A stretch of DNA of 64,000 nucleotides from a virus. Below, one piece after another: positions 1-64,000 of the stretch (positions are counted from its first letter, which is position 1; every line of letters begins with the position of its first letter). The notes beneath the pieces were generated by a model. That model saw nothing but the letters and a program-made list of their open reading frames with translations, did no database searches and had not been told where the DNA came from. Made by a program: the position numbers and the translations under genes. The stretch lies in IMG/VR virus record IMGVR_UViG_3300008261_000042; one strand, given 5' to 3'.

Positions 1-53
1 GAGGGAGTTTATCACACAGGAACAGTCAAAGCAAATCGTACAGGTGAATTTGA

Positions 54-290
54 ATGAAAAACCACAACGAGCATCCTGAAATTGCTGAGGTGAATTGGAT
101 TGATGATACATTCCGTGTTGAACAATCTCGTTGGAAAACTTGGCGAAGTTATGCGAAAGATGGTAAAGAAATCATCACATCTCTTACTGAAGAACTTTGC
201 ATCTCAGCAACAAGATTCTACCTCAAAGGTAAACAAGAAGGCTTTCAAGAATGTAAAATTTACGAAGGGGTGGTAGGTGGAAAACTCTAG
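54..290 (+). CDS. hypothetical cyanophage protein
   Basis: 78 aa ORF in a tightly packed + strand run. Confidence 0.75.
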   Translation: MKNHNEHPEIAEVNWIDDTFRVEQSRWKTWRSYAKDGKEIITSLTEELCISATRFYLKGKQEGFQECKIYEGVVGGKL

Positions 291-441
291 CTATCCTTAT
301 CATGAACTAGATCCTACTACGCCATGGTATGAATGGTTATGCTACTGTGAAATCTGTCATCAATTAGATGCACCTGGGCAACCAAACTGGAATAGATATA
401 TGCGATATCGTAATTATCTTAAAGAGGTTGGTGTACTATGA
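277..441 (+). CDS. small hypothetical protein (54 aa, CxxC; not in ORF track)
   Basis: GTG start; translates MENSSYPYHELDPTTPWYEWLCYCEICHQL...KEVGVL; fills the gap and its stop overlaps the next ATG. Confidence 0.65.
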   Translation: MENSSYPYHELDPTTPWYEWLCYCEICHQLDAPGQPNWNRYMRYRNYLKEVGVL

Positions 442-626
442 GTAATTACACTTTTGATTACACAAGTAATGACGATCGAATAACAGAATTAGAAGCTCGC
501 ATAGATTATCTTGAACGAGAGAATGTTAGCTTGACCAATGAATTGTATGAGCTACACAATCGAATAGATGCTATCGAGGTTTGTAACGACATCAACACAC
601 TTAGAAACTTTACACTTGAAAAATAA
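438..626 (+). CDS. hypothetical coiled-coil protein
   Basis: GAGG SD upstream; heptad pattern; stop overlaps next start. Confidence 0.7.
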   Translation: MSNYTFDYTSNDDRITELEARIDYLERENVSLTNELYELHNRIDAIEVCNDINTLRNFTLEK

Positions 627-847
627 TGGCACTATCTGAATCAGTTGAAACTAGTTTGAAAGAGGCAGAAGCATCACTTCGTAATGCTTTAGCCTATGCT
701 GCACGTCAAGAACGTCCCCTAGTATGTAAAACTATCTCCACTCTCATTGCTGACATTGATCAGCTGATGAAGTTTGACAATTTGATTGATAAACTTGAAG
801 AGAGGATGGAAGGTGGTAAAGGAAACTGGGGACCATTTAGTTCGTGA
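626..847 (+). CDS. conserved cyanophage hypothetical protein
   Basis: MALSESVETSLKEAEASLRNALAYAARQERP; TAATG coupling. Confidence 0.75.
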   Translation: MALSESVETSLKEAEASLRNALAYAARQERPLVCKTISTLIADIDQLMKFDNLIDKLEERMEGGKGNWGPFSS

Positions 848-937
848 CTATTTGTTACGACATACTTAAGTAAACATTAAGAACTGGCACTATCTGGTTA
901 AATAGTGTTAGGATTTCAACACATTCGGGATCACACG

Positions 938-1099
938 ATGACTCTTCCTCACAAGACAGAACAACTTTCTGAACAAGAGTGGTCAGAAATGACTGCACTC
1001 AAACGTGCAATCAATCTACGTCCACAGTCTGTTGTTCCTGAAAAGATGGAAATGTTTACAGAATATCTTGTTCGTAGTTTGCGAGAGAAGGGTGGGTGA
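938..1099 (+). CDS. hypothetical protein (start revised to ATG 938)
   Basis: TAAATA late-type promoter at 899-904 upstream. Confidence 0.65.
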   Translation: MTLPHKTEQLSEQEWSEMTALKRAINLRPQSVVPEKMEMFTEYLVRSLREKGG

Positions 1100-1153
1100 C
1101 AATTTAAAAACTGGCACAAGGGGGGTTTCGCACCCCCTTTTTTCATGTATATT
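1096..1153 (+). promoter_or_regulatory. early promoter with palindromic box
   Basis: GTGACA-N10-TGGCAC (1096-1117), then TATATT at 1148-1153, 30 nt downstream; a GC hairpin lies between them. Confidence 0.65.
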
Positions 1154-1178
1154 AAGTGGGTCGAGAGGACACCACCCA

Positions 1179-1328
1179 ATGAAAACCACTTACATTTTCC
1201 TTGCATTCATTGCCATCCTCATGTACAATGGTATGCTCGCCAAACGTGATGCTGAATTGTTCAGAGCATATGATAAAGTATGTGCTGAACTATCACAACA
1301 ACACCCTGATTGCAAACACGCAAAATGA
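1179..1328 (+). CDS. small membrane or secreted protein
   Basis: MKTTYIFLAFIAILMYNG hydrophobic N-terminus; ATG follows the promoter. Confidence 0.65.
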   Translation: MKTTYIFLAFIAILMYNGMLAKRDAELFRAYDKVCAELSQQHPDCKHAK

Positions 1329-1471
1329 AAACATTCAATGTAATACTTGAGCACTGGCAGACCAGAAAGCTTAAGTTCATCACAGTTGAAGAATGCAAAG
1401 ATATGGATGATTGTATCAACCATGTCAAGGAAACTGAACCCGACTTTGAAATTATCCAAATCACACCATGA
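1325..1471 (+). CDS. hypothetical protein (48 aa, not in track)
   Basis: ATGA overlaps at both ends; MKTFNVILEHWQTRKLKF... Confidence 0.65.
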   Translation: MKTFNVILEHWQTRKLKFITVEECKDMDDCINHVKETEPDFEIIQITP

Positions 1472-1671
1472 CTGTTATCAAAGATTGCTTCGATGATCCC
1501 ACTGTCACACTGTCAGTGTCAGCTCGGGAAGTTAAATTGATCATGCTTGCAATGAATCGTTTTAACGATGAATTGTATAAAGGTTCATATAAGATGGACG
1601 ATGATACCACACAGCGGTGGGAGTCCATCATGGACTATGTGACAGATGAAGCACTGACACACGGTGCTTGA
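1468..1671 (+). CDS. hypothetical protein
   Basis: 67 aa ORF, translationally coupled. Confidence 0.65.
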   Translation: MTVIKDCFDDPTVTLSVSAREVKLIMLAMNRFNDELYKGSYKMDDDTTQRWESIMDYVTDEALTHGA

Positions 1672-1696
1672 CCTCACCCCCAACCTCCCCTATACT
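1639..1696 (+). promoter_or_regulatory. early sigma70-like promoter with palindromic box
   Basis: GTGACA-N10-TGACAC, then TTGACC-N17-TATACT (1668-1696). Confidence 0.8.
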
Positions 1697-1724
1697 GATT
1701 AAGTCAACCACACAGGACAAAGAC

Positions 1725-2183
1725 ATGGGCACCCGCTCCCGCATCGGCTATGAACTTCCAGACCACACTGTTGTTTCTGTTTACTGCCATTATGATGGTT
1801 ATGTTGAGCACAATGGTCGTGTTCTGGTTGAACATTACACTGACCGTGATGCGGTAAAAGAACTGATCGACGGTGGTAGCATGTCTTCGCTTCACACTAC
1901 TCACCTGTGGGTCACTGCTGCTGTTCGTGACCAGGATGGTCAGATCGTGCGTGACATGGATGGCAACTGGGTGTATTCTCCCACTCGTGATGCTCAGCCT
2001 CTCTATCACACTGAGCGTGGTGAAGAGCTTCAAATTGATCACACTAGCTTCGATGAGTTTGTTTCTGGTAACTGCAGCGAGGAGTATGCTTACCTGTTTG
2101 ACCTAAACGGCAACTGGAAAGCATACAAAATTGGCTGGGGTCCAGTTGAGCGTATCGAACTTCCCAACTACGTTACTGCCTGA
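1725..2183 (+). CDS. conserved phage protein (MGTRSRIG...YCHYDGY family)
   Basis: ATG 1725 after AGGA and the promoter; N-terminal motif typical of a widespread phage early protein. Confidence 0.8.
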   Translation: MGTRSRIGYELPDHTVVSVYCHYDGYVEHNGRVLVEHYTDRDAVKELIDGGSMSSLHTTHLWVTAAVRDQDGQIVRDMDGNWVYSPTRDAQPLYHTERGEELQIDHTSFDEFVSGNCSEEYAYLFDLNGNWKAYKIGWGPVERIELPNYVTA

Positions 2184-2186
2184 ACA

Positions 2187-2411
2187 ATGAACGAAAACGA
2201 CATTACTATTTCTCTCACAGAATCTCAGCACGAACTGTTGAATGAGATTCTATGTCATGCTGTGAGTTCTGTGCAACTCGTGTCACCATATGATGACGGG
2301 ATGTACGATCTGCCACTTGACAACCCGATCATTCAACGCTATACTATGATTGAAAATCTCAGGGAAATGTTCCTTGAGCTTTGGTCCGATCGATTTGAAC
2401 TTTCCCGATGA
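2187..2411 (+). CDS. hypothetical protein
   Basis: 74 aa ORF in operon. Confidence 0.65.
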   Translation: MNENDITISLTESQHELLNEILCHAVSSVQLVSPYDDGMYDLPLDNPIIQRYTMIENLREMFLELWSDRFELSR

Positions 2412-2677
2412 AATTTACTGAACTCGACTTTCAACCTCACCCTAACTGGAATGGTGTTCAAGCAAAACACTTCTTTGATAATGGTTATGGAGTGTCTGTA
2501 ATTAAAGCTTCCGAATCTTACGGTGGTTCTGAAGGACTTTATGAACTTGCGGTTCTTAAAGGTGGTGAAGAAGATTGGAAAATTTGCTATGATACTCCTA
2601 TCACAGATGATGTTATTGGGCATTTGACCCCAGAAGATATTGACACCATTCTTAATCAAGTTGAGGAATTAAAATGA
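2408..2677 (+). CDS. conserved phage hypothetical protein (FDNGYGVSVI...GLYELAVL)
   Basis: recognisable phage motif; ATGA coupling. Confidence 0.75.
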   Translation: MKFTELDFQPHPNWNGVQAKHFFDNGYGVSVIKASESYGGSEGLYELAVLKGGEEDWKICYDTPITDDVIGHLTPEDIDTILNQVEELK

Positions 2678-2865
2678 AAACTACTACTGCTCTTGGTGTT
2701 GTATTTGGAGTTGTTCTCCTTGCAACAGTAGGATTACTTGTCCAAACGTGGTTGCTTGGCATCATTCTACCTTGGTTTGGTGTCTCACTGACATTCTGGC
2801 AAAACTTTGCTATTATTGTTCTTGCTAACATGATTACTTATAGTTCTGGAGGTTCTTCCAAATGA
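2674..2865 (+). CDS. small membrane protein
   Basis: two hydrophobic segments. Confidence 0.7.
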   Translation: MKTTTALGVVFGVVLLATVGLLVQTWLLGIILPWFGVSLTFWQNFAIIVLANMITYSSGGSSK

Positions 2866-3266
2866 AACAAAACGGATATATTGACCCTGTTGCTGTTTTT
2901 GTTATTGGTGGTGTGATTGTGCTTGGTGGTCTCATCTTCATTGGTGGTCCACAATACAATGTGTGGCAACAATCTCTTGCTGGTAAAGCTGAGCTTCAGA
3001 AAGCAGAATACACTCGCCAGGTGGCTGTGCTTGAAGCACAAGCAAAGAAAGATTCTGCATCACAACTTGCTGAAGCAGAGATTATTCGTGCTCAAGGTGT
3101 TGCTAAGGCAAACCAAATCATTGGTGATAGCCTGAAGGACAACCGTGAGTATCTACAGTACCTGTACATCACTGGTATTGAAGATGGTAGCAAGAATGGC
3201 AATGTGACCATTTATGTTCCCACCGAAGGTGGAATGCCCGTCCCTACTCTCCAAATGAACAAATGA
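2862..3266 (+). CDS. membrane-anchored coiled-coil protein (Band 7/SPFH C-terminal-like)
   Basis: N-terminal TM helix; AEAEIIRAQGVAKANQII Ala/Glu coiled coil. Confidence 0.65.
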   Translation: MKQNGYIDPVAVFVIGGVIVLGGLIFIGGPQYNVWQQSLAGKAELQKAEYTRQVAVLEAQAKKDSASQLAEAEIIRAQGVAKANQIIGDSLKDNREYLQYLYITGIEDGSKNGNVTIYVPTEGGMPVPTLQMNK

Positions 3267-3427
3267 TTGAAATTCTGCTTGCATCCTTGATCTCCACTAC
3301 ACCCATGGACAAATCAGAACAGATTAATCGGTTCTGTGCTTATGTGGTTGGTATTCCATATGCTAGCGATAATTTTACTGATGAAGAGTGGCAAAGATTT
3401 GTATATTGTAGAGAACATCTAAAATGA
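3263..3427 (+). CDS. hypothetical protein (54 aa, not in track)
   Basis: MIEILLASLIS...FCAYVVG...YCREHLK; ATGA coupling on both sides. Confidence 0.65.
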   Translation: MIEILLASLISTTPMDKSEQINRFCAYVVGIPYASDNFTDEEWQRFVYCREHLK

Positions 3428-3606
3428 TAACCAAAGATGGATATGCTACGGTTCCCTGGGGGAGCCGTTTTGTTTTGATCTATAATGGCTACCAGCTCAG
3501 CGACCACAAGACGTATGAGCAGGCTGTGGACGCCTTGAAGAAGCATCGTAGCCTCACCAGGCAGCCCAAGACCAAATCAAAGGCTAAGCTGCCCCTGGAT
3601 GATTAA
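3424..3606 (+). CDS. hypothetical protein
   Basis: 60 aa ORF, coupled. Confidence 0.65.
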   Translation: MITKDGYATVPWGSRFVLIYNGYQLSDHKTYEQAVDALKKHRSLTRQPKTKSKAKLPLDD

Positions 3607-3610
3607 CAAA

Positions 3611-3654
3611 TGCCACAGACCACGCTTGCACTCCGCAGCCACCTGTGCTATGAT
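3611..3654 (+). promoter_or_regulatory. early sigma70-like promoter with half box
   Basis: TGCCAC half-site; TTGCAC-N17-TATGAT with extended TG. Confidence 0.65.
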
Positions 3655-3682
3655 ACGGGGGTAGTCAAGGCACAGGAGCCTT

Positions 3683-3883
3683 ATGACCCAACCAGTTTTC
3701 GTAAAGAAGAAACCATTTCCGCAAGGTGCCGCAATGCCATACATGGTACGTGGCATTGTAAACTCAAAACGTGTGGAATTGATCGATCGTCGTACCAATT
3801 TCCGCATTGGCATTTATCCTAATGAGGATTGTGCCTATGAAGCCCGTCGTTTTCAACTCATGCGTGAAGGTTATGAAGTGTGA
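3683..3883 (+). CDS. hypothetical protein
   Basis: AGGAG SD, follows promoter. Confidence 0.7.
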   Translation: MTQPVFVKKKPFPQGAAMPYMVRGIVNSKRVELIDRRTNFRIGIYPNEDCAYEARRFQLMREGYEV

Positions 3884-4016
3884 AGTACAGCTCTACGTTG
3901 CAGGCACCGTATTTTACGAGACAGTCATTGCTCGTAATTATGAAGAAGCAAAACAAACTGCTCTTGCCCGCAATCCTAAAGCTAAAGTCATCGCTGTTAC
4001 TGCTAAGTTTAACTGA
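3873..4016 (+). CDS. small conserved cyanophage protein (MKCEVQLYVAG...ALARNP)
   Basis: start revised to ATG 3873. Confidence 0.7.
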   Translation: MKCEVQLYVAGTVFYETVIARNYEEAKQTALARNPKAKVIAVTAKFN

Positions 4017-4174
4017 TGAATCTAACTGAAGAAGAACTTAACTACATCATGTCTGCTATGCAGCTGATGAGTACAAGACAAGAAGCATTCCTTCAACAAC
4101 AATGCAATTGTGATTCAAGGAAACTCTATGCTAAACTATTTGATCTTAATGAGGTACTTCACGATGCAAACTGA
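4016..4174 (+). CDS. hypothetical protein (52 aa, not in track)
   Basis: TGATG coupling; MNLTEEELNYIMSAMQL... Confidence 0.6.
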   Translation: MNLTEEELNYIMSAMQLMSTRQEAFLQQQCNCDSRKLYAKLFDLNEVLHDAN

Positions 4175-4283
4175 ACACAACCAAGAAGAACAACACATTG
4201 ATGATCTGTTCATGATGGCATTAGAAGAAAAAGCAGCAGAACTTGAAATCACTGTGGATTATTACATGGCTGAATTCATGTAA
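4164..4283 (+). CDS. small acidic protein (EITVDYYxxEF motif)
   Basis: 39 aa, GAGG upstream; MQTEHN...EKAAELEITVDYYMAEFM. Confidence 0.65.
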   Translation: MQTEHNQEEQHIDDLFMMALEEKAAELEITVDYYMAEFM

Positions 4284-4317
4284 TCTAAATACTAGTTGTC
4301 TCTAAAACCATCTTAAC

Positions 4318-4470
4318 ATGGCAGCAAACATCGACCAAGCAAATGCTCTTATTGGTGAACTCAAAGACACCATTAAAGATTTGCAACACCAAAACGAAAA
4401 CCTTCAACATCAAGTTGATACTCTCACTCAAGAACTAGATCTACGTCATGATAAATTCTATGATTGCTGA
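4318..4470 (+). CDS. coiled-coil protein (50 aa, not in track)
   Basis: CTAAATA late-type promoter at 4285-4291; heptad pattern. Confidence 0.6.
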   Translation: MAANIDQANALIGELKDTIKDLQHQNENLQHQVDTLTQELDLRHDKFYDC

Positions 4471-4723
4471 TGTAGTTATTGATTTTGATAATCATTTAAA
4501 ACATGGTAGGGTGTATCTTGTTGAACTACAAGTAGCTTATCAAGATGCACCAGATGATGCACCATCAAGTATTGATATTGATATCTACGTTGTAGCTACT
4601 AGCCATTATATGGCACAATACATTGCCCACACTATGTACCCTGATGTAATGAGTATTCATGTCCACGAAGAACCCATCACAGAATACGGTTATGCTGCCA
4701 GAAGGAACAGAGGTATATTATAA
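4448..4723 (+). CDS. hypothetical protein
   Basis: 91 aa ORF; start may be 4460. Confidence 0.65.
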   Translation: MINSMIADVVIDFDNHLKHGRVYLVELQVAYQDAPDDAPSSIDIDIYVVATSHYMAQYIAHTMYPDVMSIHVHEEPITEYGYAARRNRGIL

Positions 4724-4883
4724 TGGCATGTATGGTATAGTACGTTTCACTTGCGAACACTACATTACTGTATGTGTCCGCAAATTCCCAGATGATCCAC
4801 GCAGAGATGTGTGTATCTTAGTCTATCCTAATCAACAACATCAAATTGAACTTGTTCGAGGTAACCATTCACACGAATCATGA
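4692..4883 (+). CDS. hypothetical protein (SH3-like beta pattern)
   Basis: MLPEGTEVYYNGMYGIVRF. Confidence 0.65.
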   Translation: MLPEGTEVYYNGMYGIVRFTCEHYITVCVRKFPDDPRRDVCILVYPNQQHQIELVRGNHSHES

Positions 4884-5080
4884 CTTACTTTTCTGATTTT
4901 GATACAACTGAATACTACTACAATGATGAAAGCCTGAGGAAATCTATCCTCCAACAAGCTAATGACATTTACCTGGAACCCACTTTGGAAACTGTCCCAG
5001 ACGACCTGTTCGATGAGCTGGATCTACCCTATTATATTGAAGCACACAACAACGCCTGGCTGACCGAGGAAGCTCTCTAA
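4880..5080 (+). CDS. acidic hypothetical protein
   Basis: 66 aa, D/E/Y-rich, coupled. Confidence 0.65.
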   Translation: MTYFSDFDTTEYYYNDESLRKSILQQANDIYLEPTLETVPDDLFDELDLPYYIEAHNNAWLTEEAL

Positions 5081-5253
5081 TGAATAAAGCACATCTTCAG
5101 AATGCAGTCAACAAAATGGATAAAGCTCTTATCTACACAAAAGAAATGACTACTGATCCTGAACATGGTTATGCTTTCTCTTACGGTTATCTCCACGCTC
5201 AAGCTCAAGAGCTTAATGCTATCCTGAAAGCACTCTTGACACTCCCACAATAA
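5080..5253 (+). CDS. hypothetical protein (57 aa, not in track)
   Basis: TAATG coupling; MNKAHLQNAVNKMDKAL...GYAFSYGY. Confidence 0.6.
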   Translation: MNKAHLQNAVNKMDKALIYTKEMTTDPEHGYAFSYGYLHAQAQELNAILKALLTLPQ

Positions 5254-5264
5254 TCTGTTAAACT
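5236..5264 (+). promoter_or_regulatory. sigma70-like promoter
   Basis: TTGACA-N17-TAAACT with extended TG. Confidence 0.65.
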
Positions 5265-5276
5265 GTTACTACACTC

Positions 5277-5519
5277 ATGGAGGATACTATGAACACTGAA
5301 CTGATGTACGTTGTCATCGAAAACAAAGCACTCGCTATTGATTACAATGGCACTCCCGTCGTTTGTAATGTCATTCAACAAGATGATATTGAATACGTTG
5401 ATTGGGATTCTGCTGATCCTATCGACTGGCTTGACCTTAACCCAGATCAATACCAACTATTCAAAGAAACTGTTGATTTCCTCCATACTCATACACAACA
5501 AAACATTTTTGTAAAATGA
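5277..5519 (+). CDS. hypothetical protein
   Basis: GGAGG before ATG 5289, the likely true start. Confidence 0.65.
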   Translation: MEDTMNTELMYVVIENKALAIDYNGTPVVCNVIQQDDIEYVDWDSADPIDWLDLNPDQYQLFKETVDFLHTHTQQNIFVK

Positions 5520-5755
5520 CTAAGTTATCCTCTGTTGTAGTAACTCACGCTAAAGATCTTCTCACTATTACAGAGGATCTTAAAGTAAAACCAAAAGAAA
5601 ATCTCTCCACAAGAGAACATCAACTCTTCTGGCGTTATCATGGTCGATTCCCTCAAGAATTTACTCAAGCAATCATTGATTCCCTCCCACCAGAATATGA
5701 TTTCGTTTCCTACAATCATCTCACTAATACACTGGAGGTCTGTCCTCATGTCTGA
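5516..5755 (+). CDS. hypothetical protein
   Basis: 79 aa, coupled. Confidence 0.65.
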   Translation: MTKLSSVVVTHAKDLLTITEDLKVKPKENLSTREHQLFWRYHGRFPQEFTQAIIDSLPPEYDFVSYNHLTNTLEVCPHV

Positions 5756-5960
5756 TAAAGAATTAAAAGAACAAGAATCTGTATCTGATCAGTCAGATAA
5801 TATTCTATCCTACATGCAAGATAGATTCTATCAACTAGTACAAGATGATCGTATGGAAGATGCTATCGCTATTGGGGATGAATTTATTGAATGGATGAAA
5901 GATGATGAAGATGAAGTCTTCCTTTATTATAATGAACATGAACTAAAAGAATTACTCTAG
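5748..5960 (+). CDS. acidic hypothetical protein
   Basis: GGAGG SD before ATG 5748. Confidence 0.65.
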   Translation: MSDKELKEQESVSDQSDNILSYMQDRFYQLVQDDRMEDAIAIGDEFIEWMKDDEDEVFLYYNEHELKELL

Positions 5961-5967
5961 AGTATAG

Positions 5968-6045
5968 TTTTCCACAGGATACGGAACAATTGTGGAAAAA
6001 CCTGTGGAAAACTACTATATTAATAAATGTTTAAATTAATATAGT
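5968..6045. promoter_or_regulatory. three DnaA-box-like sites plus AT-rich tract
   Basis: TTTTCCACA 5968-5976; TGTGGAAAA 5991-5999 and 6003-6011; AT-rich 6012-6045; intergenic. Confidence 0.55.
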
Positions 6046-6165
6046 TGTGTGTTCTATTCCTAACATATAGTATAGAGTAAAACCGAGTTTAACAGTGGAA
6101 ATGTTCTGAAATGTACGGAGGTGATGTTGTCTTAGCACGCCTGCTACCGAAAGTCAAGCCAGTGT

Positions 6166-6279
6166 ATGCCAGTTCTCAAAGTGGCACAGAGACCCTTGAC
6201 AACTCGATGTCAACCACTCTTGTGCCAGTTCATTGAGTGTCACAGTGGGCTTGACAACCCCTAGGATCTCGGATATACT
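6166..6279 (+). promoter_or_regulatory. tandem palindromic boxes with sigma70 promoter
   Basis: ATGCCA-N10-TGGCAC plus TTGACA (6196); GTGCCA-N10-TGTCAC plus TTGACA-N17-TATACT (6251-6279). Confidence 0.8.
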
Positions 6280-6408
6280 AGGGTCATGGAAATCAAGGAA
6301 TTCCAAGATTTCCGAAAATCTCAAAAATCGAAAAAGTCTAAAAAGTCAAATTTTAAGATTTTAAGATTTTTGAGAAACTTAACATTTAACCTTTAACCAT
6401 TAACAAAC

Positions 6409-6651
6409 ATGATTAACATTACTAACATTGATTCTAATGCAATTGCAACTATCAATGTAAATGAAAAAACCAGTACTGTAGGTATTACCTATGTTAGTAG
6501 TGGTAAAGAGTATAACTATGCTCTTAATGGTATTACTGTACAGGACTTTGTTAGTTCTGTGAACAATGTTATTGAAAACAACCAAAGTGTGGGTCGTTTC
6601 GTTAACAAAGCGATCCGAGAGGACCAGACGCTGCAGATTATGGCAGTTTGA
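6409..6651 (+). CDS. KTSC-like small protein
   Basis: SNAIATI...V.ITY.SSGKEYNY...SVGRFVNKAIR resembles the KTSC pattern. Confidence 0.55.
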   Translation: MINITNIDSNAIATINVNEKTSTVGITYVSSGKEYNYALNGITVQDFVSSVNNVIENNQSVGRFVNKAIREDQTLQIMAV

Positions 6652-6701
6652 GTCCTAAATATTACGAAACTGTAACAAAAAGGAACAGAAACTAGACAAA
6701 A

Positions 6702-6866
6702 ATGGCAAAATCAACTCGTAAATACACAGAATCTTTTAAAGATCTGAACCTTGAAGATGACTTCGAGAACTTCGGTTATGAAGTTCAGAATCAGAAACGT
6801 TATTCAACTAGGAATAAACGTCAGACCAAATTCAAGGATTACGATGATCATGTAGACTGGGATTGA
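6702..6866 (+). CDS. hypothetical protein (54 aa, not in track)
   Basis: CTAAATA at 6655-6661 upstream and terminator downstream; MAKSTRKYTESFKD... Confidence 0.65.
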   Translation: MAKSTRKYTESFKDLNLEDDFENFGYEVQNQKRYSTRNKRQTKFKDYDDHVDWD

Positions 6867-6874
6867 ATAACATT

Positions 6875-6897
6875 AGGGGCAGCAATGCCCCTTTTTT
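6875..6897 (+). terminator. rho-independent terminator
   Basis: GGGGCA-GCAA-TGCCCC followed by T-run. Confidence 0.8.
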
Positions 6898-6943
6898 ATT
6901 CACTTTCGATTGTATATTATCTGGTGTCTGGTGGGATGACACC

Positions 6944-7001
6944 TAGCCAGTTCCAGAAGTGGCACACAGAGGCTTCCAGGTGGGTCTGGTGGCTGTATTG
7001 T
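6944..7001 (+). promoter_or_regulatory. early promoter with palindromic box
   Basis: TAGCCA-N10-TGGCAC; TATTGT 30 nt downstream. Confidence 0.6.
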
Positions 7002-7026
7002 TGATGAGTCAACCACAGACACCACG

Positions 7027-7191
7027 ATGAAATTCTTCTTCAGCTTCAAGGCTTTCTACTTTGCACTGAACTTCAAGAATCGTCACCATATGGAGGAGGC
7101 ATTTGGTCTTGCCTTTGGTGATTATTACACTGGCTATTACTATGGTGATGGCTGGTGTGCTGGTAAGCTTGACGCCAACGGCTGCCTGTGA
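7027..7191 (+). CDS. aromatic-rich small protein (54 aa, not in track)
   Basis: MKFFFSFKAFYFALNFK...GDYYTGYYYGDGWCAG; lies between two promoters. Confidence 0.6.
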   Translation: MKFFFSFKAFYFALNFKNRHHMEEAFGLAFGDYYTGYYYGDGWCAGKLDANGCL

Positions 7192-7245
7192 CACCTGACA
7201 AGCTGGCACATGAGGGATAGACACCCTCCCGTCAGCTGCTATACT
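7188..7245 (+). promoter_or_regulatory. early promoter with palindromic box
   Basis: GTGACA-N10-TGGCAC; TAGACA-N16-TATACT. Confidence 0.75.
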
Positions 7246-7269
7246 AACAGAGTCAACCAAAGACACATC

Positions 7270-7443
7270 ATGCAGAACTATTTCAACACCAGGATAGTTG
7301 AACGCCACCAGGATCACATTGATCTGAACAATAGCATGGCTGAGTTCTCCAATTTCATGCTATCAATGGAATCACTGCTGACTGAATCTGACAAGGTATG
7401 GTGGGCAGACCAGAAGAAGTTCTTTATTTGTTACGACGTATGA
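7270..7443 (+). CDS. hypothetical protein
   Basis: start revised to ATG 7270, downstream of the promoter. Confidence 0.6.
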   Translation: MQNYFNTRIVERHQDHIDLNNSMAEFSNFMLSMESLLTESDKVWWADQKKFFICYDV

Positions 7444-7568
7444 CAGTTGACACGCTTGGGTTCGGTGGCGATGCCGTCACCATGTTAGGATTCGTGGGGG
7501 TGACAGCCACCCTCTTTATCCTTTTTACAATTTTTAGAAGTTATGCAAATTCACCAATTCGCAAATAA
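7440..7568 (+). CDS. single-TM small protein (42 aa, not in track)
   Basis: MTVDTLGFGGDAVTMLGFVGVTATLFILFTIFRSYANSPIRK; ATGA coupling. Confidence 0.6.
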   Translation: MTVDTLGFGGDAVTMLGFVGVTATLFILFTIFRSYANSPIRK

Positions 7569-7583
7569 CTGAAAATTGTAAAA

Positions 7584-7673
7584 ATCTAAAAAAGTCAAAA
7601 AGTTAAAAATTTAAAAAACTTAATTTTTTGACTTTTTTAGATAATTAGATAAAGTTAATCTTTAAAGATTAAC
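7584..7673. repeat. inverted repeats
   Basis: 18-bp perfect IR (7584-7601/7625-7642) and 20-bp palindrome GTTAATCTTTAAAGATTAAC (7654-7673). Confidence 0.85.
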
Positions 7674-7701
7674 ATTTAACCATTAACCATTAACATTCTT
7701 T

Positions 7702-7827
7702 ATGGAAAACAACTTATTTCTTGAATATGTAAATCAAGAACTACAATACTATAAAGAATACATTGAAGACTATGAATACGATGATTATAGTATAGGAGAG
7801 AGTCTAGAATATACTATAGCTGAATAG
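7702..7827 (+). CDS. very acidic, Tyr-rich small protein (41 aa, not in track)
   Basis: MENNLFLEYVNQELQYYKEYIEDYEYDDYSIGESLEYTIAE. Confidence 0.5.
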   Translation: MENNLFLEYVNQELQYYKEYIEDYEYDDYSIGESLEYTIAE

Positions 7828-7923
7828 CTATAGTATAGAATATAAAGAATAGAATAACATATTCTATTCTTTATATACAGTACAAAATATAAAGAATAAA
7901 ACAGTGTTGTTTTATTCTTTATA
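7810..7923. repeat. three tandem perfect AT-rich hairpins
   Basis: stems of 12, 17 and 16 bp with 3-4 nt loops. Confidence 0.9.
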
Positions 7924-7954
7924 CAAACCACAGTTCTTTATTCTAATCACCAAA

Positions 7955-8167
7955 ATGTTTGACACTTCGATGATGATTTCCATGCTCCGTAAGGGTAGCA
8001 ATGGCTTTGAAATCCTGCAGATTCTTGATACTATCACCGATGATTCGGTGGAGTCAGTATCACAAATTGTCAAGGTGCTAAGTGACACTATCTCAACAGC
8101 AGTAGATGATACTGAAGCTGAAACAGTTAGTTACAACAACCCTACTCTAGATTTCATCAAATTCTAG
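7955..8167 (+). CDS. conserved cyanophage early protein (ISMLRKGSNGFEILQIL)
   Basis: start revised to ATG 7955, outside the hairpins. Confidence 0.7.
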   Translation: MFDTSMMISMLRKGSNGFEILQILDTITDDSVESVSQIVKVLSDTISTAVDDTEAETVSYNNPTLDFIKF

Positions 8168-8174
8168 TCAGTGT

Positions 8175-8232
8175 GTGCCACTTATCTTAGTGGCACATAA
8201 TTCTCCCATTTTGAATTTGTCTGGGTTATTGT
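8175..8232 (+). promoter_or_regulatory. early promoter with palindromic box
   Basis: GTGCCA-N10-TGGCAC; TATTGT 30 nt downstream. Confidence 0.7.
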
Positions 8233-8283
8233 TGTTTTGTGGTTGAGAAAAACCACATTTTTCACCTGAATCTTTTTCCACAA

Positions 8284-8619
8284 GTGAACAGCTACTCTTT
8301 CCCTCCTGCTGATGATCTGATCTCTGTATTTTCGGAGATAGATTATAACAAACTGATTCGCCAGTTTGTTATGCTTACTGCCACCGTGGTTGCTATCATC
8401 GTTGGCACAACAGTTTGGTTTTACAACCGTGTCCGCCAATGGTATACAAACGGTGGTAAAGAACAGGTAATTAGTATTATCAACCGTTCGGCACTGTTTA
8501 TCAACAATCGGACGGGCTTGATTGATAAGATCTCTGCACATGTAGTTAAGTTCTACAACCGTGTGGAGTTTGTATATCATTCTCTCACAGATTTGGCAGA
8601 GGGAGTATATAAAATGTGA
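8284..8619 (+). CDS. membrane protein (FPPADDLI motif)
   Basis: in-frame GTG 8284; one TM segment. Confidence 0.6.
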   Translation: MNSYSFPPADDLISVFSEIDYNKLIRQFVMLTATVVAIIVGTTVWFYNRVRQWYTNGGKEQVISIINRSALFINNRTGLIDKISAHVVKFYNRVEFVYHSLTDLAEGVYKM

Positions 8620-8672
8620 CACTAATACTAGTGGCACAGTAAAAGAGCACTGTGCCCAAAATCGTGTATTCT
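8616..8672 (+). promoter_or_regulatory. early promoter with palindromic box
   Basis: GTGACA-N10-TGGCAC; TATTCT 29 nt downstream. Confidence 0.7.
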
Positions 8673-8696
8673 AGTTTCTGTTGAGTTAATTCTTCA

Positions 8697-8873
8697 ATGT
8701 TCGCTATCACCTCCACTGAAACGTACAATGAGGCAAATGCAGAGGTATTTGCAAGCTTTGATGATGCAAACGATGCTGCATTTGACTGGTCTGTTGAGCT
8801 TAACGGTCGCCCCGTTATTGTATGGAAACTGACCCGTGCTAATCCTATCAAATGGATGAAAGTCACCGCCTGA
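8697..8873 (+). CDS. hypothetical protein (58 aa, not in track)
   Basis: MFAITSTETY...DAAFDWSVELNGRPV; directly after promoter. Confidence 0.7.
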   Translation: MFAITSTETYNEANAEVFASFDDANDAAFDWSVELNGRPVIVWKLTRANPIKWMKVTA

Positions 8874-8896
8874 TTCTTTACACAAACTCAAACGCC

Positions 8897-9070
8897 ATGT
8901 TCATCACAAACTCTTTCGCTGATTCTGATAAAGCTTGCCAGATTGCGATGGCAAATTATAAGAAACAGATCGAACGTGAGAATCACTATCGCCAGCAAGT
9001 TCGGGATGGCATAATACCAGCCCCAAACTATAATTATACTCAAACCTGGGATATTTCAGACAGAGACTAA
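8897..9070 (+). CDS. hypothetical protein
   Basis: start revised to ATG 8897; followed by GC hairpin 9078-9097. Confidence 0.6.
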   Translation: MFITNSFADSDKACQIAMANYKKQIERENHYRQQVRDGIIPAPNYNYTQTWDISDRD

Positions 9071-9133
9071 CAACAATGGGGGAGCAATCGCTCCCCCTAT
9101 CTAACACAAACTCATCGCCAATTCTTAACAACA

Positions 9134-9328
9134 ATGCAGCTCGCATTTGTCACCCCAAAATCTAACAAAGCCAAAAACAGATTCTCTAATCTAATGGAGA
9201 AACATCCTGGCTGCATAGTAGAACAAATCAAAGGCAATCGGGTGTTTTTGAGATCACAAAATGATCGCAACTTTTTCTGGGTTGATATTAATAATGACAG
9301 CGATTGGGGAATAGTTTTTAATACATAG
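9134..9328 (+). CDS. conserved cyanophage protein (VTPKSNKAKNRFSNLM)
   Basis: 64 aa ORF. Confidence 0.7.
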   Translation: MQLAFVTPKSNKAKNRFSNLMEKHPGCIVEQIKGNRVFLRSQNDRNFFWVDINNDSDWGIVFNT

Positions 9329-9423
9329 CAAACGTTATGTATTTCTATCATTTAGCAAACGTTATGTATTAATAATACATAGCAAACACTATGTGATAGA
9401 AATACATAGCAAACGCTATGTGA
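9320..9423. repeat. four ~27-nt tandem palindromic repeats
   Basis: core ACATAGC-AAAC-G(T/C)TATGT repeated at about 9320, 9348, 9374 and 9401. Confidence 0.85.
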
Positions 9424-9437
9424 TTATTAACAACAAT

Positions 9438-9495
9438 GTGGACAGTTGTGAGAGTGTCCACTATTCTCACCACTGCCCCTGTTATCCTGTATTGT
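9438..9495 (+). promoter_or_regulatory. early promoter with variant palindromic box
   Basis: GTGGACA-N10-TGTCCAC; TATTGT at 9490. Confidence 0.65.
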
Positions 9496-9524
9496 AGTTT
9501 CTGTTGAGCCAATTCACCTCACAA

Positions 9525-10283
9525 ATGACTCTCAAATTCTCCAAGGGTAACGCTAAGCTTGGCACTCACACTTTGATTTTCAATCTACCTGCAGGCAAGA
9601 CATGTCCTGGTGCTATGTATTGCAAATCGTTCGCCATTATTGATGAGAATGGCAAGCGTAAGATTCAAGACGGTGAGCATACAGAATTCCGCTGCTTTGC
9701 AGCATCATCGGAGGCACAATATGATGCCCCTTTCTATAATCGTAAAGAGAATCTAGAGACAATTGTAGAATATCTGCGAGTTTCAGTTGATTATGCTGCA
9801 GAGCAAATTAGCGTTGCTTTGAATCATCATCGGACCCGTAAAACCGAGCTAGTTCGTATACACGAGTCTGGCGACTTTTTCTCTCACGCTTACTTGCAAG
9901 CTTGGGTTAAAGTTGCACAAATCAACCCTGATTTGAAGTTTTATTGTTATTCCAAATCTCTGCCAATGTTCGTCGATTTCGGTATAGCAAACCTGCCCGA
10001 TAATTTCTACCTTACTGCATCTTACGGCGGTGCATTTGATAGTTTAATCGATGCTGGATTGTTCCCCCGTTACAGTAAAGTAGTGATGACCGATGATGAT
10101 GCTAACTCGCTCGGTTTAGAAGTTGATCACGACGATACACACTGTTTTGGTAACAAACCGTTCGCACTGTTAGTGCACTCAACCCAGCCTAAAGGTTCGG
10201 CTTGGGGTAAGGCAATCCATGCACGCCGTAAGGCTAACAAATTCAGCGGTTACAGTAAGGGTAAGAAACCAGTGGCAGCTTAA
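9525..10283 (+). CDS. GP88-like protein (Cys-motif, putative Fe-S enzyme)
   Basis: GNAKL...LPAGKTCPGAMYC...CFAAS...RIHESGDFF...YCYSK motifs. Confidence 0.7.
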   Translation: MTLKFSKGNAKLGTHTLIFNLPAGKTCPGAMYCKSFAIIDENGKRKIQDGEHTEFRCFAASSEAQYDAPFYNRKENLETIVEYLRVSVDYAAEQISVALNHHRTRKTELVRIHESGDFFSHAYLQAWVKVAQINPDLKFYCYSKSLPMFVDFGIANLPDNFYLTASYGGAFDSLIDAGLFPRYSKVVMTDDDANSLGLEVDHDDTHCFGNKPFALLVHSTQPKGSAWGKAIHARRKANKFSGYSKGKKPVAA

Positions 10284-10295
10284 ATATAGAGAATT

Positions 10296-10322
10296 GGGGG
10301 CAAATCTGCCCCCCTTTTTTTA
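10296..10322 (+). terminator. rho-independent terminator
   Basis: GGGGGCA-AATC-TGCCCCC followed by T-run. Confidence 0.8.
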
Positions 10323-10474
10323 TACAAACTCCTAGGGTGTGCCAATTCCCGAACTGACCCAATTTTTCGGTTTTGTATCACCACGAACATCCGAGAGATC
10401 TGAGATCGTCTATATTAGTTTCAACGAGGGGGGGAGAGATCCACACCTCGTTATCACAAACTACCCCAAGGGTT

Positions 10475-10765
10475 ATGTTCAACTCCACTCGCTTTTTCTG
10501 CCTCACTGGTAACGCTGAGGCTCTGGCAGTTAGCCTCATCGAAAACCCCAAAATCATCGGTCCTAAGCGTGCACAAATGCTCTTTAATCTGGCCACTGAA
10601 GGTGAGAACAAAATAGGCCGAAATGCACTGCAAAAGTGTGCACAAGCTGCGAACCGCCATCGTGTTATTTTCAACGGCGAGGTTATGCACAACAATCGGG
10701 TGTTCAGCAAAGCATCAACTAAGCGCCTGATGTTCTGGGCTCAAAATAAGAATACCCCTGTCTGA
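10475..10765 (+). CDS. basic hypothetical protein
   Basis: start revised to ATG 10475; TATATT at 10411 upstream. Confidence 0.6.
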   Translation: MFNSTRFFCLTGNAEALAVSLIENPKIIGPKRAQMLFNLATEGENKIGRNALQKCAQAANRHRVIFNGEVMHNNRVFSKASTKRLMFWAQNKNTPV

Positions 10766-10822
10766 GTTAGCATCACAAATGGGGGCAATCTGCCCCCTTC
10801 CAAAATCTCACAAATTCCCAAA

Positions 10823-11095
10823 ATGTCTGTTTCTTTCAACATCAGCGATTCCATGCTTTATCGCCAGTTTAGTGTAGAAGAATCCTCCGCTATCTACTGC
10901 ATTTCAGTGTTACATAACAACGTAACTGTTGCCTACCATAGCAACACTGAAAAACAGTACATTTTCAGGGCTAGCGATATTTTTGCCCCCGTCATTCGTG
11001 ACGCCATTCGTCACTTTAACCCCGCCGAAATTAGCATCGGCAAGCTGATAGCCAAGGCACGTAAAGTAGGCGATCTGGAAATAATAAATATCTGA
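10823..11095 (+). CDS. KTSC-like small protein (probable paralog of 6409-6651)
   Basis: SSAIYCISV...VTVAYHSNTEKQYIF...SIGKLI. Confidence 0.5.
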   Translation: MSVSFNISDSMLYRQFSVEESSAIYCISVLHNNVTVAYHSNTEKQYIFRASDIFAPVIRDAIRHFNPAEISIGKLIAKARKVGDLEIINI

Positions 11096-11128
11096 CACTT
11101 TCCTAGATATAATTATATCTAAGATCTT

Positions 11129-11157
11129 GAGGGTAATTATAATTACCCTCTTTTTTT
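11129..11157 (+). terminator. terminator closing the early region
   Basis: GAGGGTAATTATAATTACCCTC followed by T-run. Confidence 0.8.
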
Positions 11158-11159
11158 AT

Positions 11160-11520
11160 GTTTTGAAATAAAATATAATTTAACGATTTGCAGAGTATTA
11201 TTAATACATAACATATACTAAGTATTAATAATACACAGTATATGCAGATTAATTAGAATCAACAATTAATCATATTTGCAGAATATTAATAATACATAGC
11301 ATATACAATGTATTATTAATACATAACGATTGCAGATTATTAATAATACAATAAAATCGTAATTTCACAATAATTAGAATTAACAATAAATTACGATTTT
11401 ATTGTATTATTAATAACAATCAAATAGTATTGCAAAGTATTAATAATAACAGCTAATTACGATTGCAAAGTAATTATAATTAACAGTTAATCGTAATCGT
11501 TCGTTTATTATAATAAACGA
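11160..11520. repeat. AT-rich non-coding region with nested inverted repeats (candidate origin)
   Basis: IRs of 13 bp (11195/11222), 14 bp (11284/11308) and 29 bp (11337-11365/11388-11416); repeated TATTAATAATAC. Confidence 0.8.
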
Positions 11521-11576
11521 TAAGCGTCCCCAAAAAAGTACCTTCTTTCTAAGCTATAAACGTTTCCCAGAGCCCG

Positions 11577-11583
11577 ATAAATA
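11577..11583 (+). promoter_or_regulatory. T4-type late promoter
   Basis: ATAAATA ahead of the structural module. Confidence 0.55.
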
Positions 11584-11659
11584 TTAAAAGGAATTTCCAA
11601 AGTGAAATCCCCCGATTCCAAAAAAATTTCCCAGAAAATTTTTCGCTAAAAAAGTCGCC

Positions 11660-11872
11660 ATGAAACAACGAGTAACTTACAAGACCAAGGATGGTTCGTT
11701 GAGAGAACAAGTATTTGATGATTTCAATGAATTCGCAGATCTCATCCAAGACGCCGCCATGGACTACTATGCTGGTGGGCAACCTGAGATGAGCGTAGAG
11801 ACAATGTATGACAATATGGTAAAGAAGGAGAAAGTAACAAATAATGAACCAAGACCTGAACTCCTTGATTGA
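11660..11872 (+). CDS. hypothetical protein
   Basis: 70 aa ORF. Confidence 0.65.
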   Translation: MKQRVTYKTKDGSLREQVFDDFNEFADLIQDAAMDYYAGGQPEMSVETMYDNMVKKEKVTNNEPRPELLD

Positions 11873-12005
11873 GAGAATTGAGAGATTAGAGGCGTCCCTC
11901 TACAATCTCAGATTAATGTACAGACCTCCCGAACGGGAGGGTCATGTAAGTATAACTGAATACTTAGATGAAGTAGAGAATAGAATAAAAAATTTAGAAA
12001 ATTAA
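11844..12005 (+). CDS. conserved cyanophage coiled-coil protein (LMYRPP; not in track)
   Basis: 53 aa MNQDLNSLIERIERLE...LMYRPPE...YLDEVENRI. Confidence 0.65.
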   Translation: MNQDLNSLIERIERLEASLYNLRLMYRPPEREGHVSITEYLDEVENRIKNLEN

Positions 12006-12010
12006 GAGTT

Positions 12011-12385
12011 ATGCCATTACTTGTCGGACCAGAGACCCCTGACACCACATCGGTGAATGGTCCTTGCACGTATCCAGCAAAACCAGTAACAGGAGCACAG
12101 GTATCCCCGAATATATTCATTAATGGGGAACCTGTGAAGTTTTTACATAATGCTATAGCACCAGATAGTGTAACAGGTGTTCCGAATAATCCGTTAGTAC
12201 CGTGTGTTATTCCAGAAGCTGCGAGGGTAGTAGTAACAAGTGTGAATACTTCAGTATTTTTTAACAATCTACTACCTGCTGTGCAAGGGGACGCCACGGA
12301 ACTCACATCCTTCCCTGGGACGAAGCGAGTATTCGTCGCACCATTTCAGCATCCGACTGTGATTATTGGTGGAGGGGTTGCGTGA
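12011..12385 (+). CDS. PAAR-like spike tip protein (gp5.4-like)
   Basis: NIFINGEPV / SVFFNNLLPAVQGD repeats; position upstream of gp25. Confidence 0.6.
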   Translation: MPLLVGPETPDTTSVNGPCTYPAKPVTGAQVSPNIFINGEPVKFLHNAIAPDSVTGVPNNPLVPCVIPEAARVVVTSVNTSVFFNNLLPAVQGDATELTSFPGTKRVFVAPFQHPTVIIGGGVA

Positions 12386-12406
12386 TTGGTCTGGGTGTGC
12401 TACAAT
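12378..12406 (+). promoter_or_regulatory. sigma70-like promoter
   Basis: TTGCGT-N17-TACAAT with extended TG. Confidence 0.6.
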
Positions 12407-12431
12407 AGGTAGGTAAACAACTGAGGTTCTC

Positions 12432-12578
12432 ATGGCAAAGCGTCCTTCATTTACTAATAGCAATCTGATCGAGTCGAAGCCCAAGAAGTCCCGTCAGGGA
12501 AATGGGGCACATACGAAGTATGCTGCTACGAGTCGTAATGGTGCTCGTAAGCGTTATCGTGGTCAGGGTAAGGGCTGA
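12432..12578 (+). CDS. small basic protein (RKRYRGQG; not in track)
   Basis: GAGG SD; 48 aa; own promoter and terminator. Confidence 0.75.
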   Translation: MAKRPSFTNSNLIESKPKKSRQGNGAHTKYAATSRNGARKRYRGQGKG

Positions 12579-12586
12579 TATATTTT

Positions 12587-12611
12587 GCGATCCTTAGGGG
12601 TCGCTTTTTTT
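12587..12611 (+). terminator. rho-independent terminator
   Basis: GCGATCC-TTAG-GGGTCGC followed by T-run. Confidence 0.7.
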
Positions 12612-12691
12612 ATGTGTAAATAGAATTGTATCTCTGAAGCAAGGGATAGCAACCCCTTTAAAAGTTCTGTTTAACCTTATGGAGAAAACAG

Positions 12692-12868
12692 ATGGCTAAT
12701 GTTGATAAAAGTAAGGAGTTCGTCCAATCGGGCATGACTCTGATATCAGAACAGGCGAGTGATCGCCTGTTGAAAAAAGCCCAATACAAAGTACCAGATG
12801 ACCGTTACAGTAGACCATGTGGCGGTTCTGGTGGGTTTGATGACTTTGTGGAGAGGTGGCATGAGTGA
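12692..12868 (+). CDS. conserved cyanophage hypothetical (58 aa, not in track)
   Basis: GGAG SD; MANVDKSKEFVQSGMTLISE...RPCGGSGGFDDFVERWHE. Confidence 0.7.
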   Translation: MANVDKSKEFVQSGMTLISEQASDRLLKKAQYKVPDDRYSRPCGGSGGFDDFVERWHE

Positions 12869-12869
12869 C

Positions 12870-12877
12870 TATAAATA
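12870..12877 (+). promoter_or_regulatory. T4-type late promoter
   Basis: TATAAATA upstream of gp25. Confidence 0.75.
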
Positions 12878-12890
12878 ATAACAAACGTTT

Positions 12891-13292
12891 TTGTCTACTG
12901 TGCCGCAGTTTCAAACATTTAAGGATTTAAATGTGACATTCAAGCCTCATCCTATTACTGGTGATTTAATTACTAGTAAGGATGAGGCTGCTGTTAAACA
13001 GGCCATTGTTAATCTTTTGTTAACTAACAAAGGTGAACGTTTATTCAATTCTCAGATTGGATCAGATATTCCTAGATTATTATTTGAACAATTAGATTAT
13101 GGTGTAGCAGCCCTGGTCCAATCTGAGATTAAAAACGTATTAACGGATTACGAACCTAGAATTAATATTATATCGTTAGAAGTTATACCAAATTTTGATG
13201 ATAATGGATTTGATGTTGGATTGGAATTTGAGATTATAGGTAGAAACGATATTCCACTCAACGTAGAATTCTTTTTAGAGAGAACTCGATAA
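12891..13292 (+). CDS. gp25: baseplate wedge subunit gp25
   Basis: FKDL...NLLLTNKGERLFNSQIGS...YEPRI GPW/gp25 signature; start may be GTG 12900. Confidence 0.92.
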   Translation: MSTVPQFQTFKDLNVTFKPHPITGDLITSKDEAAVKQAIVNLLLTNKGERLFNSQIGSDIPRLLFEQLDYGVAALVQSEIKNVLTDYEPRINIISLEVIPNFDDNGFDVGLEFEIIGRNDIPLNVEFFLERTR

Positions 13293-15086
13293 ATGCCATA
13301 CACACAAGTATCAAATTTAGATTATAATGATATAAAAATTGCTTTAAAGGAATATTTAAGATCCCAATCAGATTTCACTGATTATGATTTTGAAGGTTCT
13401 GTGTGGAGCACATTACTTGATGTGTTAGCGTATAATACTTATTATACAGCATTCAATACTAATCTAGTTGTTAACGAGTTATTCTTAGATTCAGCAACCC
13501 TAAGAGATAATGTAGTTGCAATCGCCAAACAACTAGGTTATGTACCAAAATCAGTAACGTCACCCGTAGCTTATATTAGTTTTGATGTTAATTTCACTAA
13601 TACAACCCCTGATGTTGCTATTTTAAGGACTGGATCTGCATTTACGACTATTTTTGATTCTGAACTATATCAATATACGACATTAGATGATGTTTCTGCT
13701 GCAGTAGAGAATGGGACAGCATCATTCATTAATGTACCAATCTACGAAGGTTCATTAATTAAAAATTCATACACTGTTAATACTTCTCTTAAGTCACAAC
13801 GATTTTTGATTCAAAATCAAGGTGTTGATGCTAGTAGTGTTAGAGTAAGGGTATATCCTTCTCAGAATTCATCTGCTTATGAAATTTATGAAAGAGCAGA
13901 AAATATCTTAGAAGTAAACTCCGAAACTAAATCATATTTCTTAAATGAAGTTGAAGATGAGAATTATGAGATTTTCTTTGGTGATGGAGTATTAGGTAAA
14001 AAGCTAGAAAGTGGTCAATTTATTGAAGTTAGCTATCTAGTAACTAATGGTCCTGCTACAAATGGAGCAAAGACCTTTGTGTTCAATGGTATTATCGATG
14101 ATAGAAATAATTCATCTTATCCATTGAGTGTAGTTGTAACTTCTGTATTAGCAGCTTCTGGTGGAGAGGACATTGAAAGCATTGACAAAATTAAATACAA
14201 TGCCCCTAGGTATTTCGGTACACAAGACCGTGCAGTGACCTCACAGGACTACGCAGCCATCGTTAGGAACGTTTATCCAGCAGTAGCGGATATCATTACT
14301 TTTGGTGGAGAAGAAGCAAGTCCACCTGAATATGGAAAAGTAAAGATTGTAATCAAACCTTCCAATGCAAATTTACTTTCTTCATTTACCAAACAAGATA
14401 TTATAAGAAAATTAAAGCCTTTTATGGTTGGATCTGTCACTGCAGACATTATTGATCCATCAATTCTATTTGTTGAATTAACAAGTAAAATTTATTTTGA
14501 TAGAACTAAGACAAACTTACCACCAACAGAGATTGTAAAGAAAGTAAGAACTTCTATTCAACAATATATTGATCAATCAGATACTGAAAAATTCAACGGT
14601 AAGTTTAGGTATAGTAGATTTATTGGAGTAATTGATGATTCGGATAGATCAATTAATTCTAATCAAACTACAGTAATGATGAGAAAGGATTTCTATCCTG
14701 CTATTAATTCTTCATTTTTTTATGAGGTTTGCTTCCAAAATACTTTTGACAAAGATTGTGAAGGTCCAACATTACATTCTACTGGATTTAAAGTAACAGA
14801 ATTCCCTAATTATACAGTGTATTTGGAAGATAGGGATGGTAGAATCGTCCTATATAGAATAGATGATTTAACTGGACTAAAAATAGTTTTAAATGACTCC
14901 ATTGGAGCAATAAACTATGATAAAGGTGAAGTTATGTTGTATGATTTAACTATCATCCGTGGTTCGTTTGAAGACAACCGAATTGAACTAAGAGTAAAGC
15001 CTTTAAGCAATGATATTAATGCGGTAAGAGAGGTTTTCCTAGACGTTGATATGACAACAAGTAAGTTCACTGCTTATCCCGAGTAG
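13293..15086 (+). CDS. gp6: baseplate wedge subunit gp6
   Basis: FTDYDFEGS...LLDVLAYNTYY...FLDSAT; QDRAVT.QDY. Confidence 0.93.
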   Translation: MPYTQVSNLDYNDIKIALKEYLRSQSDFTDYDFEGSVWSTLLDVLAYNTYYTAFNTNLVVNELFLDSATLRDNVVAIAKQLGYVPKSVTSPVAYISFDVNFTNTTPDVAILRTGSAFTTIFDSELYQYTTLDDVSAAVENGTASFINVPIYEGSLIKNSYTVNTSLKSQRFLIQNQGVDASSVRVRVYPSQNSSAYEIYERAENILEVNSETKSYFLNEVEDENYEIFFGDGVLGKKLESGQFIEVSYLVTNGPATNGAKTFVFNGIIDDRNNSSYPLSVVVTSVLAASGGEDIESIDKIKYNAPRYFGTQDRAVTSQDYAAIVRNVYPAVADIITFGGEEASPPEYGKVKIVIKPSNANLLSSFTKQDIIRKLKPFMVGSVTADIIDPSILFVELTSKIYFDRTKTNLPPTEIVKKVRTSIQQYIDQSDTEKFNGKFRYSRFIGVIDDSDRSINSNQTTVMMRKDFYPAINSSFFYEVCFQNTFDKDCEGPTLHSTGFKVTEFPNYTVYLEDRDGRIVLYRIDDLTGLKIVLNDSIGAINYDKGEVMLYDLTIIRGSFEDNRIELRVKPLSNDINAVREVFLDVDMTTSKFTAYPE

Positions 15087-15091
15087 ATTAA

Positions 15092-18000
15092 ATGGCTGCA
15101 AAGACAAGAAATATCTCTACCTTAATTGAATCTCAACTACCTGGGTTTATAGTTTCTGAATACGAAAACTTCTCCAAGTTTGTAGAGAAATACTATGAAC
15201 AACTAGAAATACAAGGTCAACCACTTGACATTATTTCTAATGTTACGAAGTATCGTGACATCAATTATTACGAGAAGAATTTACTCAATCAATTTACAAA
15301 GTTATCTTCTAGTATTGTAGAAACTGATACGACTATTACAGTAGAAGATGCTACTTCATTTCCAGAGCAGAATGGTTATATCAAAATTGGTAATGAAATT
15401 TGCTTCTATAAGGAAAGAACTGATACTGAGTTTTTAGAAGTTTCTAGAGGTGTAAGTGGAAATACCACTTTAGGAGATTTGTACGAAACTTCTAATTTTG
15501 TAACCACTCAAGCAGAACCACACTACACAAATGATACTGTATATAATGTAAGTAATCTATTTTTGTATGCTTTTGTAAAAAGCTTTGAATCGCAGTATCT
15601 TGGTGGATTTCCAGAAGCATATTTAAAAGGTGATGTAGATAAGCGTGTACTTATCAAAAATATTAGTGACTTTTATAAGGCAAAGGGCACTAATAAGTCA
15701 ATTAAATTTATTTTTAACTCTATTGTTTCTAAGAGTGCCGAAGATACTCCAGAAACATATAACCCAAAGGATTTTACTTTAAAATCTTCAACTTCTGATT
15801 GGGTAAGTAATTATTCAATTAAAGCAAAGATATTAACTGGTGATGTCAATAAACTAGTTGGAACTAAAATAACACAAAGAACGGAAAATTCTTTTGCATC
15901 TGCTGTTATTGATGCTGTAAACTATGGTGGTTCCGATGGAGTATTTGAAATAATTTTATCTCCAGGATCTGTTAATGGCAATTTTAAAATTGCAGCTCAA
16001 ACAACATTACGTAAAGATATTTTAGTTGATAATACTACAGGTGATAGAATTGATGTATATTCAACATTAGGATGGGATCAAAAAGGAGAATTAATTATAA
16101 ATTCGGAAAGAATTTCGTTTACGAACAAAAATGTCAACCAATTTATAATTTCTGGTAGATCAAACCCAAACACTACCCATGTTGCTGGAACGCCTGTCTA
16201 TAGTAATGATACTTTAATTGCAACATATGAAGGTGGCTCAGCAACAATGCTTGCTCTTGGTGTTTTATATAATTTAAATGTAGTCAATGGAAAGCCATAT
16301 TCAAATTCTGGAGATAAAGTACAAATTTCAGAATCTGGATTTGAAAGTAATCATCCTGTCATTCAAGCTAATTGGTTTTTAAATACCAATTTCAGAAAAG
16401 CATTTTCTCCACTAAATGCTCAAGTAGCTCAGGCAATTTCTGATTTAAATTCTGATGTATCTGCAATTTATGAAGATGATCAGTATTTTTATATTTGTTC
16501 TTCTGGATATCCTCATCATGGAATACTGAAGGAATCTTCACCAGTTAATTTAGAAGATCAGAAATTTTTAAAATTAGTAAGAAAGAATCCAATTAATACT
16601 ACAGAAGTATATCCAATATCAAATAGAGATGTTGGTATATTGAAAGATGGCTCGGTAGTATATGGCAATAAAGATTTTGAAACAGTTAAGTTTGGAGAAA
16701 TAATTTCAGTAAATGTTGAAAATAAAGGAGTTGGTTACAAAAATCCTCCGTTTGTTTTAATTAATAATGAACCTTACAAAGCTAGATGTTTTCTTGCGGG
16801 TGAGGTGGTAGATTTTGTAGAAATTTTATCAGACGATATTTACGAAGAAGAGCCAATTATCACTATTACATCTGGAAGAAATGCAAAATTAAAACCAGTT
16901 GTAACAAATGGAGAAATTACTAGTATTAGAGTAGAAAATCCTGGAGAATATTATTCTTCTCCTCCAACAATTAGAATTTTTGATGCTTTGGGTAAAGGAG
17001 CATTTGCTGAATATGAGGCTATTGTTTCTCCAGAAGGTCAAATAACAAGATGCAAAAAAATAAGCGGTGGTCGTTTTTATAATAGAAATAGTTTAGTTGT
17101 AGAGGTATTGCCAGCTGGTTCTGGTGCTTTTGCTTCTGCAAAAATTAGAGAGTGGACAAAAGATAGATTTAAAAAATATCGTTTAGAGTTAGATTCAAAT
17201 AATTCATATGTATTTTCCAACTTCAATCCAAAAATTGGATTAGGATATGGAGTAGTTGCAAATCCAGCAAATTTAAGATTTAGATCTAACGATAATATTA
17301 ACAGCGTTTTAGGGGAAAATCCTGGAACTAAAACTCATTCTCCAATTTTAGGATTTGCTTATGACGGAAATCCAATTTATGGACCTTATGGATTTTCTGA
17401 TCCTGGAAATGCAAATTCCACTGTGGTTAGAATTAATAGTGGATATCAATTAAACACATCAAGGCAAAATGGACCCTCAATTACTGAATATGAATTAGGA
17501 ACTTTTGTTGATGATTATGTTTGGGTTCCATCTGTTAATAGTGGGAAAACTGAATTAGATGAAAACAATGGGAGATTTTGTGTAACTCCAGAATATCCTA
17601 AAGGAACCTATGCATACTTTGTAACTATAAATTCTTCTGGACAACCAGTATATCCATATATTATTGGAAAAAATTTCTATTCTTTACCAGTAGATTCAAA
17701 TTATAACTCAAATATTTCTCAAGATGATTTACCAAAAAATCTAAAACGTTTAAAAACTAGCGATATCGATAACAATGGCGTAAATTCATTTGCGTTAATT
17801 GGTGATACTACAAAAGGTAATATCAATGGAGCATATTCTGATTATTCAATAGAAACATTTTCAGTTGGTTCTGAATTATTCATTGATAATTTAGGCACAG
17901 GTGGTGCTGGAGCAAAGGCATTTGTTTCTTCGGTTAATGGCAAAAATACAACAGTATTAGAATCAGTAGACGAAAAAGCATTAGTTATTGATTTGGTGCA

Positions 18001-21000
18001 AAACGCTTATCTTTTTGAGGGAGATACCCTTTTCCAAGGTGATGGTGTTTTATTAACGCAAATTATTGTAGATAATACAGAAATAAATGATTTCCAATCT
18101 TCAGAATCTCCAAATGTAAAAGTTGTTAATGATTTATCAGTTGGTCCAGATGGATCATTTAGAGTTATTCAAGATTTATCAGCAGATTTAACACAAGGCG
18201 AAATTATTGGTGATGTCGTAAATGATAGTAGAGTTGTATTAAGATCAGTACAAAATACATTTGATCCATCTTTACCTGTATTTGCTACAATTAAAGTTTT
18301 AAATCTTTTATTAAACAAAAATGGTACTTACACAAAAGATTCTATAATATCATTTATTAGAGAAGATGATGGTATTGTATTTGGAACTGGTTTAGTATTA
18401 GAAGGATCATTAAAACAAAATTCTTTAAAGGTTAGGATAATTACTGGAGATATTTTTGCATCGGAAGATTTTATTATAAAAAGTAATGTATTATCAGATA
18501 CTTCAAGTGCAAAAATTATATCAACAACATCTCTTAGCGAAAATTTAACTATTACAAATATAAATGATAAAGTAGCAATATTACAAACAGATGAAGATCA
18601 TAATTTAGCTAATGGCGATAAAGTATTTGTAAATATTTTTCCAGATGATTCTATCACAGAAACAACTTATTATGTAAGGAAACGACTTTATCAAAAAGCC
18701 GTTTTAGAAGAATTAAATTTCAATGGTAAAATAATTGATACTGGTATTGGTAGATTTGACGTATTAAATAGCGGAGCTGATTACGAAAGTGGTACTTACA
18801 CTGATGTAGAATTAATTTTTGTTGATTCCTCGAAAGCTAGAAAAAATATCGGCAAGCCTGGAGATCCAGGAAATGCTAGGGCAACAATTGAGGTATTTAA
18901 TGTTGGTGGAGGATTTGGAAGAGTTTCTTCAATTACATTAACAAATAAAGGTTATGGTTATAGAAAATCAGATATTTTAACAGTTGCTGATGAAGACTTA
19001 AATCGTCTTGTTGCTTCAACTAGAACAGCTAGATTAAATTTATTTGTTGATCATTCTGGATTTTCTGCTGAAAATACTCAGTTGAAATTAACTACTGTAA
19101 ATGATTTATCAAATGGCGATTATCTAAATATTGGAAATGAAATTGTAAAAATTACTTCAGTTAATAAAACAAATAAAACTGTTTTATTAGAAAGAGGTCA
19201 GAAAAACACCACCGCATCTGATCATTTTAATGATCAATTAGTAACATTCCAAGAAACATCATATAAATTAAATACAAATTATAGAATTTTAGGAGATGGA
19301 TTAAATTCTCCATATGTTGTTTCGTACAACCCAACAACTAGAGAATTAGTTGTTGCGTATGAATATAATGTAACTAATCCGACAAAAATATTACAAAGTA
19401 GTATTTTCTTCGATCAAAATAATCCAAGTAAGTTTGTAAAAGTTGAGTCTGTACAAGAGCCAGAGTATAAGTTAGAATTTAGCAAAAATCAACTTAATTT
19501 TGATATCAACCCAACTATAGAAATACAAAAATACTACAAGTATAAGTTTGATACTAGCCACCCATCAATGCTAGATACATATCTAGATTTTTCATCTAGT
19601 TTAAATTATAATTTATTTACAGAAGAAAAAAATGTAAGCTCAAATTTACCAGGAACTGCAGGATCTTTTGTATCAATAAAACTTGGTTTTGGACCAAATA
19701 TTTCTTCAAACACATACGAAGAAATATCACCAGTAAACTTCAATAATTATTATTATTTTATTAAAGCTTCTGCAAATGTTAATACAGATGGATCTTCCTT
19801 GAAAGTTATTGATGATCCTCTTTCTGGTGAACACACTGTAATATACTCAACAAATAGAAAATTTGTTTATAATGTAAGAACATTACCTCAATATGATGGA
19901 TCTGGTGCTATTTCATATACAACTACTTCGCAATTTGCTATTGGATCTATTTCTAATATTTCCATTAATGATACAGGAAATAATTACGAGCTACTTCCTA
20001 TTTGCAGAGGAATTATTCCATCTCCATTAAATATTGCTACTGTTTCAGCAACCATAGATTTAACAACTGGTTATCTTTCATCAATTGTTGTAACTGAGCA
20101 AGGAAATAATTATTCAAAGCCAATTGCTATTATTACAGATGGTGATGGAATTGATTATAAACTAGAATGTATATCAGAAAATGGTAAGCTAAAAGCAGTT
20201 AATATATTAAATTCTGGTAAAGGATTTACATATAACCCAACAATCAAAATATTTGAATCTGATATTAAAGTATTTTTAACATCAGATAATATTGGAATAC
20301 CAAAAAATATAAAATTAATAAACAGTGGATATGGTTATAATTCAGATTATTCGACAATTCCTACATATAAATCAACTTCAACATTTGTATTAAAGAATTT
20401 TGAAGATGATTCTTTCTATGCTGGAGAAAAAATTGCTCAATATGAAAATAATATTTTGATAGCAGAAGCTGTAGTAGCTAAAAATGGATGGAGAATTGGA
20501 AGTAATTTATTAAAAGTCGAAAATATAAAGGGAATATTTAAAAATAATCTACCAATTAAAGGTTTTGCAAGATCTAAAACTGCATTATTAATATCACAAT
20601 TAGATACAACATTTTTACCTGATATTAGAACATATTCAGACAACGTTGGTAGATTTAATTCGGAAAGAGGAAAGTTAAGTTCAAATTCCCAAAAACTAAC
20701 AGATTCTTATTTTTATCAAGACTACTCATATGTAATTAAATCAAGAACTCCTATAGATTTTTGGCGTGATTTAATCAAAGAAACAACACACCCAGCAGGT
20801 TTTCAGCTTTTTGGTGAGTTAATAGTTGAATCTGAAGGCAATACTTCAATGCCTTCTGAAATAAAAGAAATTGAAACTCACTCATTTATAAATTTAAAAC
20901 CACAAAATATCTCAGTTGTCAATACTAGAAAATATATTACAGAAAATATTGTATCTTTTGCAGATAGCAATATAGAAAGAGGTATAGGATCTGTTGCAAT

Positions 21001-24000
21001 TGATACTTTTGATTCTTCAGAAACTGTAGCAAGAGAATTGATTCTAGCTAGACCATTTGATGGGGATTTTGATCCAAATAGTGGAATTCTTTATGGTACT
21101 AAAACTTTCACTCTTTTAGATAAAAAAACAAATAGTGCATACGCACCATACAATGAAAGTTCATTAATTATAACAATTGATGGAGTTTTACAAGAGCCAG
21201 GAAAATCATTTACTATCAAAGGTAATAAAATAACTTTTGCTCAGCCTCCTTTAGGAGAAAGATTAGCGGAAGGTCAAGTAGTAGAAGCTCAGAAGTTTTA
21301 TTGTAGAGCAATTAAGTTCAAAGATAATACACTGAATTCCACATATATCAGAAAAATGCAAAATATTTCTGATCAATTTGATGGAGAAACAAGAATATTT
21401 GATTTATATGAAGAAAATGGTTCTATTGTAAAAACATTACCAAATGAAAAATTAATTGTTGCATTGAATGGAGTTTTACAAAATGCAAGAACTACAGAAG
21501 AAGAGCCTTTTGAAAATTCATATGCAATTATAAGATCTCAAGATCCTACAGTAACTGATAAAATTGCCTTCACAGAACCACCAATAAGTCACGGTGAACT
21601 ATATGATAGTACTGATGATATTGTAATAAGAGAAAAGTGTTTTATTTACAGTATTGGTTCATATAGAAGATTAAGTATTGATTCTAGAACTGTAAAATAC
21701 AGAGGAGCTGGTCCTTTCTTAATTTTAGATGAGGTACAGAATTCTGTTGTCAAAGTTGATGATCCTTTATACGCAATAGTTTTCATAGATGGTGTATTAC
21801 AAATACCTGGGAAATCTTATGATATTGTAGGACCAAATATAACTTTCTCATCTCCTCTACAATACTACGAAGATGAAACAGGCAAACAAGTATTGCAAAA
21901 AGTTTCTATCTTATTATTCTACGGTAGAGATAAAGCAAAAACTTTAACTTTCTATGATTTTGAACCTAATGCATATTATTCCCAAGCAAATTTAGTAATA
22001 ACTGGTTCGCCCGATGTACAAAATTTTTATGCTTGGTTTGCAAATTATTTGGGATCCAACGTAATAGTTTCTCAAAATGGAAATAAAATTGGTAAAATAA
22101 AATCGTTTGTTCCTGGAAGCAATGATTTAAACTTAACTTTGCTATGCTCAGCTTTTTATGAAATAGATTCTTCTGATTTAATATTTATAAATCCAGAATC
22201 TGGAGATAGTTTTGTGTTATCTGGCATTGAATCTTCTTCAATTTCATACTTAGAAGATGAAGATGGCGTGAGAAAATTACAAGTTGATGTTCCATCTTGG
22301 TTGCTCGGAACAAAGCTTGGCAAAGATGCTTACTCGGAAAGAACAAAACTATATTCTAATTTGAATATTGGCGACTTAATTAAAATTGATGGCGAATCTG
22401 AGTTTAGAGAAATTGTATCAATTCCAGAATTAGTAAATACAAAACAGTACAATACTGGAGAATTTTTACCTAAGGATATTTACTCTAGAGTACAAGCAAC
22501 TAATTATAATGATATAGTTAGAGGAGAAGGTTTAAGTATAACAGCTGAAATTGACGCTAATGGTACTATAACAAAATTAAATTGGAATAGAAGAGATTTA
22601 ATGCTTTTCTTTAATAATAATGTACTATTACAGCCAACCGCATATCAGTATTATACTGCACCTATAATTGATTTTATTCCAAGAACTCAAAATGGTGGTG
22701 GAGCAAGAGCAGAAGTAATTGCAATTGGTGGACAAATTGTAGATATTGTTTTAATTGATGGTGGCTATGGCTATTCAGAACCTCCTCAAGTAGTTATATC
22801 TAGAGGATATAACAGAATTAAGGGAAGATCAAGAAAATTTGATACCACCACTATATTAAATGTTTCTCCACCAATAGCATTCTCAGATAGTTTAACTTCA
22901 AGTAGTGAAGTTACTTTAGTATCATATGGTCCTGCAGGTCAAGCTATTTTCTCTGTTATTAATTTAAGTGCTTTAGCAGGAGAATTAGATGTATCTAGAA
23001 ATATTATTTCTATTATAACTCCAGAAGAAAAAATAGTTACATTTAGTAATCCAAAAGATATTACTCAAATTATTATACAGCCGCCAGTACCTAAACTAAA
23101 ATCTGATATAATAAGGACTTCTACTGCAATTCATAATTACATAGATGTTCCATTCGATATAGTTTCTTCTTCAACAATTACTTCAGTAAACAAAGAATTA
23201 ACAACAATTATTTCTAAACAAATTAATGAGGCATTTGTTCAATTAGACACTGCTTCTATTAATGATATTGGTGCATTCTTAGACGCTCCTTTATCAGAAA
23301 CTGATAATATTGTGTATGTTCCAGATACAATAAGATTCCCTGATTCAAGTAGATTATTAATTGGAAGAGAAATTGTTTATTATGAGAAAAAGAAAACAGA
23401 TAGATTTTTATCTGTTACTAGAGGAGCAGATGGAACTACAGCTCAAACACATAATGCAGGAGATTATCTAAGACATCTACCTAAGATTGTAAGTGTTGTT
23501 CCAGTTGGAGCAGCAATAATTCAATCTATTGTTTCTATCGAATCTGATCATGATACATTTACTGAATTATTAAAAACAGTAAGTACAGAAATAGTAGAGC
23601 CATCAATATCCCATGACTTAACTTCATTAACATCAAGTCAACAAATAGAACTTGATAATACGGAAGTTGATGTTATTCCTTGGATTGGTATTATTCCACC
23701 TCCTTCATATAATGTAATTTCTACTGTATATTCAACATCATCTAGTGTACAAACTATTGTAGAATCGCTTAAAATAGATTCTTCTACTTCATCTGTAATA
23801 ACAGTAAAACAGTCCAATATTCAAATTTCTGTAGATCAGAATATTAATGTTGATGTTTCTACGTTAATAACCTCAGCTCAAATTATTTCCAATGCAGAAT
23901 CTTCTGTAGATTCTTTATTTGCAACAGTAATAACTTCTACACATAATGCATCTGAAATCATGCATGATGTGAATATATTATCAAATGCAACTATTGAAAA

Positions 24001-25237
24001 TTATTCAACTAATTATATTTTACGAAATGAATCTTCTGTAGAAACTATAATTTCTACTATTAACACAATAGAAAATACAATAAATGAGATTTTAGTTATT
24101 CCTCCTACATCATATTCTGAAGTAAGAAATTCTCATTCAATAACTAGAATTTTCTATGCTCAGATTCCTCCTTTATCGACTATTGCAGAATCTGTTGTTG
24201 TTTCTCCAATAGAAACAACAATTGAATTAACAAATAATTTAAGTGTTGAAGTTGTTGATACCAAGAATACAATAATTTCTTCTCATATTGATGCTAGATA
24301 CGAAAATACATTTATATCAACACAATCTGCAAAAATTGTTTCCACAATTAAAGAAATTACTGATTTTGTAAGTTATGATATTAATTCTAGTTTAACAAGT
24401 TATTCATCGGCGGTAACTTCAACTAAGAATACAATTGAATCCACTACTACAGTAATTTCTAATTTTGTTGAGTATGATGTAACTCCAGTATCAATTCATG
24501 TATGTCCAATAATTAATTCTTCTTATATTGCTTCTTCTAGCAATATTGTAGCTTCTGTAAATCCAAATTCTTCAGAAACTACAATAAGAATTGACACCTC
24601 TGCTGGCATTTCTGGAACATCAAGAAGAGAAATAGATTATAATACAGGAATTCTTGATTTCTTCACAGAATCTGTCGTATTACAAAATCCAATAAAAACT
24701 AGAAACCAAGGATTCCTTACATTGTTAGAACCAATAAATGTCATTACATCAAGAAATGGTTCTACTGTAGAAGTGTCTAATAAAAATGTAGAAAGAGATG
24801 CTTTCTATGATGCTTATAATTTGGGGAATGCTGGATATACAATTACCGCATTTGAAAATAATGCTTTTATGAATACTGGAGCATTTGATGTATCAGGTTC
24901 TATTGAATCTATAACATATGCTTATCCAAATTTAACATTGAATGATTTTACCCAAAGAAAATATTCTTCAATTACTTTAACTGGAGAATTTTTCAATTTA
25001 GCTATTCCATCAATTAATGATATTGGATCTAGATTATCAACTAGTATTTCTAATACTTCATCAAGTATTACAATAAGTAATGCTTCAAAATTCCCAAGTA
25101 GTGGTAAAATTTTAATTAATAAAGAAATTATAAGTTATACTACTAAAAATGGAAACACATTATCAGGATTAACTAGAGGTGTAGACAATACAATTCCAGC
25201 ATCACATAGTTTGAATGACTACTTGAGGTCATTCTAA
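15092..25237 (+). CDS. gp7: baseplate wedge initiator gp7-like giant structural protein (includes YHYH-like domain)
   Basis: IKNISDFYKAKGT; DSYFYQDYSYVIKS...HPAGF; SPILGFAYDGNPIYGPYG; lies between gp6 and gp8. Confidence 0.8.
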   Translation: MAAKTRNISTLIESQLPGFIVSEYENFSKFVEKYYEQLEIQGQPLDIISNVTKYRDINYYEKNLLNQFTKLSSSIVETDTTITVEDATSFPEQNGYIKIGNEICFYKERTDTEFLEVSRGVSGNTTLGDLYETSNFVTTQAEPHYTNDTVYNVSNLFLYAFVKSFESQYLGGFPEAYLKGDVDKRVLIKNISDFYKAKGTNKSIKFIFNSIVSKSAEDTPETYNPKDFTLKSSTSDWVSNYSIKAKILTGDVNKLVGTKITQRTENSFASAVIDAVNYGGSDGVFEIILSPGSVNGNFKIAAQTTLRKDILVDNTTGDRIDVYSTLGWDQKGELIINSERISFTNKNVNQFIISGRSNPNTTHVAGTPVYSNDTLIATYEGGSATMLALGVLYNLNVVNGKPYSNSGDKVQISESGFESNHPVIQANWFLNTNFRKAFSPLNAQVAQAISDLNSDVSAIYEDDQYFYICSSGYPHHGILKESSPVNLEDQKFLKLVRKNPINTTEVYPISNRDVGILKDGSVVYGNKDFETVKFGEIISVNVENKGVGYKNPPFVLINNEPYKARCFLAGEVVDFVEILSDDIYEEEPIITITSGRNAKLKPVVTNGEITSIRVENPGEYYSSPPTIRIFDALGKGAFAEYEAIVSPEGQITRCKKISGGRFYNRNSLVVEVLPAGSGAFASAKIREWTKDRFKKYRLELDSNNSYVFSNFNPKIGLGYGVVANPANLRFRSNDNINSVLGENPGTKTHSPILGFAYDGNPIYGPYGFSDPGNANSTVVRINSGYQLNTSRQNGPSITEYELGTFVDDYVWVPSVNSGKTELDENNGRFCVTPEYPKGTYAYFVTINSSGQPVYPYIIGKNFYSLPVDSNYNSNISQDDLPKNLKRLKTSDIDNNGVNSFALIGDTTKGNINGAYSDYSIETFSVGSELFIDNLGTGGAGAKAFVSSVNGKNTTVLESVDEKALVIDLVQNAYLFEGDTLFQGDGVLLTQIIVDNTEINDFQSSESPNVKVVNDLSVGPDGSFRVIQDLSADLTQGEIIGDVVNDSRVVLRSVQNTFDPSLPVFATIKVLNLLLNKNGTYTKDSIISFIREDDGIVFGTGLVLEGSLKQNSLKVRIITGDIFASEDFIIKSNVLSDTSSAKIISTTSLSENLTITNINDKVAILQTDEDHNLANGDKVFVNIFPDDSITETTYYVRKRLYQKAVLEELNFNGKIIDTGIGRFDVLNSGADYESGTYTDVELIFVDSSKARKNIGKPGDPGNARATIEVFNVGGGFGRVSSITLTNKGYGYRKSDILTVADEDLNRLVASTRTARLNLFVDHSGFSAENTQLKLTTVNDLSNGDYLNIGNEIVKITSVNKTNKTVLLERGQKNTTASDHFNDQLVTFQETSYKLNTNYRILGDGLNSPYVVSYNPTTRELVVAYEYNVTNPTKILQSSIFFDQNNPSKFVKVESVQEPEYKLEFSKNQLNFDINPTIEIQKYYKYKFDTSHPSMLDTYLDFSSSLNYNLFTEEKNVSSNLPGTAGSFVSIKLGFGPNISSNTYEEISPVNFNNYYYFIKASANVNTDGSSLKVIDDPLSGEHTVIYSTNRKFVYNVRTLPQYDGSGAISYTTTSQFAIGSISNISINDTGNNYELLPICRGIIPSPLNIATVSATIDLTTGYLSSIVVTEQGNNYSKPIAIITDGDGIDYKLECISENGKLKAVNILNSGKGFTYNPTIKIFESDIKVFLTSDNIGIPKNIKLINSGYGYNSDYSTIPTYKSTSTFVLKNFEDDSFYAGEKIAQYENNILIAEAVVAKNGWRIGSNLLKVENIKGIFKNNLPIKGFARSKTALLISQLDTTFLPDIRTYSDNVGRFNSERGKLSSNSQKLTDSYFYQDYSYVIKSRTPIDFWRDLIKETTHPAGFQLFGELIVESEGNTSMPSEIKEIETHSFINLKPQNISVVNTRKYITENIVSFADSNIERGIGSVAIDTFDSSETVARELILARPFDGDFDPNSGILYGTKTFTLLDKKTNSAYAPYNESSLIITIDGVLQEPGKSFTIKGNKITFAQPPLGERLAEGQVVEAQKFYCRAIKFKDNTLNSTYIRKMQNISDQFDGETRIFDLYEENGSIVKTLPNEKLIVALNGVLQNARTTEEEPFENSYAIIRSQDPTVTDKIAFTEPPISHGELYDSTDDIVIREKCFIYSIGSYRRLSIDSRTVKYRGAGPFLILDEVQNSVVKVDDPLYAIVFIDGVLQIPGKSYDIVGPNITFSSPLQYYEDETGKQVLQKVSILLFYGRDKAKTLTFYDFEPNAYYSQANLVITGSPDVQNFYAWFANYLGSNVIVSQNGNKIGKIKSFVPGSNDLNLTLLCSAFYEIDSSDLIFINPESGDSFVLSGIESSSISYLEDEDGVRKLQVDVPSWLLGTKLGKDAYSERTKLYSNLNIGDLIKIDGESEFREIVSIPELVNTKQYNTGEFLPKDIYSRVQATNYNDIVRGEGLSITAEIDANGTITKLNWNRRDLMLFFNNNVLLQPTAYQYYTAPIIDFIPRTQNGGGARAEVIAIGGQIVDIVLIDGGYGYSEPPQVVISRGYNRIKGRSRKFDTTTILNVSPPIAFSDSLTSSSEVTLVSYGPAGQAIFSVINLSALAGELDVSRNIISIITPEEKIVTFSNPKDITQIIIQPPVPKLKSDIIRTSTAIHNYIDVPFDIVSSSTITSVNKELTTIISKQINEAFVQLDTASINDIGAFLDAPLSETDNIVYVPDTIRFPDSSRLLIGREIVYYEKKKTDRFLSVTRGADGTTAQTHNAGDYLRHLPKIVSVVPVGAAIIQSIVSIESDHDTFTELLKTVSTEIVEPSISHDLTSLTSSQQIELDNTEVDVIPWIGIIPPPSYNVISTVYSTSSSVQTIVESLKIDSSTSSVITVKQSNIQISVDQNINVDVSTLITSAQIISNAESSVDSLFATVITSTHNASEIMHDVNILSNATIENYSTNYILRNESSVETIISTINTIENTINEILVIPPTSYSEVRNSHSITRIFYAQIPPLSTIAESVVVSPIETTIELTNNLSVEVVDTKNTIISSHIDARYENTFISTQSAKIVSTIKEITDFVSYDINSSLTSYSSAVTSTKNTIESTTTVISNFVEYDVTPVSIHVCPIINSSYIASSSNIVASVNPNSSETTIRIDTSAGISGTSRREIDYNTGILDFFTESVVLQNPIKTRNQGFLTLLEPINVITSRNGSTVEVSNKNVERDAFYDAYNLGNAGYTITAFENNAFMNTGAFDVSGSIESITYAYPNLTLNDFTQRKYSSITLTGEFFNLAIPSINDIGSRLSTSISNTSSSITISNASKFPSSGKILINKEIISYTTKNGNTLSGLTRGVDNTIPASHSLNDYLRSF

Positions 25238-25241
25238 ATTT

Positions 25242-25255
25242 TATAAATATAAATA
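25242..25255 (+). promoter_or_regulatory. T4-type late promoter (tandem)
   Basis: TATAAATATAAATA. Confidence 0.75.
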
Positions 25256-25292
25256 AATCAGACAAAACGTTTTCACTAGAGAGATTAATTAA

Positions 25293-27122
25293 ATGGCTGC
25301 TATTATCTCAGATAAGTTTAGAATTTTTAATGCTAAACAGTTTCTAGAGTCTCTATCTGAAGGATCGACTGATAATGGTACTGAGCGTACCAGAATGTAT
25401 TTCTTTGTCGGTCGTCCACAAAGATGGGATTCATACGTAGAAATTTATAATAAAAATGCTACAGCTTTTGTTGCTGGCAATGAAGTATATGTTGGTGCTT
25501 CTTATGCTGGAGCAACTTTTAAAGCTACTGTTAGAGCTGTCTATGAAGATAGCCTACTTCTTTATAATGTTGGTCCTACAACATCTTCTGTACCAGCAGC
25601 AGGAGCAACTTTAAAGGGTTGGAATGGCACCGCTGATACTGGTGCTACTGCTGTTACTGGTGTTTATAGATATGCGTCGGAAGATGTTCCACCAGTACCT
25701 CTAGATAATCAAAAAGAAAAATTTGATCTTTATGACGATATTATTGCTGCGAAGAGAATTACATCTGATTTTGCTCGTGCAGTTATTCGTCGTTACAATT
25801 GGGATTTAGTTGCTAATCCTAAGTTTGACATGTGGAAGCCCGATTACTCTGCTACTCCAGGTAGCGGCGGTCAGGTAGGCAAACAAGCAGCTACAGGCGC
25901 TACTTCAATTGGAGATGCTAAGTTTTATGTAATTAATTCACAGTATGAAGTATTTAAGTGCCTATATAATGGTCAAAATCCAGCGAATTTAACTGGTCAA
26001 AATGCAACTAACGAGCCAAAAACCACTCCTTCAGCAGGTCAAGGTTCATATGCAAATGGTATCTTCACTGAAGAGGCTGGCAATGCTGGTTATGTTTGGA
26101 AATATATGTACACCATTCCTACAAATGATGTACTTCGTTTCCTTTCAACTGATTTCATGCCAATTGTTGCTCCTACAGACACTACTCGTCAGGCAACAGA
26201 AGCAGCTGCAGTTAATGGTGCAGTAAATGTGGTTCTAATTGAAGCTGCTGGAGCCAATCTTCCAAATGGTACACATTATGCTCCAATCATTGGTGATGGC
26301 ACTGGTGGTAAAGTTTCTTTAGTTGTGACCGCAGGTTCATTAGTTTCGGTATCAGTAACAGCTCCTGGAAGTGGTTATACTTATGCATCAGTTCCACTCA
26401 AAACTGGTACTGGTTCTGGAGCAACTGCATATGGTTTGTTTAGTGATTCTGCGTTAACTTCTTCTGTCACTGTTGGAAGTACAGCAACTGGAGCATTGGA
26501 AGGTGTTATTTCTCCACAAGGTGGTCATGGTTCTGATATGGAGCTTGAGCTTAATGCTAAGCGTGTTATGACAAATATTCGCCTAACCTATGCAGAAGGT
26601 TCAGGTGACTTCCCAGTAGATAATGATTTCCGCAGAATTGGTATTCTCAAGGATCCATTTGCATATGGTACAACTTCATTTGCTACTGTAGATACAGTTA
26701 ATGGTCTATATGCTGTTAAAATTGATGGTGCAACTGCAGATTTCCAACCAGATGAAACAATTACTCAAACAGTAACTGGCGGCGTTGCAAAAGGAACTGT
26801 TGTTTCTTGGACTCTTGATTCTGGTAGTACTACTGATGGTGTACTTAAGTATATCCAATCACCAGATCTCCACAAAGATTCTGGTAAAGTAAGAGCATTT
26901 GAATCAAATGGAGCTAATGCAATTACTGGATCAATCTCACTTGCTAGTGGTACTGTAGATACAGCAAATAATTCAACTGTTCTAGGAGTAACATTTGCAA
27001 ATGGTCTCGCAAATCCTGAAATTGCTGCTAATAGTGGTGATATGATTTATGTAGAAAATAGAAGACTAATCACCAGAGCACCAGACCAAATCGAAGATAT
27101 CAAACTCGTAATTGAGTTTTGA
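25293..27122 (+). CDS. gp8: baseplate wedge subunit gp8
   Basis: MAAIISDKFRIFNA; VFKCLYN; GYVWKYMYTI; QIEDIKLVIEF terminus. Confidence 0.88.
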   Translation: MAAIISDKFRIFNAKQFLESLSEGSTDNGTERTRMYFFVGRPQRWDSYVEIYNKNATAFVAGNEVYVGASYAGATFKATVRAVYEDSLLLYNVGPTTSSVPAAGATLKGWNGTADTGATAVTGVYRYASEDVPPVPLDNQKEKFDLYDDIIAAKRITSDFARAVIRRYNWDLVANPKFDMWKPDYSATPGSGGQVGKQAATGATSIGDAKFYVINSQYEVFKCLYNGQNPANLTGQNATNEPKTTPSAGQGSYANGIFTEEAGNAGYVWKYMYTIPTNDVLRFLSTDFMPIVAPTDTTRQATEAAAVNGAVNVVLIEAAGANLPNGTHYAPIIGDGTGGKVSLVVTAGSLVSVSVTAPGSGYTYASVPLKTGTGSGATAYGLFSDSALTSSVTVGSTATGALEGVISPQGGHGSDMELELNAKRVMTNIRLTYAEGSGDFPVDNDFRRIGILKDPFAYGTTSFATVDTVNGLYAVKIDGATADFQPDETITQTVTGGVAKGTVVSWTLDSGSTTDGVLKYIQSPDLHKDSGKVRAFESNGANAITGSISLASGTVDTANNSTVLGVTFANGLANPEIAANSGDMIYVENRRLITRAPDQIEDIKLVIEF

Positions 27123-27137
27123 TTTAAAATAAAAGTT

Positions 27138-27168
27138 AAATCTCCCCTTATTGGGGAGATTTTTTTTT
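27138..27168 (+). terminator. rho-independent terminator
   Basis: AAATCTCCCC-TTATT-GGGGAGATTT followed by T-run. Confidence 0.85.
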
Positions 27169-27226
27169 ATCTTTACTGATAAATAAGATAGGGAAATAGG
27201 TTCCAAAGTAGAGAGATTCATTTACG

Positions 27227-30200
27227 ATGCCACAGAAGACAAATCTTAACGTATCACCATATTTTGATGATTTTGATCCACAAAAGAATTTTACTAGTAA
27301 TTCCTGGCGAGATTGGACTTAATACAAAATTAGATTATGTCAAGTTATCTTCAGTTTCTGAAGTTGCTGTAAATGAAAATGGCGCTATCGTATATAAAAA
27401 ATATGATATTAAAAATTTAATAGGATCTACTTTACGTGGCATTAATTCTGGTGTAACTGGAGTTGTTATTGAAACTGAGTACGCAACTACAGAAGAAGCA
27501 GATACAATTTTTGTTAATTATGTAAACAGTGGCGATGCAGGAAATGAATCTACTTTTAGACAAGGAGAAACTTTAGAAGTGGTAGGTGGTATTAATACTC
27601 CATTGTTGGTAGTGGGAACAGATGGTAGTGTTTTACCTACTACAATTTCTGTATACAATCCCGAAACACAAGAAACTACCTCATTGACTAGTCCAGCAAT
27701 GGGATATGCTACCGCATTAAAAGTAGAAGAAGGTATCTATTTCGTAAACGGTTATTTTGTAAGAAACCAAGAACAACTTTTAATTGTTGACAAATATTAT
27801 GATAAGCCATCTGCAAAAATTGGATTTAACATTATTGAAGATATTATAACTCCAGAAGAAGATGCATCTCTTTACGACAATGCTAGAGGGTTTTCAAACT
27901 ACTCTGCTCCTGGAGCACATAGATTAAAACTTTCTCTTGATCTCAAGAAATATGGATATGAACAATTAACTGATAAAAATTTCATACAGTTAATTAAAAT
28001 TAAAAATGGTATTGTAGAAAAGCAAGTAAGACCAGCAGATTATACATTACTAGAAGAAACACTAGCAAGGAGAACTTTTGATGAATCTGGTGATTATGTA
28101 GTAAAAGATTTTTCAGTAGATATTAGAGAGTACTACCAAAAAAACAACAACGGAGGTATTTTCAAATTATCTGCGAATGGATTAGTAAATAATATTTCAG
28201 AAGAACAAGCATCTAAAAAATTACTTGCAAGTATTGGACCTGGCAAAGCATATGTGCGTGGTTTTGAAATAGTAAATAAAGAAACCAAGTATTTAGAAAT
28301 CGATAAAGCAAGAGATACTTTAACAAGAGATAATGTAACTATTAAATCCAAAGGCTCTTCTACATTTAAAATTTCTAACGTATTTGGTAGTGTACCTCTT
28401 AATAATGTTGCAGGAGATTTGACAGCTTACCCAGATGTTTATTTGAGCTGTGTATTTAATGATGGTTCAATTGGGTTAAATGGTCAAGAAGAAGATGATT
28501 ATTTTAAACTCACAAAATCTAGAAGAGCACAAACATTTACATTAAAAGATGGTATAAAAACAATTTATGTTCAAGTTGCTGATAATTTACCAGCTTCAAG
28601 AAATGAATATCCATCTACTTTATGGTATGTAAAAACTCGTAGTGGTGGAGAACCTTCTTCCGTTGGTTCAGTTGATGTTTTAGCTGGGTCTATTTGCAAA
28701 AGAAATGATGTTTCTACTGCTGCTGGACAATTTTATGTAGAATTTACTATTACTGGAGATAAATCAGTATTAGATACATATTTTCTTGAGTACGATGATG
28801 GAGGAGCTGGTAAGCTACGACTACTGTACGAAACAGAAGCAGATGCTCTAGCAGGTGCTGCTACTTATTATGGCAGGATAGTTGATTATAACAATACAAT
28901 TACTCCAGTAATTGGAATTACAAAGCCAAAGAATTTTACTCTTTCTGATAGAGCATTAGGTTTTAATCCAGATACAGACATTGTTGTTTCCAAAGGAAGG
29001 AGTGGTATAAATTCAAGACCATATAGTGGTATTTTTAATTTTTCTTATTTTAATCCAATTTTCTTCACAAAACTTACATTAGAAGAATCCCCATCTATTG
29101 GATTTGATATTGGAAAATATATTACAGGAAAAACTAGCAATGCATATGGAGTAATTGAATCTGATACTACAGAAAATTATAGCAGTGGCAATACTTTATT
29201 TGTTACCGTTCTTTCTGGAGAATTTATTTCAGGAGAAACTATTTCTGACGAAGATGGAAATAGTTTAAAAATTGCAACAGATAACACAATTTCACATTTC
29301 ATTGTCACTAATCGTGGCAATGGATATACCACAGATGTCAAATTAATTATTGATGGTGATGAAGTTAATTCTACTAAAGTAAATCCAGAATTAATTGGAG
29401 GATCTATTTACAAAATTGATATTAATGATAAGAATGCATTAAGAAAAGAATATGCAGCTCCGCCTATAGTGACTGCATCCCCTCAGCCAGATTCTCAAGA
29501 AAATTACGCAACGATTGTCCCAGTATTATATAAAAATACTGTTTTAATTTATAATCCACAAAATGTAAAATCAATATATTCTAACTACAATAATTACGTA
29601 TTTACGGCAGATATTGATTTTACAAAAACAGAATATTCTGCATACAAGCAAATTACTAACTTTACTTTCTCTGGAAAGAAAGGAGATCGTTATATTGAAT
29701 GCAATGGTTTTGGAGCAAATTTATCTAAAGATTTAATTCAAGGTGATATTATTCAATTTACTGATGAAGTTAATCAAGTAATTAAAAATATTGTTCAATA
29801 TACTTCCGACGCTCAAGGTGTATTCAAGTCAAGAATTTATTTAGACTATAGTTTACCAAATGATATTGTAAATGCAAGCGTAGTTAGAATTAGACCAAAT
29901 ATTGAAAATGTTACTTCATCTTTAGTTTATCCAACAGGAAGCAAGCAAGTTGCTTCTTTAGTAAAAGATACTTCAGATACAAAAATCAAATGCTATATTA
30001 GAAAAGATTTCACTACAGATCTTTCTTCTAGCGGTGGTACTCTAACTTTTACTGCTCAACTAGCTACAGGATTTCAAAGATTTGTTTCATATTCAGAAAA
30101 TTCTTTTGTCCTAACAGTTTTAGATAAAGGAGGTTCGACCGCAGTAAACACTGGAGATATTGTTTATATTCCAGAAGAATATATATCAATTAATAATCCA

Positions 30201-33200
30201 TCAACAGATTCAACTGGGATTACAACTGGTTCTGCTGTGATTACACTACCAGATAACTATTTTGGTTCTGGTTTAACTAATTATCCTAAATTGAAATTAA
30301 CTGCTACTGTAGAAATTGATAAAGCTAAGCCAAGGTTAAAGACTTCAATTACTAATAAAAGAATTGTTGTTAGCTCAAGTGGCGATAAAGTTATTCCATT
30401 ACGTGGTATTGATTACGATGGAGAAAATATCGAAGTTTATTCATATTCTGATGCATACAAATTAAGATATGTTTATGAAGGTACATCAACTACACCACCA
30501 GACGTTGATGCAAGTGGACAATTAATTAGTGGCACAGATATTACATACAAATTTACATTCGATGATGGTCAACGAGATACTTTATATGATGTCTCTAGAA
30601 TCGTTCTCAAGCCAGGATTTGATGCTCCTAATGGACAATTAGTTATTGCATTTGATTATTTTGAACACTCACAAGGAGATTTTTGTACGGTAGATTCATA
30701 TTTACATGAAGCAGGAGTACCTGCAGAAGAAATTCCATCATTTAATTCTGCATTAAATGGAATTGTTTCACTAAAAGATGTAATTGATTTTAGACCAAAA
30801 GTAGATTCTAATACTACTATTACGGGATTCCAAGATGTTTCTATTTTAGCAAATCCAGAAGGTAAGAGCTATGTAAACTTCGTTGGAGATGGAGGAGTAA
30901 TTTCATCAACACCAGCATCAGATAAAAATCTTGAGTATACTATTTCATTTAGCGAAACGCAATACTTAGATCGTATTGATGGAATTTTCTTAAATAAAAA
31001 AGGAGAGTTTATTGTAAAGCAAGGCAATTCTTCAATGAATCCTTCTAAGCCAGATAATGTAGATGATGCAATTGCTATTTGCTATATTCATATTCCATCA
31101 TTTACTATTACTAGCAAAGATGTACGAATTGTTCCAGTAGACAATCGTAGATATACTATGCGTGACATTGGAAAATTGGAGAAGCGCATTGAACGTCTCG
31201 AATACTACACAACTTTAAGTATTCTTGAACAACAAGCACTCAACATGCAAATTAAGGATGAGATTGGATTAGATAGATTTAAGAGTGGCTTTATTGTAGA
31301 TAATTTTGAATCGCATGGCATCGGTAATATCAAATCATCGGATTACAGATGTTCTATAGATACTCAGCAAGCTGTTTTACGTCCACAGGTCAAAGAAAAT
31401 AGTCTTAATCTAGTTGAGATTAACACTAGAGATGATCAACGTTCTATTGCTGGATATACAAAATCAAATAATATTGTAACATTACCATTTAGATCAATAA
31501 AAGTTCTTGGCAATGAATACGCAACCAAGACTATAAATCCAAATCCATTTGTGGTTATTCAATATGTTGGAGATTGTTCCATATCTCCAGTTATCGACCA
31601 GTGGTATGATACTTCTATTGCTCCATTGGCAATAAACAATAATACAAGTCATTTTACTATTTTCCAAGCAAAAGATGATGTAAAAGAATCACTATCTAGT
31701 ATATTCAATTCATTTGTTATTAATTGGGTTGGAACAAATGCTTCATTTTTAAATATAAATTCGTTTGCTTCTGTTGCTAGCGAAACTACAAATTCTTCGG
31801 TTCAACAAGCGTCTATTGCAAGTTCTTCTAATGTTAATCCACAAAATAATGAAATTGGAAAAGGTATTAATTCAAAGACAGTAAACAACAATAGTGTCGC
31901 ATCATCATTGCAGTTTTTTGCTAGATCTATTCCTATTAAATTTAAGGTTCAACGATTAAAAGCTAATACAAATTTAAATGTTTATGTTGATGGTAGAAAT
32001 ATTAATCGTTGGGTAGTTCCTGATGCAATTTTTACTGGAGTAGCAGGTAATTCTTTATCTACTTTTAATTCTTCATTAGTAACAGATGAAAATGGAAATT
32101 TAAGTGGAGTTGTTTTATTCCCAGCTGGTTATCCACCAATTGAAAACTCAAGATGGACTGGAAATGTAAATACTGTTTCTTATGATGAAGGTTCTGAAGA
32201 AATTAGATTTACCGCTGGAGAAAAAACAATTACGTTTGCATCTTCATCTGAATACTCAGATAAATTATCTTCAGATACTTATGCTGAAATTAAGTTTTAT
32301 TCTTCTGGAATTATTCCAGAAAATCCACCTTCAGTAATTTCAACTTCTGCTGCTTATTTCAAAGCTAATGAAGGAGTTCAGTTAGTCAATAGCAATACAG
32401 ATCAAGAATCAAAACCAAATCCATTAGCACAAACATTTAAAATTGAAAATTTTGCTGGTGGTATGTTTACTACTGGGGTTGATTTGTTCTTTAATAAAAA
32501 AGATAATGTAGTACCAATTAGAGTATATTTAACTAATATTGATACAGGAAAACCTGGAAAATATATTATTCCTGGATCAGAATCTGTAATGTATCCAGAA
32601 ACTTATTTAAAAGTTTACCTTACTGGCGATTCCGATACAATTTCAATTAAGAAAGGTGAATTTGTAAAAGGTAAAAATTCAAATGCAACTGGTCCAGTTT
32701 TAAAAGTATTTGATAAAAATAATATTTTAGTTGGAGACGAAAATTCTGTTCAATTCCAACTAAACAAAGAGCAAGTTTATACACTTGTTTTAAGTAATAA
32801 TAATGGTGTTTCATTTTTACAAAATGAACCATTAGAAATTGCATCAATTACTGAATTTAATAATACTAGAAATAAAAGTGCAGTTTTAACAATTGCAAAA
32901 GATTCTGGAAAAGTAATTGATTTGAAAGTAACTAATGTAGGAGATAATTATGAAAGTGCTACTATTGTAATTGAAAGCCCTCAACTTCCAGGAGGAAGTA
33001 CTGCAACTGGTACAGTTAGCGTTTCTGAATTTAAAATTTATAATGCAGAAATTTCATTAAATGGTCGTGGTTATACAGAAGCTCCTTCAGTTGTAGTTAA
33101 AGGAGTTGGTAGTGGTGCAGGGGAAGCTAAGATAGAATCGGTAATTGAAATAGATACCCCAGCTGTAAGGATGGGAATTGCTACCGATGAATTTAGTGAA

Positions 33201-35165
33201 ACTAAATCTATAGTGCCAACTAGATTTAACTTTAAGCACCCAGTATATTTGCAAAATAATTCAGAATATGCCTTAACTATAGAAACAGATTCTATCAACT
33301 ATGAAATTTGGTCCTCTAGATTAGGAGAGACTGAAATTGCAACAAGCACTACAGTTAATTCACAACCACTACTAGGTTCTGTTTATAAATCACAAAATAC
33401 TGATAACTGGACAGAAGATTTATTTGAAGATATTAAATTTACTTTATATAGAGCAGAATTTGATATTTCAAGGCCAGCTGAATTATTATTAACTAATAGT
33501 AATTTAGGATATGAATTATTAGATTCAAATCCATTTGAAACTAGTGTTAGATCTTCTACTAATGCTACTTCAAATCTATTTAAAAATAATAACTCAATTG
33601 TAAAAGTAAATCACAGAGACCATGGATTTGAAGATTCAGGAAAATCATATGTATTCTTTAGAAATGCAGAAACTGTTGGTGGAATTGCGTCAACCACGTT
33701 AAATTCGTTATTATTCAAAATTACTAATTCTGGATTAGATTCTTATAATATTATTTCCCCAAATCGAGCTGGATCTAGTGTTGTTGGTGGTGGTAATAAA
33801 GTTTTAGCTTCATACAATAGAAAATATGAAAAACTTTATGCACAAATTTCATACCTACAATTAGAAGGAACTACTATTGACACCTTTGTAAAAACTACAA
33901 ATATTACTCCAGTAGATTCTAAATCTATTAATTTCCCTTCATACACACAAACAGATTATGAAAAAACTTTCTTAAATCAAGAACAGTTTTTCTCAAATCA
34001 AAAAATAGTTGCTTCCAGAATTAATGAGACTTTAAATTCACTTAATAGATCTTTAACATATAAAGTCAATTTATCTTCAACCATTTCTTATCTATCTCCA
34101 GTAATTGATTTAAATACTTGTTCCGTTAAAATGTCAACTAATAGAATTGAAAATTCTACTGGTTATGAAAATAGATTTGGTAAAAGATATCAAGTATTAA
34201 AATTCTCTCCTCTTTATAATATTGGTTTAATTGTTGTTGGTTCTGATGACGATTTAGTTACTGGTACTGTATTATCTGGACAAACAAGTAAAGCAGTTGG
34301 AACAATATTGAATTACAGTAATAATGTAGCATTAATAACATTAAATACTTCAGTTTCATTTGAAACTAATGAGCAAATTATTGCTACTACTTCTGCTGGT
34401 ATTCGCATTACATCAGTTAATTTAAGTGTTTCTTCTTCAACTGAACAAATTTACACATTCAGTGAAAATGCTGATTTGATTGCATATTATCCACAAAATG
34501 TAAATATTGATTATGGTAATATTATTAATGGTAAAATTATTTCGTGGGATTCTAAAGATAAAAAAATTATTGTAGAAAATAGTTATTTACCAATTTCAAA
34601 TAACTATACTAGCCCTATTACAAAAGATAGTGCATTTGTAAGAAAAGAAACTGAACAATCACAAGATATCTTTAGAGTTGGGGATATTGTAAAAACTGGA
34701 GATGGTAAATATGTTACTGTTTCTGAAATGAATTTCACGACTGGAGTTGATTTCACACCAGAAGTTAGTTCGAGAAATAGTTCAGCATTAGCAAAGTATG
34801 TTTCTAAAGAAGTTGCAATTAATAGTCCTGGAACTTCAGTAGATGTTAGAATCACTGCAAATGTAAAAGATACCGAAAATATAAAAATTCTTTACAAGAT
34901 TAAAGAAGCATCATTGCAATCAAATTTTGAGGACATTAATTGGAAATATTTTAATATTGATGGTTCTCCTGATAATGAGGATTTAGCAACAGCAGAAAAT
35001 TCAATTTCAGCAATTGTTGAAAAGCAATCTTCGTATCAAGAATTTAAATACAGTGCTACAAATTTACCAGAATTTACTTCCTTTGCTATAAAAATTATAA
35101 TGAAAACAGATGATCCAGCATATTCTCCCAAAATTCAAGATGTTCGTGCAGTAGCTTCATTCTAA
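27227..35165 (+). CDS. DUF4815/VrlC-like large virion structural protein; 5' end interrupted by an apparent deletion and frameshift near 27293
   Basis: ATG 27227 gives MPQKTNLNVSPYFDDFDPQKNF, then a stop at 27320-27322; the main body (LVIPGE..., APGAHRLK, LARRTFDESGDY, RRYTMRDIGKLEKRIERLEYYT) is in the +1 frame; ATAAATA at 27179. Confidence 0.8.
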
Positions 35166-35359
35166 TGTATATTCAAGTTGAAGGCCATCCAAATTTAGTT
35201 AGAGATGCTAACACTGGGGCAATCATAAGTAGGGATCGCCCCACAAAAAGATTAACATCTGAGTTTAATACAATGAAAGATGACATAAATACTTTGAAGG
35301 AAGAACTATCTGAAATTAAACAGCTTCTTAGAGAGATTGTAAGAAATGCCAGCAATTAA
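35165..35359 (+). CDS. conserved small cyanophage protein (VEGHPNLVRD..TGAII)
   Basis: coupled to both neighbours. Confidence 0.8.
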   Translation: MYIQVEGHPNLVRDANTGAIISRDRPTKRLTSEFNTMKDDINTLKEELSEIKQLLREIVRNASN

Positions 35360-38300
35360 CGTCGCCAAAACAGATACCTTTGAGATTCAAAGGCAAAAAA
35401 TTAATCAGATTGGTAATCAAATTTTTAGCATATCTCAAGGTGGTAGTGATTTATCTACTGGCAATTTAAAATTAGGTGATGGATTAGTAGATTCTCCTTC
35501 TTTGTCTTTTTTATCTGATGGAGAATTAGGACTATTTAAAGCCTCCCAAGAAACTGTTGGATTTGTTAGTGCATCCAAAAAAATATTTCAATATGATTCT
35601 ATTGGTAGCTACTTCTTTAGAGATTTATTAATTCAAAAAAAGCAAATTAATGCGGTCTCGATTGAAAACGAAGGAAAAAATTATGATCCTGGATCATATA
35701 CTAATATTCCTGCGTTAGGTGGTGCTGGTGCTGGAGCAACTTTAGATATTACTGTTTCGGCATACAGTGGAACAACTACTCCTGGATCTGGATATACCTA
35801 TCCGTCAAGCGGAGGTGGTTTAGGGGGAGGAGGTGTTCAGCAATTTACTGGCATTCCATTATCTGGAGGTAATGGAACTGGAGCAATTGCAAACTTAACT
35901 TTTTCAAATGGAGGATTTTCAGAAACAGATATAACTACATTTGGAACTGGTTATTTAGTTGGTAACACACTAGTTCTTCCATCTACAAAAAATAATATAT
36001 CTGTAACTATACAGCAAAACCAATCATCTATTACTGTAGCATCCACTGCGGGATTTTTTGTTGGTATGGTACTCACTAAAGTTAGTGGAACACCGTCTTT
36101 AGTGGCTCCAAATGATTTAAATGGCAATCCTTTACCATTAGTTATAACAGGAATTAGTGGTGATACGACTATTCAAACTAATGGTCAAGGATCTGCAGAT
36201 GGTAATGCAGTATATAATTTTAGTGTTCCTTGGGGTTCTGGAATAGGTTATAACTATGTAATTAATAAATTAGGCATAATAACAGAAGTTAGTATAAATG
36301 AAATTGGCAATGGTTATGAAGAAGGAAATATTTTAACTGTTAATAATCTTGCTTTAACTAAACCAATTCCATATACAGTTGCAACTAAACAATCAATTTT
36401 AGTTACATTTACTACTACTGTACCATCATCATATTTTACTGTTGGTAATAATTACGTTTTTACTCAATCTGGTCCGACTGGAGATACAAACACTACTGTA
36501 ACAGTAATAGAAAAACAAGTTACTGGTTTAAATATTACTGACATAACAGTAACTGTTGTTGGTACATCGGGAAGTGTTTCTTCTGGTAATACAGTTGGTC
36601 CTTATACAGTTGATACTGCAACCCAAGGAAATAAATACACCATAGATTTTAATGATGGCAATGATGCTCAATTATATCCAGATTTTACTCTATTAAAAGA
36701 TAATACATATACATTTACTTATCCAAGTAACCATCCACTAAAATTTAGTATTCATCCAAGAGGAATTTGGAACACTAAAAATGTTGGTGTTTTAAATGTA
36801 ACTACAGGAAGTAAAGTTTTAAACGTTGCTAATACTACTGGCATATTGCCAGGAATGATAGTAGAAAAAGATAATAGTGTTACAGGAGAACTTGCTGCTT
36901 ATGCAGCAAATACCACAGTAGTATCAGTTACTTCAAATACCGTAACAATTTCTGATTTTCCGACATCAGCAGGAGAAGTTACTACTATTTTCAAAGGAGC
37001 TTTATATAATGGTACTGAGGTAACATACGGAAATACTACAGTAACAATTCGTCCAAGTATTGATACTCCACCAACTTTATATTACTACTGCTCTCAACAT
37101 TCGGACATGTCGGGTGGTCTAGGTTATGAAGCAGTAGTAACAGTAAGTCAAATTAATCCAAAAGTATTTGGTTCGGAAGCTGAATTTTTTGTTGACGCTG
37201 TAGATATTACTGATATGTTTACAGCAAATATCGAAGATGGTTTAGTTACAACTTTTAATATTCAAAGTACTCAAGTAACAAGTAATATTTTAAATGCCAC
37301 TACTGGAAATATTACTTCAGTATCTGCAAACACTAGTGTAACTACACCATTATTAAGAAATACTTCTAATTTAACTTTAACATCTGGCGATACATCTAAT
37401 ATAGTATTAAATACTCAATCGTTAAAGTTAGGAACGGCATTAACGATTACTTCTTCTTCTGGTAAAATAGAAACATTAGGAGAAATAAAAACTTCAGATA
37501 AAATAAATGTAAGTGATGTTTTAAATATAACAAATGCGGATATTAAATCTTTAGGTACTAGCGATATTAGTTTATCGCCAGCAACAAATAGAGTAGTAAA
37601 AATTAATGCTAATTCTGCTTTAGTTATTCCTTCTGGAAATAGCTCGGCAAGACCAACTATTTTAGCAGAAAATGGTGCTATAAGATTTAATACTACTACC
37701 CAACAATATGAAGGTTATAGTCAATCTGCCGCATCATGGTCTTCTTTAGGTGGTGTTAGAGATCTTGATGGAAATACTTATATTTTAGCAGAAGAAACAA
37801 TAGGTGCAAATGACAACACATTATGGTTTATTAATGATAATAATAATACAATAAAATTCACACCAGTTTATCAAGAATTTGTAAGTACAAAAAAAGTAAG
37901 ATCGGTAAACACTTCCGCTCCAGAATATACAGAATGGAATTCAAATATTCCAGTAACTGCTGGACAATATTTAAAATATAGAAATAATATTTATGTTGTT
38001 GTTTCTTCTGGTGTAACTGGAACTTCTGGTTCCGAACCAACTAATACCAGTGGAAATAATTTTCCAAATGGAACTTGCATATTAGCATATTTTACTACAG
38101 CAGTAGCACCATTAACTTTTGAAGAAATTTCAGAACTTAGAATAGCTCCAACTGGAGGAACGCCATTATCTATTAACGGAGATCTTCGATTAGCAAATAA
38201 TGTTATATCTACTGATATAAATGATTTATTAGTTCGTCCAAATTCTGGTAAAAAAGTTACTATTGATGCTAATACTTCTTTAGTTCTTCCAGTAGGAAAT

Positions 38301-39158
38301 AGTAATGAAAGAGGTGCTCCAGTAAGAGGTTCTGTTAGATTTAACACAACAATTCTTCAATATGAAGGATACGATGGTACTAACTGGTCTTCTTTAGGAG
38401 GAGTTCGTGATGTAGATGGAAATACTTATATTATACCAGAATTATCCCCTGGCTCTAATGAAAATATTTTATATTTCTATAATAATGGAAATAATACATT
38501 AAGAGTAACAGAAAACCAAATAGAATTAGATTCTATTGATACTATTAATTCAGTAGATTCAGATATATTAAATTTAAATGCTAAATTAATAACATTCGAT
38601 AATTTATCTACTTCTATTGATAATAATGGATCTAGTACATTTATTACAACAACTAAAGATAATCTTGATTTTGGATTATCAAGTGGTTTAACAAATGATC
38701 CATTACTTAGATTATCTGATACTGGTGATATTTACTACAATCTTGGTTTTGGTTCTGGAATCTATAATGGTCTTAAAATATTAGATACAGATTTAAAACA
38801 ATTTGAGTTAGCTGATTACAAACTTTCTACATCTAAAGTTATTTTAAATAGAGGAACTGTTAATTCAGGAAGTTCTGTTATATATAATCCAGCTGTACAT
38901 GCTTCTGCTAAGGTTCAAGTTATTGCTCATAATACTACAACAGGTGATAAAGAATTTATAGAATATTCTGTAATTGATAAAGGATCTGATATATTCTTTA
39001 CTGATTTTGGCAATGTTAAAACAGGAGCAGAATTAATTTCATGTATATTTGATTTTAATGCTAGCAATAATGTTCGTATAACATTTACGTTAGATACTAC
39101 TATAACTGCTGGCAATTTAGTAGAGGTTACTGTTATTAGTAATATTATTAAGAGGTAA
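35346..39158 (+). CDS. tail fibre or baseplate-associated structural protein
   Basis: TDTFEIQRQKIN start; duplicated G.IRFNTT..QYEGY...WSSLGGVRD.DGNTYI modules; YYYCSQHSDM motif. Confidence 0.75.
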   Translation: MPAINVAKTDTFEIQRQKINQIGNQIFSISQGGSDLSTGNLKLGDGLVDSPSLSFLSDGELGLFKASQETVGFVSASKKIFQYDSIGSYFFRDLLIQKKQINAVSIENEGKNYDPGSYTNIPALGGAGAGATLDITVSAYSGTTTPGSGYTYPSSGGGLGGGGVQQFTGIPLSGGNGTGAIANLTFSNGGFSETDITTFGTGYLVGNTLVLPSTKNNISVTIQQNQSSITVASTAGFFVGMVLTKVSGTPSLVAPNDLNGNPLPLVITGISGDTTIQTNGQGSADGNAVYNFSVPWGSGIGYNYVINKLGIITEVSINEIGNGYEEGNILTVNNLALTKPIPYTVATKQSILVTFTTTVPSSYFTVGNNYVFTQSGPTGDTNTTVTVIEKQVTGLNITDITVTVVGTSGSVSSGNTVGPYTVDTATQGNKYTIDFNDGNDAQLYPDFTLLKDNTYTFTYPSNHPLKFSIHPRGIWNTKNVGVLNVTTGSKVLNVANTTGILPGMIVEKDNSVTGELAAYAANTTVVSVTSNTVTISDFPTSAGEVTTIFKGALYNGTEVTYGNTTVTIRPSIDTPPTLYYYCSQHSDMSGGLGYEAVVTVSQINPKVFGSEAEFFVDAVDITDMFTANIEDGLVTTFNIQSTQVTSNILNATTGNITSVSANTSVTTPLLRNTSNLTLTSGDTSNIVLNTQSLKLGTALTITSSSGKIETLGEIKTSDKINVSDVLNITNADIKSLGTSDISLSPATNRVVKINANSALVIPSGNSSARPTILAENGAIRFNTTTQQYEGYSQSAASWSSLGGVRDLDGNTYILAEETIGANDNTLWFINDNNNTIKFTPVYQEFVSTKKVRSVNTSAPEYTEWNSNIPVTAGQYLKYRNNIYVVVSSGVTGTSGSEPTNTSGNNFPNGTCILAYFTTAVAPLTFEEISELRIAPTGGTPLSINGDLRLANNVISTDINDLLVRPNSGKKVTIDANTSLVLPVGNSNERGAPVRGSVRFNTTILQYEGYDGTNWSSLGGVRDVDGNTYIIPELSPGSNENILYFYNNGNNTLRVTENQIELDSIDTINSVDSDILNLNAKLITFDNLSTSIDNNGSSTFITTTKDNLDFGLSSGLTNDPLLRLSDTGDIYYNLGFGSGIYNGLKILDTDLKQFELADYKLSTSKVILNRGTVNSGSSVIYNPAVHASAKVQVIAHNTTTGDKEFIEYSVIDKGSDIFFTDFGNVKTGAELISCIFDFNASNNVRITFTLDTTITAGNLVEVTVISNIIKR

Positions 39159-39160
39159 AC

Positions 39161-39670
39161 ATGGCATCAAATTTAAAAACGTTAGATTCTGTAGGTGGAT
39201 TTTCAGTAGATAATACTACTTTAATTAATGAAAAAAAAGATATCAAAAATGCTAATTCTTTAGAGGTTAAAAATTCTTTTTATCAAGATAGTTCAACTAC
39301 ATATTATATTTTACGTGGATTAAATACATCGACACTTTCTTTAGATGATGTCGGAAGTCAAATTATTCTTCCTTCAAACACTATTAATTTTATTACTGCA
39401 AGTATAGTTGCGGTTAATGCTACTGGAGGTGGTCATTTATCTTCAAAAATTGAAAGCGCCGTTTCTGTTGGATCTAATGGTAATGTACAAGAATTGTCAT
39501 CAATGACTACTATTATTAAAGATAGTATTCCAGAAGGAGAGTCTTGGACAATACAACCTTTTGATTCTGGCTCTGCAAATAGATATAGTTACTCTACAGT
39601 TAGAGCAGGTACAACAGCAACTATTAAATGGGTTGTTTACGTCAAAGTAGTAAGTATAGCTTGGTCTTGA
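39161..39670 (+). CDS. virion structural protein
   Basis: GAGG SD; beta-rich; within tail module. Confidence 0.7.
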   Translation: MASNLKTLDSVGGFSVDNTTLINEKKDIKNANSLEVKNSFYQDSSTTYYILRGLNTSTLSLDDVGSQIILPSNTINFITASIVAVNATGGGHLSSKIESAVSVGSNGNVQELSSMTTIIKDSIPEGESWTIQPFDSGSANRYSYSTVRAGTTATIKWVVYVKVVSIAWS

Positions 39671-39720
39671 TGCTAAATAGTTAAAGAAAATAAAATTTAC
39701 GCCAGAGGCTCGATAGTAAG

Positions 39721-42700
39721 ATGAGTTTTCAGTTTAATTCCGATAGGGAACAAATTAGAGCTATTAATCCTTCTTTAATTGGTAGTAATGAATTAACAAT
39801 TCGTTCTGGATCTGGATCAAACGAAAAAGAAATCCTGCGAGCACAACTAGATGCGAATACGACACTCCCTAGAGTCGGCATCAATAGAACTGGTAATAGA
39901 ATAGATAGAATTCAAGTAACTAATGGGGGTTCTGGATATACTTTACAGCCAACAGTTACTTTATCTGCCCCCCCTAATGGAGGAATACAAGCACTAGCTT
40001 CAGCAGTAATTAGTGATGGTAGTGTAGTAGCAGTTCTAATTGATAATATTGGAGGTGGTTACGAAACAGCTCCTTCAGTAACTATTACTGGAGGTAATGG
40101 AAATGGAGCTACTGCAGTTGCTTATTTGGATACAGTAGATTTTGAGTTAGATATTAATGGTGCAATCAGAACATCGACCTCTATCATTTCCGATACTGCA
40201 AGAATTTTAAACCTAGATATTGATAATTTTGTTACTCCAGATGCTCAATTTAGAGCACCAAATTTAAAAACATATTTAAATAGTGGAGGAACTCCTTGGT
40301 CTAGTAATGTTATTATCCAAGAAGGTCAATATAGATACCACAATACTAATGTATACCAGGCATTAAATACAGGAACTACTGGAACTACTCCACCACAACA
40401 TACCGATGGCATTGTATTAAATGGTGAAGTTAGATTTAAACATATTGGTATTAGAGCTAATGATGTAAATCAACCTTATTTTAATGAAGGTGGTCAATCT
40501 GGAGTATTTCCTAGGTCAATAACTCCACAGTTTGGCGATAGATCCGACAAGATTGCTACTACAGAATATGTTTTAAATCTAGCTACAAATGATGTTGGTG
40601 GTAGAGTTTATGTTTCTGAACAAATTGGTAGTGATTTAAATGATGGTCGTTCTGCTGTTAATCCAGTTAGAACAATTAAAAAAGCGGCACAAATTGCATG
40701 GACAACTCCTGGTGTAAAAGAAACTATTATTGTTTCTGGCGGTGATTATGTAGAAGATAACCCAATTTCACTTCCACCAGATGCTTCTGTTGTTGGTGAT
40801 AACCTTCGTCTTGTTATCATCAGACCAAACAATCCAAGAAAACACATCTTTAAGTTTGGAGATAAGAACTATGTAACTGGTGTTACTTATAGAGATAAGA
40901 TCGATTCTAATGGTGATCCAGTTGCTACTTGGGATTACGCTATGGTCTTTGATGACAAACAGCGTATCGAAATTGATTACACAGCAAATGGAGATTTTGG
41001 AACTGATTTCCCCGTAGGTCATCAAATTTTTGGTCCAGAAAAATTCCGTTCAACATATCAAACAAATACTGGTTTATCACAATTAACATCAGGCCAAAGG
41101 GTTAAAGGTGTTAATACTGGTGCTATTGGTTTATTAACTGATGTAACTTTTAATAGAATCACTGGTGCTGATGCTTATGTAAATGGATCTGTTGATTTTA
41201 GTATTATTAGTGGTAGTTTTAATGCTGGAGAAACATTTCAATATGGTGGTATTGGAGTAGTTCAATTTGCTCAAAATACTGCATACACATTAGGTCAACT
41301 TGTGTGGACTGGTGATAATGTATATACTATTACTGTTGCGGGTATTTCTGGTTCATCTGCACCTTCACATACTTCAGGAGCAATTACAAATGGTAGTGCT
41401 GAATTCACTTTCCTAAGGGAAGCATATGAATTTATTTCGACAGATATTCGTTCCATTAGAGCAGAAGGAGAAGTAGTATTTACTGATTATGATATAACAA
41501 CTGCTTTACCTATCGTAAGAATTGATTTTTCAAAACAAGGCGATCCATCCGTAGCCACTGGCGGTTTTGGTGACTATGGAACTCCAGAAGATCTTGGTGG
41601 TATTGTTTTCTACACTAATGCTCTTGTTGGTAGACAAAATACTCATAATTTTAAAGAAGGTCAAGAAATTTTAATTTCTAATCTTCCAACATCATCTCCT
41701 GATCTTTCTTTCTTAAATGGCAAGCAAAGAATTTACAAAGTTTTAGAAGATGCAGATGGAAGAACTAGAAGATTTGTTATTCCAAAAAAGACTACAGTAA
41801 CTATAGATTCAAATTTTGATCCTGGTCAATTTGCTAGTGTAAGATCATATTCCAGATCAGTAACTCTTTCATTACTAAACTCCCCAAATAAGTTTCCTGT
41901 AGCAACTCCAGTAGCTAGAAGATATCAGGATGCTTGCTTGCAAATCAGAAACAATATTGATTTTATTGCTGATGAAGTTGTAAGAAAAATCAATGATCAA
42001 TTTAAACAAGAATATTTTAGTGTTTATGGTATTAGTGGGGTAGAGTTTAAAATTTATCTTGGACCATCGAGATTTATCCACACTTATGTAAGTGGAGGTA
42101 CAGTAAGATTCAATAATACTAATTATAATATTACAAATTTTGTTTATGATAATGTGGTAACTGGAGAGGCTACTATCACAACATCTATTCCAGTTGCTTC
42201 ATTAACAGAAGATAGTATAGTAAAACTTTCTGGAATTGTTGTAGAATGTGATATTGATGGCGTTACAACACAAAAAGTATACCCAAGTTTTAATATTCCA
42301 GTTAGTGATTCCAAGTGCCGTAGAGATATTGGTCACTTCTTAAATGCTGTTTGTAGAGATTTAGAATTTGGTAGTAATTATAATATTATTAATGCAGCCA
42401 AAAAATATATCTCTGCTGGCCAAATTGACCTTGTAGATTATGAAATTACTCAAACAATTCGTGCTATTGAGTATGCCAGAGAATTAGCAATTTATGCAAT
42501 GAGGAAGTGGAGGACTGGTAATGGTACTCCATCAGATCCAGTTTATGTTCCTCAGTATTCTTCTTTACAAAGATACACAGACCCAACCGTAATTGATGAT
42601 ATTTCTTCTCCTGCTTGTGCCAACGTAGCATCAGCTATCAACACTTTATCGTATCTATTTGTAGATGTATTAGCAAACGGTGCTTCTGGCACTTCATTAG

Positions 42701-45700
42701 ATGCTGCTTATCTTATTGCTAGAAATAGAGATTTTATTGCTGATGAAGCATACGGAAAAACTAAAGCACTATATCCATCATTGAATCTTTCAAATATCAA
42801 TGAAAGAAAGTGCCGTAGAGATATTAATTTTATTATTAGTGGATTAATAAGAGACATAATTCTTGGTGGTAATGCTGGTATTGTAACTGCTGTAGAATCA
42901 TATTTTAGTGGTTCTGTATTAACTGGCATTCCCGAGGCACAAAGAGATGAAACTATCTATGCTTTCAATCAAGTAAGAGATCTTTGTATCCTTGCTATGA
43001 GAAATTGGAAGACTGGAACTAATGGCACTGGATCTGTTTATACTCCATTGCATACACCAATTCCATTATTTACAGATAATACAATTTTAATTGATCCAAA
43101 TGTAAATAAATGCGCCACTATAGTTTCAAATATCACAACATCATTTGCGTTGCTTGAAGATATTTTAGATGGAACTATTTCTCCTGGAGCAACAACAAAA
43201 ACATTTGGTACATTATTTGATACTGTAAATATCGTAACTTACCCAGATAGCGTAATTTATGATGCAGATGGAGTTGTTTATACTCCACGTTCTGACTATG
43301 ATGACTATCCAATTATTGAAGCGTCTCCATACACACAGAACGCATCTGTAATTTCATTCCTTGGTGGCGGTGGTGCTCTTATTGATGGTTCCAAAGTCAA
43401 GCAACCAAACTGTCCTTTCCCTGGTCTAGAACTTGATGGTTCTGCAACCTTCCCGAATCAGGGTAAATCGATGGTTGCCGCTGCATTCACTATCGTATCT
43501 TTTGGTGGTACTGGTTATAAAATTATCAACGATGGTTATGTTCAGCTTGTTTCTGTATTCGTTATCTTCTGTGCTGATGGTGTTCTTGCAGAATCTGGTG
43601 GATATGCTTCAATTACTAACTCAGCTACAAACTTTGGTATCTTTGCGTTAAGAGCAAGAGGATACAATGATTTTGCTTACTCATTTGACGTTGGCACTAT
43701 TACTAACGTGTCATCAACACCAACTGGAAGAACAATATTTACTGTTGATGGTCTTGGAAGAGAGCCACTTGAGCATTATGTTGTAAAAATTGATGGTTAT
43801 GAAAATGTAAATCCAGATATTGAATACTTTATTGATACTGTTGGTGCAGTTACTGTTGGTCCTCCTTTCTCTGCTCAAATTACCATTGAGTCTGGATCTG
43901 GAGGAGGAGCAGAATTTAAGTCAATTTCTACTGGCCAAGCTGTATCATCTTCTACATTAACTGGGAAAACAATTAGATTACATAGACCATCTATTGTTAA
44001 CTCTTCCTCACATACTTGGGAATTTGCTGGTTCTGGTACAAATTATAATGCTCTACCAGAAAATGGTGGTGTTAAAATTGAAGCATACGAACAAGTATCT
44101 CAAGACTACGGGCGTGTTTATGTTTCTGGTACTGATGAACTTGGTGACTTCAAGGTTGGTACATTTGCTCGTATTGAAAACAGAACTGGTAATATTACTT
44201 TCACTGGTACAGTTACCATTTCGGAAGTTGAATTCCTTAAGTTAAAAGGTGGCGACGTTGTTGTTACTGGTTTCGATGCTTCAAATACTCTTGGAGGTGC
44301 TAATTCAACTGACTCTAAACTACCAACTCAGAAGGCAGTTAGAGACTATATTACTAATAACTTAGGCCCATACATCAACAAGCCATATTCAACAAATGCT
44401 GTTCCTAGAGCACTTGTTGAACTGACAGATTCTGGCAAGATTTCAATTGATCAGATTCCACCACTAAGACCATTTAGTGTATTTACAGTTCCAGACCAAA
44501 CATCTCGTCTTGCTATTGAAGGAGCACTTGCTGGTGATATTGCGATTCAGCAAGATACTTCAACTTCTTACATTCTCAATAATGATAATGGAAGTTTATT
44601 CGTATCATTTAATATAGATCCAACTTTACAATTTACTACTAATGATGTATTTACTGGTAGTATTTCTGGAGGAAAAATTCAGGCAACTGAATATAGACAG
44701 GGAGTTGTTTATCAAATTAATTTAACTGACCCAGGATCTGGATATACTACAACTCCAGTTATAACTATTACTGGAGGAAATCCACAAGCAGGTGCTATTC
44801 AAGCAGCAGCTACTTGTACAATTGCTAATGGTCAAGTTGTTACTGTTAAAATAGTATCGTTTAATGGATTGATCGGCGGTAAAGGATACACAACTCCTCC
44901 AACTGTTACTTTCTCTGCTCCATCTGGTGCTGGCACACAAGCAACTGGTGTAGCATTAATTGAAAGTAGATTATACGGAGATATCGTCAATAATATTAAA
45001 ATGGGAGAGGCTGATACAATTCAGTCAAGTGATATTCCAGCAGAAACTATTGAAATCAATAGAGTTGTAAATACCTCTGCTTCTAATAATAATAACTGGG
45101 TATCGCTTTCAACAAATCAAATTGCTGCTTCTGATATCACATCTGGGGTTATTGCTACTTCTAGACTTGCTAATAACTCAGATGCTGCAAACTCTTTCTC
45201 ATTCTTGAGAGGTGACCAAGCATATGCTCCAGTAGTTCAATCAATTAAAGGAGCAGAGAATAGATATTTTGCCAAATTATATTCACAAGCATCTAGTGGT
45301 TCTTCTCAATTATTATTTACAACAAATTCAAATACTTTAGTTGGTCATACAGTTGTAAATAATCTTACTGGTATTCAAGCAAATACTAGTATCAATGGTG
45401 TTATAACTTCTGGTGGTATTACCACAGTATCATTAAACAATCCATTAACATCTACAATAGCAGCTGGAACTATTATTGAATTTGAAAGAGGTGCTTCACC
45501 ACTTGTATTTGAATCTTCATTTACTCAAGGTGGATTTGTTGATAGTATTGTTATTGCTAGTGGTGGTTCTGGATTTACTAATGGTCAGTATTTTGATGTA
45601 CCACTAACTGGTGGTTCTGGAACAGGTTTAAGATCTAATATTATTGTTTCTAATGGAATTGTAACAGAGCTTACTGTAACTAACTCTGGTGCTGGATATA

Positions 45701-48351
45701 CTGCAGATTTTAATGTTTCTTCTGCTCCAGCAGAACTTGGTGGTGGATCTGGTTTAGTTTTAGCTGCAAAAGTCAGTACTGTAAACAGACAGTATGCTAA
45801 TACCTCTCTCGATATTCAAAGAGTTACTGACCTCACAATTTCGGCAGATGAATTTGGTACTATTGGTGTTGCTAGATTCAGAAAATCTCAGTTCCTAATC
45901 GGTCAATCAGGTAATGGTTCGGTTGTTTTAAAGACTGGAGCAGATAGTGGATTAGATGCTGACTTGTTAGATGGCGCTCAAGGTTCTTACTATCTTAATG
46001 CTTCTAACTTAAACGCTGGAACAGTATCAGTAGATAGACTTTCAGGTACTTACAATATTAGTATTTCTGGTCAGTCTGGTAATACAATCCGTGTTATCAC
46101 AAATACTTCAAACCCAACTTCAAATCCATCTCCAAATGCATTCTCAACTGGTATTGTTGCAGATACAAGAAATAATGTTTCTAATGGATTATCTGATGGA
46201 GGAACCAAAAATTTAGTTCTTACATTAAGACCAGGAGGATCAGGATTTACTGTAGATGGTGGTGTTAAACAATTAGCATTTACTGATAATGATAATATGT
46301 GGTTACGTGGTTCTGGAACCAACGTAGATGCATTTGGTTCTTGGGCTAAAGTTTGGACTTCCTTAAATGATGGCCCTGGAACTGGACTAGATGCTGATAG
46401 ATTAGACAATAGACAAGGAACATGGTATCAAAATGCACTTAATGTTAATTTTGGAACTTTAAGTGATAATAGATTACCATCATATCAATCTAGAAAAGAT
46501 TTCCAAGATTCAATTAGAGTATTATCATTTACTGGTCAACCAAGATATAGAATTTTCATCCCAGATGAAATTCTAACATCAACTCCATTCCTTCCTGGTT
46601 TAACAGTTAACTTATATAATTCAAATGATCAAGGTACTGGTGTAATTTCTATTACTAATGTAGAAATTAATAATGATACAAATGATGTATTTAATAATTA
46701 CACCATTATCACTGGTACTTTAACTACTGGTAATTTTGTAGGTGCTGTTACTATTGGTACAGCAAGTAATAAAAAAGCATTTAGAGATTTTAGTATTGCT
46801 ACTCTTGATGCAAATGCAGATGGTATACCAGACGGAACTTTTGTTGCTGCTGCTTTAGAAAGTGATGGAGGAACAGCTAATTTAAGACTTGGAAGAAAAG
46901 ATGGACAAGCATCTTCTCCTGGATTATATTTTAACTCATCTCAATTAGCTGCATCTTACAATGCTGCTATCGTTGCTACAGGTGGTAATGGATCAACTGG
47001 AAGCGGAACTCTTGATGTCAAAGTTTTAAATGCTGACGGATTTACTTTAAATGGAAATACTATTTGGAATGCTGGTAATGTAACATTCAATAGTACTAAT
47101 GTAGTATCAACTGCTGTTATTCGTGATGCTTCTGGTAATTTTGCTGCGGGAACAATCACAGCAAATCTAACTGGTGCTGCTTCTCAAAACGTACTTAAAG
47201 CTGGCGATACCATGACTGGTTCGCTAACTCTTACTGGTGCTGGAAGCAACTTCAGTGTATCTGGAACTTCTGGATTTGTTGGTAATGTTACTATGAGTGG
47301 TAACTTAACAGTTGATACAAATACTTTATTTGTTGACTCCACTAATGATAGTGTTGGAATTGGAACTATATCACAATCAAACCAATCAAAACTTCATGTA
47401 CAAGGTAATCATGTCAGTGGTCATTCCATCATAAAAGTACAAAGGAATAATTCTGATGTAAGTTCAATTGGATTTTATTCACAGTCTTCTGTGAGAGATG
47501 CTTTAATATATTCCAACAATAGTGCTCAATTATTCCTAGAAACTGCTGGTGCTGGAGCTAGTATCCTTCTCGCTCCAAATGGATCTACACGTTTAACTCT
47601 TCTTGCTACAGGGGAAGTTGGAGTAAGTAGATCCCCAGCATCTGGATATGCTTTAGATGTATCTGGTAAGGGTAGATTCTCTACATCTATGGAAATTCGT
47701 GATGCTTCTGATAATTCTGGAGCATCGATGTTATTCCTTGGTGCTAGTGGCTTTAGAAATTTCAGAATTGGCAATCAACTCAATGCTAATGATGTATTTG
47801 AAATTACTCCATCTACTGCAAACGGAGGAACAACTTGGGGTACAACTCCAGCATTAGCAATTCAAGGTGCGAATAATAGAGTTGCAATTAATACCTCAAA
47901 CTTCTCTGGTACTGATACATCAGTAAGTCCAAATGTAACTAGAAATTATAATTTAAATATCCAAGGTGATATCAATATCAATGGTAACGTATTCCAAAAT
48001 AATGCAGCATTTGTAACTTCTAGATGGACACAAGCAACAAATCAACTAGATATCTATAGATTATCTAAAGTTGGTATAAATAAAGCTAATCCAGATTATA
48101 CATTACATGTTTCTGGAACTATAAATTTTGAAGGATCTTCTTTCACTTCACAAGCAAATACAAGTGTTCTTTATGTAAATGGTGATAGACAATATATTGA
48201 TACTTATGGGGTATTTAAAACAAATAGAAATACCGTAAATGAAGATATAACTATTCCTTCAAATACAAATGCTATGAGTGCTGGTCCTATCACTATAAAT
48301 AGTGGAAGGATAATAACAATTGCATCAGGAGCCTCATGGTCTGTAGTTTAA
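39721..48351 (+). CDS. long tail fibre protein
   Basis: GSGYT..P.V repeats; SGLDADLLDG/GLDADRLD fibre motifs; C-terminal NAMSAGPITI...WSVV; CTAAATA at 39673. Confidence 0.85.
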   Translation: MSFQFNSDREQIRAINPSLIGSNELTIRSGSGSNEKEILRAQLDANTTLPRVGINRTGNRIDRIQVTNGGSGYTLQPTVTLSAPPNGGIQALASAVISDGSVVAVLIDNIGGGYETAPSVTITGGNGNGATAVAYLDTVDFELDINGAIRTSTSIISDTARILNLDIDNFVTPDAQFRAPNLKTYLNSGGTPWSSNVIIQEGQYRYHNTNVYQALNTGTTGTTPPQHTDGIVLNGEVRFKHIGIRANDVNQPYFNEGGQSGVFPRSITPQFGDRSDKIATTEYVLNLATNDVGGRVYVSEQIGSDLNDGRSAVNPVRTIKKAAQIAWTTPGVKETIIVSGGDYVEDNPISLPPDASVVGDNLRLVIIRPNNPRKHIFKFGDKNYVTGVTYRDKIDSNGDPVATWDYAMVFDDKQRIEIDYTANGDFGTDFPVGHQIFGPEKFRSTYQTNTGLSQLTSGQRVKGVNTGAIGLLTDVTFNRITGADAYVNGSVDFSIISGSFNAGETFQYGGIGVVQFAQNTAYTLGQLVWTGDNVYTITVAGISGSSAPSHTSGAITNGSAEFTFLREAYEFISTDIRSIRAEGEVVFTDYDITTALPIVRIDFSKQGDPSVATGGFGDYGTPEDLGGIVFYTNALVGRQNTHNFKEGQEILISNLPTSSPDLSFLNGKQRIYKVLEDADGRTRRFVIPKKTTVTIDSNFDPGQFASVRSYSRSVTLSLLNSPNKFPVATPVARRYQDACLQIRNNIDFIADEVVRKINDQFKQEYFSVYGISGVEFKIYLGPSRFIHTYVSGGTVRFNNTNYNITNFVYDNVVTGEATITTSIPVASLTEDSIVKLSGIVVECDIDGVTTQKVYPSFNIPVSDSKCRRDIGHFLNAVCRDLEFGSNYNIINAAKKYISAGQIDLVDYEITQTIRAIEYARELAIYAMRKWRTGNGTPSDPVYVPQYSSLQRYTDPTVIDDISSPACANVASAINTLSYLFVDVLANGASGTSLDAAYLIARNRDFIADEAYGKTKALYPSLNLSNINERKCRRDINFIISGLIRDIILGGNAGIVTAVESYFSGSVLTGIPEAQRDETIYAFNQVRDLCILAMRNWKTGTNGTGSVYTPLHTPIPLFTDNTILIDPNVNKCATIVSNITTSFALLEDILDGTISPGATTKTFGTLFDTVNIVTYPDSVIYDADGVVYTPRSDYDDYPIIEASPYTQNASVISFLGGGGALIDGSKVKQPNCPFPGLELDGSATFPNQGKSMVAAAFTIVSFGGTGYKIINDGYVQLVSVFVIFCADGVLAESGGYASITNSATNFGIFALRARGYNDFAYSFDVGTITNVSSTPTGRTIFTVDGLGREPLEHYVVKIDGYENVNPDIEYFIDTVGAVTVGPPFSAQITIESGSGGGAEFKSISTGQAVSSSTLTGKTIRLHRPSIVNSSSHTWEFAGSGTNYNALPENGGVKIEAYEQVSQDYGRVYVSGTDELGDFKVGTFARIENRTGNITFTGTVTISEVEFLKLKGGDVVVTGFDASNTLGGANSTDSKLPTQKAVRDYITNNLGPYINKPYSTNAVPRALVELTDSGKISIDQIPPLRPFSVFTVPDQTSRLAIEGALAGDIAIQQDTSTSYILNNDNGSLFVSFNIDPTLQFTTNDVFTGSISGGKIQATEYRQGVVYQINLTDPGSGYTTTPVITITGGNPQAGAIQAAATCTIANGQVVTVKIVSFNGLIGGKGYTTPPTVTFSAPSGAGTQATGVALIESRLYGDIVNNIKMGEADTIQSSDIPAETIEINRVVNTSASNNNNWVSLSTNQIAASDITSGVIATSRLANNSDAANSFSFLRGDQAYAPVVQSIKGAENRYFAKLYSQASSGSSQLLFTTNSNTLVGHTVVNNLTGIQANTSINGVITSGGITTVSLNNPLTSTIAAGTIIEFERGASPLVFESSFTQGGFVDSIVIASGGSGFTNGQYFDVPLTGGSGTGLRSNIIVSNGIVTELTVTNSGAGYTADFNVSSAPAELGGGSGLVLAAKVSTVNRQYANTSLDIQRVTDLTISADEFGTIGVARFRKSQFLIGQSGNGSVVLKTGADSGLDADLLDGAQGSYYLNASNLNAGTVSVDRLSGTYNISISGQSGNTIRVITNTSNPTSNPSPNAFSTGIVADTRNNVSNGLSDGGTKNLVLTLRPGGSGFTVDGGVKQLAFTDNDNMWLRGSGTNVDAFGSWAKVWTSLNDGPGTGLDADRLDNRQGTWYQNALNVNFGTLSDNRLPSYQSRKDFQDSIRVLSFTGQPRYRIFIPDEILTSTPFLPGLTVNLYNSNDQGTGVISITNVEINNDTNDVFNNYTIITGTLTTGNFVGAVTIGTASNKKAFRDFSIATLDANADGIPDGTFVAAALESDGGTANLRLGRKDGQASSPGLYFNSSQLAASYNAAIVATGGNGSTGSGTLDVKVLNADGFTLNGNTIWNAGNVTFNSTNVVSTAVIRDASGNFAAGTITANLTGAASQNVLKAGDTMTGSLTLTGAGSNFSVSGTSGFVGNVTMSGNLTVDTNTLFVDSTNDSVGIGTISQSNQSKLHVQGNHVSGHSIIKVQRNNSDVSSIGFYSQSSVRDALIYSNNSAQLFLETAGAGASILLAPNGSTRLTLLATGEVGVSRSPASGYALDVSGKGRFSTSMEIRDASDNSGASMLFLGASGFRNFRIGNQLNANDVFEITPSTANGGTTWGTTPALAIQGANNRVAINTSNFSGTDTSVSPNVTRNYNLNIQGDININGNVFQNNAAFVTSRWTQATNQLDIYRLSKVGINKANPDYTLHVSGTINFEGSSFTSQANTSVLYVNGDRQYIDTYGVFKTNRNTVNEDITIPSNTNAMSAGPITINSGRIITIASGASWSVV

Positions 48352-48364
48352 TTTATATAGAAAA

Positions 48365-49114
48365 ATGAGTAGCATATTTGTAAATACGATTCAAGCATCT
48401 ACTGGGAATACCGTTACTGTTGCTTCTGGAGTAAGTCTTTCTTTAGGAGGAACGGTATTAAATAGTTCTTCTTTATTGCCAAATCCATCAGGTCAAGCTG
48501 GGAAAATTTTAAAATCAAATGGCTCTTCATTCATTTATGATGTTGCTGGAGTAAAACAAGTTTTAGTTTATACTTCAAATGGAAGTTATACGCCATCTAG
48601 TGGAACTAGACTAGTATACGTTAGATTAGTTGGAGCTGGTGGAGGTGGTTCTGGTTATGGAGAATCTGGAGGTTCTGGTGGTTACGCAGAAGGATTTGTA
48701 GACATGACTGGAGTAAATAATGTAAATATTACTATAGGCACTGGAGGAACTGGGTCATATTATTCTGGTGGTGCTGGTGGAGGAACTACCACATCATTTG
48801 GTTCTTATATGAGTGCTACGGGAGGAAATGGTGCAAATACTTCTCACCAACATTGTGGTGGTCTTCCTGGAGTTGGATCTGGAGGACAATTAGCAATTTA
48901 TGGTGGTGGTGGCACTGGTCATGGATACAATGGTAGAGGTGGAGGAAATTATTTCGGGGGAGCTGGTGCTGCTGGTCATCCACAAGGCGGAAACTTTAAT
49001 CAAAATCATAACAGCCATCAAATCCCAGGAGTTGGTGGTATAAATGGCTGGGCAACTAGTTATCCTGGCAACACTGGGGGTAACGGTATGGTAGTAATCT
49101 GGGAGTACTCATAA
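48365..49114 (+). CDS. glycine-rich fibre-tip or adhesin-like protein, paralog A
   Basis: YTSNGSYTP...LVGAGGGG Gly-rich domain; SHQHCGGLPG; GHPQGG. Confidence 0.75.
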   Translation: MSSIFVNTIQASTGNTVTVASGVSLSLGGTVLNSSSLLPNPSGQAGKILKSNGSSFIYDVAGVKQVLVYTSNGSYTPSSGTRLVYVRLVGAGGGGSGYGESGGSGGYAEGFVDMTGVNNVNITIGTGGTGSYYSGGAGGGTTTSFGSYMSATGGNGANTSHQHCGGLPGVGSGGQLAIYGGGGTGHGYNGRGGGNYFGGAGAAGHPQGGNFNQNHNSHQIPGVGGINGWATSYPGNTGGNGMVVIWEYS

Positions 49115-49872
49115 TGTCAATATTAAAAGTAAACGAAATAAGACCACAATCTGGAACAACAATTACTATTCCTTCTGGACACCAATTAAGTCTAGCAGGA
49201 ACTATTGTAAATTCAAATTCATTTCCTCCAAGTTTTTCTGGGCAAGCAGGAAAATTTTTACAATCTGATGGAACTAATTTAAACTGGCAAAGTTTAGGAC
49301 CAGTTGCTATTAGAACATTTACCGCAAATGGAACTTGGACGAAACCAGCTGGAGTAACTAAAATTCTTGTTCGTGTACAAGGTGGTGGAGGATCTGCATC
49401 TGGCGTAGGAGAAGGTGGAGGAGGTGGAGGATTTTCCGAAAAATTTATTGATGTTACTTCGGTCTCAAGTGTAAATGTCACCGTTGGTCAAGGATCCACT
49501 GCTAGTACGTATTATGCAAATACTGCTGGAGCAGGAACGGCATCTTCGTTCGGTAGTTATGTAACTGCTACTGGAGGAAATGGAGGAAATCAATCACATC
49601 AACATTGTGGTGGTCTTCCTGGCGTTGGGTCAGGAGGAGATTTAAATCTTTATGGTGGAGGTGGATCTGGGCACATGTATTGGTCTGGACCTCCAGGAGG
49701 AAATTCTTTTTATGGCGGTGCTGGAGCTTCTGGTCATCCACAAGGTGGAGATTATGCACATAATCATTCATCTCATGCAGCATTTGGTTGTGGGGGAACT
49801 GCTGGTTATCACACAGAAAGAAGAGGTGCTAATGGAATGCCTGGAGTAGTAGTCGTATACGAATTTGTATAA
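49114..49872 (+). CDS. glycine-rich fibre-tip or adhesin-like protein, paralog B
   Basis: FTANGTWTKPAGV...VQGGGG; same motifs as paralog A. Confidence 0.75.
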   Translation: MSILKVNEIRPQSGTTITIPSGHQLSLAGTIVNSNSFPPSFSGQAGKFLQSDGTNLNWQSLGPVAIRTFTANGTWTKPAGVTKILVRVQGGGGSASGVGEGGGGGGFSEKFIDVTSVSSVNVTVGQGSTASTYYANTAGAGTASSFGSYVTATGGNGGNQSHQHCGGLPGVGSGGDLNLYGGGGSGHMYWSGPPGGNSFYGGAGASGHPQGGDYAHNHSSHAAFGCGGTAGYHTERRGANGMPGVVVVYEFV

Positions 49873-49874
49873 CC

Positions 49875-50636
49875 ATGTCAACACTAAACGTAAATAACAT
49901 AGAATCTTCTAGTGGTACTACTATTTTAATACCATCTGGAAATAGTTTATCCTTAGCTGGAACTGTAGTAAATTCATCTACTCTTCCACCAAATCCATCA
50001 GGACAAACAAATCAAGCTTTATATACAAATGGTTCCGCTGTTTCTTTTAATGTTACAGGACCAAGAAGTATCCAAACATTTACTAGCAGTGGAACTTGGA
50101 CAAAGCCAAGTGGCATTAGTAAAATATGGGTAATGTTATGTGGGGGTGGAGGTGCAGCATCTGCTCACTCAGAATCTGGAGGTGCTGGAGGATATTGTGA
50201 GAAACTAATCGATGTTAGTTCAGTATCATCTGTTCAAGTTACGATTGGAGATGGCTCTACTTCATGGACATATTATTCTGGTGCTGCAGGAGGAGGTGGA
50301 ACTAGTTCTTTTGGTACTTATATGAGTGCGACAGGAGGTAGAGGCGCAAATACTTCTCACCAACATTGCGGTGGTCTTCCTGGAGTAGGTACTGGCGGAG
50401 ACTTGAATGTTTATGGTGGTGGTGGCACGGGTCATATGTCATGGGCATGTATGAAAGGTGGTTCATCTTATTTTGGAGGAGCTGGAGTAAGTGGCCATCC
50501 CCAAGGAGGTAATTTTGCTCATAGTTATTGGGATAGATCAGCTCCTGGTTGTGGAGGAACTGCTGGGTATGATAATAACTCAACATTAGGAGCTTATGGA
50601 AGAGGTGGATTGTGTATTATCTACGAATATGCGTAA
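49875..50636 (+). CDS. glycine-rich fibre-tip or adhesin-like protein, paralog C
   Basis: FTSSGTWTKPSG...LCGGGG; same motifs as paralog A. Confidence 0.75.
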   Translation: MSTLNVNNIESSSGTTILIPSGNSLSLAGTVVNSSTLPPNPSGQTNQALYTNGSAVSFNVTGPRSIQTFTSSGTWTKPSGISKIWVMLCGGGGAASAHSESGGAGGYCEKLIDVSSVSSVQVTIGDGSTSWTYYSGAAGGGGTSSFGTYMSATGGRGANTSHQHCGGLPGVGTGGDLNVYGGGGTGHMSWACMKGGSSYFGGAGVSGHPQGGNFAHSYWDRSAPGCGGTAGYDNNSTLGAYGRGGLCIIYEYA

Positions 50637-50670
50637 ATAAATAGTTTATATAAACAGGAGATTTACAATA

Positions 50671-51132
50671 ATGAAAAGGGTTTTACTTGATTTTAGAGGA
50701 GTTATTAACGATGTTGTTGAGGTTGGATCTGAATTTGAAATTTATGATGGTCCAGACACAACAATTAAATGGGTTTTATGTCCACATGATGGAGTAGACG
50801 GCACTTGGCATTGTCAAGATGGTGAATGGATTTCTCCAGATAGAAAAAAAGATGTAAATTATGATATGCAAAGAAAAATTGCATACGGTACATTAGAAGA
50901 ACAATTGGGAATGCTTTATCATGATATAAAATCTGGCAATTTACAAGATGGCGAATGGATTAGAATGCAAGATAATGTAAAATCTGCTATTATCTCACAA
51001 AGACAATATGAATCAGATCCAGCTAATATTGAAGGAAAGGTGGATCTAAAGTATCATACAGAAACAGATCCTGCATGGAATCATTTACCAGCAGAAGAAA
51101 TTATTCCCCCATCATTTGATCACTTAAAATAA
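50671..51132 (+). CDS. tail-fibre assembly chaperone-like protein
   Basis: AGGAG SD; RKIAYGTLEEQLGMLYHDI motif usual for genes following fibre genes. Confidence 0.55.
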   Translation: MKRVLLDFRGVINDVVEVGSEFEIYDGPDTTIKWVLCPHDGVDGTWHCQDGEWISPDRKKDVNYDMQRKIAYGTLEEQLGMLYHDIKSGNLQDGEWIRMQDNVKSAIISQRQYESDPANIEGKVDLKYHTETDPAWNHLPAEEIIPPSFDHLK

Positions 51133-51148
51133 TAATTAAATTATAATC

Positions 51149-52735
51149 ATGAAAATAAATTCAATATGCATCGTCGGAGGTGGCTCCAGTGGATGGATGG
51201 CAGCGGCTGCAATTGCCGTTAATTTACCAAATATTAAGTTAACTGTTATAGAACCAACTGATATTCCCATCGTTGGAGTTGGAGAATCAACATTAGGTCA
51301 CATCAATCGTTATTTGCATTGTATTGGATTGGGAGGTAAAGATAAAGAATGGATGCCACAATGTGAAGCTTCTTATAAAGTTTCTATTCAATTTTCCGAT
51401 TTTAAACAAAAAGGACATGTATTTCAGTATCCATTTGGAAAGCATGATTATACAAATAACAAAACTCCAAATGATTGGGCATATCTAAAAAATTTAATTC
51501 CAGAATTTAATGACACTTATTCAGAATTTTATAATCCAATTACGTATCTAGCAAATACAAATAAGATGGTTTCTGATAACTCTATTATTAGAAACTTTAA
51601 TTTTACTATGGATACTGCGTATCATTTTAATGCTACTCAGTTTGGTCAATATTTGAAAAATAATATTTGTATCCCAAAAGGAGTTACTGTAATAAGAGAT
51701 AGTATCGAAGATGTAGTTATAAATGAAGATGGAGAGATTGAATACCTAGTAGCAAAATTAACTCCAAGAATGAAATTAAAATATGATTTGTATATTGATT
51801 GCACTGGATTCAAATCATTGATCCTAGAAAAGAAAATGGGATCAAAATTTATAAGTTTTAATGATGTACTATTAAATGATACTGCATTAGCAACTAGAAT
51901 CCCATATATTGATATAGAAAAAGAACTAACTAATGTTACAGACTGCTGTGCATTAAAAAATGGATGGGTTTGGAATATTCCATTGTGGAGTAGAATTGGA
52001 ACTGGATATTGTTATTCTAGTAAATTTACTACTAAAGAAAATGCAGAAAAAGAATTTAGAGAACATCTAGCAAAAATTGATAAGAAAAGAGCTGAAGAAG
52101 CAGAGTTATTTACAATTAATATTAGACATGGTAAACGTGAAAAAGCTTGGGTAAAAAATTGTTTAGGTATTGGTCTTTCTTACGGATTTTTAGAGCCACT
52201 AGAATCTACTGGATTATTAACAACACATGAAAATGTTTTGCGATTAGTTGATACACTACAAAAAAGAGAAGGTTATGTAACAAAATTAGATGTTGATGGT
52301 TATAACCATGCAGTAGATTATGATTTAGAATCATTTAAAGATTTTATTGTTATGCACTATGTGCTTTCACAAAGAGATGATAGTGATTATTGGAAATATA
52401 TCAAATATGAAATGGATGTAGTTCCGCCAGAAATGATTACTGATAGACTAGTAACAAGTCCAAGACTTTATAGAGAATTTTTACATGATAGTTATAGAAG
52501 TCATAATTTTAGTGACTTAGATGGCATTCTTTATATTGCTCATGGAATGGACTATCTTCCTGTAGGAAAAACTCAAACTGAATATAGATTTTCGGAAAAT
52601 GGTTATTTTAATAAAGATCAATTGATAAAAGATGTAAAAATTCCACATGATAGGTATAAAAAACAAGTACTACGTCATCTGGATAAATGCCCGTCTACAT
52701 ACAAATTTTTGAAGGACAACATTTACAATGCTTAA
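51149..52735 (+). CDS. flavin-dependent halogenase (tryptophan halogenase/PrnA family)
   Basis: GGGSSG FAD motif, GVGEST, catalytic-Lys context CEASYKVSIQF, WVWNIP (WxWxIP), FLEPLESTG. Confidence 0.92.
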   Translation: MKINSICIVGGGSSGWMAAAAIAVNLPNIKLTVIEPTDIPIVGVGESTLGHINRYLHCIGLGGKDKEWMPQCEASYKVSIQFSDFKQKGHVFQYPFGKHDYTNNKTPNDWAYLKNLIPEFNDTYSEFYNPITYLANTNKMVSDNSIIRNFNFTMDTAYHFNATQFGQYLKNNICIPKGVTVIRDSIEDVVINEDGEIEYLVAKLTPRMKLKYDLYIDCTGFKSLILEKKMGSKFISFNDVLLNDTALATRIPYIDIEKELTNVTDCCALKNGWVWNIPLWSRIGTGYCYSSKFTTKENAEKEFREHLAKIDKKRAEEAELFTINIRHGKREKAWVKNCLGIGLSYGFLEPLESTGLLTTHENVLRLVDTLQKREGYVTKLDVDGYNHAVDYDLESFKDFIVMHYVLSQRDDSDYWKYIKYEMDVVPPEMITDRLVTSPRLYREFLHDSYRSHNFSDLDGILYIAHGMDYLPVGKTQTEYRFSENGYFNKDQLIKDVKIPHDRYKKQVLRHLDKCPSTYKFLKDNIYNA

Positions 52736-53534
52736 TAATTTTTTTAAAAAGAAATCTCCTACAATAAGATTTTTTTCTCTTACCCCAGGAGTAAATACTT
52801 TATATCCAATTATAAAATCTAATAAATTAAATCGTGAATGGGTAACAGAAGAAAAAATTGATTATGAAAATAGAAAATCTAAATGTCCATTTGGATTTTT
52901 ATCAACACAAGGAATTGATCGTGTTAGTAGTATTGGAAAATGCCCAGCAATTAGTGGAATAATTGGAGCTGGATTTACAATAAGAGCACCAGCAGATTTT
53001 GTTGTGATGACAAATGGAGATAAAACAACGCTCGATTTCAAATACAAAAATATTGTTCCTCATATTGAATATGTAACAAAGCACGAAAAAGAAGTATCAA
53101 GTTGGTTATTAGATTCTTCTAAAGATAATACTCTAAATCAGGTTTTAAAAGTAAATACTCCATGGAGAATTACTTGCGATTCTGATGATATTATTTTTCT
53201 AGTAACAAAAGTTCCATTCGTCAAAGAAGATAGATTCACAGCTGTTACTGGAATTTTAGATCCAAAAACAGCATATGAAATAAATATACAACTTTTTTGG
53301 CACGTACTAAATGGAGAAGAAGTTATAAAAGCTGGCACACCCTTATGTAATTACATTCCAATTTCTAGATCTTTATTGCAAAATATTTCTTTTGTTTCTG
53401 AAGATGCTGAAGAAAGAGATTATCTTGTCGAAAGAGAAATGCTATTTTCTTATGAACATGTATTTTCAAATTCAAACACTTTGAAAGATAAAGTATCTAG
53501 AGTTGTAAAAATATTAAAAAAATATTATGGTTGA
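52728..53534 (+). CDS. conserved phage island protein (KCPAI...GFTIRAPAD...KAGTPL; dUTPase-like beta fold suspected)
   Basis: motif pattern; overlaps neighbours. Confidence 0.6.
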   Translation: MLNNFFKKKSPTIRFFSLTPGVNTLYPIIKSNKLNREWVTEEKIDYENRKSKCPFGFLSTQGIDRVSSIGKCPAISGIIGAGFTIRAPADFVVMTNGDKTTLDFKYKNIVPHIEYVTKHEKEVSSWLLDSSKDNTLNQVLKVNTPWRITCDSDDIIFLVTKVPFVKEDRFTAVTGILDPKTAYEINIQLFWHVLNGEEVIKAGTPLCNYIPISRSLLQNISFVSEDAEERDYLVEREMLFSYEHVFSNSNTLKDKVSRVVKILKKYYG

Positions 53535-54120
53535 ATTATTTCCTATAAAAATTTACAAATCTTCAATTGTTCCATCTAGTAGTGACGACAAGATTTGTGA
53601 AGATATCTTAAATGATCTTTTTTCAAAATCAACAGAAAATTATTGGGCAGGAGAAAGTGGATTTTCTACTGGAGAGTTTTCACTTTCTCTACATCAATAT
53701 AAAGAATTTAATTGGTTATTTGATTCTCTAGTTTCTCATTTAGGTGCATACTGGGATGAATTATCTTATGGAAATATACCTGTTTATTTGAGAGATAGTT
53801 GGGCAAATTTGCATTACTCTAATCACGAAACAGAAGAGCATTCACATTCTGATGGATTACTAGGAAATTCAATAATATCTGGAGTTTTTTATTTTAGAAA
53901 ACCAGAAAATGAATCTAACATAATTTTTTGCAACCCATTAGATTATATACTAAGATTACAACCATATAAAGATTTAAAAGGTATAAAAACCATTGGAGAA
54001 GAAATAAAAACAAATCAATATGATTTTTTACTTTTCCCTTCTTGGTTGCGTCATAGAGTACCAGCATTCAAATCAAATTCAAAAAGAATAGCTATATCGT
54101 TTAACTATGCAAGAGTATGA
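53527..54120 (+). CDS. putative 2OG-Fe(II) oxygenase (TIGR02466-type)
   Basis: SWAN...HSH...SGVFY...LFPSWLRHRV...RIAISFN. Confidence 0.88.
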   Translation: MVELFPIKIYKSSIVPSSSDDKICEDILNDLFSKSTENYWAGESGFSTGEFSLSLHQYKEFNWLFDSLVSHLGAYWDELSYGNIPVYLRDSWANLHYSNHETEEHSHSDGLLGNSIISGVFYFRKPENESNIIFCNPLDYILRLQPYKDLKGIKTIGEEIKTNQYDFLLFPSWLRHRVPAFKSNSKRIAISFNYARV

Positions 54121-54886
54121 TATAAATGATTTTAGAAAAATGTCTATCTCTTCAGTTTACTTTAATGATGAGATTAAAATAAAATCAATTAAAAATTTAG
54201 AATATGAATACATTAAATTAGATAAAAATGTAGGATATTGGATTACCGATTGTCCATTTGTAGATGGATCTTTTATAAAATATATGGAATTTGTTAAATC
54301 AAATCCTATATGGAGAATGAATAACGAATACGATTTGGAAGATACTAATCCATTTGCAACAATTCATCTACCAGATTTTTCAACTAGACCATTGTTTAAT
54401 TTATTATATCAATTTTACTCTTCTACTATTGGTTATAATAAAGATGTTTCGGTAAATGATTGGGGAAATATTTATTTTAAAGAGCACTCACGTCCTATAA
54501 AAAGATGGAGGCTTCCTCATATGGATTATGTTTCTGGTTTGGTAGCTAATCTTTGGTTTACTAATCATGATATAAATTCTACAGGAACTAATTTATATTT
54601 TTATAAAGGAGTGACTCATGGAATTAATTATGATTTCCAAGTAAATGAAAGTCATCCATTATATAAAGAATGGCACAATATGAAATCTAAAGATCGTGAT
54701 ATTAAATGGAATAATTTTTCTATCGATGAAGCTAACTATTGGGGATTTGAATTGCTTGGCAAAGCTCCAACTAAATATAGTTGTATGACAATGTACTATC
54801 CAAATATTTCTCATGCTCCATTTATTGAAGATGACATAAAATTTAGATGGTCACATACTTTTAGTTGTTTTTCTAATTTTTTATGA
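54107..54886 (+). CDS. putative 2OG-Fe(II) oxygenase
   Basis: PHMD (HxD)...GTNLY...HAP...R. Confidence 0.7.
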   Translation: MQEYDINDFRKMSISSVYFNDEIKIKSIKNLEYEYIKLDKNVGYWITDCPFVDGSFIKYMEFVKSNPIWRMNNEYDLEDTNPFATIHLPDFSTRPLFNLLYQFYSSTIGYNKDVSVNDWGNIYFKEHSRPIKRWRLPHMDYVSGLVANLWFTNHDINSTGTNLYFYKGVTHGINYDFQVNESHPLYKEWHNMKSKDRDIKWNNFSIDEANYWGFELLGKAPTKYSCMTMYYPNISHAPFIEDDIKFRWSHTFSCFSNFL

Positions 54887-55473
54887 TTAATGTTGAGCAT
54901 ATTTTTCCTGTTCCTATTTGGTCAATTGATTTAGATCTTAATTTAAACGAGATAGAAACTTATATAAGATCTATTAAAAATGTATCTAATGGGCGAGCTA
55001 TTTCAAATGTAAATGGATGGCAATCAGATTCATTTGATACAAAACAAGAAACAATTCCAGAGATAAAAAGGTTATTTTATCTCATACAAAAATATTTAAA
55101 ATTATGTTATGCAGAATATGGTAGTGCAGAAAACCCAGAAATTGACAATTATTGGTTTAATATAAATTATCCAGGTTCTTCAAATTTAGATCATCTACAT
55201 TCTAGATGTTTTTTATCTGGTTGCTTTTATGTAAATACATCTCTTAACTGTGGGGATATTGTTTTTAAAAGATCTTCATTAGAAGATTATATAATTTCTT
55301 CTAATGTTGGATTATCTAATACTAAACTATCGGCATCTCATTGGAAATATTCCACGAAGCCAAATCAAGTATTAATATTTCCTTCATGGATTTCTCATTT
55401 TGTCGAAGAAAATAAATCATCAGAAGATAGAATTTCAATTGCTTTTAATACGAGGTCTTTAAAATGGGAGTAA
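54883..55473 (+). CDS. putative 2OG-Fe(II) oxygenase (TIGR02466-type)
   Basis: WFNIN...HLH...SGCFY...IFPSWISHFV...RISIAFN. Confidence 0.88.
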   Translation: MINVEHIFPVPIWSIDLDLNLNEIETYIRSIKNVSNGRAISNVNGWQSDSFDTKQETIPEIKRLFYLIQKYLKLCYAEYGSAENPEIDNYWFNINYPGSSNLDHLHSRCFLSGCFYVNTSLNCGDIVFKRSSLEDYIISSNVGLSNTKLSASHWKYSTKPNQVLIFPSWISHFVEENKSSEDRISIAFNTRSLKWE

Positions 55474-56078
55474 AAATTATTGATAATTTATTACCAAAAA
55501 AATTAGAAAACGATATTATGGATCTTACCATGGGAACATCATTTCCATGGTTTTATATAAATGATATAACTAGAAATGTGAGCGGTGAAGGAATTTATGC
55601 TCAGCCAGGATTTCATAACACTCCATTTATACATTATGCTCCATCAAATCCATTTTTTGATTATTTCAAATCTTTATCTTTTATTATAGAAGATCAAATA
55701 AATTGGAAACATGATTTAAATTTGTTTAGATTAAGATGCGGATTAAATTATCCGTTAGTACATCAAAATAAAAAATTTAGTTGGGAATGGAATTATCCTC
55801 ATATTGATCATAATCCAGATTTTGTTACTGGAAAAACTTTTACTTGTTTATACTATGTTAATGATTCTGACGGAGATACATTTGTTTTCAATGAAGTAGA
55901 GGAATCAAAAAATTACACCGTGATGGAAAGGATATCTCCTAAAAAAGGAAGAATTGCAATATTTGATGGAGAGCATTATCACGCAAGTTCTTCTCCTAGA
56001 CTATCAAATTCCAGAATTGTTTTAGCTTTTAATTATCATGATAAAAAATATTTTACGAGATCTGAAGAAACAAATTAA
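55464..56078 (+). CDS. 2OG-Fe(II) oxygenase
   Basis: PHID...LYYVNDSDGDT...FDG.HYHASS...R.VLAFN. Confidence 0.85.
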   Translation: MGVKIIDNLLPKKLENDIMDLTMGTSFPWFYINDITRNVSGEGIYAQPGFHNTPFIHYAPSNPFFDYFKSLSFIIEDQINWKHDLNLFRLRCGLNYPLVHQNKKFSWEWNYPHIDHNPDFVTGKTFTCLYYVNDSDGDTFVFNEVEESKNYTVMERISPKKGRIAIFDGEHYHASSSPRLSNSRIVLAFNYHDKKYFTRSEETN

Positions 56079-56733
56079 ATTTGATGATCAATGTGTTGTT
56101 ATAAAAGATTTTATTTCAAATCCAAATATATTAATTTCGTGGTATGACGTTGAAGAAGCTTTAAATTATAATTTATTTAAATTTGAAATTATACAAAATG
56201 GCAATAAATTACCTATACCAGAAATGAATTATTTTTGGTATTCAAAAATAATTCAAGACAAAAAATACATTTATGATTTCATCATCAACGGTAATGCTTT
56301 TGTAATATTAGAATATAGAAATAAAGAAATCAACAATTTACTACAGCAAATAGAAAATTTTTTTGATGTCTTATGTGATGCTCATATTTATGGTGGGATA
56401 TCAGAATATTCAAAATCATTTACACCGCATGTTGATATTCCTCCAAATTTTATTTTACAAATAGAAGGAACTACGACATGGAAAATATATAAAAATTGTG
56501 CATCTGATTTATTTTCACAAGAAGATATAAATTCTTCAGTAGACAAAAATATTTTAGAAATAGATAAAGAAGTGATATTATCACCTGGAGATATTCTTTA
56601 CATACCATCAAGAAGATTTCATGAGGCTATACCAACGGGGAAAAGACTTTCTATAAGTATTCCATGTAGACCAAAAAAATACGATAGAAGTATGTTTAAT
56701 TTAGATAGAAATTACTATGAAATTACAAGTTAA
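56038..56733 (+). CDS. JmjC/cupin-4 (ROX-like) protein hydroxylase
   Basis: AHIY...SFTPHVD...ILQIEGTTTW...LSPGDILYIP...HEA...RLSIS. Confidence 0.85.
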   Translation: MIKNILRDLKKQIKFDDQCVVIKDFISNPNILISWYDVEEALNYNLFKFEIIQNGNKLPIPEMNYFWYSKIIQDKKYIYDFIINGNAFVILEYRNKEINNLLQQIENFFDVLCDAHIYGGISEYSKSFTPHVDIPPNFILQIEGTTTWKIYKNCASDLFSQEDINSSVDKNILEIDKEVILSPGDILYIPSRRFHEAIPTGKRLSISIPCRPKKYDRSMFNLDRNYYEITS

Positions 56734-57388
56734 TGATTGGGATGAGCCAATGCTAGAATCAGGCAAAGATTTTCCTCCTATCTTAAAATTGGTAAAAAAT
56801 GCAATACCAAAAGAAGTATTAACAATCATGGATATCGAATTTACAATGATGCGTGATTGTATGAAAACTTTAAACAGTACTAATGGATTTAATGATCCAT
56901 CAGTTCACAATTCTTTTTCTTGGTATTCTCCAATATGTTTTGAAACTTTAAGTGTTTATTTACAGCCATTGGTAGAAAAAGAAGTTGGAGAAAAATTGTT
57001 TCCTACGTATTCATATGCTAGAATTTATATGAATAATAGTGTGTTGACTAAGCATACTGATAGAAAAAGTTCTCAATTATCAGCAAGTTGTTGTATAAGA
57101 AAGGACGCAGATTGGCCACTTTGTTTTAAAACAAAAGAAGGTATTGAAGAATTTGATATGGATCCAGGAGATATAGTAATTTCTTCAGGAACAAAAATTC
57201 CTCATTGGAGAGAACCATATACAGGTAATGAACATATGCAAGCATTTTTACAATATGTTTATGTCGATGGAAAATATTCTCATTTAAAATATGACACTAG
57301 ACCATGTTTAGCATCTGATTATGAATTAACTGCTCCTTATATAAAAGAAGAAGTTAATCGAAGATATAATCATCCATACATTTCATAA
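56717..57388 (+). CDS. 2OG-Fe(II) oxygenase
   Basis: PTYSYARIY...KHTDR...PHWRE...FLQYV. Confidence 0.82.
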   Translation: MKLQVNDWDEPMLESGKDFPPILKLVKNAIPKEVLTIMDIEFTMMRDCMKTLNSTNGFNDPSVHNSFSWYSPICFETLSVYLQPLVEKEVGEKLFPTYSYARIYMNNSVLTKHTDRKSSQLSASCCIRKDADWPLCFKTKEGIEEFDMDPGDIVISSGTKIPHWREPYTGNEHMQAFLQYVYVDGKYSHLKYDTRPCLASDYELTAPYIKEEVNRRYNHPYIS

Positions 57389-57412
57389 ATATAGTAGAAT
57401 TAATTTAGTATT

Positions 57413-57673
57413 ATGATTGAAGCAACCGAAAATAAAACATATACATTTGAAGAAATTTGGGAAAATTTTGCATCTCAATTAAATGAAGCGAGAATCCAAT
57501 TGAATAATAAAGAAGAAGAAATTCAAGCAGAAGCTGCTCATATGACAAGAATTGATCTTACTGAATTTAATGACTTAAGAACTGCTGTTATTAAATTAGA
57601 AGCAGCATTAGAAACTATGGATATTTTGAGAGTAAATTTATTCAACCAAGAATCATTGATTGTAAAACAATGA
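57413..57673 (+). CDS. coiled-coil hypothetical protein
   Basis: ATAAATA at 57385 upstream. Confidence 0.7.
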   Translation: MIEATENKTYTFEEIWENFASQLNEARIQLNNKEEEIQAEAAHMTRIDLTEFNDLRTAVIKLEAALETMDILRVNLFNQESLIVKQ

Positions 57674-57707
57674 TAAATAATCATACACATAATTATTATT
57701 GATCACT

Positions 57708-57890
57708 ATGGACACCGAACAACTTAAGAAAAATTTTGAAGATCAACTTGCTACTACAGAAAAGCAAATCGCCGAGCTGGAAGCAAATCTAGAAAAAGCA
57801 AAAGAGTATCGCCTTAAACTACAAGGCGGTCTAGAAACTCTAATTCTTCTGAATCCGCCAGAAGAATCTACAGAAGAAGTAGCAGAATAA
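57708..57890 (+). CDS. conserved coiled-coil protein (KLQGGLETL)
   Basis: ATAAATA at 57673; ATG 57708. Confidence 0.75.
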   Translation: MDTEQLKKNFEDQLATTEKQIAELEANLEKAKEYRLKLQGGLETLILLNPPEESTEEVAE

Positions 57891-57895
57891 TCTTC

Positions 57896-57931
57896 AAATC
57901 CCTATCTGATAAATACAGGTAGGGATTTTTT
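57896..57931 (+). terminator. terminator hairpin with late promoter ATAAATA in its loop
   Basis: AAATCCCTATCTG-ATAAATA-CAGGTAGGGATTT followed by T-run. Confidence 0.75.
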
Positions 57932-57943
57932 GTATCTAATTAA

Positions 57944-58774
57944 ATGGCACAGCCATCTACAAGACAGGGACTAATTGATTATTGCAAAAGGCAATTAGGT
58001 GCTCCTGTGCTACAGATCAATATTGATGACGCTCAAGTTGGAGATGTCATTGATGATGCTATTCAGTATTATCAGGAATGGCATTATGATGGTGTGGAAA
58101 GAATGTATCTCAAACATCAGGTAACAGCAGATGATGTTGCTAGATTTACTGCTTCTAATGAATTAAATAGCACAGCAGATCCTGATGCATCTACATGGGA
58201 GAATAGAAAAAACTTTATTGAAGTGCCAGATCATGTAATCGGTATTTCAAAAGTATTTGGTGTGTCATCTAATTGGGTTCGCAATGATTTGTTTGGTTTA
58301 AGCAACCAGTATTTCTTGATGGATGTATTTTCATTTTCATCTGGATTTGCTTTTGGTAATTTTGATATGACAAATTATTATATGATTCGTCAGTATTTTG
58401 AAACTCTTGATATGGTTGTCAATACTGGTGCATTAGTTGAGTATAGATTTAACAAAAGACAGGATCGTTTGTTTATTGATATTGATGTAAACAGATTGAC
58501 AGAAGGAAATTATATTTTAATTGAATGTTATAGAGCATTGAATCCAGATGAATTTAATCAAATCTATAATGATAGTTTTGTGAAGAAGTATGCTACTGCT
58601 CTCATGAAGAGGCAGTGGGGACAGAACTTAATTAAGTATAATGCTGTCCAACTTCCTGGTGGTATCACACTAAATGGAAGACAGATTTATGAAGATGCGT
58701 TGGCGGAACTTGCTCAATTAGAAGCTGATATGCCAACCAAGTATACACTCCCACCAATGGATATGATCGGATAA
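57944..58774 (+). CDS. gp13: neck protein gp13
   Basis: LIDYCKRQLGAPVLQIN; KRQWGQNLIKY..VQLPGGITLNG. Confidence 0.93.
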   Translation: MAQPSTRQGLIDYCKRQLGAPVLQINIDDAQVGDVIDDAIQYYQEWHYDGVERMYLKHQVTADDVARFTASNELNSTADPDASTWENRKNFIEVPDHVIGISKVFGVSSNWVRNDLFGLSNQYFLMDVFSFSSGFAFGNFDMTNYYMIRQYFETLDMVVNTGALVEYRFNKRQDRLFIDIDVNRLTEGNYILIECYRALNPDEFNQIYNDSFVKKYATALMKRQWGQNLIKYNAVQLPGGITLNGRQIYEDALAELAQLEADMPTKYTLPPMDMIG

Positions 58775-58775
58775 G

Positions 58776-59660
58776 ATGCCTACTAGTCCTTACTTTCCCC
58801 CATACTACGAAGGATATTCTGGCGAGCAAAATCTCGTACAGGATCTTGTTGACGAACAGATAAAACTGTTTGGATCGGATATCTATTATATCCCAAGAAC
58901 TATTCTTAAAGATAATACATTAGATGATGTAATCTATTCTAAATTTGAAAGTCAATTTCAAGTTGAAATGCTTCTTTCTAATGTTGAAGGTTTTGGTGAG
59001 CAATCAGAATTTATTTCCAAATTTGGTATTCGCATTACCGACGAAGTTAAATTTATTGTTTCTGCAAGAAGATGGGCAGAATCAGAAGAACAATATAATC
59101 CACCTTTAACTGTTGCTGGAAGACCGAATGAAGGAGATCTTTTATACTTTCCATTAACTACAGATATCTATGAAATTAAATTTGTAGAAAGAGAATCTCC
59201 TTTCTATCAGTTTGGCAAGATTCAGTTTATCATTATGACTGCAGAAATCTATGAAATTGGTAACGATAAAATTAATACTGGTATTGAAGCAATTGATGAA
59301 ATTGAACAACTATTCAGTTCTGCTATTGCACTCAATATGAAGGTTGGTGGTACTGGAAACTTTGATATTGGTGAAGTAGTTACTGGTAGTATATCAAATG
59401 AAACTGGAGAAGTCAAGTCTTGGAATCCAACAACAAGAGTTGTTCAGATTATTAATCGCACAGGAACATTTGTCGAAAATGAAAGTTTAACAGGTGATGA
59501 TAGCGGAGCAGTTTGGGTCGTAGATAATTTCTCTACGATTGAAAATACTAATTCTGAATATGATCAAAATAAATATATTGAAGACACTGCAGATCCTCTT
59601 ATTGATTGGGGTGAAGTAAACCCATTCGGGGAATATGGAAATATAGGAGATAGCTTTTAA
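58776..59660 (+). CDS. gp14: neck protein gp14
   Basis: EQNLVQDLVDEQIKLFG.D.YYIPR; RPNEGDLLYFP; NPFGE. Confidence 0.92.
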   Translation: MPTSPYFPPYYEGYSGEQNLVQDLVDEQIKLFGSDIYYIPRTILKDNTLDDVIYSKFESQFQVEMLLSNVEGFGEQSEFISKFGIRITDEVKFIVSARRWAESEEQYNPPLTVAGRPNEGDLLYFPLTTDIYEIKFVERESPFYQFGKIQFIIMTAEIYEIGNDKINTGIEAIDEIEQLFSSAIALNMKVGGTGNFDIGEVVTGSISNETGEVKSWNPTTRVVQIINRTGTFVENESLTGDDSGAVWVVDNFSTIENTNSEYDQNKYIEDTADPLIDWGEVNPFGEYGNIGDSF

Positions 59661-60463
59661 TGTTAGGACCACACTATTATAACGAGGCAATACGCAAAAC
59701 TGTCGTTGCATTTGGAACACTATTCAATAATATCGAAATTCAAAAGCTAGATCCACAAACAAAGGATGTTCTTGAAGTAGAAAAAGTTCCTCTTGGTTAT
59801 GGACCAAAAAATAAATTTCTTACTCGTTTAGAACAGAACCCAGAAGTGGGAAGAAAGGTTGCTATTCAGTTGCCTCGTATATATTTCGAGATGACTGGTA
59901 TTAATTACGATAACGCAAGAAAGACAAGTCCTATTCAAAAATATAGAACTGTTGTTGCAGATAATGGTAATGAAGTAAGAGTTCAATATGTTCCTGTTCC
60001 ATATAACATGGATTTTGAACTTGGTATTATTGCTAAGTCCCAGGATGATGGTCTGCAAATTATTGAACAGATCTTACCATACTTTCAACCAAATTTTAAC
60101 CTTACTCTTAATTTCATTCCAGACATGGATGAGAAGAGAGATGTTGCTGTAATTTTAAATAGTGTAGATTATGAAGATGATTGGGAAGATGATTTCATGC
60201 AACGCCGTAGTATTATTTGGACTTTGAATTTTACCGCTAAGTCATACATATACGGTCCTTTCAATCAAGCTGGTATTATTCGCAAAGCTACAGTTTACGA
60301 ATCAGTTGGTGATCTAAATCAAAGCAGAAGAAATGCTGCATATTCTTATACACCAAAAGCACTTGAAGATATTAATGATGATGGTGTTATAGATAACTTA
60401 GATGATGCTCTGGTTATGCCAGATGATGATTTCGGATTTAATGAAGGTGTAGAGTTCTTTTAA
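59660..60463 (+). CDS. gp15: tail sheath stabiliser/terminator gp15
   Basis: IRKTVVAFGTLFNNI; PVPYN; QIIEQILPYFQP. Confidence 0.93.
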   Translation: MLGPHYYNEAIRKTVVAFGTLFNNIEIQKLDPQTKDVLEVEKVPLGYGPKNKFLTRLEQNPEVGRKVAIQLPRIYFEMTGINYDNARKTSPIQKYRTVVADNGNEVRVQYVPVPYNMDFELGIIAKSQDDGLQIIEQILPYFQPNFNLTLNFIPDMDEKRDVAVILNSVDYEDDWEDDFMQRRSIIWTLNFTAKSYIYGPFNQAGIIRKATVYESVGDLNQSRRNAAYSYTPKALEDINDDGVIDNLDDALVMPDDDFGFNEGVEFF

Positions 60464-60469
60464 CAACAT

Positions 60470-60895
60470 ATGAATGAGTTTGAAAAAAGCATGGAACAAA
60501 TTTTTGATATTGATATTACTGCAGAAGAAACTGAAGTAGTTGAGCAAAAGAAAGAGGATCCTAAATTGAAAGAGGATCCTCAAAAGGATTATGAATATAC
60601 CAGGGGGGAACTCTATAGCCTCATCAGCAAGGGCCAGGAGGCTGTACAAGGTGCCTTAGAGGTCGCTCAGGAGTCAGGACACCCGAGAGCCTATGAAGTT
60701 GCTGTAGCGGCGATGAAACACGTTGCTGACATGACTGATAAGCTGATCGATCTTCAGAAAAAGATGAAGGATCTCGACGCACCTGTAAAAGGTAAAGGAC
60801 CAACAACTGTTAACAATACCATGTTTGTTGGTTCAACTGCTGATCTCCAAAAAATGATTAAGGAGATGGGCAAAAATATGCCAGAAGATAAATAA
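60470..60895 (+). CDS. gp16: terminase small subunit gp16
   Basis: DYEYTR..LY; HPRAYEV; FVGSTADLQK. Confidence 0.92.
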   Translation: MNEFEKSMEQIFDIDITAEETEVVEQKKEDPKLKEDPQKDYEYTRGELYSLISKGQEAVQGALEVAQESGHPRAYEVAVAAMKHVADMTDKLIDLQKKMKDLDAPVKGKGPTTVNNTMFVGSTADLQKMIKEMGKNMPEDK

Positions 60896-60904
60896 AAATA
60901 AAAA

Positions 60905-61525
60905 ATGTCTTATATTAGACACGATATTAATAATAATCCAGTTTCTCCCCAACCAGGATCAAATACAGTAACTGTATTTGATAACTGTGAAGGATGGACT
61001 CCTATCACATATGAAGTTTGGAATGCTAATTATGTTGCTAGAAATTCTGACAATACAGTAAGAACTCCTGGCACATATCAAGCTAGGAATTCTGACAATA
61101 CAGTAAGAACCCCAGCAGCATATCAACGCCATGACATAAACAATGTTCCAGTTGATATTTGTCCGCAGATAGGTAGTGATGATCCAGCAAATGCTGCTGA
61201 ACCAGATGCTACAGCATGGGTATTGATGGATGGTCCTTTCTACAACACTCCAGGTAATCCAGGTTCTGGATTTGTTGGTGGTCAAAGTTGGAGAAAGATG
61301 GCACCATCAGCACCAGTAAATGGTAAGACATCTTACATCTATGGTGATGAGACAGTGACTTGGACTGGATCAGAATGGCAGTATGCCAATCTATATACTG
61401 GTGTAATCGCATCTTCAACCAGTAATGTTGCATATCCATGGCTTGCTACATGGAGTGGTAATTATACTGGAGCAAAGATTACATCAGCATATGTAAAAAC
61501 AACTAATTACCCAGCGGTTCCATAA
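60905..61525 (+). CDS. hypothetical protein with 15-aa internal repeats
   Basis: ARNSDNTVRTP x2, RHDINN x2; ATAAATA at 60888. Confidence 0.75.
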   Translation: MSYIRHDINNNPVSPQPGSNTVTVFDNCEGWTPITYEVWNANYVARNSDNTVRTPGTYQARNSDNTVRTPAAYQRHDINNVPVDICPQIGSDDPANAAEPDATAWVLMDGPFYNTPGNPGSGFVGGQSWRKMAPSAPVNGKTSYIYGDETVTWTGSEWQYANLYTGVIASSTSNVAYPWLATWSGNYTGAKITSAYVKTTNYPAVP

Positions 61526-62916
61526 TGGCACAATATAGTAAGCATTACGAAGATTTCCTGCCACAGGAAAAAACAAACTTTGAAGTAGTAATGATTGCCG
61601 ATAACTTCGGTAATCTAACTCCTGGCACTGGTGCTACTGCTGCCGATGCTTTTGGTCGTTTGAGAGTTGCTGAAACTTTTACTCTAGGTGACTACAAGCA
61701 CCTTTATGCTATTGATCCAAACTTCATTGATAAAACTGCTAATGGTGGAAACATAGTTTTCAATGCCAATAAAGCGTTGGGAACTTTAACTACTTCATCA
61801 GATCCTGCTGGTTATGCCATTCACCAAACAAAATTTTATCATCACTACCAACCAGGAAAGTCACAATTAATCTTTAGCTCAATCAACTTTGGTTTTGCTC
61901 AACAGAATGTAACCAAGAGAACTGGATACTTTGATGACAGAGATGGCATCTACTTTGAGCAAGTTGGCAGCAATATTTCCACTGGCACCGATAAAGGAAC
62001 TCTAAACTTTGTTATTCGCTCACACACTGGTGGCAGTGCTAGTGAAGCAAATGTAGGTTCCTACAAAAGAAGAGTGCCACAATCGGAATGGAATATTGAT
62101 CCTTGTGATGGAACTGGTCCTTCAAAGTTCAATCTTGATATTTCAAAAACCCAGTTAGTTTATATTGATTTCCAGTGGTTAGGAGTTGGTAGAGTTCGTT
62201 GTGGTTTCGTTCATAACGGACAGATTGTTCTAGCACATGAATACTACCATTCTAATGTGCTACCAGAAGTTTATATGTCTAACCCCAATCTTCCCGTAAG
62301 ATGTGAGATTAGAAATACTGGCACCACAACTGGTGGAAGCATGGATCAAGTTTGTGCCACTGTAATGTCAGAAGGTGGATATGTAGAAAGTGGTATTGAT
62401 TGGGCGGCTGAAAGTGGAGCTACCAGAGCTACTAAAACTCCTGGCGGAACAAGATTTCCACTGATGGCAATTCGTTTGAAAAATACATTCAAAACATATC
62501 CAAATAGAATTTCAGTAAGACCAAACAGTTTAGGCATTTATGTCTCAAGTGGTGATTGTTACTATGAGTTAGTCAAACTATCCAATGCCAGTCAATTAAC
62601 TACTTCACTAAATGGTGGAGTATTGACTTGGACTTCTGCTAACGATAACAGCGGCGTTGAGTATTGTGTAAATGCTGAAGCTATCACAGGAAATGTAGAT
62701 GTCTTTTCTGTTGGTATTGTTCCTGCTGGTGCTTCACCAAACTCACTATCACCAGTAGCATCTGGTTCTTTGACAACAGCAAAGAAAAATGTAATCACAC
62801 AAAACTTTGATTCAAATGATTCTGAAGTTTTTGTGGTTGTTCTAAAAACAATTTCTACAGCAGCGAATGCTACAGCCACTGCTGCTTGTTCTATCCAGTG
62901 GAGGGAGATTTACTAA
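61525..62916 (+). CDS. conserved phage protein, probably virion-associated (DAFGRLRV...YQPGKS...WLGVGRVR)
   Basis: 463 aa, beta-rich. Confidence 0.7.
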   Translation: MAQYSKHYEDFLPQEKTNFEVVMIADNFGNLTPGTGATAADAFGRLRVAETFTLGDYKHLYAIDPNFIDKTANGGNIVFNANKALGTLTTSSDPAGYAIHQTKFYHHYQPGKSQLIFSSINFGFAQQNVTKRTGYFDDRDGIYFEQVGSNISTGTDKGTLNFVIRSHTGGSASEANVGSYKRRVPQSEWNIDPCDGTGPSKFNLDISKTQLVYIDFQWLGVGRVRCGFVHNGQIVLAHEYYHSNVLPEVYMSNPNLPVRCEIRNTGTTTGGSMDQVCATVMSEGGYVESGIDWAAESGATRATKTPGGTRFPLMAIRLKNTFKTYPNRISVRPNSLGIYVSSGDCYYELVKLSNASQLTTSLNGGVLTWTSANDNSGVEYCVNAEAITGNVDVFSVGIVPAGASPNSLSPVASGSLTTAKKNVITQNFDSNDSEVFVVVLKTISTAANATATAACSIQWREIY

Positions 62917-63191
62917 TGAAAAGTTTTAAACAACTAAGACAAGAGCTTAATGAAGCTGCTTGGACAAGAAAAGAAGGACAAAATAAAAATGGCGGTCTTA
63001 ATGAAAAAGGTCGCAAATCTTACGAGAAACAAAATCCTGGAAGTGATCTAAAAGCACCGTCAAAGGATAAAGATAATCCTCGTAGAAAATCTTTTTGTGC
63101 CAGAATGAAAGGAATGCGTAAGAGACAAAAAGATAGCAACAACACTGGAGAAGATCGTCTATCTAAATCTCTTCGTGCTTGGAACTGTTAG
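62916..63191 (+). CDS. basic conserved cyanophage protein (AWTRKEG...GGLNEKGR...SFCARM)
   Basis: start revised to ATG 62916 (TAATG); MKSFKQL..EL.E leader typical of T4-like head-processed proteins. Confidence 0.75.
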   Translation: MKSFKQLRQELNEAAWTRKEGQNKNGGLNEKGRKSYEKQNPGSDLKAPSKDKDNPRRKSFCARMKGMRKRQKDSNNTGEDRLSKSLRAWNC

Positions 63192-63269
63192 TAGTTTACA
63201 TAACTTAAGTAACATATGTAACAGAATGAACATGTTACAATAAATAGTATACTGTTCATTTATTTACTT

Positions 63270-63506
63270 ATGGAAACCAGAACTTGTCCCAAGTGCAAAG
63301 CAACTTGGATTGATGGTCAGCATTACTGGACAGGAACAAATAAGAAAGGTAATGAGACCGAGTTGGCTTCACTTGTGTGCGACAAGTTTGGAGATGATAC
63401 ATGCATCAACCCATGCAAAGGAACTACTGACGGCAAAGGTTGGGAAAATAGGTTAAATAATATGGATGCTATTGATAAAGATATAAAGAGGACTTTGAAT
63501 GAGTAG
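63270..63506 (+). CDS. Cys-rich small protein (CPKC...C...CINPC)
   Basis: ATAAATA at 63240; 78 aa. Confidence 0.75.
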   Translation: METRTCPKCKATWIDGQHYWTGTNKKGNETELASLVCDKFGDDTCINPCKGTTDGKGWENRLNNMDAIDKDIKRTLNE

Positions 63507-64000
63507 TGGTGATCAGATTTATTTGGGGAATCCGCTTCTAAAAAAAGCCAACGTTCCCCACGATTGGACTAAAGAAGAAATTCAAGAATACATTAAGTGC
63601 AAAGAAGATCCTGTTTACTTTGCACTTAATTATGTAAAAATTGTTCAGGTTGATGAAGGATTAATTCCTTTTAGGATGTATGACTTCCAGAAAGATCTTG
63701 TTAACAAATTTCATAACAATAGATTTAATATTGCAAAGCTACCAAGACAGACAGGGAAATCAACCGTTGTGGTTTCTTACCTTCTTCACTATGCATTGTT
63801 TAATGATAGTGCAAACATTGGTATTCTAGCAAACAAAGCTTCTACTGCTCGTGACCTATTAGGAAGATTGCAAACAGCATACGAAAATCTTCCTAAGTGG
63901 TTGCAGCAAGGTGTGATTGCGTGGAACAAAGGATCAATGGAACTAGAGAACGGTTCTAAGATTATGGCTGCTTCAACGTCAGCATCTGCTGTGCGAGGAA
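63499..64000 (+). CDS. gp17: terminase large subunit gp17 (5' part, runs off window)
   Basis: YLGNPLLKKAN...KCKEDPVYF...LPRQTGKST Walker A...ILANKASTA...ELENGS. Confidence 0.95.
   Translation, partial: MSSGDQIYLGNPLLKKANVPHDWTKEEIQEYIKCKEDPVYFALNYVKIVQVDEGLIPFRMYDFQKDLVNKFHNNRFNIAKLPRQTGKSTVVVSYLLHYALFNDSANIGILANKASTARDLLGRLQTAYENLPKWLQQGVIAWNKGSMELENGSKIMAASTSASAVRG

What the first reader, a model, noticed from the sequence alone, without database searches (positions are those of the whole stretch)
48230..57388. Candidate virion-tailoring system: three fibre-tip paralogs joined to a halogenase and six Fe/2OG oxygenases
Seen: the fibre C-terminus is followed by three Gly-rich paralogs, a chaperone-like gene, an intact flavin halogenase (FAD motif, catalytic Lys, WxWxIP), one unknown gene and six 2OG-Fe(II)/JmjC genes from five different-looking subfamilies. 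The eight genes from the halogenase onward overlap one another, no terminator is visible, and the block sits between fibre and neck genes under late-type TAAATA signals. Established: cyanophage islands often carry PrnA-like and 2OG-Fe(II) genes of unknown substrate, JmjC/ROX enzymes hydroxylate protein His/Arg/Lys, and a cyanophage flavin halogenase (VirX1) is active in vitro. Inference: this may be a RiPP-like post-translational cassette that halogenates or hydroxylates the His/Trp/Tyr/Pro-rich loops of the adjacent tip proteins, rather than a set of auxiliary metabolic genes. That could tune receptor binding, metal chelation or protease resistance.
Basis: partly seen in the sequence, partly recalled or inferred. 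Interest (0 to 1): 0.8.

Follow-up and report, generated by a model that had tools for sequence, protein, structure and literature searches.

The report
Cyanophage fibre genes joined to halogenase/oxygenase array
A marine cyanobacterial virus carries, apparently in one late-expressed gene block, three small tail-fibre proteins with their folding chaperone followed by an iodinating-type halogenase and six oxygenases; the block is real and conserved, but whether the enzymes chemically decorate the fibres is untested.

Summary
The window is from a T4-like cyanomyovirus. Between a 2876-aa fibre and neck gene gp13 lie three Gly-rich paralogs, a 153-aa gene, a VirX1-orthologous flavin halogenase, a 268-aa gene and six dioxygenase genes.

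New here:
- The paralogs are homologs of the cryo-EM-resolved Pam3 fibre gp24 (Z 21.4).
- The 153-aa gene behaves like its chaperone gp25 (ipSAE 0.76, best control 0.01). A like complex is solved, so the pass may be from memory.
- The 268-aa gene has a dUTPase fold.
- A T4-type late promoter sits about 64 nt before the first paralog, at a conserved position. The only strong terminator follows the last small ORF.

The enzyme array is not new: Iyer et al. 2010 described it in Syn9 and read it as secondary-metabolite synthesis. Its constant linkage to fibre genes seems unremarked.

All 20 phage records and all informative IMG/VR loci with these paralogs have the halogenase just downstream. The reverse fails, and one origin of the linkage cannot be excluded.

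Pam3's fibre folds with only its chaperone. Syn9 and S-SZBM1 virion proteomes did not detect the paralogs.

Fibre tailoring is the leading but unproven reading (about 0.35). First readers also noted this stretch in an overlapping window.

The parts
39721..48351 (+). Giant tail-fibre protein (2876 aa)
   Evidence: ORF. C-terminal 499 aa match phrog_5342 tail fiber at 1.3e-157. No Pfam family. Its C-terminus is not a Gly-rich domain.
48075..48082 (+). Upstream TATAAATA copy, inside the fibre gene
   Evidence: 290 nt before G1. Positional conservation was not assessed.
48294..48301 (+). T4-type late-promoter-like TATAAATA, 64 nt before the G1 start
   Evidence: One of 6 exact copies in 64 kb (expected 11.6). 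The same motif lies 60-103 nt before the first G gene in eight other diverged loci. Function is inferred.
48365..49114 (+). G1, Pam3-gp24-type fibre paralog (TNF-like + polyglycine domain)
   Evidence: PF21722 at 24.1 bits, curated cut-off 24.3. phrog_863 at 1.3e-46. 51% identical to G2.
49114..49872 (+). G2, Pam3-gp24-type fibre paralog
   Evidence: PF21722 at 2.3e-11. Model pLDDT 86.7. Pam3 fibre 7ypx_A: Z 21.4, rmsd 2.4 A over 181 residues, 29% identity. Bxb1 tail tip: Z 14.6. ALK/LTK Gly-rich domains: Z 8-10.
49875..50636 (+). G3, Pam3-gp24-type fibre paralog
   Evidence: PF21722 at 8.9e-8. 59% identical to G2.
50671..51132 (+). s153, predicted Tfa/gp25-like fibre chaperone
   Evidence: phrog_1787. 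Always found with the G genes and never with a halogenase that lacks G genes. Predicted complex with G2: ipSAE 0.76, best control 0.01. Language-model neighbours are tail-assembly-chaperone families at 0.86, a lead only.
51149..52735 (+). Flavin-dependent halogenase, VirX1 ortholog
   Evidence: PF04820 at 1.7e-103. VirX1 6qgm E 6.4e-144 over the full length. Motifs present. Falls in the VirX1/gp42-type clade.
52728..53534 (+). u268, dUTPase-fold protein (Syn9 gp43 family), function unknown
   Evidence: Model pLDDT 79.4. ASFV dUTPase 6ky8 at E 6.4e-5, TM 0.65 normalised to the target. 370 relatives, none with a Pfam family and none with an informative name; the few named are 'hypothetical'. No cellular relative found.
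53527..54120 (+). ox1, Fe/2OG dioxygenase (PF13759 / TIGR02466)
   Evidence: The family profile matches uncharacterised structures 3bvc and 2rg4.
54107..54886 (+). ox2, probable Fe/2OG dioxygenase (Syn9 gp46 family)
   Evidence: No Pfam family, and none among 62 relatives. Invariant H138-x-D140...H236 and R247-x-S249. Its Syn9 homolog gp46 lies within the ten tandem genes Iyer 2010 count as dioxygenases.
54883..55473 (+). ox3, Fe/2OG dioxygenase (PF13759 / TIGR02466)
55464..56078 (+). ox4, Fe/2OG dioxygenase (PF13640, prolyl-4-hydroxylase-type superfamily)
   Evidence: Invariant H113-x-D115...H173 and R184.
56038..56733 (+). ox5, minimal JmjC dioxygenase of the NO66/MINA53/YcfD clade
   Evidence: PF08007 at 4.8e-19. 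Family profile matches NO66 at 1.3e-12, MINA53 at 7e-11, YxbC at 7e-10 and YcfD at 5e-6.
56717..57388 (+). ox6, probable Fe/2OG dioxygenase (Syn9 gp54 family, mis-named 'ferrochelatase')
   Evidence: No Pfam family. phrog_2954 and phrog_3531. Invariant H113-x-D115...H163. A PF13640 protein in L032 also hits phrog_3531. Iyer 2010 names gp54 as a 2OG dioxygenase.
57413..57673 (+). s86, small conserved ORF inside the unit
   Evidence: phrog_20247 at 6.9e-20. Conserved downstream of ox6 in related loci.
57699..57890 (+). s63, small conserved ORF (TTG start)
   Evidence: phrog_580 at 6.9e-20.
57896..57928 (+). Intrinsic-terminator-like hairpin (13 pairs, then a T-run) closing the unit

Best explanation
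The stretch looks like one late transcription unit of a T4-like cyanomyovirus made of two modules.

Module 1 is a Pam3-type simplified-fibre set: three paralogous fibre proteins (TNF-like plus polyglycine receptor-binding domain) and their Tfa/gp25-like chaperone, s153. This part is shown at the level of fold, predicted complex and co-occurrence.

Module 2 is the Syn9-type oxidative array: a VirX1-orthologous flavin halogenase, a dUTPase-fold protein and six Fe/2OG dioxygenases from five families. The enzyme identities are shown for the halogenase and four oxygenases, and are probable for the other two.

Inferred: the enzymes are made together with the fibres late in infection and act on a protein substrate. 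The co-encoded small fibre/tip proteins, and possibly the giant fibre, are the leading candidates. The JmjC and P4H-type enzymes would hydroxylate side chains. The open-site halogenase would halogenate exposed Tyr or Trp. The result would be optional tuning of the receptor-binding surface, not a step needed for folding.
For: Module 1:
- G2 matches the Pam3 fibre gp24 (Z 21.4, rmsd 2.4 A over 181 residues).
- Pam3 gp24 is a virion fibre whose downstream chaperone gp25 binds its TNF-like/Gly-rich domains through an N-terminal beta-sandwich.
- s153 with G2 gives ipSAE 0.76 against a best control of 0.01. That mark was reached by 58 of 80 solved complexes and 2 of 110 mismatched pairs. The runs agree in at least 88% of contacts and the partner pLDDT is at least 87. 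The s153 contacts are mainly in its N-terminal residues 5-75.

Linkage:
- All 20 phage records (11 phages, several genera) with the G family have a VirX1-clade halogenase within about 4 kb downstream.
- Every G-seeded IMG/VR locus with enough downstream sequence keeps the order G, s153, halogenase, u268, oxygenases.
- The block stays together although its flanks differ. It lies next to gp13 here and in S-RIM44 and Sf-CH3, but next to helicase/methylase genes in Syn9, P-TIM40 and S-SZBM1.

Two further architectures put the halogenase and oxygenases beside other small putative tip proteins after a giant fibre:
- Sf-CH11, with GspG-C-like and LamG-like proteins.
- L032, with three tandem aromatic-rich paralogs of about 195 aa.

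In cyanophages without the enzymes, the slot before gp13 is empty or holds only structural proteins.

Transcription signals: TATAAATA lies before the first G gene at a conserved position and is almost never found before the enzymes. There are seven consecutive gene overlaps and one strong terminator at the end.

Substrate class:
- ox5 falls with the protein hydroxylases NO66, MINA53 and YcfD, and ox4 is P4H-type.
- VirX1 is a trimer with a large accessible site and no known native substrate.
- The cluster has no scaffold-forming gene such as an NRPS, PKS or ATP-grasp enzyme.

Weak hints:
- [NS]HxH, the NO66 recognition motif type, occurs in this window's + strand ORFs only in the three G proteins.
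- One lineage contrast shows a G-specific, one-directional Tyr-to-Phe shift (11:0) where one halogenase copy is missing.
Against: - No modification has been observed.
- Pam3 gp24 folds and trimerises in E. coli with only its chaperone, and no Pam3 record is among the 68 halogenase hits. The fold therefore does not need these enzymes.
- The halogenase is not tied to fibres in the sister clade (S-B64, many IMG/VR loci) or in distant clades (S-PM2, S-MbCM6, P-SSM2).
- In pelagiphage HTVC008M the oxygenase array is on the strand opposite to the fibre and neck genes.
- The tree does not exclude a single origin of the linkage, so the many co-occurrences may amount to one event plus retention.
- S-PM2 has three small virion proteins in the same slot with no enzymes.
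- The G proteins were not detected in Syn9 or S-SZBM1 virion proteomes, while the neighbouring fibres were. Their presence on virions is therefore unproven.
- The putative hydroxylated position of the HxH loop varies (H/Y/F/N/R), and the loop lies in the predicted chaperone interface.
- Tyr/Trp content does not track halogenase number in general.
- The dUTPase-fold gene hints at nucleotides.
- Six to ten dioxygenases from five or more families resemble multi-step small-molecule tailoring (Iyer 2010).
Confidence: 0.35

Rival explanations
1. Secondary-metabolite or small-molecule tailoring (the published reading). The halogenase and dioxygenases successively halogenate and hydroxylate a free amino acid, short peptide or other host metabolite in the infected cell. 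They lie next to the fibre genes only because both sit in one inherited late block.
For: Iyer et al. 2010 proposed this for the Syn9 array. In bacteria the same enzyme families co-occur with peptide synthetases, TonB receptors and SapC. All characterised VirX1 substrates are small aromatics and heterocycles. Many distinct dioxygenase families occur in tandem, as in cephamycin-type pathways. Halogenases occur without fibre genes in other phages. The Pam3 fibre needs no enzymes.
Against: The cluster has no scaffold-forming, precursor, export or immunity gene. The signals point to late co-transcription with structural genes. ox5 belongs to a clade whose characterised members all act on proteins. 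The G family is never found without the halogenase. No halogenated product is known from infected cells.
Confidence: 0.27
2. Host takeover (auxiliary metabolic genes). The oxygenases hydroxylate host proteins such as ribosomal or translation factors, or draw down 2-oxoglutarate. The halogenase acts on a host target. The position beside fibre genes is incidental.
For: ox5 resembles ribosomal oxygenases. Sullivan et al. 2010 link cyanophage 2OG oxygenases to 2OG and nitrogen status. 2OG oxygenases are scattered through many cyanophage genomes. HTVC008M has the array on the opposite strand.
Against: Takeover functions are expected early or in the middle of infection, whereas the only strict late promoter precedes the fibre genes and none precedes the enzymes. 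The linkage to tip-type genes recurs in three architectures. ox5 lacks the dimerisation and winged-helix domains of true ribosomal oxygenases: it is 231 aa and only the JmjC core aligns.
Confidence: 0.2
3. Nucleotide or nucleic-acid modification. The dUTPase-fold protein binds a nucleotide, and the halogenase and oxygenases modify the base.
For: u268 has a dUTPase/dCTP-deaminase fold and overlaps the halogenase gene. The best in-vitro VirX1 substrate reported is 6-azaindole, a purine-like heterocycle. Some 2OG oxygenases act on bases.
Against: u268 has no sequence-level match to dUTPase families, and S-SZBM1 and other halogenase loci lack it. None of the six oxygenases matched a family named for nucleic-acid oxidation. 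Late co-transcription with fibres is the wrong timing for DNA precursor modification.
Confidence: 0.08

Closest known systems
Syn9 gp38-gp54 cluster (two Trp-halogenase homologs, a dUTPase-fold protein, ten tandem dioxygenases; Iyer et al. 2010, PMC2938197)
   Same: Same gene families in the same order: G-type proteins, s153 homolog (gp40), halogenase, u268 homolog (gp43), then ox1/2/3/5/4/6 homologs including the MINA/NO66-like gp49.
   Different: This window has one halogenase rather than two, six dioxygenases rather than ten, and three G paralogs rather than two. The block lies between a 2876-aa fibre and gp13 rather than next to helicase/methylase genes. In the passages retrieved, the 2010 description does not connect the array to the upstream fibre-type genes.
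VirX1, flavin-dependent halogenase of cyanophage Syn10 (PDB 6QGM)
   Same: Full-length homolog: E 6.4e-144, about 45% identity, all motifs present. Same tree clade.
   Different: Activity, halide preference (I > Br > Cl in VirX1) and oligomeric state are untested for this copy. The native substrate is unknown for both.
Pam3 tail fibre gp24 with its chaperone gp25 (PDB 7YPX; PMC9608196)
   Same: G2 residues 61-252 share the TNF-like plus Gly-rich fold (Z 21.4, 29% identity). A chaperone gene of about 150-160 aa follows the fibre gene, and its N-terminal part is predicted to bind the same domains.
   Different: There are three paralogs here instead of one fibre. The G2 model shows no N-terminal alpha-helical docking domain. 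s153 has no detectable sequence match to solved chaperones. Pam3 has no linked enzymes. Virion presence is shown for gp24 but not for the G family.
Ribosomal oxygenases NO66 / MINA53 / YcfD (JmjC protein His/Arg hydroxylases)
   Same: The ox5 JmjC core matches them, with an invariant HxD...H triad. NO66 recognises Gly-flanked NHxH, and the G proteins carry Gly-flanked [SN]HQH.
   Different: ox5 is 231 aa and lacks their dimerisation and winged-helix domains. The motif's target position is not conserved across the G family. No substrate has been tested.
Virus-encoded hydroxylases of virion-associated proteins (mimivirus collagen lysyl hydroxylase, chlorovirus prolyl 4-hydroxylase) and peptide-acting flavin halogenases of RiPP pathways (MibH, SrpI). 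Recalled from general knowledge, not tested here.
   Same: They are precedents for viral 2OG oxygenases acting on structural proteins and for flavin halogenases acting on peptides rather than free Trp.
   Different: No phage tail fibre is known to be hydroxylated or halogenated. No collagen-type repeat, leader peptide or recognition element was found here.

Membership tests
Flavin-dependent (Trp-type) halogenase, VirX1 clade | GxGxxG dinucleotide-binding motif | tested here: met
   GGGSSG at residues 10-15, aligned with VirX1.
Flavin-dependent (Trp-type) halogenase, VirX1 clade | WxWxIP motif and catalytic Lys | tested here: met
   WVWNIP at 273-278. K77 lies in the conserved YK.SI.F block aligned with VirX1, whose catalytic Lys is K79.
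Flavin-dependent (Trp-type) halogenase, VirX1 clade | Full-length homology to a characterised member | tested here: met
   PF04820 at 347 bits. VirX1 at 484 bits, residues 2-527 against 3-528.
Flavin-dependent (Trp-type) halogenase, VirX1 clade | Halogenating activity, halide preference and substrate | not testable with these tools
   Needs an enzyme assay.
Fe(II)/2-oxoglutarate dioxygenase superfamily | Match to a curated family model | tested here: inconclusive
   Met for ox1 and ox3 (PF13759, TIGR02466), ox4 (PF13640) and ox5 (PF08007). No Pfam, NCBIfam or PDB sequence match for ox2 and ox6.
Fe(II)/2-oxoglutarate dioxygenase superfamily | Metal-binding triad conserved across the family alignment | tested here: met
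   ox2: H138/D140/H236 plus R247-x-S249. ox6: H113/D115/H163. ox4: H113/D115/H173. ox5: H131/D133/H195. The ox1/ox3 family: H105, H107, H176.
Fe(II)/2-oxoglutarate dioxygenase superfamily | Double-stranded beta-helix fold for ox2 and ox6 | not tested
Profile-profile comparisons were not significant.
Ribosomal oxygenase (ROX: NO66/MINA53/YcfD) | JmjC catalytic core of this clade | tested here: met
   PF08007 at 4.8e-19. NO66 at 1.3e-12.
Ribosomal oxygenase (ROX: NO66/MINA53/YcfD) | C-terminal dimerisation and winged-helix domains | tested here: not met
   ox5 is 231 aa against 373-489 aa for the matched chains. Only profile positions about 88-209 align. It works like a JmjC hydroxylase but is not a full ROX member.
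Pam3-type simplified tail fibre (gp24) | TNF-like plus glycine-rich distal domains | tested here: met
   Z 21.4, rmsd 2.4 A over 181 residues, 29% identity. PF21722.
Pam3-type simplified tail fibre (gp24) | Dedicated downstream chaperone that binds the distal domains | tested here: met
   s153 follows the G genes in all loci. Predicted complex ipSAE 0.76 against a best control of 0.01. A like complex (7YPX) is solved, so the pass shows likeness and may be from memory.
Pam3-type simplified tail fibre (gp24) | N-terminal alpha-helical baseplate-docking domain | tested here: inconclusive
   The G2 model has no helix in residues 1-46, and that part has pLDDT 67-77.
Pam3-type simplified tail fibre (gp24) | Presence in the virion | tested here: inconclusive
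   Homologs were not detected in S-SZBM1 or Syn9 virion proteomes. That could mean absence, low copy number, few tryptic sites or modified peptides.
RiPP-type post-translational cassette | Short precursor with leader and core, recognition element, protease or exporter | tested here: not met
   No such genes among the 16 ORFs. The candidate substrates are folded fibre proteins of about 250 aa.
dUTPase / dCTP deaminase superfamily (u268) | Fold | tested here: met
   ASFV dUTPase E 6.4e-5, TM 0.65 normalised to the target. dCTP deaminases also match.
dUTPase / dCTP deaminase superfamily (u268) | Sequence-family membership and catalytic motifs | tested here: not met
   No Pfam, NCBIfam or PDB sequence match. 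Motif-level resemblance was not rigorously tested.

The most novel reading that the evidence does not exclude
A family of abundant marine phages enzymatically hydroxylates and halogenates (possibly iodinates) its own receptor-binding fibre tips late in infection, using a VirX1-type halogenase and a set of dioxygenases co-transcribed with the tips. That would be a virion 'tailoring' chemistry not known for any phage. It could also explain why these tip proteins escape standard virion proteomics.
Probability: 0.3. Interest if true: 0.85.

Novelty: new member of a known kind. Interest (0 to 1): 0.55.

Why it matters
VirX1 is the only characterised viral halogenase, and neither its natural substrate nor its role is known. 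The multi-dioxygenase arrays of cyanophages have been unexplained since 2007-2010.

This work shows three things. The array is welded to a Pam3-type fibre-plus-chaperone module. It apparently shares one late transcript with that module. It recurs beside three different kinds of small tip-like proteins. Together these turn a vague 'auxiliary metabolic gene' puzzle into a concrete, cheap test: mass spectrometry of two or three proteins in culturable phages such as Syn9 and S-RIM44.

If fibres are modified, host recognition in some of the ocean's most abundant viruses has a chemical layer that cannot be read from the fibre protein sequence alone. If they are not, the small-molecule reading gains, and the fibre linkage becomes a useful marker for finding the product.

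Tried and rejected
- Megablast of the 9 kb block against phage records found nothing. The phage is only distantly related at DNA level to cultured isolates.
- Sequence-profile searches of solved structures found nothing for the G, ox2, ox6, u268, s153 and L032-paralog families.
- Profile-profile comparisons of ox2 and ox6 with the recognisable oxygenase families were not significant.
- No relative of ox2 carries a Pfam tag.
- The Syn9 transcriptome paper (Doron 2016) is not held, and another expression paper does not mention these genes. Timing therefore rests on sequence signals only.
- No whole genome is held for the window.
- A scan of bacterial genomes for u268 relatives gave only a 3.6 kb contig in a Prochlorococcus single-cell assembly, probably phage DNA.
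BLASTP gives E 1.4, which is not significant.
- The tip HxH loop as a NO66-type substrate motif was kept only as a weak lead. The would-be target residue varies, and the loop is in the predicted chaperone interface.
- Tyr/Trp content of the G proteins against halogenase copy number shows no general relation, only one lineage contrast.
- The 'RiPP-like' label was rejected for lack of its defining parts.
- A relaxed tblastn search for more distant G-type fibres added only spurious 26-residue hits.

Full report
WHAT IS THERE. The window is from a T4-like cyanomyovirus. gp13, gp14 and gp15 homologs follow the block (PF11649, PF16724, phrog_211). The nearest cultured relatives are Synechococcus phages Sf-CH3/Sf-FP1 and S-RIM44, at protein level only.

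On the + strand the genes run in this order:
- A 2876-aa fibre. Its C-terminal 499 aa match phrog_5342 at 1.3e-157.
- Three Gly-rich paralogs G1-G3 (PF21722; 51% and 59% identical to G2).
- A 153-aa gene, s153.
- A 528-aa flavin halogenase.
- A 268-aa gene, u268.
- Six oxygenase genes, ox1-ox6.
- Two small ORFs, s86 and s63.
- gp13.

The halogenase matches PF04820 at 1.7e-103. It aligns over its full length with the crystallised cyanophage halogenase VirX1 (E 6.4e-144), with GxGxxG, the catalytic-Lys block, WxWxIP and the ExLES block intact.

Four oxygenases hit curated models: ox1 and ox3 (PF13759/TIGR02466), ox4 (PF13640) and ox5 (PF08007 JmjC_2). ox2 and ox6 hit no curated model. Their family alignments keep an invariant HxD...H triad, and ox2 also keeps RxS. 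They are homologs of Syn9 gp46 and gp54, which lie within the ten tandem genes gp45-gp54 that Iyer et al. count as dioxygenases; gp54 is named explicitly.

The eight genes from the halogenase onward overlap by 4-41 nt.

THE STRUCTURAL HALF IS A KNOWN KIND OF FIBRE MODULE. An AlphaFold model of G2 (pLDDT 86.7) matches the cryo-EM fibre gp24 of cyanophage Pam3 with Z 21.4 (rmsd 2.4 A over 181 residues, 29% identity). Mycobacteriophage Bxb1 tail-tip proteins follow at Z 14.6, and the polyglycine 'TG' domains of ALK/LTK at Z 8-10.

In Pam3, gp24 is a trimeric fibre made of TNF-like and glycine-rich receptor-binding domains. The next gene, gp25 (162 aa), is a Tfa-like chaperone whose N-terminal beta-sandwich grips those domains. 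gp24 was found in virions and gp25 was not. gp24 folds in E. coli when co-expressed with gp25 alone.

Here s153 occupies the gp25 position. It co-occurs with the G genes and never with a halogenase that lacks G genes. Language-model features place it nearest tail-assembly-chaperone families, at 0.86, which is only a lead.

A complex prediction supports binding of s153 to G2:
- ipSAE 0.76 against a best control of 0.01.
- That mark was reached by 58 of 80 solved complexes and 2 of 110 mismatched pairs.
- The runs agree in at least 88% of contacts, and the partner pLDDT is at least 87.
- My own alignments were used, so the calibration counts hold only roughly.
- The s153 contacts lie mainly in its N-terminal residues 5-75.

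A like complex (7YPX) has been solved, so this pass shows likeness and may come from memory. It is not proof that this copy binds. The G2 interface (residues 134-175 and 187, among others) includes the invariant QH / GGLPG loop.

THE ENZYME HALF IS THE SYN9-TYPE ARRAY, ALREADY DESCRIBED. Iyer, Abhiman, de Souza and Aravind (2010) described the Syn9 neighbourhood. [quoted passage not shown] They proposed synthesis of halogenated, hydroxylated secondary metabolites.

I confirm the dUTPase fold for u268. The model has pLDDT 79.4 and matches ASFV dUTPase at E 6.4e-5, with dCTP deaminases also matching. The family has 370 relatives. None carries a Pfam family, and the few that are named are called hypothetical. 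No cellular relative was found.

The ox5 family profile matches NO66, MINA53, YxbC and YcfD. ox5 is only 231 aa and lacks their extra domains.

VirX1 is a trimer with an unusually open active site that accepts bulky substrates and prefers iodide. No native substrate is reported.

LINKAGE.
- tblastn of G2 finds 20 phage records from 11 phages: Sf-CH3/FP1, S-RIM44, Sf-FR1, Syn9/Syn10, S-CREM1, S-WAM1, P-RSM6, S-SZBM1 and P-TIM40. In every one a VirX1-clade halogenase lies within about 4 kb downstream. Relaxing the threshold adds nothing real.
- Of 20 IMG/VR loci seeded with G2, every one with enough downstream sequence keeps the order G, s153, halogenase(s), u268, ox1...ox6, s86.
- The block stays intact although its flanks differ: gp13 here and in S-RIM44 and Sf-CH3, but helicase/methylase genes in Syn9, P-TIM40 and S-SZBM1.

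The reverse does not hold:
- Of 24 halogenase-seeded loci, only the four Syn9-like ones have G genes.
- S-B64 has the halogenase alone beside gp46/47.
- More distant halogenases lie among tRNA, hli and psbA genes or between the terminase genes.

A quick maximum-likelihood tree gives three clades: gp41-type (14 rows, all linked), S-B64/Sf-CH11-type (16 rows, none linked) and VirX1/gp42-type (22 rows, 21 linked). One origin of the linkage is not excluded, so the many co-occurrences are few independent events.

OTHER ARCHITECTURES AND CONTROLS. Three other genomes place these enzymes at or near the fibre-to-gp13 junction:
- Sf-CH11: after the giant fibre come a GspG-C-like protein, two oxygenases, the halogenase, two more oxygenases and a LamG-like protein, then gp13.
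- L032, the one unlinked member of the VirX1 clade: a giant fibre with a C-terminal intramolecular-chaperone domain (PF13884), then three tandem aromatic-rich paralogs of about 195 aa from no known family (37-43% identical), then an oxygenase, the halogenase, an oxygenase and gp13.
- Pelagiphage HTVC008M: a five-oxygenase array fills the same slot but on the opposite strand.

As controls, in S-RIM2 and P-SSM4 the giant structural protein abuts gp13. In S-PM2 three small proteins annotated as virion structural fill the slot, with no enzymes. S-CAM4 has one TIGR02466-like gene there.

So the slot is not a general dump for accessory genes. When enzymes are there, small tip-like proteins usually are too. 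But tip-like proteins can do without the enzymes.

TRANSCRIPTION SIGNALS. Exact TATAAATA, the T4-type late promoter core, occurs six times in 64 kb (11.6 expected). Two copies lie at 48075 and 48294, the latter 64 nt before the G1 start. The motif sits 60-103 nt before the first G gene in eight other diverged loci, and about 32-36 nt before a G gene in three more. It is nearly absent between s153 and the last oxygenase. The only strong terminator-like hairpin (13 pairs plus a T-run) is at 57896-57928, after s63.

Together with the overlaps, this fits one late transcript running from G1 to s63. That is inference. The Syn9 and P-TIM40 time-course data exist but could not be read.

EVIDENCE ON THE SUBSTRATE.

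For a protein substrate:
- ox5 falls in a clade of protein hydroxylases.
- ox4 is of the P4H type.
- VirX1's active site is open.
- The cluster has no scaffold, precursor or export gene.
- The signals fit late co-transcription with fibres.

Two weak hints:
- NO66 recognises Gly-flanked NHxH in Rpl8 (GGGNHQHIG). The G proteins carry Gly-flanked [SN]HQHCG, which is the only [NS]HxH in this window's + strand ORFs. However, the position equivalent to the hydroxylated His varies (H/Y/F/N/R) across the family.
- Locus L033 lacks the gp41-type halogenase that its relative L034 has. In both of its G paralogs L033 has Phe where L034 has Tyr at 11 positions and never the reverse, while ten other orthologous proteins are balanced at 12 against 13. 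Other single-halogenase loci, including this window, keep Tyr-rich tips.

Against fibre tailoring:
- The Pam3 homolog needs only its chaperone.
- The enzymes occur unlinked elsewhere.
- u268 hints at nucleotides.
- The G homologs were not detected in two virion proteomes that did detect the adjacent fibres: S-SZBM1 ORFs 48/49 against ORFs 51-54, and Syn9 gp38/gp39 against gp34/gp35. That absence cuts both ways. It could mean the proteins are not on virions, or that their peptides are few or carry unsearched modifications.

VERDICT. The structural half and the enzyme half each belong to known kinds, so this is a new member of a known kind.

What is added here:
- The tip genes are identified as Pam3-type fibres with a dedicated chaperone.
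- There is a one-way, conserved linkage and an apparently shared late transcript.
- The enzymes recur beside three different small tip-like families.

I rate the fibre-tailoring reading as the single most likely explanation, at only about 0.35. The published small-molecule reading follows at about 0.27, host-protein or 2OG takeover at about 0.20, and nucleotide chemistry at about 0.08.

The question can be decided directly by mass spectrometry and co-expression in culturable relatives.

First-stage readers also flagged this same stretch in an overlapping window.

Noticed in passing
L033:7807-9419 vs L034:5085-6709 (IMG/VR, Syn9-like): L033 lacks the gp41-type halogenase copy. Both of its G paralogs have Phe where L034 has Tyr at 11 aligned positions and none the other way. 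Ten other orthologous proteins in the same loci are balanced (12 vs 13). This is a single lineage contrast.
   Followed up: partly
L032:1-12746 (IMG/VR): A third architecture: a giant fibre with a PF13884 intramolecular-chaperone end, then three tandem aromatic/His-rich paralogs of about 195 aa from no known family (37-43% identical), then an oxygenase, a VirX1-type halogenase, an oxygenase and gp13.
   Followed up: partly
L005 (Sf-CH11, PV340848.1 95120-116643): The halogenase and four oxygenases are embedded between a GspG-C-like protein and a LamG-like jelly-roll protein, after the giant structural protein and before gp13. There is no G family and no s153.
   Followed up: no
window 48365-57388 and related phage records: Several database names are misleading. 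phrog_863 'tail fiber assembly' covers the fibre proteins themselves. phrog_274 'DNA endonuclease V', phrog_2954/3531 'ferrochelatase' and phrog_1644 'minor coat protein' all label confirmed or probable Fe/2OG dioxygenases.
   Followed up: partly
window 48845-48856, 49597-49608, 50358-50369 (the [S]HQH loops of G1-G3): The Gly-flanked SHQHCG loop resembles the NO66 recognition stretch of Rpl8 (GGGNHQHIG). It lies within the predicted s153 interface. Q and the second His are invariant in 23 family members, while the first His varies.
   Followed up: partly
window 52001-58000 vs 48001-50000: The enzyme block has 27-29% G+C. The Gly-rich tip genes have 39%, and the fibre and neck genes 34-38%. 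Part of the difference is due to Gly codons, and other parts of the window (14-40 kb) are also about 30%.
   Followed up: no
window 55527-55551: A 10-pair hairpin with a T-run lies inside ox4. It is probably chance, since terminator-like sites in the region are fewer than in shuffles.
   Followed up: no
L007/L057 (Pelagibacter phage HTVC008M): A five-oxygenase array lies between fibre-like genes and gp13 on the opposite strand. A separate halogenase plus oxygenase pair sits between the small and large terminase genes.
   Followed up: partly
L056 (Prochlorococcus sp. AG-418-C09 contig QCLS01000024.1): A 3.6 kb contig in a Prochlorococcus single-cell assembly encodes a u268 homolog at 50% identity. 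It is probably DNA of an infecting phage of this group.
   Followed up: no
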